Notes under the pieces: model-generated | Told to the model about the DNA's origin: nothing | Seen by the model: only the letters and a program-made list of their open reading frames with translations | Databases searched by the model: none | Part shown: positions 1 through 64,000 of the stretch, piece by piece | Layout of the letters: every line of letters begins with the position of its first letter | How positions within the stretch are numbered: the stretch's first letter is position 1 | Origin: Candidatus Oxydemutatoraceae bacterium | Lineage (GTDB): Bacteria; Pseudomonadota; Gammaproteobacteria; Poriferisulfidales; Oxydemutatoraceae | Assembly: GCA_965218975.1 (NCBI GenBank) | Contig: OZ244717.1 | Location: 594,347 to 658,346 of the forward strand | Direction: 5' to 3' | Length of the DNA: 64,000 nt | Position numbers and translations under genes: made by a program

Positions 1-486
1 TTGTTCGGCACGTTTCAATGTGCGGTTTGCAATAGTAATGCTTTGTAAACCGGTCTTAAGCAAGTCATATAAAATGCCGCGGCAAGCTCCGCCAGCACCG
101 ATGATGAGTAGTCTATATCCCTCCGGAGACAGTTGTAATCTCTGCAAGTCGCGAATTAAACCGACCCCGTCGGTATTATCGGCAAGGATAACTTGTCCCT
201 GATTCATAACCAGTGTGTTTGCGGCATTTGCAATTCGTGCTCGCGATGTCGCCTCTTCCGCCAGATTTAGTGTTTGTTCTTTAAACGGTAGTGTTACGTT
301 CGCACCGCAACCGCCCGCTTGCGCGAAATCGGCAACGGCTTTCGCGAAGCCGTCTACCGGAGCCTCAATAATCTCATACCGAATCGCCTCGTCGGTTTGT
401 TCACCGAATATAGTATGGATCTTCGGCGATAAGCTATGTATCGCAGGATTCCCCAAGATGGCATAGCGATCGAACTTACGCATCAT
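1..486 (-). CDS. aroE: Shikimate dehydrogenase, N-terminal ~160 aa (gene runs off the window start)
   Basis: Minus-strand translation from ATG at 484-486/481-483 gives [24 protein letters not shown]...LPFKEQ...ADNTDGVGL...LIIGAGGACRGILYDL. The substrate-binding NTDG motif and Gly-rich Rossmann motif are typical of AroE. Not in the ORF track because it has no stop inside the window. Its start codon overlaps the hemB stop. Confidence 0.75.
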   Translation of the reverse strand, partial: MMRKFDRYAILGNPAIHSLSPKIHTIFGEQTDEAIRYEIIEAPVDGFAKAVADFAQAGGCGANVTLPFKEQTLNLAEEATSRARIANAANTLVMNQGQVILADNTDGVGLIRDLQRLQLSPEGYRLLIIGAGGACRGILYDLLKTGLQSITIANRTLKRAEQ

Positions 487-1483
487 CCTTTAGCCATTCG
501 GCGGTTGCAAGCGCGTAATAAGTCATAATTGCACTTGCACCGGCACGTTTGATTCCGCTCAATGTTTCCAACACGCAGGGTTTCTCCGCCAACAAGTTTT
601 TCTGTACTGCCGCCTTCAACATTGCATATTCTCCGCTGACGTGATAGGCGAATACCGGAATGTCAAAACGTCTATGAATTTGATGAATCACATCCAGATA
701 CGGTGTTGCAGGTTTAACCATAATAATATCAGCACCTTCTTTAATATCCAATTCTGCTTCGGCAAGTGCTTCGCGTGAGTTGGCATAGTCCATTTGATAA
801 TTGTCTTTTCCCGTATCGCCGAGCGCGGCGCTAGATCGCACTGCGTCGCGAAACGGCGCATAAAAATTTGACGCATATTTTGCTGTGTAAGCGAGGATAC
901 GTGTGTTGTGGAAGCGTTGTGCTTCAAGCGCTTGGCGTATGGCTCCGATCCGTCCGTCCATCATGTCGGAAGGCGCAACGATGTCGGCGCCGGCTTCGGC
1001 GTGAGTCAAAGCTTGGCGGCACAGTATTGCGACTGTTTCATCATTTAGTACGTAGCCGTCGTTGTCTACTATTCCATCTTGTCCGTGTGTCGTGTAAGGG
1101 TCCAATGCGACATCGGTAATAACACCGAGTTCAGGCAGCTCTCGTTTCAAAAGGCGCACTATTGACGGAATCAGTCCGTCGGAGTTATAGGCTTCTGCGG
1201 CGCAAGCGCTTTTTTTGTCGGCGGCAATTACCGGAAAGATCGCAATGGCCGAAATGTTTAGTTGGTGTACCGTTTGAGCTTCTTTTAGCAGTAAGTCGGG
1301 AGTCAGACGTAAGCTGCCCGGCATTGAGTGAATTGCTTCCGACCGATTTTTCCCTTCCATCACAAACATCGGATAGATTAAATCACTCACATTGAGTGTG
1401 TGTTCGCGCATCAGGCGCCGACTAAAATTGTTACGGCGCATTCTGCGCATTCGAGTCGTCGGGTAATTACGGTGCATCAACAT
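476..1483 (-). CDS. hemB: Porphobilinogen synthase (delta-aminolevulinate dehydratase)
   Basis: 335-aa ORF; length and sequence character match ALAD/HemB; located in a heme-biosynthesis neighbourhood next to hemF. Confidence 0.88.
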
Positions 1484-2411
1484 TTTCCGTTTTTAGCCAA
1501 TCGCGAGGCTGTAAATAGTTTAAGTATAAGCTTTCTTCGGCGCTTCCCGGCGCCGGCTTCCAATCATAGTGCCAAATCGCTTGCGGTGGTAGAGACATCA
1601 ACATCGATTCGCTGCGCCCGCCGGATTGTAATCCGAACAAAGTGCCCCGATCATAAATGAGGTTAAATTCGACATATCTGCCGCGACGGTATCGCTGGAA
1701 CCATCGTTCGTGTTCGGTGTAGGGATGTGCTATGTGCCGTTTGACGATGGCAAGATAGGCTGGAAGAAAACTGCCGCCTACGCTTTGTATAAACTTAAAA
1801 CAAACAGGAAAGCCCCATGCATTGAGTTCGTCAAAAAATAATCCGCCGATACCGCGGGTTTCGTTGCGGTGCTTCAAAAAGAAATAATCGTCGCACCATT
1901 TTTTATAGCGCGGATACACTTCCGTGCCGAACGGCTGACATGCTGCATATGCGGCACGATGCCAAGTAATCGCATCTTCAAAAAACGGGTAGTAGGGTGT
2001 CAAATCGTAACCGCCGCCGAACCACCAAACCGGCGGGTCGGTTTGTGTAAGAAAAAATCGGATATTGCAATGCGTTGTCGGCACATAAGGATTAAGCGGG
2101 TGTGCAACAACCGACACACCCAATGCTTCAAAACCGCAATTGCGCTCGGCAATGTTAATATGCCGGCCCCTTGCAGCCGGCGGTAATTGATTGCCGTAGA
2201 TATGCGAAAAATTAACTCCCGCTTTCTCAAACACATTGCCGTCCGACAAAGTACGGGTGATGCCGCCGCCACCTTCCGTTCTTTGCCAGCGGTCGGTCGC
2301 AAAGTTTTGTTTGCCGTCGCTTTCGGATAAGGCGGCGCATAAATGTTTTTGCAGTTTGAGCAAGTACGTTTTCACTTCATCAATGCGAGGTATGATATTA
2401 CGTGTATTCAC
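1467..2411 (-). CDS. hemF: Oxygen-dependent coproporphyrinogen III oxidase
   Basis: 314-aa ORF with TEGGGG and the conserved C-terminal half typical of HemF; its stop overlaps the hemB start by 17 nt. Confidence 0.88.
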
Positions 2412-2464
2412 GACAATATTCTACAGTGTTATATTTTCGGTGAGCGTCTCGCTTCAGGCTAAAC

Positions 2465-3013
2465 TCAGGTGCGGATATATGTACCGCTAATCGCATCGGC
2501 GATCGGCGTCGGTTTGCTTGCGCCGGCAACTTTACCGGTAACGATGCCGTCGATTCCTAACGGAAAAATGCGCGCAACTTCTGCAGCGGTAGTCGCCGGC
2601 GGTTCGCCGTGCCGATTAGCGCTAGTAGACACCAATGCACACCCGGCGCTACGACACAAAGCGGCGGCAATAGGGTGGGCGGTTACTCGCACGGCAATAC
2701 TATCGTGCCCGCCGGTTAGCCATTTCGGACAACTGTCGGTTATCGGAAACAACCAAGTATGTGCTCCCGGCCAACTTGCGGCAACTATCTGTCTGCGATT
2801 CTCCGGAATCGCTTTGCAGTAGGAAGTGATTTGGTCGATATTCTCTGCAATTAAAATCATGCCGCAATGATGCGGACGTTTTTTTAGCCGATATATGCGT
2901 TTGACCGCAGCCTCAATATTCGGATCGCAACCAAGCCCAAATACCGCTTCGGTCGGATAAGCAACAATACCTCCGCGGCGGATGATGTTTGCCGCCTCGC
3001 TAATCTTTAGCAT
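2465..3013 (-). CDS. tsaC: L-threonylcarbamoyladenylate synthase (YrdC/TsaC family)
   Basis: 182-aa ORF with a YrdC-fold N-terminus (IVAYPTEAVFGLGCDP), the usual size and motif of TsaC/RimN; overlaps topA by 14 nt, the common tsaC-topA linkage. Confidence 0.8.
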   Translation of the reverse strand: MLKISEAANIIRRGGIVAYPTEAVFGLGCDPNIEAAVKRIYRLKKRPHHCGMILIAENIDQITSYCKAIPENRRQIVAASWPGAHTWLFPITDSCPKWLTGGHDSIAVRVTAHPIAAALCRSAGCALVSTSANRHGEPPATTAAEVARIFPLGIDGIVTGKVAGASKPTPIADAISGTYIRT

Positions 3014-5351
3014 TACCGAATTTCTTCTTCGCCGGTACGGCGCGTTTCTTTTTCAGAGGCGCTGCCTCCAGCAGGCTTTGACATTCTTCCAAACTTAATG
3101 TCGCAGCATCGGTGTCTTTGCCTATGCGCACGTTGTTACTGCCGTCGGTGATAAACGGTCCCCATCGCCCTTTGAGGATTCGAACATTGCAGCCGGGGAA
3201 ATCTCTAATGACTTTTTTGGCATCCGCTTGTTTCTTTGCTGCAATCACTTCCAACGCGCGTTCCAAAGTAATGGTGTACGGGTCGTCTTCTTTGAGCGAG
3301 GCAAACTTGTTCCCGTATCTGAGATAAGGACCATATTTGCCGATATTCGCTTGCACCGGTTCTCCTTCATGTGTTTCGCCGATTTCTCGCGGTAGATTAA
3401 ACAATTCCAGCGCCTCTTCCAATATGATTTGACTGATCTTTTGGTGGGGACGCAATGATGAAAATTGCGGTTTCTCGTCGTCTTCACGAGTGCCGATTTG
3501 CGCGTAAGGACCGTATCGTCCGAGCCGAACACTGACTGTTCTGCCGCTTTTCGGATCAGTACCCAATTCGCGTATCGGACTGGCGTCGGCGCGGGTAACG
3601 TTTTTCTCCGTCGAGTCGACCATTTGCTTAAAAGGTTTCCAGAATTCACGCATTACCGGAATCCAATCGCGTTCACCGCGCGAGATATTATCCAACTCGT
3701 CCTCCAAATCGGCGGTAAATTCGTAGTCGACATAGCGATTAAAATATTTGGTTAGGAAACAGTTTACAGTACGTCCGGTGTCGGTCGGGTGAAAACGTTT
3801 TTTTAGCAACTCGGCATAGCCGCGATTCTGTAATGTTGCAATAATTGACGCATAAGTTGACGGACGACCGATACCGTGCCCTTCAAGCGCTTTGACCAAG
3901 CTGGCTTCCGAATAGCGCGGCGGTGGTTCGGTGAAGTGCTGTTCGGCATTAATTTTCTCTAAAGCGACACGTTCCTTTTCGCTTAAAGGCGGTAATTTTT
4001 GTTCGTCCGAGTTTCCCTCTTTCTTTATTCTGCAACTGCTTGATTCCCTTTCTTCATGCGCTTCGGTATAGGCTAGCATAAAACCGGGTTCTATGACGGT
4101 CGAGCCGGTCGCGCGCAATGTGTAATCGCCACATTGAAAATCGACGCTTACCGTATCTAAGGTTGCATGAATCATCTGACATGCAACGGTACGTTTCCAA
4201 ATTAATTCGTACAAACGGTACTGGTCGGCCTGCAAATAATTTTTAGTCGATCGGGGAGTGTGCATCATTGAAGTCGGGCGTATGGCTTCGTGCGCTTCTT
4301 GAGCATTTTTAGATTTGGTTTTATACAAACGCGGTTTGTCGGGGACACGTTCCTTTCCATACTCCCGCCCTATGTAATTACGGATTTCTTTGATTGCGTC
4401 ATTGGCAAGTGTGACCGAATCGGTCCGCATGTAAGTGATCAAGCCGACCGGGCCGGAACCCAAATCAATTCCTTCGTACAATTGTTGTGCAATGCGCATC
4501 GCTTTGCTTGCTGAGAACCCGAGCTTACGTACCGCATCTTGTTGTAAGGTTGATGTGGTGAACGGCGGCTGAGGATGACGCTTACGTTGTTTCTTTTCAA
4601 TTTTTGCGACAGACACTCCGTCTGCGGCAACAGTTCGGATTGCATCACGTATTTGAAAAGCGTGCTTTTCATCAGCGATATCAAACTGATTGACTTTTTT
4701 CCCATTGATCGCATACAGACGCGCAGGGAATCGGCTTTCCTCTTTGTTTAGCAAAGCATCAATCGTCCAGTATTCGCGCGGTTTGAATGCTTCGATTTCG
4801 AGTTCTCTTTCGACGATCATGCGCAATGCCGGACTCTGCACGCGCCCCGCTGATAACCCACTTTTGATTTTGCGCCATAATAACGGCGACAGATTAAATC
4901 CGACCAGATGATCCAATGCTCGACGCGCTTGTTGCGCATTAATTAAATCGTTCGATAAGTTGCGCGGATTTTCAAATGCTTTGAGAATTGCGCTTTCGGT
5001 TATTTCGTGAAAGACGATGCGGTAGATGTTTTTTTTGCCCAAGAGTTTCTTTTCTTTAAGCAGTTCGCACAGATGCCATGAGATCGCTTCACCCTCACGA
5101 TCGGGGTCGGTGGCAAGATACAGGTTGTCCGCTTTTTTCAAGGAGGTAACAATTTGCCCGATTTGTTTTCCGCTGTTTTTTAATGCCTCGTACTTCATTT
5201 CAAAATCATTGTCAGGATCAACCGCGCCTTTTTTCGGAATGAGGTCGCGGATATGTCCGTACGAGGCAAGGATATCATAATCCTCACCTAGAAATTTCTT
5301 GAGCGTTCTAGATTTTGCCGGTGACTCGACGACAACTAAATTCATGAGCAA
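3000..5351 (-). CDS. topA: DNA topoisomerase I
   Basis: 783-aa ORF; N-terminal TOPRIM (VVVESPAKSRTLKKFLG), central Topo IA core and C-terminal Zn-ribbon/Lys-rich tail. Confidence 0.92.
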   Translation of the reverse strand: MLMNLVVVESPAKSRTLKKFLGEDYDILASYGHIRDLIPKKGAVDPDNDFEMKYEALKNSGKQIGQIVTSLKKADNLYLATDPDREGEAISWHLCELLKEKKLLGKKNIYRIVFHEITESAILKAFENPRNLSNDLINAQQARRALDHLVGFNLSPLLWRKIKSGLSAGRVQSPALRMIVERELEIEAFKPREYWTIDALLNKEESRFPARLYAINGKKVNQFDIADEKHAFQIRDAIRTVAADGVSVAKIEKKQRKRHPQPPFTTSTLQQDAVRKLGFSASKAMRIAQQLYEGIDLGSGPVGLITYMRTDSVTLANDAIKEIRNYIGREYGKERVPDKPRLYKTKSKNAQEAHEAIRPTSMMHTPRSTKNYLQADQYRLYELIWKRTVACQMIHATLDTVSVDFQCGDYTLRATGSTVIEPGFMLAYTEAHEERESSSCRIKKEGNSDEQKLPPLSEKERVALEKINAEQHFTEPPPRYSEASLVKALEGHGIGRPSTYASIIATLQNRGYAELLKKRFHPTDTGRTVNCFLTKYFNRYVDYEFTADLEDELDNISRGERDWIPVMREFWKPFKQMVDSTEKNVTRADASPIRELGTDPKSGRTVSVRLGRYGPYAQIGTREDDEKPQFSSLRPHQKISQIILEEALELFNLPREIGETHEGEPVQANIGKYGPYLRYGNKFASLKEDDPYTITLERALEVIAAKKQADAKKVIRDFPGCNVRILKGRWGPFITDGSNNVRIGKDTDAATLSLEECQSLLEAAPLKKKRAVPAKKKFGNAKD

Positions 5352-5381
5352 ACCTCTTTCAAAATAATGAATCGATATAGT

Positions 5382-6494
5382 TTATAACAAACGGATGTAA
5401 ACGCTATTTTGTACGCTAATATACCCTTTTAATTCCAATGCGGATAAGGTGGATAAAATTTCAGAAATAGGTAAATTACACCGCGTTACAAGATCATCCG
5501 CCGTTGTGGGCGAATCATACTCCATCTTTATCAACACTTCTTGTTGGTGAGGATTTAAGTCTGCTTCGGGTGTCGCAACCGTTGTTGCGGAATCCATCTG
5601 CGATGTTGCTGATATATCAAGCATCGGTGCCAATTCGGCAATGATATCTTCCGGGGTATGTACTAATTTTGCGCCCTGTTGAATCAAACGATGACAACCA
5701 GCAACCATCGGATTGCTCACCGAACCCGGGAGAGCCAAAACTTCGCGATTTTGTTCGCATGCAAAACTTGCAGTAATTAACGAGCCGCTGCGTCGTGCGG
5801 CTTCCACCACTAAAACACCGAGAGATAATCCGCTGATAAGCCGATTACGCTGTGGGAAGTGCTGTGACTTTGCTCGTATGCCGCAGGAAAATTCCGACAC
5901 GATCACACCATCTTCCGCAATACGTTCGGCAAGTTTCTTATTTTGTGTCGGATACACCAAATCAGATCCGGTTGCAATGACTGCAACAGTGGGTGCGTTG
6001 TAATCTAAGGCAGCCCGATGTGCGGCTGTATCGATACCCAATGCAAGACCGCTGGTAATTGTCAAGCCGTAGTTTACAAGTGCGCCGACAAAGTTATGTG
6101 TATGACGTAATCCGGCAGCAGTCGGACGACGGGAGCCGACGACAGCAATTTGAGGCAGTTTCAATAAATCGATGACACCGGTAGCAAATAATACGACCGG
6201 CGCGGCGCTAATTTCACGTAATTGCGGTGGGTATGCCGCATCGGTATAAATGAGAATATGATGGTCGGTTTGTTGTCCCCATGCCAAGTCACGCTCAATT
6301 AATGGCTCGCATGGCTGCTGTAAAAATTGGATGGTTACTTGATGCATGCCGTTAGCTTTAAGCTCCGCTGCCGACGTCGAACGCAGTGTGACAATATCGC
6401 CATAGTGCTGTAAATATTTTAATGCACGGCGCGCGCCCAACTTAGGCGCATGATGTAAAGTCAGCCAATCGTGTAGCGATATTGATCCGTGCAT
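5382..6494 (-). CDS. dprA: DNA processing protein DprA (Smf)
   Basis: 370-aa ORF with the DprA Rossmann-like core; canonical position divergent from def-fmt. Confidence 0.85.
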   Translation of the reverse strand: MHGSISLHDWLTLHHAPKLGARRALKYLQHYGDIVTLRSTSAAELKANGMHQVTIQFLQQPCEPLIERDLAWGQQTDHHILIYTDAAYPPQLREISAAPVVLFATGVIDLLKLPQIAVVGSRRPTAAGLRHTHNFVGALVNYGLTITSGLALGIDTAAHRAALDYNAPTVAVIATGSDLVYPTQNKKLAERIAEDGVIVSEFSCGIRAKSQHFPQRNRLISGLSLGVLVVEAARRSGSLITASFACEQNREVLALPGSVSNPMVAGCHRLIQQGAKLVHTPEDIIAELAPMLDISATSQMDSATTVATPEADLNPHQQEVLIKMEYDSPTTADDLVTRCNLPISEILSTLSALELKGYISVQNSVYIRLL

Positions 6495-6762
6495 CCGTCT
6501 ATTGAAAGAGACCTTTTGCGCTCGCTGAAAGACTTCCCGATGAATGGCAGTGTTTGAGAGATAGATGGTTGTGGTCTAAAGTTTGTAAAAACCCTTTCCG
6601 TCCCGCAGTTATAGGATCTTCTTGAAGAGAAGCTCAAGGATAATGCTATTGCCGAATGCTTCCCTTGAAGATCTTCAAGAATCCCATTTAGGGTGGCATC
6701 GTACAACTGAGGCGTAAATTTGCTATAATATCCATTATAGCGATGACCGAAGCGGTGATGAG

Positions 6763-7281
6763 ATGGCGATATTAAATATTCTAAAATTTCCTGATAAACG
6801 CCTTAGGAATAAAGCGGAGTCTGTTTTGCAAGTGGATAATAAAGTGCGTCAGATAGTGGATGATATGTTGGAGACCATGTACGAAGCGGCAGGTATCGGC
6901 TTGGCGGCAATTCAAGTTGACATCAAACAGAAAATTATTGTGATTGATATTTCCGAAGATCGCGATATACCTCTGTGTTTGATCAATCCTGAAATTCTCG
7001 AACAAGAAGGCCGCGCTGAAATTGAGGAAGGATGCCTATCGGTACCGGATTATTCGGCGAAAGTACAACGTGCCACGAAGTTAAAAGCGCATGCGCTCAA
7101 CCGTGACGGCAAGTCGTTCGAGCTTAACGCGGACGGATTGTTGGCAATCTGTATTCAACATGAAATGGATCATTTGGACGGTAAATTATTTATCGATTAT
7201 TTGTCGCCGCTGAAACGTGAGTATCTGACGCGCCGGATTAGGAAAAAGCATACGAGCAAAATTCAAGCCGTCGCCATTTAG
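6763..7281 (+). CDS. def: Peptide deformylase
   Basis: 172 aa with the three PDF motifs [14 protein letters not shown] and HEMDHLDG. Confidence 0.93.
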
Positions 7282-7320
7282 CAATATCTCTTTCTCTTTG
7301 TTTCTTTACTACTGCGGTGA

Positions 7321-8295
7321 TTGACTATGCGTGTTGTCTTTGCCGGCACGCTGGCTTCTACCATCCCTATCATCGAGACGATTGCACGAAACACACAGAA
7401 ATGTTCACTTGTTGCAATCTACACCCAACCCGATCGTAAAGCCGGACGCGGGCGCAAACCGAGAGCAAGCGCGGTCAAGCAATGGGCGTTGGCGCGCGGG
7501 TATTCATTGGAGCAACCCGCGCAGTGGGATGAAGCGGCAATAGTGCAGTTGCGGCAATATCGGCCGGATTTACTGATTGTCGCTGCGTATGGTGTGCTGC
7601 TTCCGCAAGCGGTTATCAATTTGCCGTCACTTGCGTGCATGAATATTCACACATCTTTATTGCCTAGGTGGCGCGGCGCCGCGCCGGTGGTACGTGCCAT
7701 TCAACACGGCGATACGGTTACCGGCGTGAGCTTGATGCGGATGCGTTTGGCGCTTGATACCGGGGAGATTATTAGTCAGAATAAATGCCCGATTTCTGAG
7801 GTTGACACTGCCGGTACATTGTGTCAAAAACTCATGGCATCGGTGAGTACGATGCTTGAGGATTTTCTAAAGGATGCCGCAAGTAAAATTGCTGAAGCTA
7901 AGCCGCAATCTGATGCGGGAGTATGCTATGCGCAAAAAATCACTAAACAGGAGGCGTGGATTGACTGGAATCAATCGGCACGGCAGATTGTTCGACAAGT
8001 TCGCGCATTCAATCCGATACCGGTTGCTCAGACGTACTGTCAAGACAGTAGTTTAAGGGTGTGGCGTGCTGCGGTTTTTGATTCGGTATCCGCCGCAACT
8101 CCGAGTGCAGAAAATGTGCCGGGAGAGATTATTGCAGTTCAACCTGCAGGCATCGCCGTTCGCTGCGGTAAAGGGATAGTGTCTTTGACCGAAGTGCAGC
8201 TTGCCGGGAGAAAAGTTTTGCCGGCATTTTCTTTTGCTCAAGGGTATGATTTGGCTGGGGTTGTGCTAGGCAAGTCGCTGCAAGACGAAGAATAG
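7321..8295 (+). CDS. fmt: Methionyl-tRNA formyltransferase
   Basis: 324 aa with the formyltransferase motif HTSLLPRWRGAAPV; immediately downstream of def. Confidence 0.92.
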   Translation: MTMRVVFAGTLASTIPIIETIARNTQKCSLVAIYTQPDRKAGRGRKPRASAVKQWALARGYSLEQPAQWDEAAIVQLRQYRPDLLIVAAYGVLLPQAVINLPSLACMNIHTSLLPRWRGAAPVVRAIQHGDTVTGVSLMRMRLALDTGEIISQNKCPISEVDTAGTLCQKLMASVSTMLEDFLKDAASKIAEAKPQSDAGVCYAQKITKQEAWIDWNQSARQIVRQVRAFNPIPVAQTYCQDSSLRVWRAAVFDSVSAATPSAENVPGEIIAVQPAGIAVRCGKGIVSLTEVQLAGRKVLPAFSFAQGYDLAGVVLGKSLQDEE

Positions 8296-8782
8296 TAAAG
8301 GGCCGGGCACATACCGTGAAATACTTCTCAATCAGTGGCGAAAAGCCCCGGCATGGCCTCTAGGTATTGAAGTAGAAAAGGGTATTTTCCGCAGAGGAAA
8401 TGATGAAGAAATCCGGACCGGAAGGTTGACATGCGCGACATAGAAACGAAGCTTGCGAGCGGATAACGTAGTAGAATCAAGGATTACAAAGCAATCGTTC
8501 GAGACTCCGATAACAAAGTACTGGGGTTGTGGGTACAAACCGGAAGCCTGCGCAGAACGGGCAGGTATTTAAGTTCCTAGATCCGTTTGTTAATGCGGGC
8601 AGCATTTAGCTTGAAACAGCAGGCAGCCTAAAGGACGGACGTAACGTCTGGGTGCTTGCAAGTCTAGGCTCCGGTTTTACCCCGGCAAAGGGTGATGAAA
8701 TGAGGTTGATTTTTCAGCAGGCGAAAGCGCGTCCGTAGCAATGGCAAATGCGCTAATGTGTGTAAATACAAAACTGTGCATA

Positions 8783-10861
8783 TCAGGCCCAGAGCCAATC
8801 CAGTTCCGAGAACGCGAGCTTGCGGTCAAAGTTCTCGATGTTGTCTCGGACATTCAGGATCAGGCAGCGGTCGCCGCCGCCATTCTTCGGTCCCCGCAAG
8901 CCCCTGCCGATCATTTGGAAGTAAAGGTTCGGGCTATACACCGGCCGTGCCACGATGATGGCGCGGGTCTTGGGCGCGTCGAATCCCTCCCGGAACACGG
9001 CGTAGTTCACGAGCGCTTTGATCTCGCCGCGACGGAACTCCTCGACCACGCGGCGGCGGGTCGCCGTTTCCGTCTCTGCACTCACGGCGCGCGACCGGAT
9101 GCCCCTCCGATTGAGGAGAGCCGCCACCGTCTGCGCATGCTCGACGGATGTCGCGAAGATGAGGGTGGGCCAATCCGGATCGACATGCTGTCCATAGGCT
9201 TCGATAATGCGCCTCGTCTGTTCGGCGCTCCGGGCGATCCGGTCCTCGACACTCGGCGGCAACCAAGGCAGCGACAGCCACTTTTCCAGTTCCCGCTCCC
9301 GATCATCGGAGTCGAGGGAGTTTTCCAAGATATCGTCGAGCGAGAATGTTTCGCCCTCGATGGTTTTGTGATCCGCTTGGGCCAGCACATCCTTAGCCTG
9401 TAGCTCCTGAATAACGTCTTGGGCGTTGTCGCTCTCGAATGCTCCGGCATCGAGCCGGTTGCCACCGTAACGATTGGCCAGCCACTTTGTTTCTTCCTCG
9501 TTGTATCCACGATAGGGAGTAGCGGTGAGGCCGAGCATGAATGGCTCGTCGGCCCTTTGGAAGCGCGTCAAGCCGATTTCGTCCATAACCGAAGTGAAGG
9601 TCGGGGCAATCGACCGATGCGCCTCGTCGAAGACGACCAGCTTGAAATTGGCCAGAAATTCGTATTCGCCGGGCTGCTTGGATAGCTTGGCATTGAGCGT
9701 CTGGATCGTCGCGACGACGACATGAAGGTCGCTTGTGGGGAGCGGTTTCGGTTGTCCGTCCCACATTCTGGAAACGCGAAGATGCGATTCATGAGGACCG
9801 ATACTCGACCAGACTTGGCGCCAAGCCTCCATAGCCTGCTCGCAAAGCTCGCTCCGGTCAGCGACCCATAGGATGCCACCTTTGAAGCCGCCATCGCGCA
9901 TCGCTTCGACGATCGCCTGAACGGCAACCCGCGTTTTACCCGATCCGGTCGGCATGCTGATCATCCCGCGTCGTTCGGCACCGCCCCCGTGCTCGTTATC
10001 CAGCATGTTTCGGACGTTATCGGCGATAGTCTTCTGGTAGTCATGGAGGAGCGAAAGGGAGCAGGGACCTTCGACTTCCAAGAAGGGATCACGTTTCTTC
10101 TTTCGCTCTCCGGCCCATTCAGTGGAGAACCCGAGCGAATGCACGAACTCGATGGCCCGAGGCGACCCGGCCCATTGCGACGGCGGATCGAGACGGTCCA
10201 GCGCTTGCTTGTATCGCTTGAGCGCATCGGTGTGATACATCGCGATGGCCGCTCCCGTGATCTTGACGCCCGTCAGCGTGATGCTGTCCTTCTCGAGCTT
10301 GAGCACGTCCAAAAGCGAAGCAGGAAGTTCTGTGTGTAGCTGTTGTTCTCCCACCGCAGCCAAGAGACGTTCGGCATCGGTCAAGTGCTGCCGTATTGCG
10401 GCGCGTTGTTCCTCGATCTCCTGCGGCGTCTTGCGCTGCACAATTGCCAAAATCTGCGTGGGACTCAGTTTAAGTTCCAATTCGCCTGCAACGACCTTCA
10501 GTTTACGTTGCTCGTCATCGTCAACAGTGCCTTCGAGATAGATGTCGGGGGAGAGAAAGACACACTCGCGTGATTCATCCATGACCAGGATTCGTTCGCA
10601 GGGGACGATACGGCATCGCTTCTGATGATCCTGAAGGTGTTCCTCCAATCCGGGCCAAACATCGGTCAGTGGGATTGGGTCTCCTTCGCTGAATAACTTC
10701 GGGGTTGGTTCGGTCAGATCGAACGCCGCCTTGATTTCTTCGGCTTTCGGATGGTTCAGTAGCACGTGCAGAGCTTCCGGGTTCGCCGGGTGAGGCCCAA
10801 GTGCGTCCTTCAGCGACACAATGCCAGTGGACGTTCGGATTCGTCCGTGCTCGTGGAGCAT
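8783..10861 (-). CDS. SF2 DEAH-box helicase (restriction-enzyme-Res-like) with a ~300-aa uncharacterised N-terminal domain
   Basis: Walker A MPTGSGKT, DEAH box VVFDEAHRS, LGLTATPYR and helicase-C QMIGRGLRG motifs. The ORF is open to 11023, but ATG at 10861 lies 16 nt after the upstream gene stop and avoids a 145-nt out-of-frame overlap. Confidence 0.7.
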   Translation of the reverse strand: MLHEHGRIRTSTGIVSLKDALGPHPANPEALHVLLNHPKAEEIKAAFDLTEPTPKLFSEGDPIPLTDVWPGLEEHLQDHQKRCRIVPCERILVMDESRECVFLSPDIYLEGTVDDDEQRKLKVVAGELELKLSPTQILAIVQRKTPQEIEEQRAAIRQHLTDAERLLAAVGEQQLHTELPASLLDVLKLEKDSITLTGVKITGAAIAMYHTDALKRYKQALDRLDPPSQWAGSPRAIEFVHSLGFSTEWAGERKKKRDPFLEVEGPCSLSLLHDYQKTIADNVRNMLDNEHGGGAERRGMISMPTGSGKTRVAVQAIVEAMRDGGFKGGILWVADRSELCEQAMEAWRQVWSSIGPHESHLRVSRMWDGQPKPLPTSDLHVVVATIQTLNAKLSKQPGEYEFLANFKLVVFDEAHRSIAPTFTSVMDEIGLTRFQRADEPFMLGLTATPYRGYNEEETKWLANRYGGNRLDAGAFESDNAQDVIQELQAKDVLAQADHKTIEGETFSLDDILENSLDSDDRERELEKWLSLPWLPPSVEDRIARSAEQTRRIIEAYGQHVDPDWPTLIFATSVEHAQTVAALLNRRGIRSRAVSAETETATRRRVVEEFRRGEIKALVNYAVFREGFDAPKTRAIIVARPVYSPNLYFQMIGRGLRGPKNGGGDRCLILNVRDNIENFDRKLAFSELDWLWA

Positions 10862-10877
10862 CCAGACTGCTGGCGAT

Positions 10878-11318
10878 TTACACTCTAACGGTAGGTAGGT
10901 ACAGGTCAGATCCCTTGTGCCGCATCGTCCATGGGCCGTACACGGCATTGTTTGACAATAGAGCATTCGTAAATTGTGCACGACCTTCATCGGAGAGATG
11001 ACGAAGAACTTCCAATGGTCCACAACCGACGCTCGTCTCGAAACCTAGAAGATAGGAATGTGGATTCTTTTCTAAAGAGCGACTAGCGAACCGCTTGCGC
11101 CAGTAGCCCAGGAACTCTTCAAACGACGGCTCCGCCGACAGATCGCAGTCGTCGTGTGGCACTTCCGTCGCATCAAGAGCGCGCAGCAACTTTTTGTCCG
11201 GTTCGTGGAAGTGCATATCCACAGTCGCATCATCGTCCCGACTTCCATCGCCCGGCACGATGTCGCCCGGCAGCAGCACGGAGTGCAAAGGCTGCCAAGT
11301 ACCCGCACGCATCCGCAC
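10878..11318 (-). CDS. Hypothetical 146-aa protein, middle gene of the island operon
   Basis: ORF packed between the ATPase gene (stop 11319) and the helicase gene with a GTG/ATG start immediately after the upstream stop; acidic N-terminus; no recognisable motif. Confidence 0.4.
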   Translation of the reverse strand: MRMRAGTWQPLHSVLLPGDIVPGDGSRDDDATVDMHFHEPDKKLLRALDATEVPHDDCDLSAEPSFEEFLGYWRKRFASRSLEKNPHSYLLGFETSVGCGPLEVLRHLSDEGRAQFTNALLSNNAVYGPWTMRHKGSDLYLPTVRV

Positions 11319-13247
11319 TCAGAGTTTCATGGGCCATAGTTCTCGCCCTTTCTGATCCTTTGGCCCCCGAACAATGGCATCAGCGTCTTCCACCGACAGC
11401 TTGCGCGAAGCGGTCCAGAACTCCTGATGAAGGTTCTCGCTTGCTTCTTGACCGGCGCCGCTTCCGAGGATGTGTTTTGCTACAACGTTGAACCTGTTCT
11501 CTGGCGACGGCAGCTTGAGGCCCAGCTTCTTCAACGCCGAAAGTGTGTCGGGGTCCGACGCCAGTTTCGGATGGACGCAAGACTTCGGGTCCGCGGGATC
11601 GTCTCCGTTCAGCGCATTGTCAGGCAGGAAGAGGCGTTCGGAATCGGGCGACCGCCAATCGCTGTTTGCTGTCAGGACGATATCGCCAAGTCCTTCGTCC
11701 GACCTTGCTTCGGACGGTATCGCTGCAGCCGTCTGTATCGCCGCCATGGACGCCCGAATCGCCTCGTCTCCTTCCTTGCCCTCCACGAGCGCCCGCAGCC
11801 ACACCGCGATCGGGGCCCTGGGCGCGGGCTCGCTATCGTGGGATCCATAATCTGACCGCTTCCGTTTCGGAGGAAACAACCGGTCAATGGTAGCAAGCCG
11901 ATTGCGTGTGAGTGCTTTATGATGAAGCCAATTGCGCGGACGGTCCGGGTATGCCGCCCAGCGCTCAAGCGGCTCTAGCTTTGAGGTTAACTCTTTCGGT
12001 GGGTACAAGAGGTTATTGTAAACACATAAGTTCCTACCTTGATCGGGGATAATTTCGCATTTGTGAAGATTAGTGAACAGGAGATCGCGAAGAAGATCGA
12101 CCTGTTTGGAATCGCCTCCCCCGTGTCGGCGCGGCAACGCATCCAAATGCTGGGCAGGGTCGTCATGAGTCGTGAGTTCCGGGAGCGCTTCGGCAATCAT
12201 CGCCGCCGCCGCTTTGATCAGCTCCTCATTGTACGCTCCCGGCAACAGATTCTGTCGATCCTCGTTGGTCTTCCATGGCGCATTAAGGATACCTGCGACG
12301 AGGCTCGCGGTGTCGGTCGGAAAGAATGCCCAGAATTGGCCCGGATCGGGCAACCTATTGAGCGGTACTGCCCACTGGATGCGCACCTTCTTGTCGCTGC
12401 CGTCCCCGGATCGCTGGTTGTCGTCGTCACGAGCATCACTCGACAGCGGGTGGGTGCACTCGAACAGTTTCCATTCATTGATCGTATCCTTGTTAGCTAG
12501 CGTATCCTTGTCAGCTAGGAGGTACTTGTCGTTGTCCCTCTCTAGCTCCAGCACGCGGTTCAACTTCTTTGAATTGTCGGTGAGCGTGATCTTCTTGACG
12601 TGTGCAACGAAAAGGAGAAACATCGGCGGGAAGCCCTGAATCTGCTGGGCAAGCTCCCCGTGCGCTCCCATCCTGAGGGGCAGGCGAACAATGTTCGTCG
12701 CCCAACTCATCAGTTCCCGCAATTCTTCATCCGTTTTCTTTGCGTCCTCGGGATCAACGGGCTCGGGTAGACGCAGCACCGGGTAGTGATCGGCCGGTGC
12801 GACCTTTGCTATGCGCTCCGCCGCGCGCCTCTTGTCGAAACGGAACGAACCTGAGCGGCTGTAGAACTCGGGCGCGTCGGTCACGCGCAAGACAGACTTG
12901 AAGCCGCGCCCGAATCTGCCGATCGCGGCGGTGTTCCGCTTGCTCGACATTCGGTCGAACATCAGCCCCTTAACACCGTCTTTATCTATGGGAGTTCCGT
13001 CATCGGCGCAGTAGAGGAATCCTTTCGTCAGGCAGATCAGGATGCGCTTCCCTTTCGGCGCATCAAGCAAGGCATCGGCACTGTTCTGGACGAGTTCGAA
13101 CAATTGGCGGTGGGCATATCCGCCCTGAGCTGTATCTTGTTCCAACCGGGCGTGTTCCGTTATCAGATTCGGTTGCTCGCGGTATACATTGAAGCTCTTT
13201 TTCGCTTCCTTGACGATGAACGCGCCCAACGGATCTTCAAGGACCAA
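11319..13247 (-). CDS. Sacsin/Hsp90-like GHKL (Bergerat-fold) ATPase with a ~400-aa unknown C-terminal region
   Basis: N-box ELVQNSADA, D.G.GM element (CADDGTPIDKDGVKGLM) and G-box IGRFGRGFKSVL align to Hsp90/sacsin/MORC motifs ELISNASDA and IGQFGVGFYS. The remainder does not resemble HtpG. Confidence 0.65.
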   Translation of the reverse strand: MVLEDPLGAFIVKEAKKSFNVYREQPNLITEHARLEQDTAQGGYAHRQLFELVQNSADALLDAPKGKRILICLTKGFLYCADDGTPIDKDGVKGLMFDRMSSKRNTAAIGRFGRGFKSVLRVTDAPEFYSRSGSFRFDKRRAAERIAKVAPADHYPVLRLPEPVDPEDAKKTDEELRELMSWATNIVRLPLRMGAHGELAQQIQGFPPMFLLFVAHVKKITLTDNSKKLNRVLELERDNDKYLLADKDTLANKDTINEWKLFECTHPLSSDARDDDNQRSGDGSDKKVRIQWAVPLNRLPDPGQFWAFFPTDTASLVAGILNAPWKTNEDRQNLLPGAYNEELIKAAAAMIAEALPELTTHDDPAQHLDALPRRHGGGDSKQVDLLRDLLFTNLHKCEIIPDQGRNLCVYNNLLYPPKELTSKLEPLERWAAYPDRPRNWLHHKALTRNRLATIDRLFPPKRKRSDYGSHDSEPAPRAPIAVWLRALVEGKEGDEAIRASMAAIQTAAAIPSEARSDEGLGDIVLTANSDWRSPDSERLFLPDNALNGDDPADPKSCVHPKLASDPDTLSALKKLGLKLPSPENRFNVVAKHILGSGAGQEASENLHQEFWTASRKLSVEDADAIVRGPKDQKGRELWPMKL

Positions 13248-13775
13248 CCCAATCCGATTTTCTGCCGGAAGCGGAATCGTATGCGCGCTTCATTCGCCTG
13301 ATCCGTATTGACGTTGATCAGAGTCATGCGCACGATACCAAAATAAGTCGGGGCATCTCAGCACTGCAGGATGTCTGAGTCTCATGGATGGCTTACGCAT
13401 ACTTAATCCTATCATAGCCCGACATGCTTTCGGAATGATGTGTACGGGGTCATCGCATAATTGCACAATTTGTGGCGGGCTTACACATGCTATTGCTTAT
13501 TCGAAAGAAGGAGATACACTGAATGGAGAAGGAGAATTGTAACTAACATAAAAGCATTGTAGAGGGCCGTGTGTGCGCTATTGCAGATGTATGATGCGTT
13601 TGGATGCCTTGCCGAATGTGCCGTTGATACGGCGGCATATACGCCTGTCGTTACCGACAAAATGAAATTTGCAGGGAAATTCGTGATGCATGTCGACTGT
13701 AAGGGCAGCGATTAATCCGGGAAGTTTGCTCACGGCTTTTTCAACTCTCCTGTTACGATACCAGGAATTTTTCAT

Positions 13776-14480
13776 TTGACTCAAGCTTTTAACTACACGC
13801 GTATTTCCGCAATCTGCCGGCCGCAAGCAGCATTGATTCTACTACATGGCCTTGGCGCCAATGCCGAAGATTTAAGAGAAGTGGTTGATGCGCTTGAGCT
13901 TCCGGCTAAGGATGCAACTGAGTTTATTTTGCCGCATGCCACTTTGCGTCCGGTTACTATTGCCGACGGGATGAACCTTTCGGCATGGTTTGACATTTAT
14001 GATAGACATCGAAATTCACCGGAGGATACAGTAGGTATCAACCAAAGCGTGCGGAAACTTGCCTGCGTCATTGATGAAACCCGGCAACGCGGCATTTCAG
14101 CCCAAAGAATTTTTATCGGCGGTTTTTCGCAAGGCGGCGCACTTGCTCTGCGTTATGCCTATTGTAGCGCTATACCTTTGGGCGGAGTTATCGGTCTGTC
14201 TTGCTACTTACCGTTACGCCACACCCGACCGGCGTTAGCCGATACGGATACCGGCAGAAACAACCCCCCGGTTTTCTTGTCCCATGGTGTCGCAGACGAT
14301 GTGATTCCCCTTGATTTCGCCGAAACCGCGCGTGATATTCTGCGCCGGCATCACTTTGACGTAACGTGGCGAACTTATCCTGTCGGACATCACTTGTATG
14401 CTCAAGTTATCAGCGATCTTAGCCGGTGGCTAGCAAAGAGATACAAAGTATTAGACACGTCTTTAACAAATACCGTTTAA
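13776..14480 (+). CDS. Carboxylesterase/phospholipase family alpha/beta hydrolase
   Basis: 234 aa; LLHGLGANAEDL, nucleophile elbow GFSQGG, later Asp (SHGVADDVIPL) and His (GHHL) forming the triad. Confidence 0.75.
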   Translation: MTQAFNYTRISAICRPQAALILLHGLGANAEDLREVVDALELPAKDATEFILPHATLRPVTIADGMNLSAWFDIYDRHRNSPEDTVGINQSVRKLACVIDETRQRGISAQRIFIGGFSQGGALALRYAYCSAIPLGGVIGLSCYLPLRHTRPALADTDTGRNNPPVFLSHGVADDVIPLDFAETARDILRRHHFDVTWRTYPVGHHLYAQVISDLSRWLAKRYKVLDTSLTNTV

Positions 14481-14553
14481 TGGAGAAATTTTTCGTCCTT
14501 GGGAGTAGTTTTCAAAGTGGCTTGCCTCTCTTGCGGCAGGATGCCCTCGCCAT

Positions 14554-15966
14554 TTAGTGCGGCGAAGACTCCAAATACTCTCGCGCACGTGCTAACTGAA
14601 TGCGCACTTGCTTCGGTGACGTTCCCCCATAACTATTGCGTGCGTCAAGCGCATGGCGTTCCGACAGCACCGTGAAGACATCGTCGGTAATCGCGGGACA
14701 AATCTTTTGCATGGCAGCAAGGTCTAATTCAACCAGTGCGCATTTCTTTTCAATCGCCAGCCGCACTAGCCGCCCAGCCGCAGTATGGGCGTCCCGAAAC
14801 GGGACTGATTTGCCAACCAGATAGTCGGCCAGATCGGTCGCTGTTGTGTAGCCGGACTTGACCGCCCAAGCCATCCGCTTAGGGTGAATTTGTAGCCCGC
14901 CGATGATTGCATCCAACATTAATACACAGCTGTGCACCGTGTCCGCCGCATCAAAAACCGGTTCCTTGTCCTCCTGATTGTCACGGTTATATGCTAACGG
15001 CTGCGCTTTCATAATTGTTAGCAGGGAAATCAAGCTGCCGTAGACTCTGCCGCTTTTGCCGCGAATTAGTTCCGCACTATCCGGGTTCTTTTTCTGCGGC
15101 ATAATAGATGACCCAGTGCAATGCGCATCGGACATTTCTATAAAATCAAAAGGTTGTGAACTCCATAAAACCAACTCTTCGCCTATCCGCGATAAATGCA
15201 TCATCAAAATTGCACCTGCGGCGCAAAACTCTATCGCAAAATCGCGATCGCTGACCGCATCCAACGAATTATCGCTCACTTCATCAAATCCCAATAGAGC
15301 GGCGGTATATTCGCGATCCGGCGCAAAGCCGGTTCCTGCCAATGCTGCTGACCCCAAAGGTAGAATATTTGTTCGCTGACGGACATCTGCCAGCCGTGCC
15401 CGGTCGCGTTTCAACATCTCAAACCATGCCAGCAAATGATGCCCGAAACTTACCGGTTGTGCCGCTTGCAGGTGAGTATAGCCCGGTAGCATTGTTTCAA
15501 TCTGCCGATCGGCGAGTGCAATAATACTACTTTGTAAATTCATTAACGCCACTTGTAGCCTGTCGATCACCTCGCGCAAGTAAAGCCGTAAGTCGGTTGC
15601 GACCTGATCGTTTCTTGAGCGTGCGGTATGTAGCTTTTTCCCTGTATCACCGATTAACGCGATTAATCTCGCCTCAATATTCATATGAATGTCTTCCAAT
15701 GCCGTTGACCACCGGAATTTCCCTCGTTCAATTTCCTCGCGGATTTGCTCCAAACCGCGCACGATTTGCGTCGCTTCCTCGTTGTTTAAAACCATCGCTT
15801 TTTCCAGTGTCCGGGCGTGTGCGATGGATACTTCAATATCCTGACGGTACAGCCTCCTATCAAATTGTACCGATGCGGAAAAAGTTTCCAGCACGGCACT
15901 GCTGTCTGCGTTGAAACGACCCTGCCATGGTTTTATCGGTTGGTTTGCTTTCTTTTTACTTTTCAT
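14554..15966 (-). CDS. argH: Argininosuccinate lyase
   Basis: 470 aa; fumarate-lyase signature region and SRNDQVATDLRL motif. Confidence 0.92.
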   Translation of the reverse strand: MKSKKKANQPIKPWQGRFNADSSAVLETFSASVQFDRRLYRQDIEVSIAHARTLEKAMVLNNEEATQIVRGLEQIREEIERGKFRWSTALEDIHMNIEARLIALIGDTGKKLHTARSRNDQVATDLRLYLREVIDRLQVALMNLQSSIIALADRQIETMLPGYTHLQAAQPVSFGHHLLAWFEMLKRDRARLADVRQRTNILPLGSAALAGTGFAPDREYTAALLGFDEVSDNSLDAVSDRDFAIEFCAAGAILMMHLSRIGEELVLWSSQPFDFIEMSDAHCTGSSIMPQKKNPDSAELIRGKSGRVYGSLISLLTIMKAQPLAYNRDNQEDKEPVFDAADTVHSCVLMLDAIIGGLQIHPKRMAWAVKSGYTTATDLADYLVGKSVPFRDAHTAAGRLVRLAIEKKCALVELDLAAMQKICPAITDDVFTVLSERHALDARNSYGGTSPKQVRIQLARAREYLESSPH

Positions 15967-16270
15967 AGATTATTATTATATCGTTAGCATATAAGCGGGC
16001 ATCTTCTGTTTGGAAACCATGTGCGCAGCAACAAAAAAGTTACATCGCGCCGGGCACATACCAGACCGACAATTCCCAATAAAAAAAGTGACCAGCATGC
16101 AATATCGGCATATCAGGCACCTTTTACTAGTCAGGCATTTATCCCGTATGTATCCGGTACTATACACCTATGCGCAAAGTTAGCATTGTAGGTATAATGC
16201 AAGAAGTGGTGCGGGGTGGAGGGCTAAGCTTGTTCTGCGTTGCTTCGGCAGGCGCGGGCGCAAAATAATT

Positions 16271-17179
16271 ATGCCTACAATGGATGCTATTAGCGAAGTT
16301 ACGGTTGCTTCAAAACCAGCCAGAAAAGGTATCCGCGAAGGCCGGGGTTGGCGTTTCTATTGCCAGTCTTCGGAGAAAATGCGGCAGGTCGGCGATGGCA
16401 GTATTGCTCTGACCATTACTTCGCCGCCCTATTGGAATGCCATAGACTACGACCTACACACGAGCGGCGGCGATGAAATATGGCACAGGCAAAGGGAGTA
16501 TTCGCAGTTCGGTAAGACCTACGGGGAATGGCTGGAGCGAGTGCGTCAAGTCTTTCAGGAAGTTCATAGGGCGACAATGGATGGCGGCTTTTGTGCCGTG
16601 GTCATCGGCACGATCCTCAAAGACCGGAAACATTATCCCGCCCCCTTTGATTTCACAGATCGGATGTTGAAAATCGGTTGGAAATTCCACCAGGACATAA
16701 TCTGGAATAAGGTAACGGGCGGCGTAAAACGAGCCGGCGTGTTTATCCAACATCCCCAACCGGGGTACTACTACCCAAACATCATGACCGAATACATACT
16801 GATTTTCCGCAAAAGCGAAACAATGCGCAGAGGTGCGGAACAAGCATTGCCGATAGATGAAGTCTTTAAGCGAGATATTGCCAACAATATTTGGCACGTT
16901 GCGCCGGTGCCACCGCGCACGATAGCGCACCCATGCCCCTACCCCGACGAGATCGTGCGTCGGCTTACCCTGCTCTACTCGCAACCTGGGGATGAAATAC
17001 TAGACCCATTCTTAGGCAGCGGTCAGACTGCAAAAGTAGCCCTCCGAAATAAGCGGCGTGTCGTGGGTTATGATATCGAGCAGCGATACATAGACTTGTC
17101 TGCCGCTCGTCTGAACGATACTAGTAGGCGAGAGTATCAGTTACTGCCGTCTTTTGAAAAGGTGAAGGCTGCGGTTTGA
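16271..17179 (+). CDS. Beta-class DNA amino-methyltransferase (N4-cytosine type suggested by the SPPY motif)
   Basis: Motif IV TSPPY near residue 50 precedes motif I DPFLGSGQT near residue 245, the circularly permuted beta-class order; SPPY rather than DPPY/NPPY favours N4C. Confidence 0.85.
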   Translation: MPTMDAISEVTVASKPARKGIREGRGWRFYCQSSEKMRQVGDGSIALTITSPPYWNAIDYDLHTSGGDEIWHRQREYSQFGKTYGEWLERVRQVFQEVHRATMDGGFCAVVIGTILKDRKHYPAPFDFTDRMLKIGWKFHQDIIWNKVTGGVKRAGVFIQHPQPGYYYPNIMTEYILIFRKSETMRRGAEQALPIDEVFKRDIANNIWHVAPVPPRTIAHPCPYPDEIVRRLTLLYSQPGDEILDPFLGSGQTAKVALRNKRRVVGYDIEQRYIDLSAARLNDTSRREYQLLPSFEKVKAAV

Positions 17180-17841
17180 TGGCGATGCCGGATGGCGGGA
17201 GAGGGCGCCCCGCGAGCTATAACAAGGAACGAGGTTATTTCCGTAGCCTCAAAGAAAATGTCTCGTGGCAGGCATTAGCGAAATATGAGCAGGCAATCAA
17301 AACCCTTTTAGAGAGATACAACACCACCATATACGAAAATCGCTTTATCGCCGGCGGGGCAGTAGAAGTCTTTACGCTGATGCTACTGTGTTCTGCGGGT
17401 ATTCCGGCGCAGAGCTACGGCGATGAAACTGCTGCCGGTGACGTTATCCTGCCTAATAAGCGGATGCTGTCCATAAAGGGAAGCTTTACGGGTTCGAAGG
17501 ATAGTATCCGACTAATTAACACAATGGGCGAAACGAAAGCGGTATGGTGCACTGCAACGTTATTCATAATCACAGGCTTGGGCATTGTGTATGGCGACCC
17601 TGTTATGTTGGAAGATGGTGATTTGTCCCGTGCCAAAGATGCTCTAATGCTTCGGCGGGCAGCGATAGATAGGTTCGCGTCAGATCCGGCTAATTTGATT
17701 GCGATAGATATTGCCCAAAAGCCGTCCAAGCAAATGACACGTTTTAGCCATAAGGCAAGCACTGCGGTTGCTCGTCAGATCATGTATGAGCAGCAGCTGA
17801 AGACGCTATTGTCGCAAGTCAATGGGCAACATAGTATGTAG
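17176..17841 (+). CDS. Putative cognate Type II restriction endonuclease (221 aa)
   Basis: Start ATGA overlaps the MTase stop (translational coupling); no family assignment possible by eye; the role is inferred from position only. Confidence 0.4.
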   Translation: MMAMPDGGRGRPASYNKERGYFRSLKENVSWQALAKYEQAIKTLLERYNTTIYENRFIAGGAVEVFTLMLLCSAGIPAQSYGDETAAGDVILPNKRMLSIKGSFTGSKDSIRLINTMGETKAVWCTATLFIITGLGIVYGDPVMLEDGDLSRAKDALMLRRAAIDRFASDPANLIAIDIAQKPSKQMTRFSHKASTAVARQIMYEQQLKTLLSQVNGQHSM

Positions 17842-17904
17842 GTCCCTTCTGTTTCTATGCCCCTTGTGTCGGATATATAATAACCGGGGCAGATAAGATA
17901 ATAC

Positions 17905-18909
17905 TTGCTCTTCCATTACCTCTTGACAGATATGAAGTCATTACGCTTGGAATTGCTCGCCGTAAAATATTGGCTCCTTGCCTGCTTGTGGGTCACAGCG
18001 ATGGCACTAGGATTCGGTTTGGCAACAACTTCCTCGCTTGCGCTTGAAGCCTACTGGTCCAACACTCTCGGGTTTTTTCTATTATTCCTAAGCGGATTGG
18101 GTGTTTGCTACGGTTGCTGTATAGCATATCGCCATCTGATGCAGGCCTCATCGCATTTCCTCCTCCTGGTCAGCGTATCTCTGATATTGCTGACGATTAT
18201 TGCTTACAATTTCGGGCACCTCTTGCCAGGAGTCCCCAGTCGTTACCCGCCCATCATCTTGGTTATCCTGACAAGCATTAGCGGAATACCATTATTGGGG
18301 ATAATGGCATATTATCATTGCCTTATCGAAACCACTCAAATCAGCGCGTTATATCATCAAATCCGTCTACATTTTCTGTTTAATACTCTAAATACTGCCG
18401 TTTGTCTGATTTCTTCACATCCGCGGGACGCAGAAAATACACTACTCGGTTTGACAAGTTTGTACCGCTTAATGCTAAGACAGGAGCCTTTTGTAAAACT
18501 CTACGAGGAAATTAACGTTGCTAAAGACTATATCCGAATAGAACGGATCCGTCTTGGCGCCCGTTTGGGAGTAAAGTGGAAAATACCCGCTCTATCGACT
18601 CTTCAGACGCAAGTCCCCGTTTTGCTCCTTCAACCGCTGGTTGAAAATGCGATTTATCATGGAATCGAAACAAATGCGCAGGGCGGCATTGTAACCATTA
18701 CTATCACCGAAGAGGAACGCTTCATCTTTTTCGAGATAAGCAACTCCGTTGATGCATCAGCCGGTCAATCAAAAGGCGGCCATATTGCCCAAGACAACAT
18801 CCGCCGCAGACTACTTCATGTCTATGGATCGGAATGTGGCTTTAGTTCAAACCATAACTCGAGTCAATACTGTGTGAAATTCTCAGTACCTCGGAGGAGG
18901 AATAGATGA
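17905..18909 (+). CDS. algZ: LytS/YehU-family sensor histidine kinase (AlgZ/FimS-like)
   Basis: Multi-TM N-terminus, His_kinase motif HFLFNTLN, C-terminal HATPase region (VENAIYHGIE); overlaps the downstream LytTR regulator by 4 nt. Confidence 0.7.
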   Translation: MLFHYLLTDMKSLRLELLAVKYWLLACLWVTAMALGFGLATTSSLALEAYWSNTLGFFLLFLSGLGVCYGCCIAYRHLMQASSHFLLLVSVSLILLTIIAYNFGHLLPGVPSRYPPIILVILTSISGIPLLGIMAYYHCLIETTQISALYHQIRLHFLFNTLNTAVCLISSHPRDAENTLLGLTSLYRLMLRQEPFVKLYEEINVAKDYIRIERIRLGARLGVKWKIPALSTLQTQVPVLLLQPLVENAIYHGIETNAQGGIVTITITEEERFIFFEISNSVDASAGQSKGGHIAQDNIRRRLLHVYGSECGFSSNHNSSQYCVKFSVPRRRNR

Positions 18910-19685
18910 TGAATATTTTAATTGTCGACGATGAACCATTGGCCGTGAAACGCCTGCATCAATTTATTGACAATACACCTGGCTACAATTGTGCCGGATG
19001 TGCTTTTGATGGAGTTGAGGCAGTACAAAAAGCGCATCAATTAAATGTTGACATTGTATTGATGGATATACGCATGCCGAAGATGGACGGTTTAACTGCC
19101 GCCCGACACATTCGCGATATGGAAAATCCGCCGGCGATTATTTTCACTACTGCGTTTGCCGAATATTCGCTTCATGCTTTTTCAATTCCCGCATCGGGCT
19201 ATTTACTTAAACCCATCATTCAACCCAAGTTGATCGCGGCAATTGAAAACATTAAAAGCATGACCCCACGCGCTATCAGCGAATCTCTACAGATTCCGCA
19301 TGAAAAAGAGGAGTATATTTGCTGTCGGCACTACGGAGAATTTTTGCTGATTGCATTTCGTCGCATCTACTACCTAAAATCCTCAACGAAGTATACACAG
19401 ATATACTACCATAACAGTTCGTCTTTAACGGAAAGGTCACTCAAGTCGTTTCTTGAGTACTATCCCGACAGACTGATCCGGATCAATCGGGGAATAGCCG
19501 TCAATCGAGCTTATTTGAGAGGATTACGACGAATAAACAATGATCAGTATGAAGCCATACTTTCGAAAGTGGGGAAGGGATTATTGGTTAGCCGGCGCAA
19601 TTTGCCGCATATACGCGCTCACTTGAATCAGATTGGGCACTCATTTCCGTTAGTGACCGAGTTGCCGGACGAGACCGATAGATAA
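18906..19685 (+). CDS. algR: LytTR-family response regulator (AlgR-like)
   Basis: Receiver domain (ILIVDDEPLA...DIVLMDIRMP) plus C-terminal LytTR DNA-binding domain; followed by hemC-hemD as in the Pseudomonas algR-hemC-hemD arrangement. Confidence 0.75.
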   Translation: MMNILIVDDEPLAVKRLHQFIDNTPGYNCAGCAFDGVEAVQKAHQLNVDIVLMDIRMPKMDGLTAARHIRDMENPPAIIFTTAFAEYSLHAFSIPASGYLLKPIIQPKLIAAIENIKSMTPRAISESLQIPHEKEEYICCRHYGEFLLIAFRRIYYLKSSTKYTQIYYHNSSSLTERSLKSFLEYYPDRLIRINRGIAVNRAYLRGLRRINNDQYEAILSKVGKGLLVSRRNLPHIRAHLNQIGHSFPLVTELPDETDR

Positions 19686-19718
19686 ACAAACACGGCTGAC
19701 GGATGTGGGTATCGTTTT

Positions 19719-20645
19719 ATGACTCTTGCAGTTTTACGTATCGCATCGCGTAAAAGCCCGCTTGCATTATGGCAAGCACGTTATGTTGCTTCGGTACTTT
19801 GCCGGCACTATCCCGAATGGAGTGTCGAAGTCATTCCTTTACTTACCAGCGGCGATACTCTGCTTGATCAACCGCTATCACAAAGCGGTGGGAAGGGTTT
19901 GTTTATTAAAGAGTTAGAGCAAGCATTGCTCGATCGTCGTGCGGATATTGCAGTACACTCCATGAAAGATGTACCGGTAACATTACCGATGGATTTGATT
20001 ATTACCGCGACCATGCAACGTGAAGACCCTGCCGACGCGTTTGTCTCGAATCGCTTCGTCGGATTGGAACAATTACCTGCCGGCACGACAGTCGGGACTT
20101 CAAGCCTCAGACGGCATTGTCAATTAGCGCACCGCTACCCCAATTTGATGATTCAGCCTTTGCGCGGTAATATCAATACACGACTTAAGCGATTGGATGA
20201 AGGGAAGTTTGACGCCGTTATATTGGCATGTGCGGGACTGAAACGACTGGGTTACGTGCATCGTATCAGTGAAAGAATTACTTTTGAAACTTGTTTGCCG
20301 GCAATCGGACAAGGAGCGCTCGGTATTGAGTGTTGTGCCGAAAATGTTAGCCTGCGCAAACGGCTGGAAGTTTTACACGACCAAACAACCGGGAATTGTG
20401 TAGCGGCCGAACGCGCAGTCAGTCAAGCGCTTAACGGGGATTGTCGTCTGCCGATTGCAGCGTATGCCGAACAACGCGAAACTCGGTTGCATTTGCAGGC
20501 GTGTGTCGGAAACCTGAATGGCACCATATTGCTTACGGCGCAGGCCATGGGCAACGACCCGCATATCACCGGAACTGAAGTTGCGCAAAATCTAATCGCG
20601 CAGGGTGCCGACCGGATACTTGCAGCGTGCCGTCATCAAACATAA
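19719..20645 (+). CDS. hemC: Hydroxymethylbilane synthase (porphobilinogen deaminase)
   Basis: 308 aa; LRIASRKSPLALWQA N-terminus and a conserved core. Confidence 0.92.
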   Translation: MTLAVLRIASRKSPLALWQARYVASVLCRHYPEWSVEVIPLLTSGDTLLDQPLSQSGGKGLFIKELEQALLDRRADIAVHSMKDVPVTLPMDLIITATMQREDPADAFVSNRFVGLEQLPAGTTVGTSSLRRHCQLAHRYPNLMIQPLRGNINTRLKRLDEGKFDAVILACAGLKRLGYVHRISERITFETCLPAIGQGALGIECCAENVSLRKRLEVLHDQTTGNCVAAERAVSQALNGDCRLPIAAYAEQRETRLHLQACVGNLNGTILLTAQAMGNDPHITGTEVAQNLIAQGADRILAACRHQT

Positions 20646-21450
20646 AATTCGTCCGTTGACACAACCATTAACCGGTGCCTGTATTCTAGTTACTCGCCCG
20701 CGGGGGCAAAGTGACGCATTGCTGGTAAAACTGCGTTCTGCCGGAGCACAAGTACTGCACTGCCCGGTGATAGAGATTCTTGACCAACATCAGACTCGAG
20801 AAAATTTAGCAAAAGCAACACAGCTATCACGCTACCAAGCAGTTATTTTCATCAGTCGGAATGCCGTTAAGTACGGATTACATTTGATGTATGCCGCCGA
20901 TACTGCCGCTGCTGATCTGCCTCCGGTTGGCGCCATCGGACGCAGTACCGCCGCTTTATTGCAGCAGCATCAAGTCCGGGTCGCAGCATGCCCAAACGTC
21001 CCCGATAGCGCTGCATTGGCGGAAACTCCGGTGATGCGAGGGTTAAATGCCGGAAGTCGCGTGCTAATTTTTCGTGGGAAAGGTGGTAGAGAAACACTTG
21101 CTAAGATATTTGCCGCGCGCAGAATTGAAACCGATTATGCGGAAGTGTATCAACGCATCCGACCCACCAATCAAACAGTACCCGTTACAACACCTGCCGG
21201 TAGAAAGATTGATCTGATTATGCTCAGCAGCCGCGATAGCCTACAAAACCTGCATATAATGACACCGCTAAAAGACCGTCGCAAGTTACTCGAAACACCG
21301 CTGCTGCTTGGCAGTCCAACAATGCTTGATCTGGTTGATAAACTGGGTTTTCAGTCTCCTCCCATTATTGCACCTAGCCCTCTTGACGACGATATGCTGG
21401 CCCAAGCAATTGATTGGTGGCAACACCAAAATTCATTGTCCGCACAATGA
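20605..21450 (+). CDS. hemD: Uroporphyrinogen-III synthase
   Basis: HemD-like ORF directly after hemC. ATG at 20605 would overlap hemC by 41 nt; an in-frame TTG at 20656 after the hemC stop is an alternative start. Confidence 0.75.
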   Translation: MPTGYLQRAVIKHKIRPLTQPLTGACILVTRPRGQSDALLVKLRSAGAQVLHCPVIEILDQHQTRENLAKATQLSRYQAVIFISRNAVKYGLHLMYAADTAAADLPPVGAIGRSTAALLQQHQVRVAACPNVPDSAALAETPVMRGLNAGSRVLIFRGKGGRETLAKIFAARRIETDYAEVYQRIRPTNQTVPVTTPAGRKIDLIMLSSRDSLQNLHIMTPLKDRRKLLETPLLLGSPTMLDLVDKLGFQSPPIIAPSPLDDDMLAQAIDWWQHQNSLSAQ

Positions 21451-21539
21451 TAAGAAAATAAAAATTGCGTAAGCAACGCATGTAAATAAGCCGCGAATGC
21501 ATCATTTTGTTATGATACGGATAAACACAAGGAGCGATT

Positions 21540-22169
21540 TTGATTCTAAAACTTGAACTGGCAATTTTGCTCATCGGCGGACTAATAATTGTCGGCTTGA
21601 TAACAATTGATTCGCCGGACTGGCATATATTCGGCGTGAACATCGCAGTGCTTGGCGCCATTCTGATATTTATCATCAAGGTTTTGTATTGGGTAGGGCA
21701 AATCAGCCGACTGCCGGCAAAGCCTTTGCACCATTGGCAAAGACGTAAAGACGCACAAGCGCACGCGGCGTTTCACCGTGGGATTGCACTCTTTCTTGAC
21801 AACCAGTCTAAATCGGCGCGAACCGCACTGCGCACATCTGCCGATCATCCGGCTTATTCCCGTTCGGCAAACCTATTGATTGCAAAGTGCGCGCTTGATG
21901 AAAAGCGATTTCGTGCCGCGCATGAAGCGTTAGAAAAAGCCCGGGAAGCCGGCGCTGAAACATTGACAACTGATTTACTCGAGGCGCAAGCGCATGGCGA
22001 TGAAGGGCAACATCAGCGAGCACGGGCGTGTTTGAAGAGGCTGCGTTTGGCGCACCCGCACCATCCGAAAGTAACGGCATTATATAAAAAATATTTCGAT
22101 TCAATCGTTGCGACATCATCCTCGATGACGTTCGGTAATGCAACGAATCATACTAAATTGGGAACATGA
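21540..22169 (+). CDS. HemY N-terminal-domain-like membrane/TPR protein (short, possibly truncated); no hemX present
   Basis: Two N-terminal TM helices then TPR-like helices, matching HemY_N architecture, but only 209 aa (HemY ~400 aa). Confidence 0.45.
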   Translation: MILKLELAILLIGGLIIVGLITIDSPDWHIFGVNIAVLGAILIFIIKVLYWVGQISRLPAKPLHHWQRRKDAQAHAAFHRGIALFLDNQSKSARTALRTSADHPAYSRSANLLIAKCALDEKRFRAAHEALEKAREAGAETLTTDLLEAQAHGDEGQHQRARACLKRLRLAHPHHPKVTALYKKYFDSIVATSSSMTFGNATNHTKLGT

Positions 22170-22343
22170 ACAAACCGACGTCCTAGCTAAGCACACCGAA
22201 ACATAACACATGCCTTTCTGCGCATTAAGATTTTCACGCGCGAACCTGTTTGCAATAAAAAATGAGATTGCTTGTGGAAATTCTGTTGCAGCTAATAAAT
22301 ATAGTTTAATTGACTTATAATCCGATTTTCTCGGAGACAAATA

Positions 22344-22826
22344 TTGTTTGTAATTTTTGCTGTGATCCTATTGGGTGTTTGGCTGCAGCTGTCAGGACAC
22401 TACGACACCTTTACTATATTGCTCGGCATGATAAGTATTGCTACGGTTATTTTTTTGGCGAAACGCATGGGCTTATTGAAGCAAGGACAGCATACATTGC
22501 ATTTTTATAGCCACCTCCCCGCTTACGGTATCTGGCTATTGCCGCGTATTATCGTGGCAAACTTTGATGTGGCGTGGCGCATTTTGCATCCGAAATTGCC
22601 AATCAATCCGGGCTTTATTCGCACGCCGATGACACAAAAAAAAGAGTTGGCAAAACTCACCCACGCAAATTCAATCACTTTGACGCCTGGGACAATTAGC
22701 ACTGACATAGATACGGATAGTATCGAAGTACATGTGCTAACACGTTGCCCGACCGACGAAATATCCTTGCTCGAATTTGACCGGCGCGCATCCATGCTTG
22801 AAGGAGATAAGAAAAGTAATGCTTGA
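22344..22826 (+). CDS. mrpE: Na+/H+ antiporter subunit E (MrpE/MnhE)
   Basis: 160 aa, two N-terminal TM helices and MnhE-like core. Confidence 0.8.
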   Translation: MFVIFAVILLGVWLQLSGHYDTFTILLGMISIATVIFLAKRMGLLKQGQHTLHFYSHLPAYGIWLLPRIIVANFDVAWRILHPKLPINPGFIRTPMTQKKELAKLTHANSITLTPGTISTDIDTDSIEVHVLTRCPTDEISLLEFDRRASMLEGDKKSNA

Positions 22827-23127
22827 ATTCCTTCTCGCCGCATTGGCGATTACCATGACTCTGGCGTTGGTCCGCGCCGCTATAGGTCCTGGTTGGTTTG
22901 ATCGTGTGTTGGCGCTAAATGTGCTCGGCACTTTAACCATTATACTGTTAGTGCTCATCAGCACTTTTACCGAGCTGTACGCGCTGATTGACATCGCGCT
23001 GCTTTATGGGTTGATTAACTTTGTGAGCACCATCGCCATCTTGCGTTTTTTTAACGATCGCCTCTTACCGCTGCCGCGGTTTAAGCTTCATTTGAAGCGA
23101 ATGAAAAAAGAGGAGGCCGATGATTGA
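22819..23127 (+). CDS. mrpF: Antiporter subunit F (MrpF/MnhF)
   Basis: ATG at 22819 overlaps the mrpE stop (ATGCTTGA); ~100-aa 3-TM protein; the track ORF starts 42 nt earlier at 22777. Confidence 0.75.
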   Translation: MLEFLLAALAITMTLALVRAAIGPGWFDRVLALNVLGTLTIILLVLISTFTELYALIDIALLYGLINFVSTIAILRFFNDRLLPLPRFKLHLKRMKKEEADD

Positions 23128-23437
23128 CTTACTGACTACGTCACTCACCTGGATTCTTCTGTTTGTAGGCAGTTTCTTTCTAGTTACCGGCGGCTTTGGC
23201 TTGCTCCGAATGCCCGACTTTTTTACTCGGATACACGCAGCGGGGCTGATCGATACACTCGGTGCGATACTTGTCCTAAGCGGGTTAATGTTTTATATAG
23301 GATGGGAGAAAGAGCTCTTTAAAATTATCTTGATTATCATTTTATTGTTGGTAACAGGTCCGGCGACCATGCACGCGATGTGCAAAACCATCCGCGATCA
23401 AGAGAAAAGATATAACCAAGAAAAGCTGTCGGATTGA
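23120..23437 (+). CDS. mrpG: Antiporter subunit G (MrpG/MnhG)
   Basis: 105-aa 3-TM protein, start overlaps the mrpF stop. Confidence 0.75.
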   Translation: MIDLLTTSLTWILLFVGSFFLVTGGFGLLRMPDFFTRIHAAGLIDTLGAILVLSGLMFYIGWEKELFKIILIIILLLVTGPATMHAMCKTIRDQEKRYNQEKLSD

Positions 23438-23955
23438 TGGAACTACAACTTGAATTGCTGCTACTGGCAATGCTTGCTGCAACCGCTGTATTGGTCGCCT
23501 TGAGCACCAATCTGTTTGTTGCAACAATGTTGGCAGGCATTTTTAGCTTGCTGATTGCGCTGTTATTTGCAATCTTAGACGCCCCTGATGTTGCCTTTAC
23601 CGAAGCCGCTGTAGGCGCCGGCGCTTCAACACTTTTATTTCTCGCAACACTGTCAAATACCGGACATTTCCATTCATACCGCAAACAGAGACATTTACCG
23701 GCAATCATTCTTGCGCTGACACTCGGGGCGCTGTTTATTTATTCAACCGTCGGATTGCCGCCGTATGCCGATCCGTCGGCTCCCGCCCACCAGCATTTGG
23801 CACAGTATTTTTTAACTTGGACACCGGCGGAAATTGGCGTATCAAATGTCGTTACCGCAGTGCTTGCCAGCTATCGCGGCTTTGATACGCTCGGTGAACT
23901 ATTTATTATCTTCACTGCCGGTATCGCCACAATCGGTGTTTTTAGCGCACGATGA
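23434..23955 (+). CDS. MrpA-C-terminal-like / MnhB-related DUF4040 membrane protein
   Basis: 173-aa polytopic protein placed before mrpB, as MbhD is in Mbh-type clusters. Confidence 0.6.
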   Translation: MMELQLELLLLAMLAATAVLVALSTNLFVATMLAGIFSLLIALLFAILDAPDVAFTEAAVGAGASTLLFLATLSNTGHFHSYRKQRHLPAIILALTLGALFIYSTVGLPPYADPSAPAHQHLAQYFLTWTPAEIGVSNVVTAVLASYRGFDTLGELFIIFTAGIATIGVFSAR

Positions 23956-23965
23956 AAAGACTAAT

Positions 23966-24388
23966 ATGATTATTCAAAAAAACCCTGTCCTGCGTGAAAC
24001 CGCACATGCGCTTATCCCTCTGATCTTACTGTATGCGTTTTATGTGCAGTTTCATGGTCACTTCGGACCGGGCGGCGGATTTCAGGCAGGTGTAATCTTT
24101 TCTGTCGGGTTGATCATTTACAAATTGATTTATGGTTTCGACCACACTCATTCAATTGTCACTCCGCGCATTGCCGAAATTCTTGCCTGCGCAGGCGTTT
24201 TGTTATATTGCGGTGTTGGTTTTATCACCATGTTGCTGGGCGGAAGTTTCCTAGACTATAACCTGCTTGCCTTCCAACCTTTGCTCGGTCAACACATCGG
24301 TATTTTTCTAGTTGAATTGGGTGTCGGCATCACCATCGTCGGTACTATTGTCGGTGTATTTCTTCTTGTTACCGAAACGCAATCATGA
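23966..24388 (+). CDS. mrpB: Antiporter subunit B (MrpB/MnhB)
   Basis: GHFGPGGGFQAG motif; ATG at 23966 follows the upstream stop (23953-23955); the track ORF 23834 start would overlap by 122 nt. Confidence 0.75.
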   Translation: MIIQKNPVLRETAHALIPLILLYAFYVQFHGHFGPGGGFQAGVIFSVGLIIYKLIYGFDHTHSIVTPRIAEILACAGVLLYCGVGFITMLLGGSFLDYNLLAFQPLLGQHIGIFLVELGVGITIVGTIVGVFLLVTETQS

Positions 24389-24735
24389 GTATGCATGAAT
24401 GGTTTGAGAGTTACTACAGTTATTGGCTAACCATGCTACTGATGGTGATCGGTTTGTATATTGTGATTGCGTACGGCAATTTGGCAAAAAAATTGATCGG
24501 GTTGAATTTATTTCAAGGATCCGTCTTCGTTTTATTTATATTACTCGGCAAAATTGACAACGGCAGCGCGCCGATTCTAACCGAAACAGCCGAAGCGTAC
24601 GCCAACCCTCTACCGCATGTGTTGATACTGACCGCTATTGTCGTCGCTATTTCATCAACTGCTTTGGGTCTGGCATTGATCATCCGCATTCATCGCGCAT
24701 GGCACACTTTAGAGGAGAAAGACTTAGGTCGTTAA
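24385..24735 (+). CDS. mrpC: Antiporter subunit C (MrpC/MnhC, NuoK-like)
   Basis: 116-aa 3-TM NuoK-like protein. Confidence 0.8.
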   Translation: MSMHEWFESYYSYWLTMLLMVIGLYIVIAYGNLAKKLIGLNLFQGSVFVLFILLGKIDNGSAPILTETAEAYANPLPHVLILTAIVVAISSTALGLALIIRIHRAWHTLEEKDLGR

Positions 24736-24746
24736 TCGTACTGCCT

Positions 24747-26219
24747 ATGTTTGCTTATCTTCCGATACTGATCGTTGCTGTGCCGCTGTTTGCCGCACCG
24801 CTTTGTATATTGGCTCGTCGCACTGTTCTCGCCTGGATACTGGCGGTCGGTTGTGCAATCTTTACGCTGACCGCAGCCACGCAGATGCTAGCCGTCAGTT
24901 TGGATGGCACGGTTCTAATTCATCACTTAGGCGGCTGGGAGCCTCCGTGGGGAATTGCTTATCGGGTTGCCACGAGCAACGCATTCATTGCATTGCTAAT
25001 CGCATTCGTATTTAGCATCGTTCTGCTCTATGCAAAATGCAGTGTTTTGCAAGAGTTACGCGGCGGGCGGCCGGATATTTTCTTTGCAATCTGTCTGTTA
25101 TTGCTAAGCGGATTGATGGGCGTGGTAATATCGCATGATTTATTTAACATTTTCATTTTTCTTGAAATCGCCTCGTTATCGGGATATGCCTTAGTTGCAT
25201 TTAAACCCGGCGGGCGCGCACCGCTTGCAGCATTTCGCTATCTGGTGATCGGCACCCTTGGGGCAACATTGTTTTTAATCGGAATCGGCTACATCTACGC
25301 TTTGACCGGCACTTTAAATTTAAGCGATATCGCCCAGCGATTAACTGACGTTGCCGAAACCCGCCCGGCATTGGCGGCATTTGCGTTTATCGGGGTCGGG
25401 CTGATGCTGAAAATGGCATTATTTCCACTACACCAATGGTTGCCGGATGTTTATACTCAGGCCCCGGCGACGATATCCGCATTACTTAGTGCTGTTTCGG
25501 CAAAGGTTTCGTTGTATTTATTTATGACGTTATTCTTTCAGGTGTTTCAAATTCATACTTCCGAAGGAGCCGGGCATTTTGATACCATCCTGTTATCACT
25601 TTCGATGGCGGCAATTCTATTCGGCGCAATCGCCGCAATCGGACAAACCAATGTGAAGCGGATGATGGCATACTCAAGCGTGTCACAAATTGGCTATCTA
25701 ACTCTGAGCTTAGGGCTTGCTTCGATTGCCGGAATGACCGCATCTTTAATTCACATGTTCAATCATGCTTTCATCAAAGGCGGGTTATTTCTTGCGTTGG
25801 GAGGAGTCATTTATCGTTGTGGCAATGCGGACTTGTCCTCGTTTGCCGGGTTAGGCAAACGAATGCCGTATACTGCGGCGGCAATTGTCGTCGGTGGCCT
25901 GAGCCTGATCGGTATTCCTTTGACAAACGGCTTTATTAGCAAATGGTTTTTAATCAGCGCACTATGGGAACAAGGCTTTTGGTTTTTTATCGCGCTAGTA
26001 TTGCTTGGTTCTCTGCTAAGCGTCGTCTATGTTTGGCAGGTAATCGAACAAATGTACGCCCGCCCGCCCGCTGATAGGGCAAGCGATACAATTGAAGCGC
26101 CGTTTATATTGCTCGGCCCCATCTGGGTTTTCGCCGGACTCAATGTGTATCTTGGAATACATGCGAGCGGCTTGGTGCAAGTTGCTCAAATCTCCGCCCG
26201 AATACTGTTGAAGCAATAG
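24747..26219 (+). CDS. mrpD: Antiporter subunit D-like proton-conducting membrane transporter (NuoM/N-like)
   Basis: ~490 aa, 14-TM antiporter-like subunit; ATG 24747 chosen after the mrpC stop (track ORF starts at 24699). Confidence 0.75.
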   Translation: MFAYLPILIVAVPLFAAPLCILARRTVLAWILAVGCAIFTLTAATQMLAVSLDGTVLIHHLGGWEPPWGIAYRVATSNAFIALLIAFVFSIVLLYAKCSVLQELRGGRPDIFFAICLLLLSGLMGVVISHDLFNIFIFLEIASLSGYALVAFKPGGRAPLAAFRYLVIGTLGATLFLIGIGYIYALTGTLNLSDIAQRLTDVAETRPALAAFAFIGVGLMLKMALFPLHQWLPDVYTQAPATISALLSAVSAKVSLYLFMTLFFQVFQIHTSEGAGHFDTILLSLSMAAILFGAIAAIGQTNVKRMMAYSSVSQIGYLTLSLGLASIAGMTASLIHMFNHAFIKGGLFLALGGVIYRCGNADLSSFAGLGKRMPYTAAAIVVGGLSLIGIPLTNGFISKWFLISALWEQGFWFFIALVLLGSLLSVVYVWQVIEQMYARPPADRASDTIEAPFILLGPIWVFAGLNVYLGIHASGLVQVAQISARILLKQ

Positions 26220-26226
26220 TATAGCG

Positions 26227-27663
26227 ATGAGCACTCTCCAGAATCTATTATTATGGACAATTGCGTTGCCATTTATCGGGGCTTTGTCAATTGCATTTGC
26301 CGGACGCCGTCGTGATGTACCGGCGCTGACGATTCCTTTTGCCACACTGATTCTCCTTCTTTTGCTGGCGTATTCGTTTATGCAGGTATCTACCGAGCAA
26401 ACAGTCGGTTTTGTACTTGGCGAACTGGCGCCGGGTTTGCCAATCAGCTTTGCGATTGAACCCCTCGGCATGATTTTTGCCTGCGTCGTCGGTATTTTGT
26501 GGACGGTTAGTATGCTGTATTCGCTTGATTACCTATATGCAAATGGCCTGCAAAGCAAAACCCGATTTTGTGTTTGTTTTTTTCTCGCCATCGGCAGTAC
26601 TTTAGGAATCGCATTTGCCGGTGATTTGTTAACACTGCTAATTTTTTACGAACTGCTGACTTTGGTGACATATCCTTTGGTAACACATAGTGGAAGCGAT
26701 GCGGCCAAACGTGCCGGGCGGATTTATCTTGCCTTCTTGCTTGGTTCTTCATTTTTGTTGTTCTTGCCGGGCATTGTCTGGCTCTGGCTAAATTACGGCA
26801 CTTTAACATTTACTTCCGGGGGGATTGTTGGCGCGCAACCGCCGCATGCGATATGGTTATTGATACTTGCTTTTGGCGTTGGCAAAGCGGCATTGATGCC
26901 ATTTCACCGCTGGTTACCCGAAGCGATGGTCGCACCGGCGCCGGTAAGCGCACTCCTGCATGCTGTTGCCGTTGTTAAAGCCGGTGTGTTTACAATCGCA
27001 AAAATTGTTATTTATATCTTCGGGCCGGATTTTCTAGCGGCAAACGGCGGAAACTGGTTAGTTTATATTGCCGGCATTAGTATCTTAATCGCATCGTTGC
27101 TCGCACTGCATCAAGACAGCTTAAAGAAACGGCTTGCTTATTCAACCGTCAGTCAACTGTCCTACATTACGATGGGCGCAGCGCTGCTAAATCCGGCGGT
27201 CAGCGGAGCAGTTTTTCATTTGGCAGCGCACGCTTTTGCAAAGATCACGCTGTTTTTTGTTGCCGGAGCTATTCAAACCGTGACCGGGAAAGAAAAGATC
27301 AGCGAGCTTCGCGGCATCGGACAGGCAATGCCGTGGACAATGACATGCTTTACGATAGCCGCTGTCTCTTTAATTGGTTTGCCCCCCACCGCCGGCTTTG
27401 TCAGCAAATGGTACTTACTTGACGGCGCAATTCATTCGGCACATTATTTTGCCATCGGTGTATGGATCGTCAGCACTTTGCTGAACATTGCATATTTCGC
27501 ACCGATCATTTGTCGCGCATTTACCCCCGACTCACAAATCAACCCCTATGATTCACGCGAGGCGCCGTTCGGAATGTTGATTGCAATGCTTCTAACCACA
27601 TTGGCTGTTTTATTGTTATTCCTTTTCCCCGAATGGGTACTGAATCCGGCGCGGAAGATTTGA
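26227..27663 (+). CDS. Second MrpD/NuoM-like antiporter subunit
   Basis: 478-aa polytopic protein with the conserved WLPEAM...APVSALLHA and TVSQLSYI blocks of NuoL/M/N-MrpA/D. Confidence 0.75.
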   Translation: MSTLQNLLLWTIALPFIGALSIAFAGRRRDVPALTIPFATLILLLLLAYSFMQVSTEQTVGFVLGELAPGLPISFAIEPLGMIFACVVGILWTVSMLYSLDYLYANGLQSKTRFCVCFFLAIGSTLGIAFAGDLLTLLIFYELLTLVTYPLVTHSGSDAAKRAGRIYLAFLLGSSFLLFLPGIVWLWLNYGTLTFTSGGIVGAQPPHAIWLLILAFGVGKAALMPFHRWLPEAMVAPAPVSALLHAVAVVKAGVFTIAKIVIYIFGPDFLAANGGNWLVYIAGISILIASLLALHQDSLKKRLAYSTVSQLSYITMGAALLNPAVSGAVFHLAAHAFAKITLFFVAGAIQTVTGKEKISELRGIGQAMPWTMTCFTIAAVSLIGLPPTAGFVSKWYLLDGAIHSAHYFAIGVWIVSTLLNIAYFAPIICRAFTPDSQINPYDSREAPFGMLIAMLLTTLAVLLLFLFPEWVLNPARKI

Positions 27664-27896
27664 TGCGGAAAATACATTTTGGGGTCTATTTGGCAATAAT
27701 GCTATTTGCCTCAGTGTTGGCAGAAACCTTGATTGTACGTAAAGAGTATTTTGCTTCGGACAGCCTTGGCTTTTTTGCTTGGTACGGATTTTTAAGTTCT
27801 CTGGGATTAATTGGTGTGACAAAGCTCTTCGCATCATTGATTAAACGCGATGACAGCTACTACTTGAATCGGGAACGAGATGCCGATAATGATTGA
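27663..27896 (+). CDS. Small 2-TM membrane protein inside the mrp operon
   Basis: ATG overlaps the upstream stop (TGATG at 27661-27665); ~77 aa; hydrophobic. Confidence 0.4.
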   Translation: MRKIHFGVYLAIMLFASVLAETLIVRKEYFASDSLGFFAWYGFLSSLGLIGVTKLFASLIKRDDSYYLNRERDADND

Positions 27897-29568
27897 AACT
27901 GCCTTCAATCCCGGATGGCTGCCGATTGCCGTAGCGTTCTTGATCCCAATATTGAGTAGACCCGCACGTGGTCTAGTGTTGCTGGTTACACCGCTTATAG
28001 TCTTAGCACTCGTTTGGTTAACTGTTACCGCACCCTCCGGCAGCGGGTTTCTCAAGCTAACGCCGCATGCGTCTGTGGCACACGCTTTCGGGCATTTCTT
28101 TGCGATCGTTTTCGCCATCGCATTATTTGCCGGAAATCTGTTTGCTTTGAAGCAAGCAAACACGCTGGAATTAAGCGCTGCGTCTTTTTATGCCGGCAGT
28201 GCTATTTATGCTGTGCTATGTAACGACCTTTTGTCATTCGTCATTTTTTGGGAATTGATGATGTTGGGGTCGGCCGGGATTATTTTTGCGGCGGGAACCT
28301 CAACGGCTCGACAAGCGGGTATTCGTTATTTATTAGTCCACGGTTTATCCGGTGTGCTGTTGTTGATAGGGGTGCTGGGGGTCATCGGTCACACCGATGA
28401 TGCGGCTTTGCGCACTTTGTCATTGGAACATTGGTATCACTGGTTGATTTTGTTTGGCTTATTAATCAATGCAGGCGCACCGCCATTGTCCGCATGGGTG
28501 AGCGATGCCTATCCCGAAGCGAGTCCTAGCGGCAGCGTTTACTTATCAGCTTTTACAACCAAAACCGCAGTGTTCGGACTGCTGATCTTATTCCCCGGCG
28601 AGGCGGTCTTGATTCCTGTCGGATTGTATATGGTTTTCTACGGCATCATTTATGCGCTAGGTGAAAACGACATGCGGCGGATTCTTTCTTACAGCATCGT
28701 TAATCAAGTCGGCTTCATGATAGCCGGCATCGGTATCGGTACGACATTAGCGTTAAACGGCGCGGCGATGCATGCTTTTACACACATTATTTATAAAGCG
28801 CTGTTGATGATGTCTGCCGGTAGTGTTTTGTTGATGACCCAGCAACGAAAGTGCACGCAACTCGGCGGACTTTATCACAGTATGCGGCTGACAACCGTTT
28901 GCGGCATCATCGGGGCATTGGCAATTTCCGCTTTCCCGCTCACTTCCGGTTTCGTATCAAAACCTATGATAGGGCAAGCAGCGCTAGATCAACACCTGCT
29001 GTGGTTATGGTTGGCGCTGACCGCCGGTTCTGCCGGTGTGTTTCTTCATGCCGGAATTAAATTCCCATGGTTCGTATTTTTTCAGAAAGATTCCGGGCTG
29101 AGACCAAAGGACCCGCCGACTAATATGTGTAGTGCGATGGTTTTATCTGCACTGCTATGTATATTTCTAGGTGTTTTCCCAACGGTTTTATATAGTATCC
29201 AACCCTTAGCAGTTGCATACGTTCCATACACCGCCGAGCACCTAGTTACAAAATTTCAATTGCTGCTGTTTGCTGGGACGGCATTCTTTATTTGTTTACC
29301 ATGGCTAAAACGCGAGCAGGTCATTAGTTTGGATACCGACTGGTTATACCGCAGAGCTTTGCCGGTCGTCGCGCGGCAGATCAGTTTATGGCTTGTAATC
29401 GGTTCAAAAATATTAGATAAACCCGGCTGTCAAATCGTGCAACAGACACTGCAGCAAATCCGGAAATATCAAACAAGTGATCCGTTACTTGCTCAAAACG
29501 CCCAATCTGCCGTCATGGTCATTTGGTTAGCGACGTTACTTGCGCTGGTGCTATTTATTTATTACTAA
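27880..29568 (+). CDS. Third antiporter-like subunit (MrpA/NuoL-like, 562 aa)
   Basis: Large polytopic NuoL/MrpA-family protein (WVSDAYPEA...SAFTTKTAVFG, SIVNQVGFM blocks), last gene of the cluster. Confidence 0.7.
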   Translation: MPIMIETAFNPGWLPIAVAFLIPILSRPARGLVLLVTPLIVLALVWLTVTAPSGSGFLKLTPHASVAHAFGHFFAIVFAIALFAGNLFALKQANTLELSAASFYAGSAIYAVLCNDLLSFVIFWELMMLGSAGIIFAAGTSTARQAGIRYLLVHGLSGVLLLIGVLGVIGHTDDAALRTLSLEHWYHWLILFGLLINAGAPPLSAWVSDAYPEASPSGSVYLSAFTTKTAVFGLLILFPGEAVLIPVGLYMVFYGIIYALGENDMRRILSYSIVNQVGFMIAGIGIGTTLALNGAAMHAFTHIIYKALLMMSAGSVLLMTQQRKCTQLGGLYHSMRLTTVCGIIGALAISAFPLTSGFVSKPMIGQAALDQHLLWLWLALTAGSAGVFLHAGIKFPWFVFFQKDSGLRPKDPPTNMCSAMVLSALLCIFLGVFPTVLYSIQPLAVAYVPYTAEHLVTKFQLLLFAGTAFFICLPWLKREQVISLDTDWLYRRALPVVARQISLWLVIGSKILDKPGCQIVQQTLQQIRKYQTSDPLLAQNAQSAVMVIWLATLLALVLFIYY

Positions 29569-29755
29569 GTATGATTGGCTGAGGCTTTTATTTTTTCTTT
29601 ACTGCCGAAAAAAGCAGCGGGCAAATAAGCGCTCCGCGCATAGGCAAATTTCAGTTTGAACCTGCAATATCCCGTGAATAGAAGTAATAAATAGTCGATA
29701 GGCTCTATTTAGTTTCGTAAATCCACGTTATATGGTGAGAAAAGCGAGTATAAAT

Positions 29756-30613
29756 TTACCTTCCCGGAAAATTTCCAATGGCGATAGAAGAACGCCAAAG
29801 TCCGAATAAAAGGATGCTGATCCAAACAGTGGCGACCCAACCGCCCAAGACATCGGTACCGAGCCACGCGGATGCCGAATCGCCCGGAGACGTGAGATAC
29901 TGAAACAGCTTGAGGCTGAACACCATGGCTGCATGTGCGCCGATGCAAAGTGCCAAACAATTAAAACGCAGCCGCAACATACCGAGGCCGAGACCGACTA
30001 AAAACAACAGACAAAGGCGCGGCATCTGCTCAGCCCACTGAGTAGGCATTTCAAGCACAGCATCAATCAGCAGTACCCATCCTCCGTCCCATTGGCCGTT
30101 CAACATCGGCCCGGGCGCGGGGTTGAGGAAATGTATCCCCGCGTAGAACAGAGCCGAAGCCACCAGCGGCGCCCGGGACCGGGATGTCCGGGACAGTAGC
30201 AGACCACGAAAATATAGTTCCTCCACTGCGGCCACAATCATTGCGCTCGTCAGGTATGTCGCGATTCGGTAGCCTAGTTCGGAATTCCGTTCCCACGGAT
30301 CAACCATCATGCGCGCATCCAGTATCAGCAAAAAAATCCACCAGGGTGTCAACAGTGCAACCGTAACCGCAAAGGTCGATAGTGTTTGCACCAGAAAAGA
30401 TCCGACATTGGTTTGCAGACCGAGGGCACTACGGCTGACCCGCCGGCGTGCCCAGAATGCGAGGACTATTACAGCGGTCAGTAATGCGCCGTATCTGACG
30501 AATTTATGATGCGGAACCGGCGGCAGCCACAACGCGTATATTAAACCCCATAGAAAGGCCCCGCCTGCCAACGCAACGAGAAAGAGCAAAGAGTAAACCC
30601 AAAAATTGCGCAT
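29756..30613 (-). CDS. CPBP-family (CAAX-protease-like) intramembrane metalloprotease
   Basis: Motif 1 EELYFRG, motif 2 FxxxH (ALFYAGIHF), motif 3 HAAMVF within an 8-TM protein. Confidence 0.7.
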   Translation of the reverse strand: MRNFWVYSLLFLVALAGGAFLWGLIYALWLPPVPHHKFVRYGALLTAVIVLAFWARRRVSRSALGLQTNVGSFLVQTLSTFAVTVALLTPWWIFLLILDARMMVDPWERNSELGYRIATYLTSAMIVAAVEELYFRGLLLSRTSRSRAPLVASALFYAGIHFLNPAPGPMLNGQWDGGWVLLIDAVLEMPTQWAEQMPRLCLLFLVGLGLGMLRLRFNCLALCIGAHAAMVFSLKLFQYLTSPGDSASAWLGTDVLGGWVATVWISILLFGLWRSSIAIGNFPGR

Positions 30614-31124
30614 GAGCGGCTAACTCACTTTATTCTATCCGGGCATGCAACAGCGAAAAGCAATAGAGTTGATAGAGCATGCCGGTTTAAATGTCAATGA
30701 GATCATCTTGCGCAAGTTTGAGTTTCTTTGCTCGCGCTTAAAGATATTAGAAGGGCACACTCTTTGTCGACCCGGTAGCTGTTTGTGATGATGCGCCATA
30801 GATAAGTTTCTGTTATACGTGCCCGGATACCATACCGGATTTTGGACCTAAGAAAGTAACATTAATAATCTAGTCTACTCCAAAGACGGCAGACGTCACA
30901 TTCTATTTGATGCGAGCCGTATGGAAGCAAAAGCCGGAGGTGATGTCTTGGATGGGAAACCAATCTTGTCAGGCAACACAACATTAAGCGAGCTTAAATT
31001 ACTTGCGCTAGAAACTGTACGATGCCACCCTAAATGGGATTTTTGAAGGGCTTCGGGGGAAGCGTTCGGCAGTAACATTCGGATCGGTGCTTTCTGTCCG
31101 TTGCCGGCATGAGGACGGTGCAGG

Positions 31125-32563
31125 GTGAGACGCGCCCGGAAAACCAATTGGTTTTCAGCGGTGAACGACCCGACAAGGATGTCGGGGCTGGGGCTTGTTG
31201 ACAGAACCCAGTCGCGTCATGGGTGAGACGCGCCCGGAAAACCAATTGGTTTTCAGCGGTGAACGACCCGACAAGGATGTCGGGGCTGGGGCTTGTTGAC
31301 AGAACCCAGTCGCGTCATGGATGACAGGCACTTTGCCGACAATCCGGCACAATCCGCCGAAAATCCACCAACAAACACAAAACGGTTTCATCAGCTCAAA
31401 GATTTTATTGCTGCCGAGATTCGGATAAGCTTGGCGCAGGGTGAGACGCGCCCGGAAAACCGATCGGTTTTCAGCGGCGAACGACCCGACAAGGACGTCG
31501 GGGCTGGCGTTCATTAACAGAACCAAGTCTCGTCATGGGTGAGACGCGCCCGGAAAACCAATTGGTTTTCAGCGGTGAACGACCCGACAAGGATGTCGGG
31601 GCTGGGGCTTGTTGACAGAACCCAGTCGCGTCATGGATGACAGGCACTTTGCCGACAATCCGGCACAATCCGCCGAAAATCCGCCAACAAACACAAAACG
31701 GTTTCATCAGCTCAAAGATTTTATTGCTGCCGAGATTCGGATAAGCCTGGCGCAGGGTGAGACGCGCCCGGAAAACCAATTGGTTTTCAGCGGTGAACGA
31801 CCCGACACGGACGTCGGGGCTGGGGCTTGTTGACAGAACCCAGTCGCGTCATGGGTGAGACGCGCCCGGAAAACCAATTGGTTTTCAGCGGTGAACGACC
31901 CGACAAGGACGTCGGGGCTGGGGCTTGTTGACAGAACCCAGTCGCGTCATGGATGACAGGCACTTTGCCGACAATCCGGCACAATCCGCCGAAAATCCGG
32001 CAACAAACACAAAACGGTTTCATCAGCTCAAAGATTTTATTGCTGCCGAGATTCGGATAAGCCTGGCGCAGGGTGAGACGCGCCTGGAAAACCGATCGGT
32101 TTTCAGCGGCGAACGACCCGACAAGGACGTCGGGGCTGGCGTTCATTAACAGAACCAAGTCTCGTCATGGGTGAGACGCGCCCGGAAAACCAATTGGTTT
32201 TCAGCGGTGAACGACCCGACAAGGACGTCGGGGCTGGGGCTTGTTGACAGAACCCAGTCGCGTCATGGGTGAGACGCGCCCGGAAAACCGATCGGTTTTC
32301 AGCGGTGAACGACCCGACAAGGACGTCGGGGCTGGGGCTTGTTGACAGAACCCAGTCGCGTCATGGACGACAGGCACTTTGCTGAAAATCCACCAACAAA
32401 CACAAAACGGTTTCATCAGCTCAAAGATTTTATTGCTGCCGAGATTCGGATAAGCCTGGCGCAGGGTGAGACGCGCCTGGAAAACCGATCGGTTTTCAGC
32501 GGCGAACGACCCGACACGGACGTCGGGGCTGGCACTCATTAATAGAACCAAGTTTCGTCATGG
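31125..32563. repeat. Higher-order tandem repeat array: ten 98-bp R units and four ~120-bp S units arranged [R R S]x3 [R R R S'] [R ...], period 316 bp
   Basis: Variant a of R is GTGAGACGCGCCCGGAAAACCAATTGGTTTTCAGCGGTGAACGACCCGACAAGGATGTCGGGGCTGGGGCTTGTTGACAGAACCCAGTCGCGTCATGG. Variant b has GAAAACCGATCGGTTTTC, a compensatory change that keeps a perfect 18-bp palindrome. S is ATGACAGGCACTTTGCCGACAATCCGGCACAATCCGCC...GATTCGGATAAGCCTGGCGCAGG. Not coding, since 316 is not a multiple of 3 and stops occur in all frames. Confidence 0.9.
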
Positions 32564-32694
32564 ACGACAGGCACTTTGCTGACAACCCGCTGGCGCCTCT
32601 TACGCGGCGCTTTGCCGCGATCATGTAAGGCGCTGAGGCCAATGCGGCGATAACGCCGACGCCAGCGGTACAAAGTACTGCGACCGATCTTAAA

Positions 32695-32732
32695 TGCGTT
32701 CGGGAGTTACAACCCTCCCAAAATAATAGGGC
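32695..32732 (+). repeat. Left copy of a 36-38-bp imperfect direct repeat bracketing the IS1595-cargo unit
   Basis: AGTTACAACCCTCCCAAAATAATAGGGCATCATATTTC here versus AGTTACAACCCTGCCAAAATGAGGGCATCATATTTC at 35117-35152. Confidence 0.8.
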
Positions 32733-32792
32733 ATCATATTTCTGTTGAGCCGTTGTGTTCATAATAGCCTCTATTTTTGAAGCAAAATTGGC

Positions 32793-32890
32793 TCATATAG
32801 AAACCTTTGATGCGGTGGCCGATGTGCTGATATTGCATATCGGTTACCTTTTCGAGTCGTGCCGTGAGTCCCATATGTATCTGGCACTAT
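32793..32890 (+). repeat. ~100-bp element directly upstream of the transposase gene, repeated at 40545-40660
   Basis: ATAGAAACCTTT...GATGCGGTGGCCGATGTGCTGATATTGCATATCGG...GAGTCGTGCCGTGAGTCC...ATGTATCTGGCAC here, versus GATGCGATGACCGATGTGCTGATATTGCATGTCGG...GAGTCGTGCCATAAGTCCTGTATGTATCCGGACAC at 40545-40660. Confidence 0.7.
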
Positions 32891-32922
32891 ACATGATACG
32901 CTTGTAAAATGGAGGTGTTTTT

Positions 32923-33867
32923 ATGAAAAAAAGCAAATACAGTAACACGTTGAGCCTGTTTAATGCTATGAAAAAGTTTCCAACAAATGAGCAGGCTACC
33001 AAACATTTGGAAATAGTGCGTTGGGGAGGCAAGGCAAAGTGCCTATATTGTTTAACGCGCAATAAAATATCAGCGCGTAAAACCATAGGTCGCACGGCTG
33101 GACAATATCGTTGTAATTGTTGCCACAAAGAATTTACGGTGCGGACTGGCACTATCTTTGAAAAATCTCATTTACCATTGAATAAATGGATGTTTGCTAT
33201 TTACTTAGTACAAACTGCACGCAAGGGCATATCATCGTTACAATTAAGTAAAGAATTAGGCATTACTCAAAAGACAGCGTGGTTTATGCTTCACCGTATC
33301 CGCGAGGCGTGTAAAGGTGATTTGACCAAACTAACCGGCATTGTAGAGATAGACGAAACCTATATTGGCGGGAAAGAAAAAAACAAACATAAAAACAAGC
33401 GATTAAAGGCTGCCCGTGGAGCAGTTGGTAAAACTGCTATAGATGGTATGCGTGAACGCAAAGGCAAGGTTGAAGCAATGCTGATTGATAACACAGACCA
33501 ACATACACTACAAACGGCGATTCACCGCAATATCAATGTCGGTAGTCAGTTATACACCGATGATCATCGCGGTTATGCTGGATTGGATGGCGTGCTATAT
33601 CAGCATAAAAGTGTTAAGCATTCCGCTAACGAATATGTAAATGGTATGGCGCATACCAACGGCATAGAAAGTGTGTGGGCGGTGTTAAAGCGCGGCGTTA
33701 ATGGGACCTATCACAACATTACCACCAAACATTTACAGCGTTATGTTGGTGAATTTACGTTTCGGTTGAATGAGGGCAACGTTGAGCGACACACAAAACG
33801 ACGCATAGACAGTGTGCTTGCGGGGGCGATAGACAAACGATTAACATACAAAAGGCTAATATCATAA
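32923..33867 (+). CDS. IS1595-family (ISXO2-like) DDE transposase
   Basis: 314 aa; N-terminal zinc ribbon CLYCLTRNK...YRCNCCHKEF; DDE residues in IVEIDETYIGG, LYTDDHRGY and HTNGIESVWAVLKR. Confidence 0.8.
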   Translation: MKKSKYSNTLSLFNAMKKFPTNEQATKHLEIVRWGGKAKCLYCLTRNKISARKTIGRTAGQYRCNCCHKEFTVRTGTIFEKSHLPLNKWMFAIYLVQTARKGISSLQLSKELGITQKTAWFMLHRIREACKGDLTKLTGIVEIDETYIGGKEKNKHKNKRLKAARGAVGKTAIDGMRERKGKVEAMLIDNTDQHTLQTAIHRNINVGSQLYTDDHRGYAGLDGVLYQHKSVKHSANEYVNGMAHTNGIESVWAVLKRGVNGTYHNITTKHLQRYVGEFTFRLNEGNVERHTKRRIDSVLAGAIDKRLTYKRLIS

Positions 33868-34508
33868 TGCCTTCTATTACCGCACAACAGTTTAATACTG
33901 CATTGCAGATTATATTGGATGTAAAACCTATTACCCCGATAGGGCGTATCGCTAATTATATGAAAGAAACCAAGTATCCCAATGGGTTACATGCAGGTGA
34001 TGATGGCCGGATACTTGGTATATGGGTTATGGGCAATAACTATAAAGTTAAATCAGACTATTATGGTGGTTATCCTGCTGGTTATCTGAGGCGCATTAAA
34101 GCATTATTCCCTGACAAGCATAATCCCTTGCATTTATTTTCCGGTAAAGTTGAGTTGGATATTTTGGGGGGGGATACAGTAGATATGGATGAGGAATTAG
34201 AGCCAACATTTATTGATGATGCGCAAACATTAGTAAATGTACCGATAGAAGAATACGATTTGATATTGGCTGATCCGCCATACTCGGTTGAAGACGCAGA
34301 CCATTATAAACCGACAATGGTTAAGCGAAATAAAGTTATGAGTTCATTGGGCAAACGGGCAGTAAAAGGAACTCATGTGGTATGGTTAGACCAAGTGTTA
34401 CCGATGTATCGTAAAGATCAATGGGATATGATTGGACTGATAGGAATGGTTAAAAGCACTAATCACAGATTTAGAGTTATAAGCATTTTTGAGAAATGCG
34501 CAAGTTAG
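33867..34508 (+). CDS. Small SAM-dependent amino-methyltransferase with a DPPY catalytic motif
   Basis: 213 aa; putative motif I HLFSGKV ~50 aa before ILADPPY, spacing like RsmD and small gamma-class N6A MTases; start ATG overlaps the transposase stop (TAATG). Confidence 0.5.
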   Translation: MPSITAQQFNTALQIILDVKPITPIGRIANYMKETKYPNGLHAGDDGRILGIWVMGNNYKVKSDYYGGYPAGYLRRIKALFPDKHNPLHLFSGKVELDILGGDTVDMDEELEPTFIDDAQTLVNVPIEEYDLILADPPYSVEDADHYKPTMVKRNKVMSSLGKRAVKGTHVVWLDQVLPMYRKDQWDMIGLIGMVKSTNHRFRVISIFEKCAS

Positions 34509-34966
34509 AGTTAGAGCATAAATACGTGCTTGATTTAACCGATAAAATTCAGTTGGGGCCGATAAAAAGGCAGGTATTATATGAGCGTTTAACAGACGCA
34601 CGCATATCTGGTTTGTTAGTTGAGGATTTGGCTGATGCTATCTATAACAACGTTACCAAATCACCATCCCCAGCGTCCTCGTATGATCTAATGGATGATG
34701 ATGGCAATAAGTACGAAAGCAGGATTGTAAATATGAGGGGTGCTTCTTTAATCCCTGCAAATCAGGTCGGGAGTGGTCGCCGCTATAATCGCGAAAATCA
34801 TTTAGCGAAATTGGCAAGTTTATACGCATATTTGTTTGTAGATGTAAGAAGTTCGCCAGTGTTTAGTATAGTGGCATTCCCCGTAGGGATTTTGGGGGAG
34901 CGTAAAAGAATAACGACTATCCGGTTTGATGAACTAGTGAAGCCTATTCCAGTTACTAATATATGA
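34496..34966 (+). CDS. Hypothetical 156-aa protein, third gene of the IS-associated cassette
   Basis: Overlaps the MTase gene by 13 nt; no recognisable motif; a restriction-endonuclease partner role is a guess. Confidence 0.35.
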   Translation: MRKLELEHKYVLDLTDKIQLGPIKRQVLYERLTDARISGLLVEDLADAIYNNVTKSPSPASSYDLMDDDGNKYESRIVNMRGASLIPANQVGSGRRYNRENHLAKLASLYAYLFVDVRSSPVFSIVAFPVGILGERKRITTIRFDELVKPIPVTNI

Positions 34967-35116
34967 ATAGGAGTAAAGTATATAATTCCCATTTAAATCA
35001 ACCCGATTTTTAAGGTCTTTATAGCCGCGTTCTTTACTAAAAATTGCGGCAAACATCAATTTCCCCATTGGCCAATCTCAAATCTCAAGAGTATCATACT
35101 TACTTTCATTTTCTTC

Positions 35117-35152
35117 AGTTACAACCCTGCCAAAATGAGGGCATCATATTTC
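35117..35152 (+). repeat. Right copy of the 36-38-bp direct repeat, abutting the stop codon of the ABC ATPase gene
   Basis: See feature 32695-32732; ~90% identity with a 2-nt indel. Confidence 0.8.
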
Positions 35153-35900
35153 AGCCGAGCACATCGGGAAACTTTTGCAGTATTTCCTTATGCAGGGACT
35201 CAATTGCATCTGAAGTACGTTTCTCCTCAGTGAAAAGCGGCAAGTCGGCAACGAGCGTTGCCGGCCGTTGCGCCACAATCAACAAGCGATTGCCAAGGAG
35301 TAAGGCTTCGCGCAGATTATGTGTGACAAATAACACTTTGCGCGGTGCAATTTCCAGTTGCGATTGCAACAGTTTGCGCAATTGCATTGCGGTGAGCTCG
35401 TCAATGGATGAGAAAGGCTCGTCCATCAACAGCAAAGGGGCATTCACGGCGAATGCACGCGCTAAAGCAACGCGACGACACATCCCTAGAGACAGGGTTG
35501 CGGGATACTGATCAACCGCGTGTTGCAGCTTCATTCTTTCAAGCAGCCAGTCGACGTTATCTTGTTGCTGCGGGTTTTGTAATACCAGAGTGATATTTTC
35601 TCTGACCGTGCGCCACGGCAATAAACGGGATTCCTGAAATACATAGGATAGCGGCAGACTGTCTTTATCGAACGGCGGCAAAGTGATGTTGCCGCAATAG
35701 TCACGATCAAGATTGGCAACGAGGTTAAGCAGAGTTGTTTTGCCGCAGCCTGACGGGCCTGTGATCATCACCACTTCGGTATTGCGAACCTGAAATTCTA
35801 TATCACGCAGGATGGTCGTCTGTTCACCGTTGTAGCCAATAAATTTCTTATGCTTGATATTGACACGTAGAGGCGAGAAATGAATGTCTAAATCCGCCAT
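35151..35900 (-). CDS. ABC transporter ATP-binding protein (nitrate/sulfonate/taurine NrtC-SsuB-TauB type)
   Basis: Walker A GPSGCGKTT, signature LSLGMCRR, Walker B LLLMDEPFSSID. Confidence 0.85.
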   Translation of the reverse strand: MADLDIHFSPLRVNIKHKKFIGYNGEQTTILRDIEFQVRNTEVVMITGPSGCGKTTLLNLVANLDRDYCGNITLPPFDKDSLPLSYVFQESRLLPWRTVRENITLVLQNPQQQDNVDWLLERMKLQHAVDQYPATLSLGMCRRVALARAFAVNAPLLLMDEPFSSIDELTAMQLRKLLQSQLEIAPRKVLFVTHNLREALLLGNRLLIVAQRPATLVADLPLFTEEKRTSDAIESLHKEILQKFPDVLG

Positions 35901-36664
35901 CTATTAACATGCCTCTCGAAAGGCTGAATGAATAACAATTCAACAACCTGCATAATAATAATGAATGTCAATCCCCATGCCATGATCGCGGCAATATCGA
36001 ATAGCTGAAAATATAGGTACAGCTGGAACCCGACACCGTCGCTGCGCCCCAATAGTTCGACCACTAGTACGATCTTCCAGATCAGCGCAATGCCGGAACG
36101 GGTTGCGACAGCGATATACGGTGCTAGCTCAGGCAATATGAGGTGACGCAACTTTTTCTGCCACCCAAAGCGAAAGATCGTTGCCATTTGTTGTAAATTA
36201 GAGTCCATCGCCCTGACCCCCTCACGTATAGTAACCACGACATTCGGTATCTTATTGACCGCGACCGCGGTGACTGCCGCAACCTCGGTCAGTCCCATCC
36301 AGATATAAGCTAGGATGATAACGATCAAGGCCGGTAAATTCAGGAAAAATAGCAACCAGGGATCCAATATGTTATTGGTCTTTTTGTTTCTCCCCATTAA
36401 AAAGCCGATGATGATACCGATCACCATCGACAGGATAAAACTTGCGATAACGCGCCATAAGGTAATCCCCGTATGCACAAACAACTCTCCGTTTTCCGCT
36501 TCACGGGCGATGATATTGAAAACAGTCAGCGGTGAGGGCAGTAGTTTTTCGCCTACGAACAGCGCCCCGGTCCACCACAACAGAATAAGTACACCAAGCG
36601 ATGCGATAGGTGTAATGCGCAGTCGCTTTCCTACGGGATTGCTTTCAAAGTATCTAATCCGCAT
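35888..36664 (-). CDS. ABC transporter permease (SsuC/TauC/NrtB-like)
   Basis: 258-aa 6-TM protein with the BPD_transp_1 EAA-like loop region; overlaps the ATPase gene by 13 nt. Confidence 0.8.
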   Translation of the reverse strand: MRIRYFESNPVGKRLRITPIASLGVLILLWWTGALFVGEKLLPSPLTVFNIIAREAENGELFVHTGITLWRVIASFILSMVIGIIIGFLMGRNKKTNNILDPWLLFFLNLPALIVIILAYIWMGLTEVAAVTAVAVNKIPNVVVTIREGVRAMDSNLQQMATIFRFGWQKKLRHLILPELAPYIAVATRSGIALIWKIVLVVELLGRSDGVGFQLYLYFQLFDIAAIMAWGLTFIIIMQVVELLFIQPFERHVNRWRI

Positions 36665-36761
36665 CTCTCATACAGGATTGCTCGTTTATCTCCACACTGA
36701 TTGGGCAGTATTGATCCGGCATATCTCAGGCGTCGCCTACCTTTGGGCATTTATTATGTAA

Positions 36762-37727
36762 CTAGAAACGGACCCCGTCCCAGAAAGTTCCGTCGGCAAG
36801 ATTTTTGTGCATTCCGACCATGGTTTTGCCGGCAAGAGACGCGAGCACATTGAACAACTGTGTTGCCCCGATGCGTTCTGAATCGCCCCAGCGTTGCGGG
36901 ACACCGGCGCGATAGCGGTTGCGTAACGTGCGGAAGCCAGCTTCGTCCTTGGCCTGCATTAACGGGCGCAGCCTTTCCCATTCGGCATCGCTGGTGAGCA
37001 ATATCTGTCGCGCTTTACGCACTGCCGCATTGAATTTTTCGATGGCGCCGTTACGTGCCCATGTCGTCCTGAAAATATAACCGACCATCGGCAATGTTGT
37101 ATTCTGTGTGAATTCTTTGACTATATCCTGCATTTCTACCAGCCTGCGGTAGCCTTGCGCTTCAAGACGCGCGCAATAATGCCAGAAGTTAAGCACGGCA
37201 TCCAGATTGCCGTGTTCAATCTGACCGTTTAATAGCGGAGGCGCTGCATATTGTGTATCAAACATACTTAACGGATCAAAGTTGTAATGTTTTTGTGCCC
37301 AAGCGCGCAACAGTAGCCATGATTTGTCATAAGCTCCGCCCGCAATGCCAACACGCTGCCCGCGCAAATCCGCGAGCTGTTGCGCTTTGGACCCGGGAGG
37401 CACCATTATTGCGCCGAGTGCACCGGAGTAAGGAATAAAACTGAAATCTTCTCCATTATGGCGTTCGCGCGATACCCACAACCAATCACCGACAATGAGG
37501 TCCGCTTGCTTGCTCTGGAAGGCTATTTTTGTCGCTTGACTGTTTGAAAATGGAATTATTTCAAGCGCGATACCCTGCGCGCGGTCCAGCTTATGATGGC
37601 GAACTACATCCAGCTCCCAGTTGACGGTGCCGAATTTTAATGTTCCGGCCCGTATCAATTCAATCGCCTGTACCGAACCGACGAGTAGACCAAGCAGTAT
37701 GAACAATCCTGTTTTTATCAATGTCAT
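36762..37727 (-). CDS. Periplasmic substrate-binding protein of the NMT1/SsuA/NrtA family
   Basis: 321 aa, N-terminal signal peptide (MTLIKTGLFILLGLLVGSVQA), SBP-like two-lobe sequence. Confidence 0.7.
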   Translation of the reverse strand: MTLIKTGLFILLGLLVGSVQAIELIRAGTLKFGTVNWELDVVRHHKLDRAQGIALEIIPFSNSQATKIAFQSKQADLIVGDWLWVSRERHNGEDFSFIPYSGALGAIMVPPGSKAQQLADLRGQRVGIAGGAYDKSWLLLRAWAQKHYNFDPLSMFDTQYAAPPLLNGQIEHGNLDAVLNFWHYCARLEAQGYRRLVEMQDIVKEFTQNTTLPMVGYIFRTTWARNGAIEKFNAAVRKARQILLTSDAEWERLRPLMQAKDEAGFRTLRNRYRAGVPQRWGDSERIGATQLFNVLASLAGKTMVGMHKNLADGTFWDGVRF

Positions 37728-37773
37728 TGCAATACCGATTAGTTAAAAAGCAGGACTTTGCAAATCTGCTATT

Positions 37774-38136
37774 TCAGTGGCGGAAACCATACTCAAGAAC
37801 AAAGAACTGAGGTTTCAAATGGGCGAGCGGCTGCCGAAGTTTTTCCAGCTCTTCTTTCACGCCATGGATTTCCAAACGGCTGAGATCGGAGATTTTGAGG
37901 ATTTCATCAAGCAGCGAAGCAATGTTTTCAAGATGCGCCAATACACCTGAAGCATCCGCATAGCCTTCCCGACAATACGCCAGCTCGCCGTTAAAGCTGA
38001 AACCATAATAAAGACATTTTGGTTCGTCGTTGGTTTTTGCCACGAGCTTTTGGCATAACTGCTTAAAATTTTCCATCTCGCCGGGCGCAATTTTGAAGTA
38101 GGGTACGAGCGTACAACATTTGTCTTGAGTTGCCAC
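37774..38136 (-). CDS. ABM-domain (antibiotic-biosynthesis-monooxygenase-like) small protein
   Basis: 120 aa with ferredoxin-like ABM character (YYGFSF...). Confidence 0.4.
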   Translation of the reverse strand: MATQDKCCTLVPYFKIAPGEMENFKQLCQKLVAKTNDEPKCLYYGFSFNGELAYCREGYADASGVLAHLENIASLLDEILKISDLSRLEIHGVKEELEKLRQPLAHLKPQFFVLEYGFRH

Positions 38137-38385
38137 AATATTCTCCTTTAGTCTAGACTAAACTATACCGCATAAACGCACTCTATGCACATTGGTTTTA
38201 GCGACGCAATGGGGCAATCCCTCAAGTGCCCTTACGGGTTCGGGGGGATTCGAAATTCGTGTGTGCCGTAATGATCTATGAAAATATGTTGGAATTTGAG
38301 GATTTTTCTGGTAGGTTAAATACCTAATTTCCTAATGTCGGATGTATGCTGAATATTGGGAGATGGTTTTCAGATTGATGTATAG

Positions 38386-39027
38386 ATGTGTAGAGCAAAC
38401 GCAATTATTTTTATCGTAGCGCTTATGGTGTGCATGAACGGGCCCGCCCAAGCGCAGTATCCGGGGGCTGCGCCCGAGTGGTGGCCCTGTGCCCAACGTT
38501 ATGTGCCCGAGCTTTCTGCCGGTGTGTTTTGGACCGGAGCATTGCCCAAAGACGGTGCATGGCAGAGCTATCAAAACATTGTAGAATTAGCCGCTGTAGT
38601 AACCGATCGCAATTTACCGCTCGCGCAAGCAGTGGCAATGCTCAAAGAATTTTTCGGCGAACGGAACGGCGCTAAACCCGAGGCGGCGCAACTGCTTGCC
38701 GGCGCAATGACCGAAGCCGCCAATATGCGACGTGACCGAGTGATGGCAGGGATTCGGCGTTTCGGCGAACGACAGCAGATGATGGTCATGCGCATAGAAA
38801 AGCAGGCTAATAAAATTGGCGATATTGAACAAGGCAAGGAACCGGCGGCGACGCTTAACGATCTGCGAGCACGCCAAAAGTGGGATATTCGGGTGTTTGA
38901 GGAGCGTGAAAAGCTGACTGCTGCTTTATGCGAGCAGCCTGTGCTTTTAGAGCAGCGGCTTTTTAGCTTGGGCAGGAATCTCGCAACGTATTCGGAAAAC
39001 GCGGTTCAATCTTCTCCTTCCGAGTAA
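38386..39027 (+). CDS. Secreted hypothetical protein
   Basis: 213 aa with N-terminal signal peptide ending AQAQ; helical, charged remainder. Confidence 0.4.
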   Translation: MCRANAIIFIVALMVCMNGPAQAQYPGAAPEWWPCAQRYVPELSAGVFWTGALPKDGAWQSYQNIVELAAVVTDRNLPLAQAVAMLKEFFGERNGAKPEAAQLLAGAMTEAANMRRDRVMAGIRRFGERQQMMVMRIEKQANKIGDIEQGKEPAATLNDLRARQKWDIRVFEEREKLTAALCEQPVLLEQRLFSLGRNLATYSENAVQSSPSE

Positions 39028-39055
39028 GATTCGGGGAATGAAGTTTGGGGCCTTG

Positions 39056-39493
39056 TTAGCAACGTATGCTGTCAAAATTGACCAACGGCAGATTAAACAT
39101 TGGGGTTTTGACCCGCACATGGTTTTCATACAGCCATTGAAATTGGATTTTATGCGCTTCTATCTCGCGCGCTTTCCAGGTTGAACAGGCGTTCCCAAGT
39201 TGCGGCAAACGTATCTGTTCCTGCACGTAATGGACAATTTCATGCAGCAAAATACTACGCGCGTGCATATCGGACCGGATATCCCGGTCGTCTCTTAGAT
39301 AAATGACTTTGTCTTGATACGAGAACCATGCCTCAACATCGCATTGAGGGATATCACAGGCTTTTGCCGCGATATTTTCTTGTGTGGTGAAACGGACTTC
39401 GGGAGGCGGAAAAGGGACTTCAATTAGGTGCATTGCTTGTTGAGTGTACAGTAACAGCGCAGATATGATTCCGGTTATGGCTGCTGTTTCCAT
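39056..39493 (-). CDS. Putative HExxH zinc metallopeptidase-like protein (DUF4157-like)
   Basis: 145 aa with LLHEIVHYVQEQ resembling the HELxHVVQQ zincin motif. Confidence 0.4.
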   Translation of the reverse strand: METAAITGIISALLLYTQQAMHLIEVPFPPPEVRFTTQENIAAKACDIPQCDVEAWFSYQDKVIYLRDDRDIRSDMHARSILLHEIVHYVQEQIRLPQLGNACSTWKAREIEAHKIQFQWLYENHVRVKTPMFNLPLVNFDSIRC

Positions 39494-39539
39494 GTACGGG
39501 CTATCCGGGCTTATCGCGCAAAATTACGTGTCGATATAT

Positions 39540-40358
39540 TCAGCTTTGTGTCAAAGGCCACTGCGACGCGAATATTTTCTTGCGCGAGTCAACGACTTGA
39601 ACCGATAGCGCTTGAGTTTTATCGGTCGGCATATATGCGAAGTCAAAACTGGGATTTTCGCTGAACGAAATATCTCCCTTGACCGCAAAGATTACATCAC
39701 CGACCTCGTTCTTAACCTCAACGGTTTCTATATAGTGCGGAGGAATAAAGTAAGTTGTGATCTGATCCTTTTGCAGACCCGAATAATTCGGATGCATGAT
39801 TGAGAGGTGGAAACTGTAAGCGTTGCCAGGTGCAACAGGTTTCTCCTGCGTTAAGCTGGTTTTGCCCATCATCAGTTTGGCCATGGCATCATCACCCATA
39901 GGCGGCGCCGAACATCCGCCTGAAGCCTTAACAAAAACGGTGCTCATATACAGTTCGCCTTTGTTGGTTTGCGCGATAGCGCGCACGGTGCTGTACTCGT
40001 TGACTCGAATGCGCGTGCCGATGCTTGCCGACGTTTGCGGCGATAAGCTAAAATGGGCTGCTATAGGCGAAGGGTTTTTATCGACAACTAGATAGTGGTC
40101 GGTAATAAACTCTGTGCCGTTTTGCGGGTAAGAGGAAAGAATCTTGACGGTGACGTCACCGCCGTTGGCCGGACGGGCGGGCACATCCAAACTAATCACT
40201 CCGGCGCCGTCTCGGACCGGCCGGTCCTTAAACAGGTAATGCCGGATGTCTTTCCAGGCGCGCTCATCTTTTTGTTCTACGGACCAGACCGTTCCGATCG
40301 CCAGTGTTGTGCCTGCCGCCACAGTTGAGATTAGAAATTTACGTCGAGCTAATTCCAT
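39540..40358 (-). CDS. Tat-secreted fused SoxY-SoxZ-like sulfur carrier protein
   Basis: Twin-arginine signal RRKFLISTVAAG; mid-protein Cys motif KASGGCSAPP where stand-alone SoxY ends in GGCGG; followed by a SoxZ-sized domain. Confidence 0.5.
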   Translation of the reverse strand: MELARRKFLISTVAAGTTLAIGTVWSVEQKDERAWKDIRHYLFKDRPVRDGAGVISLDVPARPANGGDVTVKILSSYPQNGTEFITDHYLVVDKNPSPIAAHFSLSPQTSASIGTRIRVNEYSTVRAIAQTNKGELYMSTVFVKASGGCSAPPMGDDAMAKLMMGKTSLTQEKPVAPGNAYSFHLSIMHPNYSGLQKDQITTYFIPPHYIETVEVKNEVGDVIFAVKGDISFSENPSFDFAYMPTDKTQALSVQVVDSRKKIFASQWPLTQS

Positions 40359-40440
40359 GACAACCCCCTGTTTTTTTTTTAGCCTGTCGGGATTATATCA
40401 TCGGATGGGCGTTACATAGTGAAATTGTTATGCACTAACT

Positions 40441-40500
40441 TAAGAGGGTGTAAGCGGACACGCGAAATGAGGGAAAGGGACACAACTTGAGGGGAAATTA
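40441..40500 (+). repeat. Putative prophage terminus with tandem ~20-bp transposase-binding-like repeats (cluster C1)
   Basis: TGTAAGCGGACACGCGAAATGAGGGAAAGGGACACAACTTGAGGGGAAATTAG; the TGAGGGAAAGGG.CACAA and CTTGAGGG.AAA half-sites recur at 42250-42285. Confidence 0.45.
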
Positions 40501-40544
40501 GTCCGGATGCAGGATTACCAGGGCTCTGATCGTTCAATTTACAA

Positions 40545-40660
40545 TAGAAACCTTTCTGCCTATGCGTTCCACGCAGACAGGTGATGCGATGACCGATGTG
40601 CTGATATTGCATGTCGGACACTTTTTTGAGTCGTGCCATAAGTCCTGTATGTATCCGGAC
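40545..40660 (+). repeat. Second copy of the ~100-bp element found upstream of the IS1595 transposase
   Basis: See feature 32793-32890. Confidence 0.7.
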
Positions 40661-40677
40661 ACGCACAAGTTAATGCC

Positions 40678-41334
40678 CTAGGCAATACTTCCATTCAAAT
40701 CATACAGTTCACACATTTGCGCTAAAAATTGCGTTTGTCCACCATAACTAGGATGACGTACTTGAATAACTTTGTCTCGTTTATCTCGAGCGCATAAGCG
40801 GAGCGCTGTTTGCATTGCATCATTGCCTATTGCAATCAACCGACCCGGCTTCAACAGCCGAATAAGTTGGGAGAGAAATTCCTCACCGGATCGTTGCTCG
40901 AAAGAATTATGAGGGCGGTTACTGAAAGGGCTGTGAGGCTCGTGAGGGTGTAGTGGAAAAACATTCCAAAGAAAGACAGATGCGTCAACTCGTGAAAGAA
41001 CCTGCCAGATGACAGCCGCAGTTCGCTCAATAACCACTTTCCCCCTCGTTGGCCGATTTATAGATAAACCCCACCGCTGAGCGTGAGCATGAATATGAAC
41101 ATCATCTGTTAAGGCAAGCCCTGTTCTCCTGCCGCCACGATAGCCCAGATCGCGTCCAATCCAGAGAGAATCAATTTCCTGTTCTGTTGCTACCTCAAGC
41201 ATGGATTGCAACATCTGTGCTCTACTACGCGGTGCGTCATCCAAGTCGTGAACAGCACAACGGTTTGAATAAGGATTAAACGTATTTTCAAAATTCAACC
41301 CACACAATTCTCCCACATATTGGGCCGGCCTCAT
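40678..41334 (-). CDS. Divergent uracil-DNA-glycosylase-superfamily protein (family-4-like; catalytic motif A altered)
   Basis: 218 aa; WIGRDLGYRGGRRTGLALTDD aligns to motif A GE(A/G)PG...G.PF.G.AG with Glu and Pro replaced; C-terminal HPS motif (VRHPSYGG). Confidence 0.55.
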   Translation of the reverse strand: MRPAQYVGELCGLNFENTFNPYSNRCAVHDLDDAPRSRAQMLQSMLEVATEQEIDSLWIGRDLGYRGGRRTGLALTDDVHIHAHAQRWGLSINRPTRGKVVIERTAAVIWQVLSRVDASVFLWNVFPLHPHEPHSPFSNRPHNSFEQRSGEEFLSQLIRLLKPGRLIAIGNDAMQTALRLCARDKRDKVIQVRHPSYGGQTQFLAQMCELYDLNGSIA

Positions 41335-41351
41335 GTCTTACCCTTTCTCAT

Positions 41352-42107
41352 CTATTGACTTGTACTTAATAGTACGGGTTCCTCTCTGTTTGTTTTTGGC
41401 CCTGCCGGAATTTCATCGTATGTGCGATTATTAAGTATTCGACCATTTCGGTGCTTTTGAACGCCACCCCATTGTTTGAAAAAGAACGATGCGCCAAACG
41501 TTCTGCACTGATCCTTGATTGACAGAACCCAATCTTCTTTCATTGGTCTTGCGCCGGGCCCGGACTCTCCGCCGACAATAACCCAGTGAATACCTCTTAA
41601 CGGCAGATCATCGACAGGACCAATCAGTGGTTCACAAGAGAGAAAACGTGTATGAGAAGGAACTTCCCGCAAATCATGGATACGCTGATAAACCCGATCG
41701 TCTTCTACACTAACACCCATCCAGATATTTGGTGTCCACTTGAGCTTGTTCGCCAGGGATTTCAGGCGCCCGCTGCGTTTGGTGAGAATCTGGAAAATGT
41801 GTTGGGAACAATCGTTCATCGTTTTGAATGCTTGCTCGATAAATCCGGTTGGTACGTTTTGGTGGAAAATATCGCTCATGGAGTTGACGAATATCATGCG
41901 GGGTGAGCGCCATTTGCGGGGCGCATCCAATAAATCTTCGTGCAACGTTAGTTTGAAACCGTTTCGGTAGCGCTTATTTCCCATCAATTTGAGGCGACGG
42001 GACATACGTTCCGCATAGCAGTGCTTGCAGCCGGCACTGACCTTCGTGCAGCCCGTGACGGGGTTCCAAGTCATTTCAGTCCATTCAATTTTGGAGCGGG
42101 ATGTCAT
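41352..42107 (-). CDS. Phage Gp37/Gp68-family (DUF5131) protein with N-terminal CxxxxxxCxxC cluster
   Basis: 251 aa; the N-terminus TWNPVTGCTKVSAGCKHCYAERM is characteristic of the Gp37Gp68 family; 17 nt upstream of the UDG-like gene (co-operonic). Confidence 0.6.
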   Translation of the reverse strand: MTSRSKIEWTEMTWNPVTGCTKVSAGCKHCYAERMSRRLKLMGNKRYRNGFKLTLHEDLLDAPRKWRSPRMIFVNSMSDIFHQNVPTGFIEQAFKTMNDCSQHIFQILTKRSGRLKSLANKLKWTPNIWMGVSVEDDRVYQRIHDLREVPSHTRFLSCEPLIGPVDDLPLRGIHWVIVGGESGPGARPMKEDWVLSIKDQCRTFGASFFFKQWGGVQKHRNGRILNNRTYDEIPAGPKTNREEPVLLSTSQ

Positions 42108-42249
42108 CTTAATTATCTACTCGCGTTTAGAATATAGCCGGCACACTTCTTTGCCAAAGCGATTGCGTTTGGTGAATCATTTCCAACACAGAATATGAAC
42201 TCATAGAGCGGCGACTTTCTCGAGTTTACCAATGTCTTTGATTTTTCCA

Positions 42250-42285
42250 TTAATCTTGAGGGAAAGGGGCACAACTTGAGGGAAA
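42250..42285 (+). repeat. Internal copy of the terminus-like repeat cluster (C2), lacking the TGTAAGCGG terminal portion
   Basis: CTTGAGGGAAAGGGGCACAACTTGAGGGAAAAATTA versus C1 at 40466-40500. Confidence 0.6.
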
Positions 42286-42304
42286 AATTAAAGCCGATTA
42301 CCCA

Positions 42305-43006
42305 TTACAACGCAATGCCTGTCTCATATACGTGCACCTCTAGCGCAGTGCGACGTCCAGGTACCTGCTGTGTTCCTAGGAGTGTTTCGGTCGCGAGAGT
42401 GATGAGTTCGCCGCCCAGGAAAGAATAATTATGTACTATTCGGTAAGAAAATGAATCTTGCCCTACACTCGGGAGCACCTCCCATTGTGTCGTCCCCCTG
42501 TTATGGGTCTGCAAACGGTATAGGAACCATTGATGCAGCCTGTTTACGTCATTGACTTCTGGGCGGCTGTCCGGCTCAAATTCGGCGAAAGCGCCAAAGA
42601 ATAAAGACAATTTCCCCCTTTGGCCGGCAAGTGATCTTGGAACTTCGAGCACAAAATATTCGGTGTATTCCGTAGTGCCCGCGGATGACCTAGCACCATT
42701 AGGGGCGGGGGCTATTGTGGTACTGAACCCATAGCGCGGATTGGAAAACTGTAATTCTCCATCCCAAATCATACTGGGGAGATCGGGGTCATACTCGCCT
42801 ACTGAAATCTCTGATGCAGTGTGGATAGCGGCGAGAGCCAAATAGGTTGTTTTGGCGGCATCGGAACTGACGATGTTTTCTAGCGCGTTGACTCGCCGCG
42901 TAAGCTCCTCCACCCGCTCATCTTGAGTGAACACCGACACTGACCGCGCGATACTCAAGCTGATAGGCTTCTGAGGTGTAATTTTAAGCGAGATAGATTG
43001 CGTCAT
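42305..43006 (-). CDS. Phage tail-fibre-region protein (233 aa)
   Basis: Last structural ORF distal to the J-like gene; no motif assigned. Confidence 0.45.
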   Translation of the reverse strand: MTQSISLKITPQKPISLSIARSVSVFTQDERVEELTRRVNALENIVSSDAAKTTYLALAAIHTASEISVGEYDPDLPSMIWDGELQFSNPRYGFSTTIAPAPNGARSSAGTTEYTEYFVLEVPRSLAGQRGKLSLFFGAFAEFEPDSRPEVNDVNRLHQWFLYRLQTHNRGTTQWEVLPSVGQDSFSYRIVHNYSFLGGELITLATETLLGTQQVPGRRTALEVHVYETGIAL

Positions 43007-43009
43007 GAT

Positions 43010-43429
43010 CTACTGAGTAATATCTCCAACCACCTCAAACACCAACGGCGGTTCATCTGCTCCGGGCACTGTATACGGTCCGTCGTCGGCGATTCTAACT
43101 TCTATATCCGCCAAGAATCGACCCGCTGGCCACTGGCGCGTCTCCTCCGCGGCGGCGGCAATGATCAGGTTGTTGCCAGCGGCGTCAAGCTCCGACAACC
43201 GTGTGATTATGCCATCTGCCGAGAAGTCAAAAATCAAGTCTTTGTTGACCCCCTTACGCACCTGCATCCGAATCTCGTATGTTTCGTCCAGCACTGCGAC
43301 CTCGCCACTCAACCCTGACAGTTTAACACGTAGCTCGAACTTGTCGCCCCGCTTGACGCGGATCACCGGATTACTCATCTTGCTCATCCGTTGGCTCCGC
43401 GAACTCAAAACTGCCGTCGGCATACTCAT
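43010..43429 (-). CDS. Phage hypothetical protein (139 aa)
   Basis: ORF in the distal tail gene block, tightly spaced. Confidence 0.4.
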   Translation of the reverse strand: MSMPTAVLSSRSQRMSKMSNPVIRVKRGDKFELRVKLSGLSGEVAVLDETYEIRMQVRKGVNKDLIFDFSADGIITRLSELDAAGNNLIIAAAAEETRQWPAGRFLADIEVRIADDGPYTVPGADEPPLVFEVVGDITQ

Positions 43430-43628
43430 GCAGATAATAGCCTCGCCGTGCTAGTTCTCCCTCCGCCCACGGAAAAGGCGCAGGCAATCGCGCAATCGCC
43501 TGAATAACATCTTCTTTGCGCAGATTCACCAACCGTGCGGCGCCAACTTGCTCTGCTGTCAAAATAGGCTTCTTGGCTTGGTCGCGGCAAATCGCGCCGT
43601 CAGCGTGGAGATAAAGGTAAATTTTCAT
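43371..43628 (-). CDS. Phage hypothetical protein (85 aa; start uncertain)
   Basis: Small ORF overlapping its neighbour by 58 nt. Confidence 0.3.
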   Translation of the reverse strand: MKIYLYLHADGAICRDQAKKPILTAEQVGAARLVNLRKEDVIQAIARLPAPFPWAEGELARRGYYLHEYADGSFEFAEPTDEQDE

Positions 43629-44266
43629 GTTACTAAGTAGTAAATGAGCCGTCCCTCAAATGCCGCTAATTCGGTGTCGCTGGCGCCGGTGATGCTGTCA
43701 GGTTGATTGCGTGTCTCTACATTACCCAATGCGTTAGTCGGTAGACTGTACTTCAATGTCAGATAGTCATCGGTCTCCAGTACTGTCGTCACACTTCTGT
43801 AGTCGGTATTGGCCGGACGCCCGAAAGCAAAATAGGCATCGTCGCCAGTGAATCGGCGCGCGTATAACTGCACCCAGCGAGTATAAAAAGGTCCCTCTAA
43901 TTGTGATATCGCGCCTTTCGAGACTCTCCGCACATGTCCTTTGCTGTCAACCTCCACATGCGTAATCGCCTCCCCGGTCGCTGCCACAACGTTGGCAGGT
44001 GTCAGCAGTTGATTCGTGTGCTCCAATGTTCGCTCGCCGGCGCTATTGCTAAAAAGACGCAACGCGGCATCCAAGCCGAACAATTGATCTGCTTTGATTT
44101 TGGCGTCGGCATTTAGCGTAGGTATCCCGCTTGCTTGATTCAGCGCCTCAAGCAACTCAATGAATCGGTTGGCTAAGTTGAGGAGTTCCGCTCTCGCCAA
44201 AGACGGATTATCGCTGGCGGCGTCTAGGTGCCGCTTGAGTATGTCCGCTGGATTAGGTATCGGCAT
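43625..44266 (-). CDS. Phage tail protein (213 aa)
   Basis: Immediately downstream of the J-like gene. Confidence 0.45.
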   Translation of the reverse strand: MPIPNPADILKRHLDAASDNPSLARAELLNLANRFIELLEALNQASGIPTLNADAKIKADQLFGLDAALRLFSNSAGERTLEHTNQLLTPANVVAATGEAITHVEVDSKGHVRRVSKGAISQLEGPFYTRWVQLYARRFTGDDAYFAFGRPANTDYRSVTTVLETDDYLTLKYSLPTNALGNVETRNQPDSITGASDTELAAFEGRLIYYLVT

Positions 44267-47200
44267 CTATGCTTCCTCTTCCAATAGGATAATTTGCAAC
44301 GACGATAGTACGGCGGGCGATATTCCGTTCGTCATAATTCTCACTTGGAATTGGAATAGCCGTCCGGTAATTCGTTGATCTTCAGGTATCAATGTCCATT
44401 GATTGAAACCGCCCGAGTCGGGGTCAATCACACTGTACTCTAACGTGTAGCCGGATTCGCCCGTGATACCGGCCGACAGCAATGCTCTCACTGTTTTCTC
44501 AGTGAATACATCAATTAAATTTGTTTCGTATGTAGCTTCTTGCACCGGACTCTGTCCCCATATTGTCCAGTCAGCCCACGTCTGCGGCGCGGTGCTCCAC
44601 GTTAGAGATGAGGCGGTATGCAGATCACTGCCGCTGCGCACCAAGTTACCTATGAAGCCCGGCCATCTCTGCAAATGCTCGTTCGCGAAATAGATCGCCT
44701 GCCCGGGCGCGTTTACATTGAGATTAACTGTCTTATAAACGGCGTTTAATGATTCATTACCCGCGCGATTAACAGCTTTGACTCCAGCCGTATATGTGCC
44801 CGGAGGCAGGTGAAATGTTTCATGAGGGCTGGCGGTAATGAGCCCTTGATGCAGCGGCGTCATTGATTCCCACACACCGTCCAAGCCGATGGCCAACCGT
44901 ATCTGATAGCCTGCAACATCACCATCGTCTACCTCTCGCCATGAAATTGACGTGAGTCCTCCCGGGTCTTGGGTGATCATCAGCCCGAACACGTCATCGG
45001 GCACAATATCGTTATCTCGGAGCGTAATATTCTGACGCCACGCATGACCTGTATTTACGCCTCGTGCCCCCGGTATGATAATAACTGGATATCTACCGGT
45101 CTCTTGCGCCGGCACGGTCCACGAGGCACGTGTCGAATTCTCGATGTAGGTGACTTGCTCATGAGGGTCACCAACGAACACAGCGGCGGAAAAATAATCG
45201 CCACTCACGTCGAAAGCCAACGACAATACACGTTCATACACTCCATTACGGTATCGCCATAATTGCGTAACCGAGGTGCCGGTGATTATCGGCGCCTCAA
45301 ACCGCCGCCGCGCCTGTGCCACAACTGCCGGATTATTTTCTGCCTCATAGTATTCCGGCAGATAGTCAATACCGGTTAAAGTCGCTTGTCGCTCCTGCGT
45401 CCATTGCACACCGGTGATTTTGACTTGTCGGTGCCGGCCGCCCAGCCCAAAGTGAAAGTGTATATCGTCCGTCTGCCAATCATCGCTGATGCCGACATCA
45501 GCCGTATCACCATCTGTAGCGGAGACGGCGGGGGTAATCAGGATCACCTTCGCCGCATCGCTGCCGGGTCTGGCTTTAAACACCTTGACCGCGCCATTCG
45601 GATAAAACAGCGTGAGATACGCTTCTGCTCTGCCGCGAAAATCAACTGTCGCAGGTAGGCCGACCACGTTGTCCTCGCTGTCCCAACTCTTGATTCGACC
45701 CGCCGCATCAATGCGCGGAATTGCCATCGCAACGACATCGCCGCGGCTCAGCAATAACGCCTCCATGCCCATCTGCCAACTCTGCCCTCGTCGCAGCAAT
45801 TGGTTTGCCGACCACTGCAAATTCGCCTCCTTTTCCGCTTGCTTGCGCGTAGTCACGCCGACCAATTCGACGTTCGCTTGATTCGCGATAGCGCCTGTCG
45901 CAGTCGCGACGTTCGGCACGCGGATCGTGGAGTGCTCCCAGTGGTTCTCGGGATCAATATAGCGGGCGACGACTTGCTCCGCCAACGCATGCCCGCCGGC
46001 CCACTCGAGCGTGTGCGATCCCGCAATAATGTTAGCCGGTGACACAAGCATTGCTGACGGTTTGTGCGGCGCATCATACGATACGGATAATCTGCCGGCC
46101 GGCCAACCCCACGCCGCTCGCCCGCACCGTGCGATGACGTCTAGCACTCCCGCATGACTGTGCCCGCGTACGACATAGTCGCAATGGAGTTCGTTGTCCT
46201 GGCAAAACTCTGCCCAGTCGTTAAGATTGCCGATCATCTCGTCAGGCAATCCGATGCCGCCGGCGAGTACGTTGTCCGGGCGACGGAAACCGCGCGCATA
46301 CGCACGGAATATGGCTGCCGGATTACGCATTCGGTTGTCCCAGCTTTCCGGCGCTTTGACCCATGCCTCGTTATCGCTATCATAATAAGGAATCATCTGC
46401 CGGCAGAGCGACGACCATGTATTGATCTGGCCGGAGAGTTGCCCCGTAGCACGAATCACAACAGCCTCGCGCACTTGCCCGACGTAATCCGCAGTGTCCG
46501 GTTGATAGGCTTTGAGCTGCACCCACTCAAATGTATTCGTCTGCCCGAAACTGCCGGCCGAATCGTGATCTTCGGTCAACTTAGTAACGGCGACATCGTA
46601 TTCGCCGGCGGCATCAAGCCGGTAGCGGTAAGTTTTGCGCACCGGTTTCGTATTGTCGTTGCTGATATTGATCGTGTCGAGCCGCTGCCAATTATCCATG
46701 CCGACCAGACGCGTATCCACCGTGACCTCAATTGATGCAGTGCGCACTCCCTTCTTCGTCAGATCAAACAATATGCCGGTCAAATCCACTGCAATCTCGT
46801 CCACGTTGTCCGGCGTCGTACGCTCAACCGCATTATCGTGAGTTAGTTCGGCACCGGTGATAATAGCCACGTCGCCCGAATAACTCTGCAGCGCACCGGT
46901 AACTGCATGCGACTGCTCCGTCTCCACATCGTCGTATTGATCAATGCCGATGGTGCCGATGCGTGTGTCGCTGATTGCCACATTTCCGACCCCGTAATGA
47001 AACACTTGCTGTAAGTATTGCTTGTCGCCCTCAAAGTAAGTGACCGGTGCCGCCGCATTGTCTGGCTGCACGCGGTGTTCGCCGAGCACGAGCATAAACG
47101 GTTCCCACAGGCGCGTCTGGTTGCGCGCCGCGCTCAACGAGTAGATCGGCTCTTGTTCCTGTTGTCGCCGATTGCTTGGTTGCGGCACGGACGGCGCGAA

Positions 47201-47623
47201 TGCGCCGGCAATGAGCAGCCCGCCGACTGTGGTAATAGCCTGCGCGAATTTTGCGCCGATGGTGAAGCCGCCGATCTTCGTGCCTTCGATAGCGCCGGCG
47301 ACCACCGGCCCGACATAAAAAGCGGCAAACGCGAATGCGACTATCGCGATGATACTCCCGATGTTAAGGTCGCCTCGCACGACTGCGTGCACCTCAACGA
47401 TGTCGCGAGGACCGAGCCGATAGGAAAATGCACGGTCGTTGTCTATCTGCACACCGTTTACTCGGATGACCGGTGTGCCGGCGACCGTCGGCACGCGCAG
47501 ACGCTCAACATAACTAATGAGTGTCTCACCGTCTCGCGGTGGCATAAACAATACCTTGCGCTCGCCCGGCTGTAGCGGATGCGGCGAGATAATGAGCGAC
47601 GGCGGGATTAAGGCTTGTTCCAC
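44267..47623 (-). CDS. Host-specificity protein J-like central tail fibre/tip protein
   Basis: 1118 aa; the giant ORF after the K-like gene is typical of gpJ. Confidence 0.7.
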   Translation of the reverse strand: MEQALIPPSLIISPHPLQPGERKVLFMPPRDGETLISYVERLRVPTVAGTPVIRVNGVQIDNDRAFSYRLGPRDIVEVHAVVRGDLNIGSIIAIVAFAFAAFYVGPVVAGAIEGTKIGGFTIGAKFAQAITTVGGLLIAGAFAPSVPQPSNRRQQEQEPIYSLSAARNQTRLWEPFMLVLGEHRVQPDNAAAPVTYFEGDKQYLQQVFHYGVGNVAISDTRIGTIGIDQYDDVETEQSHAVTGALQSYSGDVAIITGAELTHDNAVERTTPDNVDEIAVDLTGILFDLTKKGVRTASIEVTVDTRLVGMDNWQRLDTINISNDNTKPVRKTYRYRLDAAGEYDVAVTKLTEDHDSAGSFGQTNTFEWVQLKAYQPDTADYVGQVREAVVIRATGQLSGQINTWSSLCRQMIPYYDSDNEAWVKAPESWDNRMRNPAAIFRAYARGFRRPDNVLAGGIGLPDEMIGNLNDWAEFCQDNELHCDYVVRGHSHAGVLDVIARCGRAAWGWPAGRLSVSYDAPHKPSAMLVSPANIIAGSHTLEWAGGHALAEQVVARYIDPENHWEHSTIRVPNVATATGAIANQANVELVGVTTRKQAEKEANLQWSANQLLRRGQSWQMGMEALLLSRGDVVAMAIPRIDAAGRIKSWDSEDNVVGLPATVDFRGRAEAYLTLFYPNGAVKVFKARPGSDAAKVILITPAVSATDGDTADVGISDDWQTDDIHFHFGLGGRHRQVKITGVQWTQERQATLTGIDYLPEYYEAENNPAVVAQARRRFEAPIITGTSVTQLWRYRNGVYERVLSLAFDVSGDYFSAAVFVGDPHEQVTYIENSTRASWTVPAQETGRYPVIIIPGARGVNTGHAWRQNITLRDNDIVPDDVFGLMITQDPGGLTSISWREVDDGDVAGYQIRLAIGLDGVWESMTPLHQGLITASPHETFHLPPGTYTAGVKAVNRAGNESLNAVYKTVNLNVNAPGQAIYFANEHLQRWPGFIGNLVRSGSDLHTASSLTWSTAPQTWADWTIWGQSPVQEATYETNLIDVFTEKTVRALLSAGITGESGYTLEYSVIDPDSGGFNQWTLIPEDQRITGRLFQFQVRIMTNGISPAVLSSLQIILLEEEA

Positions 47624-47982
47624 CGGTAGTACCCCTCAACGGCCAGCATCTGTTTTGCTAATATCGGTAGCGTGCTCAAGAATACACCGCCTGCCATCTG
47701 CGAATTATGTACCACGACGAGGTGCTTGAGCACCTTTGCTGCAACGCCCAAATGATAGCCTTTTACTCCCTTCATCAATACTGCATCGCCGTCTTTCGGA
47801 TCGTCGGTCTTTGCCCACCTTGGTGGCCAATGTCGACGAATGAAGGCAGGTGTCAATGCTTCATCCTGCGGTAAGACTAGGTCGCGCCCAAATTCTTGCC
47901 GCTGCACGTCGGCGAAAAATGCCGCGCAATCGTACTCATCGCTGTAGCGTGCACCTAACCAATTCGTAAACCAGTACGACAT
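47608..47982 (-). CDS. Tail assembly protein K-like NlpC/P60 (C40) peptidase-fold protein
   Basis: 124 aa with Cys motif YDCAAFFADV and downstream His residues. Confidence 0.5.
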   Translation of the reverse strand: MSYWFTNWLGARYSDEYDCAAFFADVQRQEFGRDLVLPQDEALTPAFIRRHWPPRWAKTDDPKDGDAVLMKGVKGYHLGVAAKVLKHLVVVHNSQMAGGVFLSTLPILAKQMLAVEGYYRWNKP

Positions 47983-48473
47983 CAGAAAAATAACCCCGGC
48001 GCTGTTGCCGGTTCAAACCGCTGCCGGACCGCCGGCCGGTTTAATGTGTTTGGCAGCCCCAACCGGAAAACAATCTCGCGCGCGGTCGCCTGAATGCCGA
48101 CGACCTCAAGCCCGCGAAAGGCAAACTTAACGTCGTCCGGTTCGCTACGTGCGACCTCAAGTAAATTGACTGTGGCGCCGTCGGCGCCGTTCGTCTGATC
48201 AATCACGTCAACCAGCGCATCAATGCGGTCGAATGCGATGGAGGCAGAGGGTTGTTGCCCCTCTTGTTCAGACGGTTTGCGGGCAACGAAACGTGCGCGA
48301 TGATAAGTGTATCCGTTCGACACAAAATCCTCCACGTCATTTGCCAACCGAAACGGCTCAACCAAATCAGGATGCACGAACTCAAGCAGCGTCACGGTTG
48401 CCGGTAAGTCACCGCGCAGTAGTTGCTCCGCCAATGTCATGCGAAAAACTCCAGCGTTAAATACGCCTGCCAC
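47982..48473 (-). CDS. Minor tail protein L-like
   Basis: 163-aa ORF between the M-like and K-like genes in lambda-type order. Confidence 0.5.
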   Translation of the reverse strand: MAGVFNAGVFRMTLAEQLLRGDLPATVTLLEFVHPDLVEPFRLANDVEDFVSNGYTYHRARFVARKPSEQEGQQPSASIAFDRIDALVDVIDQTNGADGATVNLLEVARSEPDDVKFAFRGLEVVGIQATAREIVFRLGLPNTLNRPAVRQRFEPATAPGLFF

Positions 48474-48793
48474 GGCCGCTCTGCTTGCGGGTCGCCAAGC
48501 ACATAGCGCACTCTGCCTGCGACGATTTGCGCTTGCACGTTCTCTGACGACCCATACAGCGGGAAACTAAATTGGTTTGCGCCGGTATTTAGATCATCGC
48601 GTACCCACGCCGCGAATAATGTTTTGTCGTCTTGCGTCAACGGCACCACGACAGTCAACGTATGCCGCGCCGCGCTGTAAATCCGTTTCTGCCGGGTGTA
48701 CCCGTCGTCGTAAGGCGTGCGCGCAAGCCCCGGATCAACATCCACTTGATGAGGGGTCACTTGCGGGTTGGCGTAGGCCGGCCAATCTGCCAT
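48437..48793 (-). CDS. Minor tail protein M-like
   Basis: 118-aa ORF directly after the tape measure gene. Confidence 0.45.
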   Translation of the reverse strand: MADWPAYANPQVTPHQVDVDPGLARTPYDDGYTRQKRIYSAARHTLTVVVPLTQDDKTLFAAWVRDDLNTGANQFSFPLYGSSENVQAQIVAGRVRYVLGDPQAERPWQAYLTLEFFA

Positions 48794-51003
48794 CAGTAAT
48801 CCCGGCGTTTAATGCCGAACGTGCGCGTGATGCTCTGCGCGACTTCCCCGTTTTTCTCTAAGTCGTCCACGACGACTTTGACCACAATACCATCCGCTGT
48901 GGTTGACGCTGAGGCCTCTTTGACCGTTTGAGGCGCACCTTGATTCACGATTTGCACATTGACCGGTGCGGCGCCGGATTGATTGTTGCGATGTCTCGGG
49001 TCGGTACGAGGCAATACTTCTTCACCGCGTTTCAGAATCGCCGGCACTTCACCTCCTACCAACCCGCCGAGATGATAACGCGGCGCGGTAGCGAAAACCG
49101 AGTATGCATAAGCGCCGGGCAGACGTCGGCGGGGCAGGTTGTCCTGTCCGATGACGCCGCCGCCGTGCACGACAAAGGGCCCCGGCACGCCGAGTGATGC
49201 GCCTGCCGCGCTCGCCGCGTTGTGGCTGCCGGGTCCACCGGAAAATCCACCTACCAATGCCTCGAACAACGGTTTCGTGATGGTTTGCCGGATCGCGATA
49301 CGCGCAAGGTCGGCGAGGATGCTGCGCACAAACGAGCCGAACTGAAGCTTGCCGGTCGTGACAAACTCCACCAATGAATCCTCCATACTCCGGAACGCAT
49401 TACCGAACCCGTCGGCAATCTGCTGCGCACGCGACTGCGCATCCTCATCAAGACGCGCCATCGCCAAACGGAATCCGTCGGTAAATTGATTCGACTGCTC
49501 AAGTCTTTCACGCGCCGCTTTGCGTTGCCGCTCCGCGTCCTCCTCGTACAGACGCGCCAACTCTACCGAGAATATATGCTCAACATCATCGCGGTATTTG
49601 ACATAGCCCTTGGCGGACTTGTTTAAACTAGTGAGTGTCGCGCGACGCCACATCGCAAGCTTCGCAATGTTGCGATCTAGTGTCGGCAACAAACTTAACT
49701 GCCGATCAATGATGCCGGCAATTGCTTTTTTGTGTGCCGCTTCGATCGCCTTGAGCGCCTCTTCGCTAAATCCCGTTCCTGTGCTTTTTCTTGTTCCGCC
49801 ACCCGCGTCGCCGAGATGCATCTGCGCCACCGCTTGCAGGCGATCAGGGTCGCGGTCGTCGGCTAAGGTAGGTTTTTCGCCTTGAGTCAGTGCTAGCCCG
49901 GCGGCGAGTCCACCGGCGGCCCCAAAATATTTTGCGTACAGCCTAAATGTTTCGTTGCCAGCCCGTCCAATAAATTTTCCGAGAGCGCCACCAGCCAAAG
50001 CGGTTGCAACGGGAATCAGCACGTCGGCATGTTCAACCATGAATTTGAGCGTACTCCCGAGCGTCTGCCCAAACAGCCTCATACCTTCTTGCACTTTAGG
50101 ATCGGCGAGCACATCGCCCACCTCGTTAAAAGCGCTTGCCATCTCGTCTAAGAATCCGGACTCGCCGAATGTGCGAGATAGTTTCGCGAGGCTGTTGTGA
50201 AAACGATTGATTTGCGCCGTGGATTCATTGCCCGCTGCGATTGCCTCGCTGGAGTAGAGTTGATGAAATTCTCGAGCCATTGCCGGCAACAAGTCTTCGG
50301 CAAGGATTTTGCCTAAAGCTAATTGTTTACCTAGTTCTTTCGTCGTCAATCCTGCCGCCCGTGCCGCAACCTGGAATGCCCCAGGGACCCGCTCACCCAA
50401 TTGACCGCGCAATTCCTCCGCGCTGACTACACCCTTGGAGATAATTTGTTCAATGGCCGTCAATGCGCCGGAGGTTTGCTCCGATGTCAGCGACAAGGCG
50501 GTCGCAGCCTCGTTGATGCCGATAAAGATTCGGCGGATGGGTTCGCCTTCTAAAGCGGTCCCTTTTGCTGCGGCAGCGAGTTTCGCGTAGTCGCGTGCGG
50601 TTGTTTGCAGCCGCAGGCCTAAGCGTTCTGCCTCGTGTTCAATGAAAGTAAACTCACGCTGCGCTGCCTCAGTTGACCCGAATACCGCCTTCAGCGTCCG
50701 ATCAACACGCTGGAACTCAATCGCAGTCTGCGCCAGATATTTGAGTGTCGCGGCGGAGATTACAGCCGCTGCCGCGCGGCGGAATGCTCGCATGCCGGAT
50801 GATGCCACAGTTGATTGCTTGCCGACATCGCCTATTCGCCGACCGAAGCGGGTGAACGCACGCCCTTGCTTGTTCGCCTCGCGCCCGGACTCTTTGACCT
50901 CTTTGGATAACTTCGCGATCTCTTTTTCGCTACGCCGGACCGCGCCGACCAACTCTTTGCCGTCAGCGCGCAAGGTAATGCCGATCTGAATGTCATTTGG
51001 CAT
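48793..51003 (-). CDS. Tail tape measure protein
   Basis: 736 aa, Ala/Gly-rich helical protein immediately after the G/GT chaperone pair. Confidence 0.75.
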   Translation of the reverse strand: MPNDIQIGITLRADGKELVGAVRRSEKEIAKLSKEVKESGREANKQGRAFTRFGRRIGDVGKQSTVASSGMRAFRRAAAAVISAATLKYLAQTAIEFQRVDRTLKAVFGSTEAAQREFTFIEHEAERLGLRLQTTARDYAKLAAAAKGTALEGEPIRRIFIGINEAATALSLTSEQTSGALTAIEQIISKGVVSAEELRGQLGERVPGAFQVAARAAGLTTKELGKQLALGKILAEDLLPAMAREFHQLYSSEAIAAGNESTAQINRFHNSLAKLSRTFGESGFLDEMASAFNEVGDVLADPKVQEGMRLFGQTLGSTLKFMVEHADVLIPVATALAGGALGKFIGRAGNETFRLYAKYFGAAGGLAAGLALTQGEKPTLADDRDPDRLQAVAQMHLGDAGGGTRKSTGTGFSEEALKAIEAAHKKAIAGIIDRQLSLLPTLDRNIAKLAMWRRATLTSLNKSAKGYVKYRDDVEHIFSVELARLYEEDAERQRKAARERLEQSNQFTDGFRLAMARLDEDAQSRAQQIADGFGNAFRSMEDSLVEFVTTGKLQFGSFVRSILADLARIAIRQTITKPLFEALVGGFSGGPGSHNAASAAGASLGVPGPFVVHGGGVIGQDNLPRRRLPGAYAYSVFATAPRYHLGGLVGGEVPAILKRGEEVLPRTDPRHRNNQSGAAPVNVQIVNQGAPQTVKEASASTTADGIVVKVVVDDLEKNGEVAQSITRTFGIKRRDY

Positions 51004-51205
51004 TGTTTTGCTCCCGGTGAGTTAACTCAACGATGCGTTGCTCCATTACGCGCAGTCCTGTGAATACGGATTTAAACGGGATATGAAGCGCCCTTAAAGT
51101 GTGCTTAACCGCCCCGTAATCCAACGCATAAATCCCCCCGAACCCGACGCGCCATTGTGTGCTGACCAGTAAAAATGCTCGCATTATTTCCACAGCCTCC
51201 GGCAA
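50993..51205 (-). CDS. T-like extension frame of the tail assembly chaperone (expressed as a G-T fusion by -1 frameshift)
   Basis: The -1 frame after the A-AAA-AAC heptamer reads LVGAAEHWFSGAKGDYELLPEAVEIM... into this ORF. Confidence 0.5.
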   Translation of the reverse strand: MPEAVEIMRAFLLVSTQWRVGFGGIYALDYGAVKHTLRALHIPFKSVFTGLRVMEQRIVELTHREQNNAK

Positions 51206-51255
51206 TAATTCATAATCACCCTTTGCGCCGCTAAACCAATGTTCCGCGGCGCCGA

Positions 51256-51621
51256 CTAGTTTTTTGCCAGGCTCGATGCAATCATGGCAGGGTTGTGTAT
51301 CGCAGTGGTTAGCTCGGCTAGCAACGCGGATACGACGGCGCTATAAACATAAGGAATATCGATCAGGTCTTTAAATGCCTGCTCGCTGAATGTGATGTCG
51401 TCGCCGCCTTCATCGCGCACGTGTTTCCACCCTTTGACGATAGATAGTATTGTATCCGCATCATCGTCATCATTATTAGCGCATCGGCGCACAAAAGCAT
51501 CACGCTCGCGCATGGATAGGTACTTGATCTTGATCTGGAAAGTCTGGCTTTTGCCCGCCCCCGGCACCTTAACATCCACATCAAGGTCAACAGTTTCCGG
51601 TCGCACAACGACGAACCCCAT
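51256..51621 (-). CDS. Tail assembly chaperone (G-like)
   Basis: 121-aa acidic ORF between the major tail and tape measure genes; ends ...GCA AAA AAC TAG. Confidence 0.6.
   Translation of the reverse strand: MGFVVVRPETVDLDVDVKVPGAGKSQTFQIKIKYLSMRERDAFVRRCANNDDDDADTILSIVKGWKHVRDEGGDDITFSEQAFKDLIDIPYVYSAVVSALLAELTTAIHNPAMIASSLAKN
51259..51265 (-). other. Programmed -1 ribosomal frameshift slippery heptamer A-AAA-AAC
   Basis: Minus-strand AAAAAAC (plus GTTTTTT), last two sense codons of the G-like ORF; an X-XXY-YYZ pattern at the canonical position. Confidence 0.55.
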
Positions 51622-52397
51622 CAGTCAGGTCTCCCATTGATGTAGAGCGCAGGCTGACCACCTCGCGCCAGAAACTCTGCGCTGAAAGATATCTGCATCG
51701 GTGTCTCGCGCGATTGCAGCGCGCTTTCGCCGCTCGGTGCCAGTTCCGCATACGGGGCATACAAGTCTTTGTTTGCACCTTCGGCGTTGTCGGCGATCCA
51801 CCGTAACGCACCGGTCAAGCTGGCATTTGCCGTTGTCTCCACTTGGTCGTATTTAAGGTGCGGCGCCAGCGTCATGTAGCTGAACTCAACGATAGCATCA
51901 TCGGCAATGCTCCCATCCGGTTTGATGTAGATTCTCCCCATATCGGCGTCTAATATGTAATCATCGTCGACGGCGTAAACTACCTCCTCATCCGCAAGGC
52001 CGACCTTCTTTTCCACGCTCACACCTTTGACTTCCTTAAGATTTTTGCCGACCTGATACCACCGTCCTTTTTTCACCTTGCGTTCTTCGTGAGCCACCGC
52101 TTGGGACGGCTGTGCGACCTCCTTTGATCGCCCGCCGACAAACATTGCGAGATTCTCCGCTGAGATGTGCTCACACGTAATATTCGCGGTTCGCGTGATG
52201 CTCCTGACTACGCTGCTGATTTTCTCCGCCGTCGGTGTGTCCGACGAATACACGTCTGTCTTCTCGACCGCGACAGACAGGCCGAACCCTGGGGTCTCAC
52301 CCAAATATATTTCGCCGGTCTTTTCGCCGGCGTCGTCGAACGGGTCGAAGTACAGCCGCCCGGCGCCGAGAACGATGTTTCTTTTTTCTTCTAACAT
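51621..52397 (-). CDS. Major tail (tube) protein
   Basis: 258-aa ORF immediately upstream of the chaperone pair. Confidence 0.55.
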   Translation of the reverse strand: MLEEKRNIVLGAGRLYFDPFDDAGEKTGEIYLGETPGFGLSVAVEKTDVYSSDTPTAEKISSVVRSITRTANITCEHISAENLAMFVGGRSKEVAQPSQAVAHEERKVKKGRWYQVGKNLKEVKGVSVEKKVGLADEEVVYAVDDDYILDADMGRIYIKPDGSIADDAIVEFSYMTLAPHLKYDQVETTANASLTGALRWIADNAEGANKDLYAPYAELAPSGESALQSRETPMQISFSAEFLARGGQPALYINGRPD

Positions 52398-52619
52398 TTA
52401 TTTAGCCTCCTCTGCTGTCTGCTGTTTACTGCCTGCTATCGGCTCGAAAAAACTTTCGCCGAATCGCTCGATTTGGTCGGTGCGCAACTCGACGGTCTCG
52501 CCGGGCGCATAGTCTTTGCCGGCTTTGGTCAGCGGCTTGGCTAATACGCGTTTGTGCGTTTGCGTCGCACTTGTTTTGATAGGTTTGTTTTGTTTCATGG
52601 CACTCCTAAAAAGTTGCAT
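52398..52619 (-). CDS. Phage hypothetical protein (73 aa)
   Basis: Small basic ORF in the head-tail joining region. Confidence 0.35.
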   Translation of the reverse strand: MQLFRSAMKQNKPIKTSATQTHKRVLAKPLTKAGKDYAPGETVELRTDQIERFGESFFEPIAGSKQQTAEEAK

Positions 52620-53031
52620 TCGTTGAAAATACCAACGGTAATAAAAAGTAACCGTCGATTAACACCGGCGCTTCCACGCCGGTCAAAATCAGACGGCTGA
52701 ATCCGTCGTCGAGACCACAGTGATGCAACGCAGCGATCACTGCCGCGGCCAGCGGTCCGGCATCGTCGCGTGCCGCGGAACCTCCGCGCACGTCACTGAC
52801 GTTGCGTACCGCCACAACGGCGACGAAGCGCAGGCGGACGATCGCCGCCGTCGAATTGTCCGGCGTGCGTGCAGAGCCGCCGGCAAACAGCACGTAAATT
52901 GTATTTCCTTGCGGCTTGTGTTTGTCCGTCAACGTGCGCAAATCGCCCGCACGTTTAATCGCCACGTGATGGATGTGTGACTCAAGTTGTTGCACTATCA
53001 TTCGCTCCGGCGCCAAAAGGTCAGTTAACAT
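52606..53031 (-). CDS. Phage head-tail joining region protein (start at ATG 53029-53031, MLTDLLAPER...)
   Basis: The track ORF 52606..53127 begins with GTG inside the duplicated small-peptide gene in another frame; ATG at 53031 overlaps the small-peptide stop (TAATG). Confidence 0.45.
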   Translation of the reverse strand: MLTDLLAPERMIVQQLESHIHHVAIKRAGDLRTLTDKHKPQGNTIYVLFAGGSARTPDNSTAAIVRLRFVAVVAVRNVSDVRGGSAARDDAGPLAAAVIAALHHCGLDDGFSRLILTGVEAPVLIDGYFLLPLVFSTNATF

Positions 53032-53252
53032 TATTGTACGTTGATTGTCTTGACTACCCACACCAAAAAGCCGATAACCAGTGCGGCGGCTAATACGCCT
53101 CCCAATATCCATTCCATTTTCCATCACCTCCTATAAGGTCAGTTAACATTATTGTACGTTGATTGTCTTGACTACCCACACCAAAAAGCCGATAACCAGT
53201 GCGGCGGCTAATACGCCTCCCAATATCCATTCCATTTTCCATCACCTCCTAT
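53017..53252. repeat. Perfect 118-bp tandem duplication (2 copies: 53017-53134, 53135-53252)
   Basis: Unit AAGGTCAGTTAACATTATTGTACGTTGATTGTCTTGACTACCCACACCAAAAAGCCGATAACCAGTGCGGCGGCTAATACGCCTCCCAATATCCATTCCATTTTCCATCACCTCCTAT. Confidence 0.9.
53031..53117 (-). CDS. 28-aa single-TM peptide MEWILGGVLAAALVIGFLVWVVKTINVQ with strong RBS (AGGAGGTGATGGAAA-ATG); second identical copy at 53149-53235
   Basis: Located inside a 118-bp perfect tandem duplication. Confidence 0.35.
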   Translation of the reverse strand: MEWILGGVLAAALVIGFLVWVVKTINVQ

Positions 53253-53685
53253 AATGTCCGTGGTACCCATCAACATAACCGTCCAATATGTCGGTACCGA
53301 GCGGCGATTCGTCGACTTTGATTTTCGGGGTGCCGACGCTGCGCACTTGCGTGCCAGTGTCGAGCACTACCTTGCCTGCGGCAATGTCGCGCAAGCGATT
53401 GATCGCCGTGTTGTAGCGCTGCGAGACTGTTTCGGTCGGTTCAAGGTAGAGACGATAGCGCGTGACGTTGAGCATAATCTCGGCGATGACCGGCGGTATC
53501 GCGTCATCGTCGAACGGCACATCAACACGCCCGCGCAGGTATCCGTCAACCTCCGATTGTGCCGTTGCAATCTTCTGTTCCGCCAAGTCGGTATCGATCA
53601 CACCGTTGTTGCCGCGGTCCGTGAGTTCTCGCATCTCTTGTTCGCCGAACTCGCGGATCAAATCGTCTGCGCTAATGTATGCCAT
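53242..53685 (-). CDS. Phage head-tail adaptor-like protein (Mu gp36/DUF1320-like)
   Basis: 147 aa; position downstream of major capsid and accessory head genes. Confidence 0.4.
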   Translation of the reverse strand: MAYISADDLIREFGEQEMRELTDRGNNGVIDTDLAEQKIATAQSEVDGYLRGRVDVPFDDDAIPPVIAEIMLNVTRYRLYLEPTETVSQRYNTAINRLRDIAAGKVVLDTGTQVRSVGTPKIKVDESPLGTDILDGYVDGYHGHYRR

Positions 53686-53688
53686 GTG

Positions 53689-54057
53689 TTAGCCGTCCCG
53701 CTGCGCTTGATATTGTTCCCAAGCTGCATCGCGCAGCGCCGCCGACACCGATTGTCCGAGGCGTTCGCTCAACACATTGCTGTGCGGTTTGCCCGATTTA
53801 GTGTAAGCGTCTTCTTTGTTTATTTCGCCGGCGCCGACCGCTCGGACGAGATCGTCAATCGCTGCTATGACTGTCTTGATCGACAATTGATCGTCGGTTG
53901 CTTTATCCGATTCAATCGCTGCAAGTATGCCTTTTTCGATTAGCGGTCCGGCATCGCGGTCCGGCATTGAGACTGTAATCGCAACACCGGGTCGCGGCCG
54001 ATATACGGTACCGTTGTAGCGCACCGGCTCAAGCACAATGTAGTTCCGTTCGGACAT
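53689..54057 (-). CDS. Phage head-associated hypothetical protein (start at ATG 54055-54057, overlapping the capsid gene stop)
   Basis: The track ORF extends to 54147 with a 90-nt overlap; the internal ATG forms a TAATG coupling with the capsid gene. Confidence 0.4.
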   Translation of the reverse strand: MSERNYIVLEPVRYNGTVYRPRPGVAITVSMPDRDAGPLIEKGILAAIESDKATDDQLSIKTVIAAIDDLVRAVGAGEINKEDAYTKSGKPHSNVLSERLGQSVSAALRDAAWEQYQAQRDG

Positions 54058-54995
54058 TACAGCGTGTCCTGAATCAGATACGCTGCGTCCTTGCCGACGA
54101 TCGCATTCGCGTACGCCTTTGTTGTCGGGTACATCCACGATCGACACGCATGGTCAAAGTACGGCATCTCCACCGCCGGCATCCCGCGTAGGCGATAGCA
54201 ATACCCGTAAGTCGGCAGTGCGGAATCAAACGATCCGACCCTGGTATAGGCGACCAGCGCAATGTCGCCCCAAATATCTTCCGTGGTGCCGTCGTCTTTG
54301 ACCGACACCGCATCGCCGACCAATATCATTTCGACGTCGAACAACAACTGCAGATCCTCGCGTGTCGCGATGCCGATTTTGCTGTCGCGGATCTCTGCGC
54401 GGATCTTCGGATGTCGGCGCAGACGTGAAAATACCTTGCCGGAGACGACGAGTGTATTCGCCCGAAAGCCGGTGTTGGCGCGTACGACCTCAGTCGCCTC
54501 GACGACTTCGTTGATCGGGTCGGATGCATCATTGCTCCACTTGCTGTTGCCGGCTAAAGTTTCCTTGTTTGTTGCAGCATAGTTATCGGCCTTGGCCGCG
54601 ATGGCGGCAGCCTCGCGCTCTTTCTCAAGTTCTAAAATATGCATCGCGCCTCTGACGGCACGTTGACCGAGATCGATGCCGGGCGACATGGCCGCATCCT
54701 GCAAATGCTCAATCGGCACTTTACCGGCGATTGAGTGATCAACCAAAGCAAAGTCCTTGCCCTCGTGGCCGAACTGCACTTGTTTGACTGCGCCCCCGGG
54801 CGCACGTGCCGTATTAAACTTTTTCCAATCGGTGCGATCAAACTCAATCAACTTGCCGCCGCGGGTGGGGACGTCCACCTCGGGGAAGAGTCGATCCGCG
54901 ATCAGACCTGTGAGACTGTAACCCCGTGCTACAGTCGTCAACACCGGATCAATGACCCGTTGCTGCGCGGTGGATTGTGGGGTACCTCCTGGCAT
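54057..54995 (-). CDS. Major capsid protein (Mu gpT-like)
   Basis: 312 aa; placed after protease/scaffold and DUF2190 genes as in Mu-like head modules. Confidence 0.6.
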   Translation of the reverse strand: MPGGTPQSTAQQRVIDPVLTTVARGYSLTGLIADRLFPEVDVPTRGGKLIEFDRTDWKKFNTARAPGGAVKQVQFGHEGKDFALVDHSIAGKVPIEHLQDAAMSPGIDLGQRAVRGAMHILELEKEREAAAIAAKADNYAATNKETLAGNSKWSNDASDPINEVVEATEVVRANTGFRANTLVVSGKVFSRLRRHPKIRAEIRDSKIGIATREDLQLLFDVEMILVGDAVSVKDDGTTEDIWGDIALVAYTRVGSFDSALPTYGYCYRLRGMPAVEMPYFDHACRSWMYPTTKAYANAIVGKDAAYLIQDTL

Positions 54996-55015
54996 AATAA
55001 TTTCTCCTTTGTGAA

Positions 55016-55354
55016 TTAGTTGGTGATTAAAAGGACTTCGACTTTGGCACCGGATGTGGCGGCGGACAGTGCTCGGGCGACAATCTTATGGGTGCCGCTA
55101 TGCTTGATCGCTTTACCGTTCGCGTCCGTTCTCAGTGCGTCTCCTTTGGCAAATGTGCCGCCGGCCTCAACCACTTCGGTACCGAGTGCGCTGACTGCGA
55201 TGTCTGCACCGCTCTTGGCTGCATGTTGCGCGACGCCCAATACATTGCCTCCGGCGGATGGCGCACCACCGGTCGGCGACACAAATCTATGCGCCGCGAC
55301 GTCTGCGGATAGGGTAACCGTCAGTGCGAAAATAGGGGTGGATGCTGCTGCCAT
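55016..55354 (-). CDS. DUF2190-like small head protein (Ala/Gly-rich, 112 aa)
   Basis: Typical small gene between scaffold and capsid genes in Mu-like and other phages. Confidence 0.45.
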   Translation of the reverse strand: MAAASTPIFALTVTLSADVAAHRFVSPTGGAPSAGGNVLGVAQHAAKSGADIAVSALGTEVVEAGGTFAKGDALRTDANGKAIKHSGTHKIVARALSAATSGAKVEVLLITN

Positions 55355-55369
55355 AATGTTCTCCTATGT

Positions 55370-56557
55370 TTAATGTTGTTGAACCGCTTGCGCGGCGGTC
55401 AAATAATCCGTTTTATCCGCACCGCCGTGTTGCTCCTGAAAAGACACGGCCGCCGCGTGCATTGATGCGCGCGTCGGGTCAATGCTGTACCCGTCCGGCG
55501 CGACAAATCCGGCCGTTGCCGCCGACTGTTTCTCCGGTGTCGCGACCTCACCGAAATGCACTTGGACCGGTAAACTGCCGAGGAGCGCTTTGACCGCGTC
55601 TTTTGCATTCTTGGTCACCGTGTTGCCGTCTTCGGAATACACGATCGTATCGGTTGTCTTAATGCGCTCCAGCAAATTGATTACCGTCTCTTTGTGTGCC
55701 GGTAAAACTTTGCCGGCCTTAATCAACCCTTCAACACACTCTTCCGACGAAGCGCGCGCGGCTTTTGTCTCACGTTCCTCAAGCGCTTGTTCGCGCCGCT
55801 TCAATTCTTCTTCGCGCTCACTCATATCTTTGCTCTCTATGTTTGTGGCCGGTTTTTCTGTCGTGACACGGAACGCTTTTGCAAGTTCCTCAAGCGCTTG
55901 TTCGCGCCGCTTCAATTCTTCTTCGCGCTCACTCATATCTTTGCTCTCTATGTTTGTGGCCGGTTTTTCTGTCGTGACACGGAACGCTTTTGCAAGTTCC
56001 TCAAGCGCTTTGGATACGCCCTGATTGGTTGTTAATTCATTCTCGGCAAAGTGGTCTGTTTTGCCGGTAACTTTTCGGACTGCATCGATTATTGCGTGCC
56101 CAATTCGTTCTGCAAGGTTCATGGTTTTGTCTCCTTCGGTTAATAATTCGGCAGATAGATATTCGTCCGGGCTGTCATCGAATACGACCGGTTGCATGCC
56201 TTTGACTGCCGGCACCTCGGCGCCGAGGAAGCCGACATGCCGAAGCGCATACGATGCCGGCGACGGGTTCGCTTTCGCGCCGGGCTTGTAAAAACTAGCT
56301 GAGATTTTTTTGTACCGCCCGGCATGAACTTCATCGGCAAATTTGCCGTCTATCTGTCGGGGGATGGCGAACAAGGAATTACCCTTACGGTACACATCCG
56401 CGATCCAGCCATACGCCGGCGCGTTGTCTTGCGGATGGCCCTTTGTAATCGGCGCCTCGTGTTTTCGTGCGTCGTAGTTTTGCGCGATCGCATCCAGCTG
56501 CGCGATGCCGATCTCCGATGCGTGCCGGCCTGCGCGGAATATCTCTATCGGTTTCAT
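55370..56557 (-). CDS. Mu gpI-like prohead protease with C-terminal scaffold (Z-like) region containing an in-frame duplication
   Basis: 395 aa; the N-terminal half resembles Mu-like prophage I protein; the C-terminal coiled-coil scaffold region carries the 37-aa repeat. Confidence 0.6.
   Translation of the reverse strand: MKPIEIFRAGRHASEIGIAQLDAIAQNYDARKHEAPITKGHPQDNAPAYGWIADVYRKGNSLFAIPRQIDGKFADEVHAGRYKKISASFYKPGAKANPSPASYALRHVGFLGAEVPAVKGMQPVVFDDSPDEYLSAELLTEGDKTMNLAERIGHAIIDAVRKVTGKTDHFAENELTTNQGVSKALEELAKAFRVTTEKPATNIESKDMSEREEELKRREQALEELAKAFRVTTEKPATNIESKDMSEREEELKRREQALEERETKAARASSEECVEGLIKAGKVLPAHKETVINLLERIKTTDTIVYSEDGNTVTKNAKDAVKALLGSLPVQVHFGEVATPEKQSAATAGFVAPDGYSIDPTRASMHAAAVSFQEQHGGADKTDYLTAAQAVQQH
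55780..56010. repeat. 111-bp in-frame tandem duplication (2 copies plus a partial third) inside the scaffold region
   Basis: Protein repeat EELAKAFRVTTEKPATNIESKDMSEREEELKRREQAL occurs twice; DNA copies start at 55780 and 55891. Confidence 0.85.
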
Positions 56558-56589
56558 GCGGGCAATTATTGCCGCCGCCGGTTGATATG

Positions 56590-56612
56590 TTCAGTAAAAA
56601 TATTTTCCTGTT
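56590..56612 (-). promoter_or_regulatory. Conserved palindrome-containing element ~33 nt upstream of the protease/scaffold start codon (candidate late promoter/activator site)
   Basis: Minus-strand AACAGGAAAATATTTTTACTGAA. The ~60-bp upstream cassette (through CATGCGGGCAATTATTGCCGCC) is shared with the lysozyme gene upstream region. Confidence 0.35.
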
Positions 56613-56741
56613 AGAGGAGATAGTAAACCCTATCCGCCGCCTCGTTCGGCGCTGTACGGGCGTCAATTTAAGCCGTTTTTCCGCAGATTCGGCTAGATTT
56701 GATAAAAAAGCGCCGGAAACAGTCAGAGGTGTATTGCGCAA

Positions 56742-56786
56742 CCCCTATTAAAACCCTATTAAGACCCCTATTAAGCTTATTAAATT
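56742..56786. repeat. Iterated CCCTATTAA motif (3-4 copies): CCCCTATTAAAACCCTATTAAGACCCCTATTAAGCTTATTAAA
   Basis: In the intergenic region between the gpG-like and protease genes. Confidence 0.7.
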
Positions 56787-56891
56787 TTTTTAAATGTGGT
56801 TATACACGTCTGCACTCCGAAACGGCGCAAAATGCGCCTTATTTTGGCTCGGCGGTCGGCCCCGGGGCGCGGGTCCTCGCAAGTCATGCCT

Positions 56892-57377
56892 CTAGCTGAT
56901 GCCGGGTGTGAGGTGCGCCGTCAGAATCTCAATAATCTCATCGCGTCCTTCGTCGGACAGTCCGAGGAAAGAACGGGCCGGAATGTCGCCCCACGGAATC
57001 GGCGCGCCGCGTTTGGTAGTGCCGAATTGACCTTTCTTCGCGCCGAACTGATGGGTGGCCGCATAAATGACATTCGTGCCGGCCTGCGCAAAGTCCGATC
57101 CATGCGCAGCCACAATACTTTGTGCCAATCTGCCGGTCTGTTGCAATATTTTGCCCGTGCCGCGGCCGCTCTTTTGTCGTCGGGCGATTGTGACTGAACT
57201 TAACTTCGCCCAAGCCGTGCCGTCGGGTGCTTGCTCTTTGTCGAAAGACTCCTCAACCACATCCGCCAGCACGCCGGAGATCGCATCCATTGCCGGTGAT
57301 AGATCATCACCGCGCTTGACCAATCGATTCAACAGCCGGCGTAACTGTTGATCTTGCAATTTAATTTTGATGTCCAT
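56892..57377 (-). CDS. Mu gpG-like virion morphogenesis protein
   Basis: 161-aa ORF between gpF-like and protease genes, the Mu order F-G-I. Confidence 0.55.
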   Translation of the reverse strand: MDIKIKLQDQQLRRLLNRLVKRGDDLSPAMDAISGVLADVVEESFDKEQAPDGTAWAKLSSVTIARRQKSGRGTGKILQQTGRLAQSIVAAHGSDFAQAGTNVIYAATHQFGAKKGQFGTTKRGAPIPWGDIPARSFLGLSDEGRDEIIEILTAHLTPGIS

Positions 57378-57492
57378 TTATGGTATTATTTTAAGCGGGT
57401 GATGTGGCGCTTGGTTGGTTTTGCCCCAGGGCTGATAACCATCCAAGCCGGAAGTATCCTATCCTGGGCGTAGCAAGGCTGGTTCGATCGCA

Positions 57493-58848
57493 TCACCCAC
57501 CTGCTTTCTTATAGAGTAGAGCCCCACGCCGATGACGATCAAAGTATCGGGCAGAGCTCGGAAACGTTGTCCAAAGTAAAGTGCCGTCGGTGTTCTCGCG
57601 CACGATTGCTAAAAAGTTTTTCCCTTTGTCCGACCGAAACATTTTAAAGTAGCGTTTACGGAAATATCCGTTCTGATATTCGCTTAGCCAGATTTCATCG
57701 GGTGTTCGCAATGTTAGTGATATAAACTTGCTAAACTGCTCTCTTCTAACACTACGATCTTCAATAATATGGCTGAGTAAATCCTCGTGTATTTCTACCA
57801 CCTCAATCGGCGTGGTAACCACACGATGATCTTGCTCACCGAGCAACTCGCGTTTGAGCGTTCTGCGCGCATCTGCGACCGACTTATCTTTAGGCAGCAT
57901 CGCCGGTGCCGGCGGCAAGTCTGTGCGTTCGGCAAGGTCTCTAGCAGACGGTAAACCGTAATCCTTAAATGTCTTTTGATCGGGCTTCAGCAACGCAACC
58001 TTCCTGCCGCCGGCGCTGCCGATCGCATCCGGCAGCTGTCCTTCGAGGTCGTAGATCGGTCTCGCCCGGCCCGGGTTGTAACCGAAGCCCGCATCCGGCG
58101 CAAACATCACTTGCCTGCCGGTTGCATCTTTGCCGACATAGCGTACCGCCGGCTCGGTGATGACTTCACCGGTCGTCTTATCAACCGCAGCTTGTTGCTC
58201 AAACTTTTTCAGTTTCCCTTTGCTGCTCTCAACTTTCAGGCCGCGCCTGTTTAATGCGTTGTCGCTCAACGTGCGCACCCGGCAACGACAGTTCCAGCCG
58301 TTCGGCGGGTAGATCGTATCCCAGATCGGATCGTCGTGGCGAAATACCTTGCCGTGCAACGCGCGGTGGTGGTCGCGCGTGCGCCCGTCCAGCACCGCGA
58401 CATACTGCCAGTAGGGCCGTGCGCCGATTGCAAGCTTTGCTTGCCGCGCCTGTTCGCGGTAACGCCCGGCGTTATATGCCGATGCCAGATTCTGCCGAAA
58501 GATCGTTTTCAAACGGTGGTGCGAACCTAACTGCACGAGTTGCGCCGTGCCGTCCGGGCCTTCTTTGACGTGCTTACCCCACCAGCCTAACTTGCGCAGA
58601 CGCGGTTCAAGTTCATCGGCAAATTGTTTGAGTGTGATGCCTTCGGTGATTGCACGGTCCGCCGATTGGCGGATCGTGCGCAGCACTTCAAGTTTGGTCG
58701 CCTTCGCGACAGTGAAAGCCTGCGCGTGTGATTGCTGCCACACATCATGCCAATCCCAGCTGATCGCATAGCCTTTGCTCCTGAAATACGCAATCGCTTG
58801 CGCCGGCGGCTGCCGGACCGCAAACCCGAGGTCAACCGCCTCGGGCAT
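57493..58848 (-). CDS. Mu gpF-like head morphogenesis protein (minor head protein)
   Basis: 451 aa directly downstream of, and overlapping, the portal gene as in Mu gp29-gp30. Confidence 0.6.
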   Translation of the reverse strand: MPEAVDLGFAVRQPPAQAIAYFRSKGYAISWDWHDVWQQSHAQAFTVAKATKLEVLRTIRQSADRAITEGITLKQFADELEPRLRKLGWWGKHVKEGPDGTAQLVQLGSHHRLKTIFRQNLASAYNAGRYREQARQAKLAIGARPYWQYVAVLDGRTRDHHRALHGKVFRHDDPIWDTIYPPNGWNCRCRVRTLSDNALNRRGLKVESSKGKLKKFEQQAAVDKTTGEVITEPAVRYVGKDATGRQVMFAPDAGFGYNPGRARPIYDLEGQLPDAIGSAGGRKVALLKPDQKTFKDYGLPSARDLAERTDLPPAPAMLPKDKSVADARRTLKRELLGEQDHRVVTTPIEVVEIHEDLLSHIIEDRSVRREQFSKFISLTLRTPDEIWLSEYQNGYFRKRYFKMFRSDKGKNFLAIVRENTDGTLLWTTFPSSARYFDRHRRGALLYKKAGG

Positions 58849-60262
58849 TCAGCCGCCCCCATGTCTCGGCGACAAAGATGATCCGCGCAAGCGTGTCTTG
58901 CAGTACCGTTTCGTCCATGTCCGGGTAACGTTCGGCGATCGCGCCGAGAAGGACCGTCGGGTCATGCTCTATTTGAGCGATCAGCGATCGCATCAATTGT
59001 TCGGATATGTTTTGCAGATTGCCCTCATTAATCGAATCCAAAATCTGCTCAAATTCGGCAAAGTGTAATGATGGATTATCATCCGGCGCGTTGTCAGCTA
59101 ACGGCGGTGTGCCTATATCCTCGACCTCAACCCCGTAATTATCTTCGATGTATTGCCGGGTCGGACGATAGCCCATATCGAACAAAATCTTGTCGCGTTC
59201 GGCGCGCTCTTTCGCTGTGCCGGCCTCAAACACACGCATGACTTTCGGTATTGCCGCGCCGGGAAAATTCCACTCTGTCAGCCAACGTGCCACCGAGCGC
59301 GTGAACGAGTCGTCAATCAAGTGTGCGTCGGCCGTCACTTTCTCCTCGCGCACTGCATAATGCACTTCCGCCTGACTTCGGCTTGAGCCCGCGTCGGTCG
59401 TCATCGTTTGACCGACGACTACTTTGGCGATCGCTGCATCAATGACTTGATGGAAGCCGCCGTACTCCGGTCGCCCGGGCCGTGACGCCTCCAACAACTC
59501 CAGGCTCATACCTTCGGGGATAATCACCGCGCTGTCGCTGCGTAATCTGCCGGCAGCTTCAAGCAGCTTGTTTTGGTCGGCTTCGGGAGTCCCGGCCGGG
59601 TACCTGCCGACCGCCGAAGGCCCGCCGAACTTATCCAAAAACTTCAGCCAAAACCGCATGCCGTTGCGCTTGAAGAATACCGGCCAATATAAATAGTGTC
59701 CAAGTCCGATCCCGTACGGTTCGTCGTCGTGTGTCGCGCCGGTCGCAATGTGCCAAAATTTTTTCTCCGGCAGCGCTTCGCCGTCCGGTTTGTGCGTAGT
59801 TAATAACTTGAGATTAAACTGCGGGTCAAAACCGAACCGTGCGTGATTGCGCACCCTGATCTCATCCAAGACGATGGTGCGACCGTCTCTTTGCCACAGG
59901 CATTCCGCAACCGCATAGCCGTAGAAGATCGCATACCACATGCGCTCGCATACCGTGTCCCAGCGCACATGCCGCAATATCTCGCGGATAAAATCGGCCG
60001 CGGCCTTGTCGCGGCGCATCTTACCGCCCGGCGTCACTTCCCAGGCGCGCGCAATCAATGCGAGACGTCGTTGCGTGGCGGTGGAATACACTTGGTCGTC
60101 CGAGAGTAAATCACGATATGCCTCGTGTCCGAACCACGTGCCATACCGATACCGCAACACCGGGTCGGTCGGCGGCAACAACGGTAGATAATCCACATAA
60201 CCGCGTGTGATGTCGCGCCCGTCAAGCGTCGTTGCGATGACCTCAAATGCACGCTTGTCCAT
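58832..60262 (-). CDS. Portal protein (Mu gp29-like, DUF935)
   Basis: 476 aa, immediately after the large terminase gene. Confidence 0.65.
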   Translation of the reverse strand: MDKRAFEVIATTLDGRDITRGYVDYLPLLPPTDPVLRYRYGTWFGHEAYRDLLSDDQVYSTATQRRLALIARAWEVTPGGKMRRDKAAADFIREILRHVRWDTVCERMWYAIFYGYAVAECLWQRDGRTIVLDEIRVRNHARFGFDPQFNLKLLTTHKPDGEALPEKKFWHIATGATHDDEPYGIGLGHYLYWPVFFKRNGMRFWLKFLDKFGGPSAVGRYPAGTPEADQNKLLEAAGRLRSDSAVIIPEGMSLELLEASRPGRPEYGGFHQVIDAAIAKVVVGQTMTTDAGSSRSQAEVHYAVREEKVTADAHLIDDSFTRSVARWLTEWNFPGAAIPKVMRVFEAGTAKERAERDKILFDMGYRPTRQYIEDNYGVEVEDIGTPPLADNAPDDNPSLHFAEFEQILDSINEGNLQNISEQLMRSLIAQIEHDPTVLLGAIAERYPDMDETVLQDTLARIIFVAETWGRLNARGG

Positions 60263-61632
60263 TACATGTATCCGCTGTAGTCTTGCCCTGCGCCGAAGCC
60301 GATCAAGCCGCTATCGACATTCGCCGGGACCGACTTAAACTCAATCGGCACGACTGGATTGCTCGCCGCATGAATCGCCAGTGCATGCGCCCAGAACTCG
60401 TCGGCGTGTCCGGTCTCGGAGCGGTCGGCATCAAAGCGTGGATTGCCGGCGCTCGTCATCACACGCTTGACCGCATGATGGCTGTTGCGAATGTCGGTGT
60501 CGGCGGGCAGGCGAATTAAATCGTCTTCAAATGCCGTTTTAATTCCGGTTGCAAGGTCTAACTTTGTCGGGCCGGAAAACAATACGCCTTCCACGCGATA
60601 GGCGCCGAAACGTGTTTGCAAGTCCTCAGCTAATGCCTCGCCCATGCCGGTCTGGTCAACGCAAGCACGCGCAACTTTATATCGCTTCATTACCCGCTCA
60701 AACTCCGCTCTTTGATAAGCGAACCGTGCACGCTTCAGCCTCACCACTTCGCGCGTCCATAGCTTGCCTGCATGATTTTCCAACACCCATATCACGGTCA
60801 GGTCACGCCGGCGCGCAATGTCCATTCCGACCCAGCAGGTATTGCCGCGGTACAACTCCGGCCTACCGGCATCGTCCGCCTCGCAGCCGCTGATCAGATT
60901 CCAGGTGAGCCACGCGCTCGCCGCATCTATCGGCACACACATATATTCTTGTCGGAATAAATCTTCATCGCCAGCCGTCTCGCGACATTGCGCGACGAAC
61001 GCCTCACGCCCGGCAGCGGGTAATTTTTTCCCGGCAATCTTGTCGGCCAGCCCGTCGGCGACCGCCTGCGTGATCGGTGTGCTGTGTAACGACCATCCGC
61101 TTTTGGCGCGCTTGGCATCTTCCACCAACCGATAATAACGATTGCCTTTCCCGTTGTAGGTGCTTAATACCCGAATCGGGTAACCCCAAGTGATGACCGG
61201 TACCGCCGCTCGCCACAACTCATCGGCATTGTCATGAAAAGCAAATTCATCCAACACGACTTTGCCGCCTTTGGATCGAAAGCCGCGCGGATTAGAAGAT
61301 AAACCATGTATGCGCTTGCCGTTGGCAAGTTCGATTACCAATGCTTTAATGTCTTTGTCCCGGTCTAACACCACCTCTCCTAACTCATGTGCTGCAATGT
61401 TCAATAGGCGCGCCCACTGTGCGCAGTACAAAATGTACTCTTTGGCGGCGCTCGCATCGGCAGACGAAAACCACACATCCATGCCCTTGTTGGTAGCCGC
61501 GTCGCGCACGTCCTCATAGGCTTGTACGTAGGTCGCACCGATGCGCCGCGACTTCTCCCATATTTTCATTCGCGAGCGGTCCTTGAGCCAATGCTCTTGG
61601 TAGGGTAGAAAATACTTTGCCTCTCTCTTCAC
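60262..61632 (-). CDS. Terminase large subunit (Mu gp28-like)
   Basis: 456 aa; N-terminus LPYQEHWLKD...EKSRRIGATY is typical of Mu-like TerL. Confidence 0.7.
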   Translation of the reverse strand: MKREAKYFLPYQEHWLKDRSRMKIWEKSRRIGATYVQAYEDVRDAATNKGMDVWFSSADASAAKEYILYCAQWARLLNIAAHELGEVVLDRDKDIKALVIELANGKRIHGLSSNPRGFRSKGGKVVLDEFAFHDNADELWRAAVPVITWGYPIRVLSTYNGKGNRYYRLVEDAKRAKSGWSLHSTPITQAVADGLADKIAGKKLPAAGREAFVAQCRETAGDEDLFRQEYMCVPIDAASAWLTWNLISGCEADDAGRPELYRGNTCWVGMDIARRRDLTVIWVLENHAGKLWTREVVRLKRARFAYQRAEFERVMKRYKVARACVDQTGMGEALAEDLQTRFGAYRVEGVLFSGPTKLDLATGIKTAFEDDLIRLPADTDIRNSHHAVKRVMTSAGNPRFDADRSETGHADEFWAHALAIHAASNPVVPIEFKSVPANVDSGLIGFGAGQDYSGYM

Positions 61633-62177
61633 GACAGCCCCAACACCTGTTGCTCGATCGTCTTTAACGTCTGCTCGCTGACGCCTGCTTTGCGACCGCT
61701 GTCCTTGACTGCATCCGCTGCTTCTTTTTTCACTAGGTCGCGAATCTCTTGCTCCCGCCTAAGACTAATCGTCGAGGCCTGCTCCAATCGATGGATCGCG
61801 GTGGCAATCTCGCGCAGCGCCTTCGGTGCCGGCGGCTGACTATCCGCCCCGATCTTCGTTGCGACCTCAAATGCCAACATGCGCACGATCTCATTCAGCA
61901 GATGCCCGATTTCTCCCTCCGGCACCGCCCCCAACTTGTCCAACCACATCTTCGCTAGTTCGCGCGACTCGCGTAATTTCTTGCCGACCGTTTCCATCCG
62001 CGCCGCATGTCGTTGCACTGCGGATTTGCTGACGCGAATATCCAGCCCTGCCTGCTCGAGCAACCGGTTCAGCTGATCGGTCACCTGTTGTTGCGTTGTC
62101 GTACGATCGCGCAGCCACGCATTCAATTGGTCGCGTAGGTTCTCCGGTAATTGTTTGATCGACGACGGGTAGGGCAC
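61629..62177 (-). CDS. Mu gp27-like DUF3486 protein (terminase small subunit candidate)
   Basis: 182 aa, overlaps the TerL start by 4 nt. Confidence 0.55.
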   Translation of the reverse strand: MPYPSSIKQLPENLRDQLNAWLRDRTTTQQQVTDQLNRLLEQAGLDIRVSKSAVQRHAARMETVGKKLRESRELAKMWLDKLGAVPEGEIGHLLNEIVRMLAFEVATKIGADSQPPAPKALREIATAIHRLEQASTISLRREQEIRDLVKKEAADAVKDSGRKAGVSEQTLKTIEQQVLGLS

Positions 62178-62179
62178 AC

Positions 62180-62476
62180 TTAATTCGGTCGTGGTTGCGC
62201 GATACCCGGAATACTCACCGCGCCTCCGGCAACATCCATACCGCGCCGCGTAATTTGCGCGACATATAAATCGCCGTGCTTAATCAGGCGCACCATCCCT
62301 TGTTCCGCAAGCCAAGTCAATTCGGTGCGCAGTTTGTCCGCGCTGATCGTGTGTCCGGCTTCGACGAGCACGAGGAGCAGCACGTCCTCGTTGTGGCTAT
62401 ATGCGGAATCGGCTTGCAGTGCGGATAAAATTCTTAACCTTTGGTCTTCGGTGACCAATGCGGGGTAGTCATTCAT
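62180..62476 (-). CDS. Phage hypothetical protein (Mu gp26-position)
   Basis: 98-aa ORF between lysis genes and gp27-like. Confidence 0.4.
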   Translation of the reverse strand: MNDYPALVTEDQRLRILSALQADSAYSHNEDVLLLVLVEAGHTISADKLRTELTWLAEQGMVRLIKHGDLYVAQITRRGMDVAGGAVSIPGIAQPRPN

Positions 62477-62798
62477 TGAGTTCTTTGTGATGCAGTAAGT
62501 TGGTGATGTTTTGATTGCCTTGGAACTGCCCCTCGAGCCGTTTAAGCTCGGCGAGCACGTCGGTGATGCGTGAGTGCAAAGTCTCGATGTCTTTCTTTGT
62601 CGGCGCCGTGGCCGCTTGCACTTCTATACGCTTCTCTAGGTTGCCGTGGGCGCGGCGCAGTGTCTGAATCTCCTCACGGTTCGCCGTGGTGCGCCGCGCG
62701 ACGAACGCATAAACAATCCCGACGACCAGCACGACCGATTGAGTCACATCCAGCCCGAATTTCCACCACGACGGGTTATGCAGAAACTCCAACTCCAT
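62469..62798 (-). CDS. Putative spanin-like lysis protein (N-terminal TM plus coiled coil)
   Basis: 109 aa; hydrophobic segment VVLVVGIVYAFV followed by a charged helical region; lies in the lysis cassette. Confidence 0.4.
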   Translation of the reverse strand: MELEFLHNPSWWKFGLDVTQSVVLVVGIVYAFVARRTTANREEIQTLRRAHGNLEKRIEVQAATAPTKKDIETLHSRITDVLAELKRLEGQFQGNQNITNLLHHKELNE

Positions 62799-63235
62799 CA
62801 GTCTTTTGTGCCTTTACACAACTGCTTGATCCCGTTCATCAGGGCGTTAGGCGTGGCGCCCATATCTTTCAATGTCGCAATCCCCCAAATGCCACCGGTG
62901 ATCGCATAGTAGATGCGCATCCAACCCTCAGGCACCGCATTAAAATTCTTCCACATCAGCGCGACCGCCTCATTGCCGCCGAAAAAGGGCGCGGCGACGG
63001 TGAAAATAATCGGCAGTGCAAACAGCGAAAACGACGCCCATTTCAACCCGATGCTTGATTGACGCAATGCAGCCATCTCCCACTCGTGGTTTGCTTCGGA
63101 TTGACTCTGCATCAGACGCGCCCGATTGTTGATTTCGGACATCTGTAAATTGTGCTTGGCTTTGGACTTCTCGGCTTTGTTGTGTAGCCACTGTTTGCCC
63201 ACGCCGCTGACGGCGCTGATTATTGTCCCGATCAT
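62798..63235 (-). CDS. Putative holin-like membrane protein
   Basis: 145 aa with 2-3 predicted TM segments, directly downstream of lysozyme. Confidence 0.4.
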   Translation of the reverse strand: MIGTIISAVSGVGKQWLHNKAEKSKAKHNLQMSEINNRARLMQSQSEANHEWEMAALRQSSIGLKWASFSLFALPIIFTVAAPFFGGNEAVALMWKNFNAVPEGWMRIYYAITGGIWGIATLKDMGATPNALMNGIKQLCKGTKD

Positions 63236-63252
63236 ATTACCTCTTTAACTCG

Positions 63253-63687
63253 TTAAGATTGATACAATTCCGCTTCTGCCGCCCGACGCTTTACCAACCC
63301 AGACAGTCGTTTGCCGCCGGCATTCACCCAACGGCCGAACTCGGCAGTCGCTTCATCATGCTTGCCTGCTAATACCCTCTGCCTCAGTGTTGAACGCCGC
63401 AAGGCTCCGCGCCCGAGATTGAACGTGAAACTGACCAGCGCATCAAATTGCCCGTCGGTCAACTCACCCGGAATCAGATCGCAGACGGCGCGCTCCGCAT
63501 CTGCGACGTCGCGACGCAGGATTTCCTCCGCTTCATCCTCGCTGATGCTACTGCCGAAATCTTCGCCGCCCAAAACCACATGTCCGTAGCCGATTGTCGG
63601 TTTGCCGGCGGGACATATATATATGGTGTCGGAATAACCCTCGAACCGTTTGATTAAGTCTAATCCTTGTTGGGTGATATGGCGCAT
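63253..63687 (-). CDS. Phage lysozyme (GH24 endolysin)
   Basis: 144 aa; LIKRFEGY...GYGH core and a typical C-terminal region ...AEFGRWVNAGGKRLSGLVKRR. Confidence 0.8.
   Translation of the reverse strand: MRHITQQGLDLIKRFEGYSDTIYICPAGKPTIGYGHVVLGGEDFGSSISEDEAEEILRRDVADAERAVCDLIPGELTDGQFDALVSFTFNLGRGALRRSTLRQRVLAGKHDEATAEFGRWVNAGGKRLSGLVKRRAAEAELYQS
63271..63435. repeat. ~165-bp direct repeat (copy 1) of lysozyme 3-prime coding sequence; copy 2 at 63836-64000, 565 bp away, one mismatch
   Basis: CGCTTCTGCCGCCCGACGCTTTACC(A/G)ACCCAGACAGTCG... identical to the window end. Confidence 0.85.
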
Positions 63688-63715
63688 GCGGGTAATTTAT
63701 CCGCAGGGCAGGGAA

Positions 63716-64000
63716 TTATTCAGTAAAAATATTTTTCTGTTGGGTGGTGTCTAAAATATGCCGGATGGTCACGCCGGACAAGCCGAACTCGTCAATGAGT
63801 TCGGCGATTGATTTACCGTTGCGGTACGCCCGCCGCACCGCTTCTGCCGCCCGACGCTTTACCGACCCAGACAGTCGTTTGCCGCCGGCATTCACCCAAC
63901 GGCCGAACTCGGCAGTCGCTTCATCATGCTTGCCTGCTAATACCCTCTGCCTCAGTGTTGAACGCCGCAAGGCTCCGCGCCCGAGATTGAACGTGAAACT
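63716..64000 (-). CDS. Partial ORF (open to the window end): lysozyme-C-terminal-like segment fused to an HTH-like tail
   Basis: Encodes ...SFTFNLGRGALRRSTLRQRVLAGKHDEATAEFGRWVNAGGKRLSGSVKRRAAEA then VRRAYRNGKSIAELIDEFGLSGVTIRHILD (classic HTH); shares a >=165-bp duplicate with lysozyme. Confidence 0.35.
   Translation of the reverse strand, partial: SFTFNLGRGALRRSTLRQRVLAGKHDEATAEFGRWVNAGGKRLSGSVKRRAAEAVRRAYRNGKSIAELIDEFGLSGVTIRHILDTTQQKNIFTE
63719..63742 (-). promoter_or_regulatory. Second copy of the late-gene upstream element, ~33 nt upstream of the lysozyme start
   Basis: Minus-strand AACAGAAAAATATTTTTACTGAA; surrounding CATGCGGGTAATTTATCCGC resembles the protease-upstream cassette. Confidence 0.35.

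What the first reader, a model, noticed from the sequence alone, without database searches (positions are those of the whole stretch)
8741..13300. GC-rich island with a GHKL ATPase / 146-aa protein / SF2 helicase operon: candidate uncharacterised defence or restriction-like system
A ~4.6-kb segment of ~60% GC is inserted between the fmt and esterase genes in a ~50% GC chromosome. It encodes a co-directional operon with near-zero intergenic gaps. Its first gene is a 642-aa sacsin/Hsp90-like Bergerat ATPase (ELVQNSADA; IGRFGRGFKSVL). Its second gene is a 146-aa unknown protein. Its third gene is a 693-746-aa SF2 DEAH helicase (MPTGSGKT, DEAH, QxxGRGxR) preceded by a ~300-aa unassigned domain that could hold a nuclease. 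Comparative work by Iyer, Abhiman and Aravind (2008) predicted that MORC/paraMORC-type GHKL ATPases occur with SF2 helicases and nuclease domains in restriction-like systems. I know of no experimentally characterised system with this exact trio. The helicase N-domain, the ATPase C-terminal ~400 aa and the small protein have no family I can name.
Basis: partly seen in the sequence, partly recalled or inferred. Interest (0 to 1): 0.85.

Follow-up and report, generated by a model that had tools for sequence, protein, structure and literature searches.

The report
Broken ATPase-helicase defence-like gene
The supposed three-gene operon is one horizontally acquired ~1,500-residue ATPase-helicase gene, from an uncharacterised family related at one end to the Tiamat anti-phage protein, that has been broken by a stop codon and frameshifts and is most likely dead in this genome.

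Summary
The ORFs, motifs and raised GC are real, but the three-gene reading is wrong. The 146-aa ORF lies in the same frame as the 642-aa ATPase ORF, separated by a single TGA. The helicase ORF follows after a +4-nt ACCT tandem duplication.

In 75 of the 80 best-scoring related loci (of 288 matches), the same sequence is one uninterrupted ~1,500-aa ORF. That ORF holds a sacsin-like GHKL ATPase, a ~600-aa family-specific middle region and an SF2 helicase. Three small edits to the window DNA restore a 1,501-aa ORF that aligns end to end with the homologues at 61-66% identity. The window copy also lacks 18 conserved N-terminal residues. It is flanked by a brnT tail and a DUF932 remnant.

I conclude it is a fairly young pseudogene inside decayed foreign DNA. 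The segment is 57.8% GC against 48% for the non-prophage part of the window.

The family is uncharacterised. PADLOC TmtA (Tiamat) profiles match only residues ~9-426. The middle region shows no known fold and no nuclease fold. No partner gene is conserved, except a BrnT toxin gene directly upstream in 10 of 78 loci. Among the fetched loci, eight record titles carry sponge-associated taxon names. The family is moderately interesting; this locus is not.

The parts
8783..13293 (-). Pseudogene of a single ~1,500-aa sacsin-like GHKL ATPase / family-specific middle region / SF2 helicase protein, from the ancestral ATG at 13293 to the stop at 8785-8783
   Evidence: Three edits give one 1,501-aa ORF: delete one T at 13240/13239, change TGA to CGA, and delete one ACCT. 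That ORF aligns residue 1-1501 to 1-1506 of intact homologues at 61-66% identity. tblastn with an intact homologue covers 13232-10917 in one frame and 10888-8786 in another.
13239..13293 (-). Damaged N-terminus. It reads MKRAYD..SASGRKSDWVGP, with an in-frame 54-nt deletion of the conserved FSKGxRGRFFRxxAKLxL segment. A 1-nt (T) insertion at 13240/13239 shifts the frame into the TTG-initiated ORF.
   Evidence: Comparison with the N-termini of 10 intact homologues, which read MKxEYDFSKGxRGRFFR...DW.GP.G.(L/I)G.F(I/V/L).
11319..13247 (-). Fragment 1 (the 642-aa ORF): GHKL ATPase plus transducer-like domain (about residues 1-430) and the first third of the middle region
11319..11321 (-). In-frame TGA nonsense codon, most likely derived from CGA (Arg)
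   Evidence: Sequence ...AAA CTC TGA GTG CGG.... The aligned residue is Arg in 21 of 29 homologues, with a CGA codon in 6. TGA terminates 8 other long ORFs in the window. The equivalent Arg starts a beta strand with pLDDT ~94 in the model.
10878..11318 (-). Fragment 2 (the '146-aa protein'): same frame as fragment 1, corresponding to residues ~643-789 of the full protein. It contains the conserved loop LLPGxIVPGDGSRDxxxTVDxxFHxxD.
   Evidence: Homologues cover 98-99% of the joined 789-aa query across the stop. No Pfam, NCBIfam or PADLOC family matches it alone.
10893..10900 (-). Tandem ACCTACCT; the extra ACCT unit causes a +4-nt frameshift
   Evidence: Removing one unit gives WTMRHKGSDLYLPLECKSPAVWMLHEHGRIRT. 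This matches the homologues in length and in the conserved Y and C positions. The site lies just after a beta strand with pLDDT ~91.
8783..10861 (-). Fragment 3 (692-aa ORF from ATG 10861; the mechanical ORF extends to GTG 11023): second half of the middle region plus the SF2 helicase core (about 10048-8786)
   Evidence: ResIII 1.9e-28, DEAD 3e-17 and Helicase_C 2.3e-14. The best PDB sequence relatives are 7clg (deposited as 'Putative helicase', which I recall as the SauUSI type IV restriction enzyme), RadD 6jde and 1wp9 (deposited as 'ATP-dependent RNA helicase, putative', which I recall as the Hef helicase).
13290..13328 (-). Probable 3' tail of a brnT toxin gene (..HDSDQRQYGSGE*), whose stop overlaps the big gene's ATG as ATGA
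   Evidence: BrnT C-termini in related loci end ..SERRQYESGE*, with the same 4-nt overlap. tblastn gives 70% identity over 10 aa, E = 0.04 in a 700-nt target. This evidence is weak on its own and rests on the position.
8470..8720 (+). DUF932 pseudogene remnant with a frameshift and an in-frame stop, lying between fmt and the helicase stop
   Evidence: Translations. Pfam PF06067 E = 2.1e-7, 31.4 bits against a cut-off of 23.

Best explanation
The locus is the decayed remnant of a horizontally acquired cassette. The cassette held one large gene, probably preceded by a brnT toxin gene.

The intact protein is ~1,500 aa with four parts:
- a short conserved N-terminal peptide;
- a sacsin/Hsp90-like GHKL ATPase with its transducer domain, homologous to the first ~425 residues of the Tiamat protein TmtA;
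- a ~600-aa family-specific alpha/beta and helical middle region;
- a C-terminal ResIII-type SF2 helicase.

In this genome the gene has suffered five lesions (shown):
- an 18-codon deletion at the N-terminus;
- a +1 frameshift;
- a CGA-to-TGA nonsense mutation;
- a +4 ACCT-duplication frameshift;
- loss of most of brnT.
The three ORFs are therefore fragments, and the system is most likely non-functional here.

For the intact family I infer a mechanism; it is not shown. The protein would be a single-polypeptide, nucleic-acid-directed surveillance or defence machine. ATP-driven dimerisation of the GHKL clamp would be coupled to an SF2 translocase. The middle region would supply target recognition or an unrecognised effector. 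In the subset with an overlapping upstream brnT, the BrnT ribonuclease may be the effector. I put about 0.6 on the family being an anti-mobile-element system.
For: One gene, not three:
- ORF2 is in frame with ORF1 after a single TGA.
- Database homologues span the stop and run on into ResIII/DEAD/Helicase_C domains.
- 288 stretches in species-representative genomes encode relatives; 75 of the best 80 carry one uninterrupted ~1,500-aa ORF with both ATPase and helicase motifs.
- In-silico repair restores a 1,501-aa ORF collinear with the homologues.

Lesions look real and damaging:
- Both internal lesions fall inside confidently modelled beta-hairpins, not in linkers.
- All 26 other ORFs of at least 250 aa from the first ATG in the window end at ordinary stop codons; I did not check their completeness against homologues.
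- The flanks hold further remnants: DUF932 and a brnT tail.

Foreign origin:
- GC is 57.8% against 48.1% for the non-prophage part of the window, z = 7.6.
- The three nearest Fmt relatives have DUF4390-ntrY-ntrX-trkA after fmt and no such gene.
- Family genes keep ~58.6% GC whatever the host flank GC.

Family properties:
- TmtA profiles match only the N-terminal ~425 residues, in both the close and the distant tier.
- The catalytic motifs of both engines are conserved in 58-63 of 63 intact members.
- The middle region is family-specific: 539 clusters among 1.84 billion representatives. Where the protein is about full length (~1,450-1,620 aa), it lies at about residues 430-1090.
- No partner gene is conserved.
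- BrnT sits upstream in 10 of 78 loci, always together with the N-terminal motif (Fisher p = 1.6e-5).
- A remote relative sits in a Dcm/MzaB/MzaD/MzaC-like operon on an Arthrobacter plasmid.
Against: - I could not see reads, so assembly error cannot be formally excluded for this genome.
- The 642-aa fragment keeps a complete ATPase module. The fragments are neatly juxtaposed (TGA directly followed by GTG; TAA followed by an ATG 14 nt later), so residual expression of the pieces is possible.
- Apart from these lesions the 4.5 kb has no further stops, so the decay is recent or the fragments are still under some constraint.
- The 75-of-80 intact fraction is biased, because the tool kept the 80 best-scoring of 288 loci.
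- The defence role of the family is inferred. It has no experimental support, only scattered defence genes among nearest neighbours, and no recognisable nuclease.
Confidence: 0.88

Rival explanations
1. The gene is intact in the organism, and the stop codon and frameshifts are errors of the metagenome-assembled sequence.
For: The only database copies of the 642-aa and 692-aa products come from a single 2.08-Mb contig with no named source. The window's genes are not in the gene-position index. Some related ENA assemblies are visibly error-prone: trkA is split into several small genes on a contig labelled 3x.
Against: The lesions are a C-to-T substitution, a 54-nt deletion and a 4-nt tandem duplication. 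Only one is a single-base indel, so this is not a typical homopolymer error pattern. All 26 other ORFs of at least 250 aa from the first ATG in the window end at ordinary stop codons. The neighbouring brnT and DUF932 sequences are also degraded.
Confidence: 0.07
2. This is a functional split version: gene fission has produced a three-subunit system (ATPase, small subunit, helicase) that is translationally coupled.
For: The fragments abut with start codons in place: GTG directly after the TGA, and an ATG 14 nt after the TAA. All catalytic motifs are intact. There are no additional stops in 4.5 kb.
Against: None of the 80 fetched related loci shows this three-ORF split; the five not scored as one ORF were not examined individually. 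The ~600-aa 'short forms' in the database are not a split version either. P0068 is a deletion remnant with helicase-motif scraps right after its stop, and P0106 lies among small unannotated ORFs 2.8 kb from an IS66 transposase gene. Both break points cut beta-hairpins inside folded domains. The conserved N-terminal segment is deleted and the ancestral start is out of frame.
Confidence: 0.04
3. Programmed recoding (TGA read-through or selenocysteine, plus ribosomal frameshifting) yields the full-length protein.
For: The stop is a TGA and it is in frame.
Against: Homologues have Arg, His or Gln at this position, not Cys or Sec. TGA is used as an ordinary stop in the window. Intact homologues need no recoding. 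Two different frameshifts (+1 and +4) would both have to be bypassed.
Confidence: 0.01

Closest known systems
Tiamat defence system, protein TmtA (Millman et al. 2022, as represented by PADLOC models PDLC03964-03972)
   Same: Both have an N-terminal sacsin-like GHKL ATPase plus transducer module (E = 1.3e-52; residues 9-426 match profile positions 11-425). Both are one large polypeptide of ~1,500 aa with no conserved partner gene.
   Different: Only ~27% of the TmtA profile is matched. The remaining ~1,060 residues, including the SF2 helicase, do not match any TmtA model, in either the close or the distant members of the family. Papers in the held library list Tiamat's mechanism as unknown.
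GHKL (MORC/paraMORC) ATPases linked to SF2 helicases and nucleases in restriction-like operons (Iyer, Abhiman and Aravind 2008, PMC2292703)
   Same: A GHKL-plus-S5-type ATPase is combined with a ResIII/Rad25-type SF2 helicase. The family shows a laterally mobile distribution.
   Different: Here the two engines are fused in one protein rather than encoded by neighbouring genes. No methylase or recognisable nuclease is linked. The ATPase is structurally nearest to sacsin SR1, SMCHD1 and Hsp90, not specifically to MORC. Sacsin is not mentioned in that paper.
Sacsin repeat region SR1 (PDB 5v44), SMCHD1 ATPase module (6mw7) and Hsp90 paralogues
   Different: Sequence identity is only 14-20%. Those are eukaryotic chaperone or chromatin proteins with no helicase fusion.
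SF2 helicases 7clg, RadD (6jde) and 1wp9. The PDB deposits 7clg as 'Putative helicase' and 1wp9 as 'ATP-dependent RNA helicase, putative'; identifying them as the SauUSI type IV restriction enzyme and the Hef helicase is from my memory.
   Same: These are the best sequence matches to the helicase core (E = 6e-20, 8e-20 and 7e-16). PADLOC PbeA and mREase_IV models match the same core.
   Different: All scores are far below the family cut-offs: RadD scores 109 bits against 720, and the dnd restriction enzyme model 59 against 600. No PLD or other nuclease domain is present.
Mza-like operon on Arthrobacter sp. 68b plasmid p2MP (Dcm methylase, a 1,096-aa TmtA-N-like protein, and MzaB-, MzaD- and MzaC-like proteins)
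   Same: The 1,096-aa protein shares the TmtA-like ATPase module. It also shares the first half of the middle region (27% identity over 54% of that region).
BrnT/BrnA type II toxin-antitoxin
   Same: In 10 of 78 loci a BrnT toxin gene (PF04365, E = 2e-22) lies directly upstream of the big gene; in nine of them it overlaps the start by 4 nt. That is the position brnA occupies in brnTA operons. All ten carry the N-terminal MKxEYDFSKGxRG motif.
   Different: No Pfam antitoxin model matches the N-terminus. Its resemblance to BrnA is from my memory and was not tested. Most family members have no adjacent BrnT.

Membership tests
Tiamat (TmtA) | Significant match to TmtA profile HMMs | tested here: met
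   PDLC03964 E = 1.9e-53 on the 642-aa fragment and 1.3e-52 on the repaired protein; eight further TmtA models also match.
Tiamat (TmtA) | Match over most of the ~1,300-1,780-position TmtA profile (same overall architecture) | tested here: not met
   Only profile positions 11-425 of 1,538 are matched, in one stretch. The same holds for five other family members.
Tiamat (TmtA) | Single-gene system without an obligatory partner | tested here: met
   Clustering the flanking ORFs of 77 loci finds no family in more than 11 loci. The most consistent neighbour is BrnT, in 10 loci.
Tiamat (TmtA) | Protects against phage when expressed | not testable with these tools
   Needs cloning of an intact homologue and phage challenge.
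MORC/paraMORC GHKL restriction-like systems | GHKL domain followed by an S5/transducer domain with catalytic motifs | tested here: met
   [not shown]
MORC/paraMORC GHKL restriction-like systems | Membership of the MORC or paraMORC1-5 clades rather than another GHKL clade | tested here: inconclusive
   [not shown]
MORC/paraMORC GHKL restriction-like systems | Linked nuclease and/or DNA methylase | tested here: not met
   [not shown]
   75 of the 80 best-scoring related loci have one continuous ORF. Homologous proteins span both junctions.
HtpG / housekeeping Hsp90 | Reaches the HtpG family model | tested here: not met
   The only NCBIfam hit is the NF047352 sacsin-like domain; Pfam HATPase_c is below its cut-off.
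RadD or another core repair helicase | Reaches the equivalog cut-off | tested here: not met
   RadD scores 109 bits against a cut-off of 720. XPB, UvrB, RecQ and RecG are all far below their cut-offs.
Type I/III restriction R subunit | ResIII helicase plus an endonuclease domain and Mod/HsdM partners | tested here: not met
   The ResIII domain is present. The hsdR, EcoAI and PRK11448 models score far below their cut-offs. There is no methylase partner. The methylase at 16271-17179 is separated from the segment by two genes that look like housekeeping genes.

The most novel reading that the evidence does not exclude
The intact family (sacsin-like GHKL ATPase, a ~600-aa domain set of unknown fold, and an SF2 helicase in one ~1,500-aa chain) is a previously undescribed single-protein anti-mobile-element system. 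It would be related to Tiamat only through its ATPase module, would spread by horizontal transfer, and among the fetched loci occurs in several genomes with sponge-associated taxon names. In a sub-lineage it would be wired to a BrnT ribonuclease, held by an antitoxin-like N-terminal peptide and released on sensing. The window holds a dead copy of this system.
Probability: 0.4. Interest if true: 0.6.

Novelty: new variant of a known kind. Interest (0 to 1): 0.33.

Why it matters
For this genome it matters little. It corrects an annotation: three 'genes' are one pseudogene, and the strain should not be counted as carrying a working system.

The family behind it is more useful:
- It gives Tiamat's unexplained ATPase module a second context, with a recognisable motor (an SF2 translocase) attached. 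That could make the module's mechanism easier to study.
- It shows that the sacsin-type GHKL module is reused with different partners: a fused helicase here, and Mza-like genes on an Arthrobacter plasmid.
- Its wide phyletic spread at 50-67% identity, with a gene GC of ~58.6% that does not track the host flanks, suggests horizontal transfer within a shared gene pool.
- The BrnT-coupled variants offer a testable hypothesis for an effector.

Tried and rejected
- Looked for the source contig by exact look-up of window proteins (the 642-aa product and Def). Neither is on record. Cluster look-up gave no names. The organism is therefore placed only by Fmt similarity, as a gammaproteobacterium whose nearest relatives are 54-66% identical.
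- A strict 'empty site' test was not possible. The nearest relatives are too distant and their synteny downstream of fmt differs.
- No direct repeats, tRNA gene or integrase mark the borders of the segment.
- A profile search of the PDB by sequence found only helicase-core matches.
- Pfam found no family for the conserved N-terminal peptide. A database search with that peptide returned no candidates.
- I tested whether the ~600-aa database forms are a natural stand-alone ATPase gene. I rejected this: P0068 is a deletion remnant and the 1,067-aa gene after it is unrelated.
- I tested whether the more distant ~1,550-aa tier is true TmtA. I rejected this: it has the same helicase architecture and the same partial TmtA match.
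- Phage genomes have no match to the middle region, and plasmids have one remote match.
- A PADLOC scan of 101 nearest-neighbour ORFs gave only scattered defence hits, at most two members per defence family, so it gives no clear defence-island signal.
Full report
**1. Observation**

The window has three co-directional minus-strand ORFs:
- 13247-11319 (642 aa);
- 11318-10878 (146 aa);
- 11023-8783 (746 aa from the GTG, or 692 aa from the ATG at 10861).

Profile searches agree with the domain calls. The first ORF matches the sacsin-type GHKL domain (NCBIfam NF047352, E = 8.6e-17; Pfam SACS). The third matches ResIII, DEAD and Helicase_C. The 146-aa ORF matches nothing.

The segment lies between fmt and an Abhydrolase_2 esterase. 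Its GC is 57.8%. The whole window is 51% GC, and another stretch (44-64 kb) is about as GC-rich. That stretch is a prophage, with tail protein J, tape measure, Mu F, Mu portal and large terminase genes. Against the remaining 37.5 kb (48.1% GC; 4.5-kb windows have SD 1.3% and a maximum of 51.5%), the segment is an outlier at z = 7.6. The compositional claim therefore holds once the prophage is set aside.

**2. The 'operon' is one gene**

The 146-aa ORF begins on the codon directly after the TGA that ends the 642-aa ORF, and it is in the same frame.

I searched the protein database with the two pieces joined. It returned proteins that cover 98-99% of the 789 residues across the stop and continue into ResIII/DEAD/Helicase_C domains.

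A scan of one genome per species found 288 stretches that encode relatives. Of the 80 best, 75 carry a single uninterrupted ORF of ~1,450-1,600 codons containing both the ATPase motif NAPWKTN and the helicase motifs. This fraction is biased upward, because the tool keeps the best-scoring loci.

tblastn with an intact homologue covers window 13232-10917 in one frame and 10888-8786 in another.

Reading the junctions gives four lesions:
- An in-frame 54-nt deletion removes FSKGxRGRFFRxxAKLxL from the conserved N-terminus. The ancestral ATG survives at 13293 as MKRAYD.
- One extra T at 13240/13239 shifts the frame.
- TGA at 11321-11319 replaces a codon that is Arg in 21 of 29 homologues, with CGA in 6.
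- A tandem ACCTACCT at 10900-10893 has one surplus unit.

Undoing the last three restores a 1,501-aa ORF. It aligns from residue 1 to 1501 with intact homologues at 61-66% identity.

TGA ends 8 other long ORFs in the window, so it is an ordinary stop codon in this genome.

In an AlphaFold model of the middle region (pLDDT 84), the Arg replaced by the stop begins a beta strand with pLDDT ~94. The frameshift lies just after another strand, with pLDDT ~91. Both breaks therefore cut folded domains rather than linkers.

**3. The surroundings are also decayed**

Between fmt and the helicase stop lies a DUF932 fragment with a frameshift and a stop.

Directly upstream of the ancestral ATG, and overlapping it as ATGA, is a 12-codon tail (..HDSDQRQYGSGE*). 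It resembles the C-terminus of the BrnT toxins found in the same position in related loci. That evidence is weak by score and gains weight from its position.

I found no tRNA gene, integrase or flanking repeats.

The three nearest Fmt relatives (54-66% identity) have DUF4390-ntrY-ntrX-trkA after fmt and nothing like this gene. They are too distant for a strict empty-site test.

**4. The intact family**

*Helicase.* The helicase is nearest in sequence to three PDB entries: 7clg, RadD (6jde) and 1wp9. From memory, 7clg is the SauUSI restriction enzyme and 1wp9 the Hef helicase; the depositors call them only putative helicases. It is far below every equivalog cut-off.

*Selection.* The catalytic motifs of both engines are conserved in 58-63 of 63 intact members.

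**5. Context and distribution**

No neighbouring gene is conserved across 77 loci. The exception is a BrnT toxin gene (PF04365, E = 2e-22). It lies directly upstream in 10 loci and overlaps the big gene's start by 4 nt in nine of them. All ten carry the N-terminal MKxEYDFSKGxRG motif, against 19 of 68 other loci (p = 1.6e-5). From memory, that peptide resembles the start of BrnA antitoxins. Pfam does not detect this and a peptide search returned nothing, so the resemblance is untested.

Nearest-neighbour ORFs hit defence models only sporadically.

The middle region has no match in phage genomes. It has one remote match in plasmids: a 1,096-aa TmtA-N-like protein in a Dcm/MzaB/MzaD/MzaC-like operon on Arthrobacter plasmid p2MP. 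This shows that the ATPase module also serves in restriction-like operons of the kind Iyer et al. described.

The host genomes span many phyla. Eight of the 80 record titles carry sponge-associated taxon names (Poriferihabitaceae, Spongiisocius, Spongiisociaceae, Poriferisodalis, Palauibacter); the rest have generic names. The genes keep ~58.6% GC whatever the flank GC. Both points are consistent with lateral spread.

Decay recurs elsewhere. A 612-aa database form (P0068) is a deletion remnant with helicase-motif scraps right after its stop. Another (P0106) lies among small unannotated ORFs, 2.8 kb from an IS66 transposase gene.

**6. Interpretation**

Shown:
- the locus is one gene with four lesions, inside foreign and decayed DNA;
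- its family has a constant architecture and shares homology with TmtA only at the N-terminus.

Inferred:
- the intact protein is a nucleic-acid-directed defence or surveillance machine, in which a GHKL dimer clamp is coupled to an SF2 translocase;
- its effector is unknown, and may be BrnT in one sub-lineage.

Rivals:
- assembly error (0.07), because I cannot inspect reads;
- a functional split into three subunits (0.04);
- programmed recoding (0.01).

**7. Verdict**

The locus itself is ordinary, a pseudogene. The family is an uncharacterised variant of the Tiamat/GHKL-helicase theme and deserves moderate interest.

One point is unexplained. None of the 120 best database proteins is full length, the longest being 1,377 aa, although most genome loci are intact.

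Noticed in passing
window 8470-8720 (+): A DUF932 (PF06067) gene fragment with a frameshift and an in-frame stop lies between fmt and the end of the helicase. It looks like a leftover of mobile-element DNA.
   Followed up: yes
window 13290-13328 (-); loci L002, L007, L009, L010, L014, L015, L017, L028, L038, L077, L085: A BrnT ribonuclease toxin gene sits directly upstream of the big gene in 10 of 78 related loci, overlapping its start by 4 nt in nine of them. It occurs only where the big protein starts with MKxEYDFSKGxRG (p = 1.6e-5). L085 (the P0068 locus) shows the same arrangement. The window keeps only the last ~12 codons of brnT. The N-terminal peptide may be derived from the BrnA antitoxin, but that is from my memory and Pfam does not confirm it.
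   Followed up: partly
window ~44000-62000 (-): A prophage region with a tail protein J-like gene, tape measure, Mu F-like protein fused to a PBECR2 nuclease domain, Mu-type portal and large terminase. It is ~55% GC against 48% for the rest of the window. This explains the second GC-rich stretch in the window.
   Followed up: partly
window 16271-17841 (+): An N6_N4 DNA methyltransferase (302 aa, Pfam E = 2e-36) is followed, with a 4-nt overlap, by a 221-aa ORF that has no Pfam family. This may be a type II restriction-modification pair. It is separated from the pseudogene by the esterase and a 470-aa minus-strand ORF at 14554-15966, probably argH (assigned by eye, not checked with a profile).
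   Followed up: partly
window 12483-12518: An 18-nt tandem duplication (94% identical copies) lies inside the ATPase coding region and gives LADKDT/LANKDT. Like the ACCT duplication, it is a slippage-type change, but this one is in frame.
   Followed up: no
loci L001-L080: Relatives at 50-67% identity occur in metagenome-assembled genomes of many phyla. Eight of the 80 records carry sponge-associated taxon names. The gene's GC stays near 58.6% while the host flanks range from 50% to 71%. This suggests a gene pool shared within a habitat, but habitat metadata were not checked.
   Followed up: partly
[not shown]
   Followed up: partly
L085 469-4038 (-) and 8001-9839 (+): Beside a decayed 612-aa copy of the family (with BrnT upstream) lies a 1,189-aa HTH/SNF2/Helicase_C/NOV_C (DUF3883) protein, another defence-like helicase.
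   Followed up: no
protein database hits: None of the 120 best-scoring database proteins is full length; they range from 554 to 1,377 aa, even on megabase contigs. Yet 75 of the 80 best-scoring genome loci have an intact ~1,500-aa ORF. The cause could be error-prone assemblies, gene-calling artefacts or frequent decay; I did not resolve it.
   Followed up: no
window 10878-11318 (-), residues ~20-50 of the 146-aa ORF; alignments A2 and A3: A nearly invariant loop, LLPGxIVPGDGSRDxxxTVDxxFHxxD, rich in Asp and His, lies in the middle region. It could be a metal-binding or catalytic site, although no known nuclease fold was detected.
   Followed up: no

What the first reader, a model, noticed from the sequence alone, without database searches (positions are those of the whole stretch)
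31125..32563. 1.44-kb higher-order tandem array of 98-bp palindrome-bearing units with compensatory variant
Ten copies of a 98-bp unit R alternate with four copies of a ~120-bp unit S, in the pattern R-R-S repeated with a 316-bp period. R contains a perfect 18-bp palindrome that exists in two versions, GAAAACCAATTGGTTTTC and GAAAACCGATCGGTTTTC. The change AATT to GATC preserves dyad symmetry, which argues for selection on a dimeric protein-binding site or a hairpin. R also carries a 7-bp-stem hairpin CCCGACA-AGGA-TGTCGGG. The array is noncoding, because 316 is not a multiple of 3, although spurious ORFs appear on both strands. Repeats this long, with identical spacers, rule out CRISPR. It could be a centromere/iteron-like protein-binding array, a family of structured RNAs, or a satellite created by unequal crossing-over next to the IS element. 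I do not recognise it as a described repeat family.
Basis: seen in the sequence. Interest (0 to 1): 0.7.

Follow-up and report, generated by a model that had tools for sequence, protein, structure and literature searches.

The report
Tandem array inside decayed insertion sequence
The 1.4-kb repeat array is real, but it is an amplified internal piece of a dead, shrunken IS481-like jumping gene. It is genomic debris that keeps rearranging, not a new protein-binding or RNA device.

Summary
There are ten 98-bp R units and four S units (three of 120 bp, one of 99 bp) at 31123-32561, arranged RRS x3, then RRR-S'-R.

The array lies inside an IS-derived element, window 31017-32893, whose sense strand is the window minus strand. 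A different metagenome contig (L002) carries the same element as a 545-bp single-R version with TGTA... inverted ends.

Nearly all of the element is transposase pseudogene. A frameshifted HTH N-terminus sits right of the array. The first half of each S encodes LRQAYPNLGSNKIFELMKPFC. The first 36 nt of R come from the first catalytic-Asp region. The 106 bp left of the array encode the C-terminus (RPH...WHRT). Joined together, the fragments hit about 350-aa rve/IS481-like transposases (E 1.6e-82).

Only the 62-nt hairpin core of R has no traceable origin.

At least seven other ORFs in a 2.08-Mb genome contig, probably the source genome, carry R joined to other transposase fragments. A near-identical strain (flank 99.97% identical) has a differently arranged array.

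There is no covariation, no Rfam hit and no rep/par context. The AATT/GATC "compensatory" change is one linked event at two CpG sites, and an asymmetric intermediate exists.

Verdict: an unstable satellite inside a decayed mini-IS. Interest is low.

The parts
31017..31122 (-). Remnant of the transposase C-terminus (...LHRPHAGNGQKAPIRMLLPNASPEALQKSHLGWHRT), ending in the right inverted end of the element. That end reads TGTACGATGCCACCC... from 31017 on the + strand.
   Evidence: Profile hits to tnp HMM positions 316-349. tblastn to P0162, P0166 and P0024. Similarity to L002, P0010, P0011 and P0012 stops at this point. The ends were aligned.
31123..32561 (-). The tandem array: 10 R units (98 bp) and 4 S units (120, 120, 120 and 99 bp). 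R units start at 31123, 31221, 31439, 31537, 31755, 31853, 32071, 32169, 32267 and 32464. S units are 31319-31438, 31635-31754, 31951-32070 and 32365-32463.
31377..31439 (-). Example of the sense-strand first half of S, a transposase fragment encoding LRQAYPNLGSNKIFELMKPFC. The same fragment occurs at 31693-31755, 32009-32071 and 32402-32464.
   Evidence: tblastn to P0024 aa 75-95 (E 3e-5 per copy) and to P0016 (E 6e-6). Profile positions 98-125.
31283..31357 (-). Example of the sense-strand last part of S plus the first 36 nt of R. It is derived from the transposase region around the first catalytic Asp.
   Evidence: DNA local alignment to the interior of L001 S-long scores 56, against 16.6 +/- 2.3 (max 29) for shuffles. 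The matching S-long stretch reads as a degraded ...DTTVRYV motif at the position of the first catalytic Asp. That coding assignment is indirect: tblastn is weak (E 0.02-0.13) and the profile finds nothing there. P0008 maps the paralogous upstream stretch to profile positions 120-182 (E 1.9e-21).
31221..31282 (-). Example of the 62-nt R core, which carries both hairpins (CCCGAC..GTCGGG and GAAAACC-NNNN-GGTTTTC). Its origin was not traced. It is the most conserved part of R.
   Evidence: Both stems are invariant in all 19 copies from three loci. No significant similarity to the transposase profile or homologues or to S-long DNA.
32562..32762 (-). Frameshifted N-terminal HTH remnant of the transposase (MNTTAQQKYDALLFWEG / NAFKIGRSTLYRWRRRYRRIGLSALHDRGKAPRKRRQR), followed by the short pre-R stretch.
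   Evidence: Pfam HTH_28 E 2.8e-7, above the cutoff. tblastn to P0014 and P0016 E 1e-17. Intact paralogue P0001.
32763..32893 (-). Leader, including the N-terminal extension MQYQHIGHRIKGFY (from 32838), and the left inverted end, which reads TGTATAGTGCCAGAT... from 32893 on the minus strand.
   Evidence: blastn to L002:9881 onward. P0162 and P0039 N-terminal alignments. Ends aligned.

Best explanation
The array is the amplified interior of a decayed, non-autonomous relative of the IS481 family. The element spans window 31017-32893, and its sense strand is the window minus strand.

Its basic form, seen as a 545-bp single-R copy in another organism, reads: left inverted end, leader, HTH N-terminus of the transposase, a short piece of the first catalytic-Asp region, a 62-nt two-hairpin core, the last ~35 codons of the transposase, right inverted end.

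In this genome the middle has been duplicated head to tail. S+R is collinear with the transposase gene, with internal deletions: the LRxxxPNLG..KPFC piece, then the Asp-region piece, then the core. New joins formed at the end of R (R to S, and R to R) turned this into a higher-order repeat of RRS.

Shown here: the identity of the fragments, the element's boundaries, the existence of single-R and multi-R versions, and the differences between two nearly identical strains.

Inferred:
- The first duplications and deletions arose by replication template-switching at short microhomologies. All R-to-downstream joins share ...CACCCTG.
- This switching was probably stimulated by the two hairpins.
- Once 98-316-bp repeats existed, unequal homologous recombination and gene conversion expanded, contracted and homogenised the array.

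The array most likely has no cellular function. The perfect palindrome and its two versions need no selection. GATC is the version in the single-copy outgroup. AATT differs from it by two CpG transitions at the symmetric cytosines of CGATCG. Symmetric methyl-cytosine deamination or quasi-palindrome template correction would produce exactly that.
For: - HTH_28 domain in the right flank.
- Homologues of the HTH ORF include ~320-360-aa proteins.
- A composite of the fragments hits 550 rve/rve_3/HTH_32 transposases, best E 1.6e-82 at 100% coverage. The best NCBIfam model is IS481.
- S, the tail and the HTH map to ordered positions of the transposase.
- ORFs from other loci of a 2.08-Mb genome contig, probably the source genome, join R to profile positions 101-123, 120-182, 237-311 and 316-349.
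- The first 36 nt of R are DNA-homologous to the Asp-region of a longer fragment.
- L002 holds a 545-bp single-R element with the same ends at an unrelated locus, beside serine-cycle genes.
- L001 is the same locus, with 7,063 bp of flank at 99.97% identity, but its array is arranged differently.
- No covariation in any stem. No Rfam family. No promoter or terminator pattern per unit.
Against: - The 62-nt hairpin core could not be traced to the transposase gene or to anything else.
- The core is the best conserved part of R. Both stems are invariant in 19 copies, including the diverged L002 copy. Both observations leave room for constraint.
- R folds better than shuffled sequence (z -3.4 to -3.8 for the common variant).
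- No target-site duplication was found at the element's ends, and the inverted ends are imperfect.
- The closest full-length transposases score below NCBIfam's IS481 cutoff (176-177 bits against 224).
- The other loci of the source genome were seen only as predicted proteins, not as DNA.
- L001 is a low-coverage contig (its name says 2x), so part of its difference from the window could be assembly error.
Confidence: 0.82

Rival explanations
1. R, or its 62-nt hairpin core, is an independent small palindromic mobile element (MITE- or REP-like). It inserted into an IS481-like gene and now spreads or recombines on its own, dragging pieces of transposase gene with it.
For: - The core has no detectable homology to the transposase or to the longer fragment.
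- R has short complementary termini (GACGCG/CGCGTC) and folds into a closed multi-hairpin shape.
- R is joined to four different transposase positions downstream.
Against: - The first 36 nt of R are transposase-derived and continuous with the preceding sequence, so R as a unit is not foreign.
- Every R seen (window, L001, L002, P0004-P0012) sits in IS481-like context.
- Exact-pattern scans found no copy in GTDB representative genomes, JGI metagenomes, viral contigs, plasmids, phages or E. coli.
- The closing stem is broken in half of the distinct copies.
- No target duplications were found.
Confidence: 0.08
2. The array is a functional set of protein-binding sites: an iteron or centromere-like array, or a sink for the truncated HTH transposase-domain proteins encoded by sister copies. 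The 18-bp dyad would be the site.
For: - A perfect dyad is kept in every copy, including L002, and in two symmetric versions.
- Intact 81-aa HTH ORFs exist in what is probably the same genome.
Against: - There are no rep, par or partition genes nearby.
- The dyad does not resemble the element's inverted ends, where IS481/IS3-type HTH domains normally bind (plus general knowledge of these families).
- An asymmetric centre, AATC, exists.
- The basic element has one R, so the array is a secondary expansion.
Confidence: 0.04
3. Each R encodes a small structured RNA, so the array is a multicopy sRNA array or a cis-regulatory structure on the sense transcript.
For: - Fold z-scores of -3.4 to -3.8 for the common variant.
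- The one variable stem position, A/G at R position 41, keeps pairing (A-U to G-U) only on the minus-strand RNA.
Against: - No pair shows changes on both sides, and two of the five helices are broken in many copies.
- No Rfam match even at E<=1.
- No promoter-like or terminator-like site per unit.
- The variant R folds with z of only -2.1.
Confidence: 0.04
4. The array is an assembly artefact, a mis-expanded repeat.
For: Repeats of 98-316 bp at 88-100% identity are hard to assemble from short reads. L001's arrangement differs from the window's.
Against: - Two independent assemblies both show many R units at this locus.
- The units carry ordered, distinct variants.
- R-R and R-S-R arrangements also occur in ORFs from other loci.
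Confidence: 0.02

Closest known systems
IS481-family insertion sequences (single-ORF rve DDE transposase with N-terminal HTH_28/HTH_32)
   Same: - The fragments reassemble into an HTH + rve + rve_3 protein.
- NCBIfam's best model is IS481 for both the fragments and their closest full-length relatives.
- The ends start TGTA....
   Different: - There is no intact transposase here.
- The closest full-length relatives score below the curated IS481 cutoff (176-177 bits against 224).
- No target-site duplication was seen.
- The interior carries an untraceable 62-nt hairpin core and a tandem array.
Bacterial MITEs and other non-autonomous deletion derivatives of IS elements (for example MITEAba12, PMC6382973; RUP and Correia elements from general knowledge)
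   Same: - A short element (545 bp in L002) with inverted ends and no working transposase.
- Several copies in one genome, derived from a parent IS by internal deletion.
   Different: - It retains a sizeable HTH ORF.
- The inverted ends are imperfect and no direct repeats flank it.
- Its interior has been tandemly amplified into a higher-order array, which is not a usual MITE feature in bacteria.
Bacterial minisatellites / VNTRs formed by slippage and unequal recombination (for example mycobacterial MIRU loci; general knowledge)
   Same: - Head-to-tail units of ~100 bp.
- Unit number and order differ between near-identical strains.
- No demonstrable function.
   Different: - The units are transposase pseudogene pieces.
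- The repeat is higher-order (RRS, 316 bp) and sits inside a mobile-element remnant.
Palindrome/quasi-palindrome-associated template-switch mutagenesis (general knowledge; Ripley- and Lovett-type mechanisms)
   Same: - Rearrangement end points cluster next to hairpins at 3-7-nt microhomologies.
- A symmetric double change lies inside a perfect palindrome.
   Different: This is a proposed mechanism only. Nothing here measures it.

Membership tests
IS481-family element (parent of the array) | Transposase with an rve-type DDE catalytic domain preceded by an HTH | tested here: met
   - HTH_28 in the window.
- P0009, a paralogous fragment flanked by R, matches profile positions 237-311 (E 4.5e-32) and NCBIfam IS481 (E 2.6e-7).
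- The composite hits rve/rve_3/HTH_32 proteins at E 1.6e-82.
IS481-family element (parent of the array) | Score above the curated NCBIfam NF033577 (transpos_IS481) cutoff | tested here: not met
   P0162 scores 176.3 bits, P0024 177 bits and the composite 104 bits, against a cutoff of 224. IS481 is nevertheless the best family, ahead of IS3. It is therefore IS481-like, not a certified member.
IS481-family element (parent of the array) | Terminal inverted repeats (typically beginning TGT) and short target-site duplication | tested here: inconclusive
   The ends are TGTATAGTGCCA... and TGTACGATGCCA..., with about 16 of 24 positions matching. No direct repeat was found at either the window or the L002 copy.
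MITE / non-autonomous IS derivative | Short, lacks a functional transposase, bounded by the parent's inverted ends, multicopy | tested here: met
   - The L002 element is 545 bp with the same ends.
- ORFs are frameshifted or truncated.
- At least 6 further HTH starts and several tails occur in a 2.08-Mb genome contig, probably the source genome.
- Mobility itself was not tested.
Iteron / centromere-like (parS, plasmid iteron) array | Repeated binding sites next to a rep or par gene whose product binds them | tested here: not met
   The neighbours are a CPBP protease, Mrp-type antiporter genes, an IS1595 transposase and two unknown ORFs. No rep/par family was found. Binding itself cannot be tested here.
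CRISPR array | Short (about 24-48 bp) repeats separated by unique spacers | tested here: not met
   The units are 98 bp. The intervening S units are near-identical to each other, or absent altogether.
REP/BIME-type palindromic units | 20-40-nt imperfect palindromes, often in alternating orientation, dispersed genome-wide | tested here: not met
   All units are direct repeats and 98 bp long. They occur only at this site in the 64-kb window. No copies were found in other collections.
Any described RNA family (Rfam 15) or tRNA-like gene | Covariance-model match, or a tRNA/tmRNA call | tested here: not met
   cmscan at E<=1 on both strands gave 0 hits. ARAGORN gave 0 genes. No compensatory pairs were found.

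The most novel reading that the evidence does not exclude
The 62-nt two-hairpin core is not debris but an active module. One version: a DNA structure that repeatedly seeds template-switch duplications and deletions, and so "breeds" arrays at several loci. Another version: a bound or transcribed element, for example a target of the truncated HTH proteins encoded by sister copies, kept intact by selection. Either would explain why both stems are invariant across three loci in two sequence lineages while the rest of the element decays.
Probability: 0.07. Interest if true: 0.55.

Novelty: new member of a known kind. Interest (0 to 1): 0.22.

Why it matters
Its main value is as a correct annotation. 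A striking "palindrome array" turns out to be an amplified piece of a dead IS481-like element, so it should not be pursued as a new regulatory or partition system.

It is a tidy example of how a decaying insertion sequence can turn into a hypervariable minisatellite, with rearrangement joins clustered beside hairpins. That could make it useful as a strain-typing marker for this organism, and as a natural case of palindrome-associated rearrangement.

The one real loose end is the untraceable and unusually well-conserved 62-nt hairpin core.

Tried and rejected
- **Known RNA.** Rfam at E<=1 and ARAGORN found nothing.
- **Per-unit promoters or terminators.** None found.
- **Known repeat in E. coli, plasmids or phages.** No match.
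- **Exact-pattern scans for the palindrome plus flank.** GTDB representative genomes, JGI metagenomes and viral contigs all returned nothing.
- **Synteny search with the neighbouring CPBP protein in GTDB genomes.** No relative found.
- **Small-gene readings.** I considered each R encoding a small peptide (MGETRPENQLVFSGERPDKDVGAGAC on the + strand), or S encoding a type-I-toxin-like peptide (MKPFCVCWW...). I dropped both once the minus-strand frames matched transposase fragments.
- **R as an exact 98-nt insertion.** I considered this because removing one R restores the reading frame. I dropped it because the first 36 nt of R are continuous transposase sequence.
- **The last 62 nt of R as the diverged transposase segment just before RPH.** Pairwise tblastn alignments extend into it. 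However, the profile gives no gain over the tail alone (11.8 against 12.7 bits; shuffles average 11.5). A 114-homologue shuffle test is also null. Rejected as unsupported.
- **Homology of the core to the longer S-long fragment.** Score 15 against a shuffle mean of 14.7. Rejected.
- **DNA of the other loci.** Look-ups for P0001-P0003 and P0005 failed. So did look-ups for other window proteins. The organism's name was not obtained.

Full report
**1. The observation**

The region was read directly.
- TRF finds a 316-bp period over 31120-32272 (3.6 copies, 95% matches), plus 98-bp sub-periods.
- Two R-specific motifs of 24 and 26 nt each occur exactly ten times, only here. Shuffles give zero.
- BLAST of one R against the window gives ten full-length copies at 85-100% identity.

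The unit order is RRS RRS RRS RRR S' R. Three S units are 120 bp. S' is 99 bp because it lacks 21 bp of an internal 11-bp sub-repeat.

Six palindromes have an AATT centre and four have GATC. The second hairpin has a perfect 7-bp stem in only three copies.

The description is therefore confirmed with small corrections. Seven other perfect palindromes of 14-16 bp occur in the window. The 18-mer is one uncommon sequence that has been copied, not ten independent events.

**2.

- There is no Rfam hit on either strand, even at E<=1.
- There is no tRNA-like gene.
- No promoter-like or terminator-like site recurs with the units.
- There is no similar DNA in E. coli genomes, plasmids or phages.
- Exact-pattern scans for the palindrome plus flank found nothing in GTDB representative genomes, JGI metagenomes or viral contigs.

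**3. The flanks give it away**

On the minus strand, the sequence just right of the array (32762 down to 32587) translates, with one frameshift, to MNTTAQQKYDALLFWEG / NAFKIGRSTLYRWRRRYRRIGLSALHDRGKAPRKRRQR. This matches Pfam HTH_28 above its cutoff (E 2.8e-7) and also transposase-type HTH models.

A word-indexed protein search found three paralogues on a single 2.08-Mb genome contig. One is an intact 81-aa version, P0001. All of them run into the start of an R unit (...VPVVHDETWFCQ).

A full HMMER scan with P0001 found 354 relatives, many of them 320-360 aa long. Those proteins are HTH + rve transposases. NCBIfam's best model for them is IS481, at 176-177 bits and E ~1e-52, though this is below the curated 224-bit cutoff.

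**4. Mapping the array onto the transposase**

tblastn with five full-length homologues and two profile HMMs gave the following map. Sense means the window minus strand.
- **Right flank:** HTH, profile positions ~26-93.
- **First 63 nt of every S:** LRQAYPNLGSNKIFELMKPFC, which matches LRHSYPNMGAPKIYYFLKPWC (aa 75-95 of P0024). E is 3e-5 per copy.
- **The 106 bp left of the array:** LHRPHAGNGQKAPIRMLLPNASPEALQKSHLGWHRT, the C-terminal RPH...WHRT end of the protein (profile 316-349).
- **The rest of S plus the first 36 nt of R:** DNA-homologous to the interior of a longer fragment (S-long) in contig L001. The alignment scores 56, against 16.6 +/- 2.3 (max 29) for shuffles. That stretch reads as a degraded copy of the motif around the first catalytic Asp (...DTTVRYV). 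This coding assignment is weaker than the DNA match itself (tblastn E 0.02-0.13; no profile hit).

S followed by R is therefore collinear with the gene, with internal deletions.

A composite of all fragments was used as a query. About 12 residues were borrowed from homologue P0016 to bridge a gap. It hits 550 rve/rve_3/HTH_32 proteins, the best at E 1.6e-82 with full coverage.

**5. What could not be mapped**

The last 62 nt of R, which carry both hairpins, could not be placed.
- Pairwise tblastn alignments from the tail extend into this stretch.
- The profile gives no gain over the tail alone: 11.8 against 12.7 bits, with shuffled versions averaging 11.5.
- A shuffle test over 114 homologues is null.
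- The core has no significant DNA similarity to S-long.

Its origin is open. It could be strongly diverged coding sequence, filler at a deletion join, or a small foreign insert.

**6. The element and its relatives**

ORFs predicted over R/S-like DNA elsewhere on that 2.08-Mb contig (P0004-P0011) show R joined downstream to four different transposase positions. I take this contig to be the source genome. The evidence is only that the exact CPBP protein is recorded on a contig of more than 1 Mb.
- LRQAYP... (profile 101-123)
- CPSVRTIARLIADAPDKMR... (120-182, E 1.9e-21)
- TDGGSEF...FNDRLW (237-311, E 4.5e-32)
- the RPH tail (316-349)

R-R tandems appear in at least three of these ORFs. As far as the window DNA and the back-read protein sequences show, all R-to-downstream joins share ...CACCCTG.

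A 57-kb ENA contig from another organism (L002, beside serine-cycle genes) has a single 545-bp element at 9881-10425. It aligns at 83% to window 32893-32463 and at 86% to 31221-31014. That is the whole window element with one R in place of the array.

Both copies end in similar imperfect inverted repeats: TGTATAGTGCCA... and TGTACGATGCCA.... No target duplication was found.

No other fragment of this IS occurs in the window.

**7. Dynamics**

ENA contig L001 is the same locus. Its 7,063 bp of flank are 99.97% identical to the window, with no mismatches. Yet its array differs: it has at least 9 R units in another order, a 300-bp S-long in place of one S, and one asymmetric palindrome centre.

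L001's name indicates 2x coverage, so some small differences may be errors. The large-scale difference is unlikely to be.

**8. Structure and the "compensatory" change**

R folds into a closed shape with three hairpins on either strand. The z-score is -3.4 to -3.8 for the common variant and -2.1 for the other.

In an alignment of 19 R copies from three loci:
- variation is concentrated in the first 36 nt;
- both hairpin stems never vary;
- the other two helices are broken in many copies;
- no pair shows changes on both sides.

Invariant stems say nothing either way about pairing. The only stem change (A/G at R position 41) keeps pairing only on minus-strand RNA, which is a weak hint at most.

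The AATT/GATC difference sits in what would be the loop of a hairpin.
- The two changes are linked to one another and largely to other variant positions, so they represent one event that was later copied.
- The single-copy outgroup L002 has GATC.
- The two differences are G-to-A and C-to-T at the two CpGs of CGATCG.
- An AATC intermediate exists.

Symmetric deamination of a methylated palindromic site, or quasi-palindrome template correction, would give this pattern without selection. Both mechanisms come from general knowledge and were not tested here.

**9. Conclusion**

The array is a higher-order tandem amplification of the interior of a decayed, non-autonomous IS481-like element.

The most likely process is template switching at microhomologies beside the hairpins, which created the first joins. 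Unequal homologous recombination and gene conversion then followed. This process is inferred, not shown.

No evidence supports a binding-site array or an RNA family.

Residual uncertainty concerns the origin of the 62-nt core and its unusually good conservation.

The thing belongs to known kinds (IS remnant, MITE-like derivative, bacterial minisatellite). The particular combination is not one I can point to in the literature. One search on IS481 and MITE terms returned nothing specific.

Noticed in passing
window 32923-34966: An IS1595-family transposase gene (NCBIfam E 6e-62) starts only 30 bp beyond the left end of the IS481-like element. Two overlapping ORFs of 213 and 156 aa follow, with no Pfam or NCBIfam match. 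GC drops to 0.39-0.42 here, so this may be a cargo-carrying transposon or a small island.
   Followed up: partly
window ~43600-62200: A prophage-like block on the minus strand. It includes a TipJ-family host-specificity protein (44267-47623), a tape-measure protein (48793-51003) and an SPP1 gp7-like minor capsid protein (57493-58848). GC is 0.53-0.60, higher than the surroundings.
   Followed up: partly
window 8783-13247: A GC-rich (0.56-0.60) pair of large minus-strand ORFs. One is a helicase/restriction-like protein (weak RadD and type I R-subunit hits). The other has a sacsin-type P-loop N-terminal domain. This may be a defence island.
   Followed up: no
window 31651-31690 and the equivalent positions in each S: An 11-bp sub-repeat (GCCGACAATCC, 3.7 copies) lies inside S. 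S' at 32365-32463 lacks 21 bp of it. Paralogous ORFs P0006 and P0007 show it expanded (GGLCRIV repeated). This is a minisatellite within the satellite.
   Followed up: partly
protein P0007 (another locus on the 2.08-Mb genome contig): The transposase tail runs almost directly into the start of another HTH ORF (...FRVASYTSIMEAHEHSKLQQKY...). This suggests that whole mini-elements are also joined head to tail elsewhere in that genome. The DNA was not retrievable.
   Followed up: no
protein P0013 (representative library, unknown source): A 981-aa predicted protein made of 14 near-identical ~70-aa tandem repeats, each weakly matching residues 10-36 of the HTH ORF. It may be another tandemly amplified transposase fragment in an unrelated organism, or a chance match.
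   Followed up: no
L002:10400-10440: The right end of the single-R element carries a 13-nt near-duplicate of its terminus (GTGCCATCGTACA GTGGCATCGTACA). This makes the exact end ambiguous.
   Followed up: no
window 30631-30658 / 30807-30834: A 28-nt imperfect inverted repeat (71% complementary, arms 148 nt apart) lies between the CPBP protease gene and the IS-derived element.
   Followed up: no
window 24699-29568 and 29756-30613: Mrp/NADH-dehydrogenase-type antiporter subunit genes (Proton_antipo_M) are followed by a CPBP (Rce1-like) intramembrane protease gene. The protease gene lies downstream of the array and in the same orientation as its sense strand, so read-through from the element is conceivable.
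   Followed up: no

Follow-up and report, generated by a model that had tools for sequence, protein, structure and literature searches.

Background

The IS1595 family includes transporter insertion sequences (tIS), among them the ISNwi1 group with passenger genes (Siguier, Gagnevin & Chandler 2009, Res Microbiol 160:232, as relayed in PMC3129680). Restriction-modification (R-M) units have also been described inside imperfect inverted repeats (IRs) with an 8-bp target-site duplication (TSD) (Furuta, Abe & Kobayashi 2010, NAR 38:2428, PMC2853133), and one of them, from N. gonorrhoeae, contains a degenerate COG3677 transposase-like gene (PMC2853133).

Here we describe a locus in a 64,000-nucleotide stretch of gammaproteobacterial DNA (hereafter the window, whose numbering is used throughout) in which a transposase gene (tnp) is followed by genes for a methyltransferase (M) and a nuclease (R). 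We interpret it, with a probability of roughly 0.8, as an IS1595-family tIS that carries a compact Type II R-M cargo and has lost its left end. An element of this sort is of a known kind, namely a transporter IS with Type II R-M cargo; the R and M families are uncharacterized and have no Pfam model. An initial annotation, made from the sequence without database searches, had proposed that M and the 156-aa reading frame behind it ride with the transposase, potentially as a mini R-M system.

Results

Three co-oriented and overlapping reading frames in the ORF list occupy the plus strand. The first (32923-33867) encodes an apparently intact IS1595-family DDE transposase of 314 aa, the second (33867-34508) encodes M, a 213-aa amino-methyltransferase and presumed modification enzyme, and the third (34496-34966) encodes R, a 156-aa PvuII-like PD-(D/E)XK nuclease that is presumed to be a Type IIP restriction endonuclease. 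As the initial annotation had read from its TAATG, the transposase stop overlaps the start of M: at the junction, ATCATAATGCC, a single A closes the TAA stop codon and opens the ATG start codon. The M and R genes overlap by 13 nt, also as annotated. With M and R translationally coupled to tnp, the three genes presumably share one transcript from which M would be made before R. The segment has a GC content of 0.40, compared with 0.49-0.50 in its flanks, and this foreign composition extends to tnp, M and R alike (0.39-0.42), which suggests a recent arrival of the segment. An Rfam search of 29.5-41.5 kb gave no match, and a scan for promoters and terminators returned nothing above chance; the single promoter-like site (32881-32910), found at that chance level, straddles the truncation junction described below. 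Separately, the palindromes GGCC, TCGA and TGCA are depleted across the window, a depletion that cannot be pinned on this M-R system.

The family assignment of the transposase was borne out by NCBIfam (NF033547, 'IS1595 family transposase', E 6.4e-62) and Pfam (DDE_Tnp_IS1595, PF12762, 5.5e-42). The match to Zn_ribbon_IS1595 (PF12760; 4e-05, 23.9 bits) lies slightly under the Pfam cut-off of 25.4 bits. The protein agrees with its relatives at 60 of the 62 columns that are at least 93% conserved in 47 relatives, and it keeps the zinc-ribbon cysteines C40/C43/C64/C67 as well as D144, D213 and E249, so that the IS1595 combination of a DDE transposase with an N-terminal zinc ribbon is present. Its best match among GTDB representatives is 59% identical, and the closest transposase relatives (41-59% identical) are without this M or R.

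A direct search for terminal IRs in 32400-35400 gave nothing convincing, and the ends became visible only after the IR had been defined from relatives. This definition was made independently on multi-copy relatives, using eight loci with related transposases in a single gammaproteobacterial MAG that holds five copies of a 1457-bp IS together with variants of 1451 bp and 1459 bp; perfect 8-bp TSDs are found at 7/8 of these loci. The IR so defined occurs in the window as a right terminal repeat (IRR) at 34970-34990, reading GGGAATTATATACTTTACTCC on the minus strand (the IR of the element is also written GGGAATTATATAC), with 21/21 positions identical to the IR of the related IS copies and no match in 100 shuffles. 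It is the sole terminal IR in the window, and it begins 3 nt past the stop of the 156-aa gene. Since it lies beyond the R stop instead of the transposase stop, both M and R are inside the element, in keeping with the initial view of three co-oriented genes without an internal IS end. Beside it, the 8 bp at 34991-34998 (ATTTAAAT) would be the right copy of the TSD expected from the relatives, its left partner being lost; no matching 8-mer beside a left repeat (IRL) was found in the window.

The left end is missing. A whole-window search at up to three mismatches returned IRR alone, and in the 2.9 kb upstream even the closest match differs at 8 of 21 positions. Measured in 46 related elements, the median distance from the outer end of IRL to the tnp start is 74 bp, whereas only 38 bp of IS sequence, with a GGAGG ribosome-binding site, remain here (32885-32922), and the IRL plus about 35 or more bp expected 5' of these are absent. 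Immediately to the left, at 32808-32884, there is a 77-bp repeat outside the IS that is 84% identical to a paralogue at 40582-40658. The break in the element thus falls approximately 38 bp before the tnp start codon, and the surviving part spans about 32885-34990, for which the interval first proposed (32733-35116) was slightly too wide. The initial impression that no terminal repeats could be seen by eye holds for the left end and fails for the right one. Two terminal IRs would be expected of an IS1595-family element, and with one of them this copy is a truncated member. Its missing left end makes it probably immobile; it is best regarded as probably a stranded remnant with a mobility that is not demonstrable, and its transposition into the site is deduced from one end only, because neither IRL nor a second TSD copy is found in the window.

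An imperfect 46-bp direct repeat surrounds the low-GC segment, with its left copy at 32705-32750 and its right copy at 35117-35160, both on the plus strand and 85% identical; the right copy overlaps the stop codon of an ABC ATPase gene (35151-35900, minus strand). Of the readings as att sites or as an IS duplication, the latter was dropped, since the family makes 8-bp TSDs, and the repeat was kept as a possible long target duplication. It could accordingly be that no transposition took place at this site and that the segment came in as a fragment, with donor flanks around an already truncated IS, through 'insertion with long target duplication', leaving the repeat behind. The repeat encloses all of the low-GC segment, the 126 bp that separate IRR from its right copy are likewise GC-poor (0.34), and such insertions are documented for all R-M types (Furuta et al. 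2010, PMC2853133). Against this stand the identity of only 85%, with an indel, in a region full of other repeats, and the chromosomal paralogue of the 77-bp piece inside the segment. We regard such an origin as unlikely.

The nuclease R matches the PADLOC profile PDLC03550 REase_II (E 3.9e-13). Its AF2 model is very confident (pLDDT 95.9, pTM 0.90), and the best Foldseek matches in the PDB are PvuII structures 1k0z/1pvu (probability 0.99-1.00). D64 and E74-x-R76 are conserved in the family and conform to the D...E-x-K/R motif, and the G92/G94/R95 loop is intact, so that M is adjoined by a predicted endonuclease with both a nuclease fold and a catalytic motif, as in a Type II R-M system. By sequence, R had no Pfam match at E<=1, and neither phmmer nor a profile built from 60 sequences found more than chance matches in the PDB; there is no profile match to the PvuII sequence family, and the likeness is at the level of the fold only. 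The R family comprises 279 representative clusters of ~150-170 aa. Scanning metagenomes for relatives of R gave no match.

The order tnp-M-R recurs in unrelated genomic contexts. Metagenome contig L001 has all three genes (M 70% and R 55% identical), and in the decayed locus L084 an intact M is accompanied by an internally deleted transposase and by an R cut to residues 12-45. In L002 the transposase N-terminus is fused to M and R is absent, and L085-L088 have M alone. Compared at the DNA level with L001 and L002, the coding regions alone align, and an IR search around L001 found none. M and R adjoin each other in three loci, and members of the R family are also paired with a different, NPPF methyltransferase.

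These decayed loci raise the question of whether the module in the window is itself decaying, leaving M to act as an orphan while R is inactive or being lost, like the modules of L084 and L002. The left end of the IS has already been lost, and R carries an alanine (S88A) at the nearly invariant position of the P87-S88 motif, where at least 90% of the family has serine. Conversely, R is full length with its catalytic motif and loop in place, its modeled fold is very confident, all three ORFs are uninterrupted, and the low GC points to a recent arrival. On balance we consider ongoing decay improbable.

The ILADPPY motif pointed out in the initial annotation is present at residues 132-139 of M and is invariant in 40 homologues. 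A motif I-like LHLFSGKV precedes motif IV DPPY; both are invariant in the same homologues, and all invariant family residues are kept in M. It is thus a separate methyltransferase with a motif I-like element and a (D/N/S)PP(Y/F) motif, as expected of a Type II R-M system. The best profile match is full-length, to PHROG 3816 'DNA methyltransferase' (1.4e-47), while matches to PADLOC MTase_II are weak (0.008). Apart from a spurious holin match, Pfam and NCBIfam searches at E<=1 gave nothing, and sequence searches of the PDB with M and its profile gave chance matches only. The AF2 model (pLDDT 82.8) has a Rossmann methyltransferase fold. The M family is large, with ~3,600 clusters (~70% identical), and most members are orphans outside any IS: in 80 metagenome loci of M homologues neither a transposase nor an R-family gene adjoins, and an IR search around orphan-M loci found none.

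Could M instead be an RNA methyltransferase of the m2G type (RsmD/TrmN-like), next to an unrelated 156-aa ORF and with no R-M system at all? The nearest solved folds to the model by Foldseek are the tRNA m2G methyltransferases TrmN and Trm11 and not DNA methyltransferases, DPPY is common to m2G RNA methyltransferases, and M homologues are mostly solitary. What M has in common with TrmN/Trm11, however, is only the generic DPPY Rossmann fold (TM ~0.5), and it had no match to RsmD, Cons_hypoth95 or any other rRNA or RNA methyltransferase profile in Pfam or NCBIfam at E<=1. The PHROG annotation is that of a DNA methyltransferase, three loci have M overlapping with a PvuII-like homologue of REase_II, and bona fide DNA methyltransferases fill its slot in sister elements. 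An RNA-modifying role is therefore very unlikely.

The relatives of the element show where such cargo belongs. Both IRs were found in 46 of 80 related transposase loci, and about 39 of these 46 have perfect, AT-rich 8-bp TSDs around a unit of 1.4-5.8 kb. The order is IRL, tnp, cargo and IRR, with 0.35-4.8 kb of cargo, and the 8-bp duplication encloses the whole unit. Between tnp and the right end there are mostly R-M genes of many types. The cargo methyltransferases tested comprise C5, N4/N6, EcoRI-type and Dam enzymes as well as MTase-HNH and MTase-Mrr fusions, and other cargo includes GmrSD, a Type I S subunit and REase_II/HNH/GIY-YIG/PD-(D/E)XK partners. Of ~35 distinct relatives that bear cargo, at least 22 have genes for restriction or modification, and almost all classes of these are represented. 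In a third metagenome contig (L170) the gene order recurs with a different methyltransferase: this tIS, whose IRR is conserved and in which an IRL-like sequence can be seen by eye, has a more distant R homologue. That the IS ends at the transposase stop and is merely abutted by two host genes is extremely improbable: without a left IR the boundaries are not readable from both sides and the closest transposase relatives lack this M and R, yet the base common to the tnp stop and the M start allows no IR between them, the window's single IR follows R as relatives' cargo lies inside IR and TSD, the three genes are equally low in GC, and the trio recurs elsewhere.

An IR directly after the transposase stop was looked for and is not there, and the 213-aa protein has no RsmD-type profile match. 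As both of these outcomes are in its favor, the initial reading of a mini R-M system as IS cargo stands, with M represented by its PHROG match and R by its REase_II match and PvuII-like fold; the passenger status of both genes is upheld by the enclosing IRR and by the relatives with cargo inside IR and TSD.

Discussion

Judging from the relatives, the intact element would have consisted of IRL, about 74 bp with promoter and ribosome-binding site, tnp, cargo and IRR, and would have duplicated 8 bp of an AT-rich target on insertion. Its cargo here would be the DPPY amino-methyltransferase M followed by the PvuII-like endonuclease R. By analogy with their families, M would methylate a short recognition sequence, at N6-adenine or N4-cytosine, and R would cut the same sequence when unmethylated; as in other R-M pairs, this could provide phage defence and post-segregational stabilization of the element. 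Having lost IRL and about half of the 5' leader, the copy is probably unable to transpose, and it would remain in place as a fixed island of low GC, recently acquired and with its three ORFs intact.

The cargo inventory suggests that R-M cargo is the rule for one IS1595 lineage and not a one-off, and the literature that we searched contained no statement that the cargo of this lineage is predominantly R-M. As a speculative extension, which we hold to be possible at somewhat less than even odds, the whole ISNwi1-like IS1595 lineage with GGGAATTATATACTTGACTCC ends may be a specialized shuttle for R-M and other restriction genes, with the methyltransferase typically start-coupled to the transposase stop. 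The IS (mobility) and the R-M system (addiction, defence) would then form a mutualistic selfish alliance, and decay of such units might be one source of the abundant and highly conserved orphan M family.

At the sequence level, the locus illustrates cleanly how a minimal R-M system may travel, inside a one-transposase IS, between tnp and the right end, in the order tnp-M-R. The lineage may be a convenient marker in the search for new R-M enzymes and a tractable system for asking whether R-M cargo stabilizes IS elements. For the host genome the meaning is modest, amounting to a foreign island fixed in place and, probably, one additional methylation motif.

Among individual enzymes, the best structural match of R is R.PvuII (Type IIP, CAGCTG; 1pvu, 1k0z), which is of similar size (157 aa compared with 156 aa for R) and has the PD-(D/E)XK core with D...E-x-K/R in common, whereas sequence identity is only 14-18% and the TM-score ~0.45. 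The partner in the PvuII system is a larger, SPPY-type N4-cytosine methyltransferase, in contrast to the 213-aa DPPY enzyme found here. M resembles the small DPPY amino-methyltransferases of PHROG 3816 in its full-length profile match and in having motif I before motif IV; it differs in that its family has neither Pfam nor NCBIfam coverage, nor a solved relative.

With respect to the element as a whole, the ISNwi1 subgroup has ends of the form 'ggnnatTAT' in the ISfinder table, a DDE(K) transposase and cargo downstream of tnp. That consensus fits GGGAATTAT here, and the ends resemble those of the ISNwi1 group, to which the element may belong. Like the tIS of the IS1595 family, the locus has a DDE_Tnp_IS1595 transposase with N-terminal Zn ribbon and cargo between tnp and IRR, and its relatives are units of 1.4-5.8 kb with 8-bp target duplications; the copy in the window differs in being without IRL. 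Compared with the R-M units of Furuta et al. (PMC2853133), the transposase here is intact and clearly of the IS1595 family, the cargo is a minimal M and R pair from uncharacterized families, and the pattern extends across dozens of related elements where theirs were single cases.

Structure and ends of the element

The segment contains three co-oriented plus-strand ORFs, encoding a 314-aa transposase (Tnp, 32923-33867), a 213-aa methyltransferase (M, 33867-34508) and a 156-aa nuclease (R, 34496-34966). The ORF list and junction sequences agree with the initial annotation, and both overlaps that it reported were confirmed: the Tnp/M junction is ATCATAATGCC, in which a single base is common to the TAA stop and the ATG start, and M and R overlap by 13 nt. 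Tnp is, by its profile matches, an IS1595-family transposase (NCBIfam NF033547, E 6.4e-62; Pfam DDE_Tnp_IS1595, 5.5e-42), with a match to Zn_ribbon_IS1595 (4e-05, 23.9 bits) slightly under the Pfam cut-off of 25.4 bits. It matches 60 of the 62 columns conserved at ≥93% in 47 relatives, including four zinc-ribbon cysteines, D144, D213 and E249, and looks intact. The GC content of the segment is 0.40, versus 0.49-0.50 in both flanks, with each of the three genes at 0.39-0.42, and the segment looks like DNA of recent acquisition.

Inverted repeats sought directly around the three genes gave nothing convincing. The ends were instead defined from 80 retrieved loci with related transposases (41-59% identical; one genome per species). 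In one gammaproteobacterial MAG, eight related transposase loci comprised five 1457-bp IS copies together with 1451-bp and 1459-bp variants; alignment of these copies gave the IS ends as GGGAATTATATACTT(T/G)ACTCC, and perfect 8-bp target duplications were present at 7/8 loci. The window has a single occurrence of this 21-mer, a 21/21 match at 34970-34990 on the minus strand (0 in 100 shuffles), 3 nt beyond the R stop codon. No inverted repeat sequence follows the Tnp stop, where M starts on that very base. The right inverted repeat (IRR) thus lies beyond R, and therefore M and R sit between Tnp and the right IS end, in agreement with the earlier proposal that both genes ride inside the IS with no internal end after Tnp.

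Of the terminal repeats that had previously been missed, the right one was located but the left one (IRL) was not. No IRL-like sequence with three or fewer mismatches was found in the whole 64 kb, and the best match within 2.9 kb upstream has 8/21 mismatches. In relatives, the outer IRL end lies a median of 74 bp upstream of the Tnp start; in the window, the surviving IS leader is ~38 bp, including a GGAGG ribosome-binding site, and all sequence left of 32885 is part of a 77-bp repeat. The 8 bp outside IRR are ATTTAAAT, and their left partner is lost. By comparison with its relatives, the window copy is truncated at its 5' end and is probably an immobile remnant.

Flanking repeats and neighboring features

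The entire low-GC segment lies between the two copies of a 46-bp imperfect direct repeat, at 32705-32750 and 35117-35160, which are 85% identical and include a 2-bp indel. The right-hand copy runs over the stop codon of a gene for an ABC ATPase, and the left-hand one falls within the N-terminal part of a minus-strand HTH-transposase-like pseudogene (~32570-32762; frames read by eye). Because the region is rich in repeats, this may be a local repeat that was already present. By analogy with the insertions with long target duplication described for restriction-modification (R-M) units by Furuta et al. (PMC2853133), it may alternatively be the trace of such an insertion. It is not the IS duplication, which in this family is 8 bp long.

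The 77-bp repeat occurs at 32808-32884, adjoining the truncated IS end, and at 40582-40658, the copies being 84% identical. Most of the substitutions between them are silent when read in the minus frame, ..GL(T/M)ARL(E/K)KV(T/S)DMQYQHIGHRI.., which points to a small piece of paralogous coding sequence. Near its distal copy are a SoxY-SoxZ fusion protein (39540-40358), pointing to a sulfur-oxidising host, whose contig measures 2.08 Mb, and, at 40678-42107 on the minus strand, a DUF5131 gene (phage Gp37/Gp68-type, E 5.9e-98) beside a UDG-superfamily gene. Directly upstream of the IS remnant is a large, GC-rich (0.56) tandem array at 31120-32580 (perhaps ~30900-32590). Its periods, 98 bp and 316 bp, are nested; the 316-bp unit is repeated ~3.6 times with 95% identity, and Rfam gave no hit. 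Across the window, the 4-bp palindromes GGCC (142 observed, 297 expected), TCGA (179, 286) and TGCA (289, 391) are strongly depleted, which is consistent with restriction avoidance and is not assignable to this M-R system.

Predicted functions of the cargo proteins

No match to R was found in Pfam, NCBIfam, PHROG or PDB sequences. It does match the PADLOC Type II restriction-enzyme model PDLC03550 across most of its length (E 3.9e-13). An indexed search returned a single close relative (P0002, 55%), and a full HMMER scan using a two-sequence profile recovered 279 representative clusters of ~150-170 aa. The family alignment conserves D64, E74-x-(K/R)76, a P-S-x-M-x-G-x-G-R loop and a V-D-x(4)-P strand; at position 88, where Ser is nearly invariant, the window R has Ala. 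An AlphaFold2 model built from 60 sequences (pLDDT 95.9, pTM 0.90) was compared with the PDB using Foldseek, which placed PvuII on top (1k0z, 1pvu; probability 0.99-1.00, TM ~0.45), followed by the Eco15I N-terminal domain, NhoI, the PD-(D/E)XK homing endonuclease I-Ssp6803I, HinP1I, HincII and NlaIV. R is modeled as a small PvuII-like PD-(D/E)XK nuclease, catalytic motif included; the likeness is at fold level only, with 14-18% sequence identity.

The sole strong profile match of M is PHROG 3816 'DNA methyltransferase' (E 1.4e-47), and its match to PADLOC MTase_II is weak (~0.008). M does not appear to be of the RsmD type, an identity named in advance as incompatible with the initial annotation: no RsmD or other RNA-methyltransferase profile in Pfam or NCBIfam matched it. 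Its family is, from the clusters recovered, very large (~3,600) and unusually conserved, with typically 65-77% identity across ~190 aa and invariant LHLFSGKV (motif I-like), ADPPYS (motif IV) and GMVKSTNHRFR, in keeping with an amino-methyltransferase. Members from marine, freshwater, soil and gut metagenomes are ~70% identical throughout, conservation that is unusual for an R-M methyltransferase. The AlphaFold2 model is a Rossmann methyltransferase (pLDDT 82.8). DNA and RNA substrates are not separable by fold alone, because the closest solved structures are the DPPY-type tRNA m2G enzymes TrmN and Trm11 (TM ~0.5). That M is a DNA methyltransferase is argued from context, namely the gene overlap with a restriction-enzyme homologue, the bona fide DNA methyltransferases in the equivalent slot of sister elements, and the PHROG annotation. 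Together, the position of IRR, the REase_II match and predicted fold of R, and the motifs of M support the proposed reading as a mini R-M cargo of an IS.

Cargo in related elements

IRL, 30-120 bp upstream of tnp, could be paired with a downstream IRR in 46 of the 80 loci, and identical AT-rich 8-bp duplications surround the whole unit in ~39 of these. Unit length is 1.37-5.8 kb, of which 0.35-4.8 kb separates the Tnp stop from IRR. On this organization they are classed as transporter ISs, and the relatives move as IRL-Tnp-cargo-IRR units with 8-bp duplications.

Scanned cargo proteins were overwhelmingly R-M components. Methyltransferases were of C5-cytosine (L004 with two, L012, L062), N6_N4 (L005, L008, L029, L032, L040, L044), EcoRI (L011) and Dam (L070) types, or fused to HNH (L019, L050, L052, L074) or Mrr (L049); other cargo included GmrSD (L056, L057), a Type I S subunit (L037), Mrr_cat (L013) and, in the smallest element, a possible HsdR N-terminal remnant (L023). 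The second cargo gene encoded a PADLOC REase_II or HNH protein (L004, L007, L011, L012, L029, L040), a GIY-YIG protein (L062) or a PD-(D/E)XK protein (L070). Cargo other than R-M was also present, comprising P63C/KilA-N proteins, a Replic_Relax protein, HTH regulators and nested ISs. By our count, restriction or modification genes are present in at least 22 of ~35 distinct elements with cargo, and, judged by gene content, R-M cargo is typical of this lineage. The first cargo gene frequently begins at the Tnp stop or a few bases away, as in the window.

The smallest related IS (1451-1459 bp), found at eight loci in one gammaproteobacterial MAG (L020, L023-L027, L030, L031), has a 100-aa ORF with a weak HSDR_N_2 (HsdR N-terminal) match of 24.6 bits, against a Pfam cut-off of 25 bits. 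Even this 'minimal' element may retain a restriction-gene remnant.

Recurrence and decay

The trio recurs at L001, on a 297-kb metagenome contig, in the same order as in the window, with overlapping genes and an unrelated neighborhood; identities are 31% for the IS1595 transposase, which is decayed, 70% for M and 55% for R. At L084 (3341-4791), the transposase carries an internal deletion, M (69%) is intact, R is reduced to residues 12-45, and the IRL is degenerate. In the sponge symbiont AqS3 (L002/L003; L002 8001-9116), the Tnp N-terminus is fused in frame to M and R is absent. Four further close M homologues are solitary, and no transposase or R-family gene lies near the M homologue at any of 80 metagenome loci (L089-L168); some neighbors there look virus-like by eye (lysine-rich ORFs). 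Most members of the M family are orphans, and the series from the window through L001, L084 and L002 to these orphans could represent a route to orphan M genes.

Two more distant R homologues have another methyltransferase partner. L170 (725-3154), a transporter IS of the IS1595 family, encodes Tnp (43%), a 265-aa NPPF methyltransferase and R (39%), with a conserved IRR at the contig end and an IRL-like sequence seen by eye; L169 (1192-2468) has an R homologue and a similar ~260-aa NPPF methyltransferase without a transposase. These loci imply that the R family has repeatedly been IS1595-borne and has swapped methyltransferase partners.

Proposed mechanism

The tnp promoter would drive co-transcription of tnp, M and R with coupled translation, which could deliver M ahead of R upon entry into a new cell. 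The truncation junction falls within a promoter-like site (CTGGCA-18-TAAAAT, 32881-32910), such matches occurring at chance frequency. M would methylate, and R cut, one short, probably palindromic site, and the pair might provide defence and addiction-type stabilisation. Loss of IRL would have fixed the window copy in place.

Comparison with known systems

Three points go beyond the initial annotation: the position of the right end, the loss of the left end, and the typically R-M nature of cargo in this lineage. In the searchable literature, we found neither a single IS1595 lineage carrying almost every R-M class in one slot nor a characterisation of these M and R families. The element is unsurprising in principle; it is a clean example, and the lineage-level pattern is potentially useful. 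In the ISfinder table, ISNwi1 has ends 'ggnnatTAT', 8-bp repeats and passenger-carrying members of 1.75-4.75 kb. The elements related to the window Tnp are alike in ends, duplication length and size, and presumably fit this group.

An element with R-M cargo is of a kind already known, because the IS1595 family is the one on which the transporter IS was defined (Siguier et al. 2009, as cited in PMC3129680) and transposon-like R-M units were described by Furuta, Abe and Kobayashi (2010; PMC2853133). The latter include an N. gonorrhoeae R-M unit with a degenerate COG3677 transposase-like gene, and they have inverted repeats and 8-bp duplications, as do the relatives of the window element.
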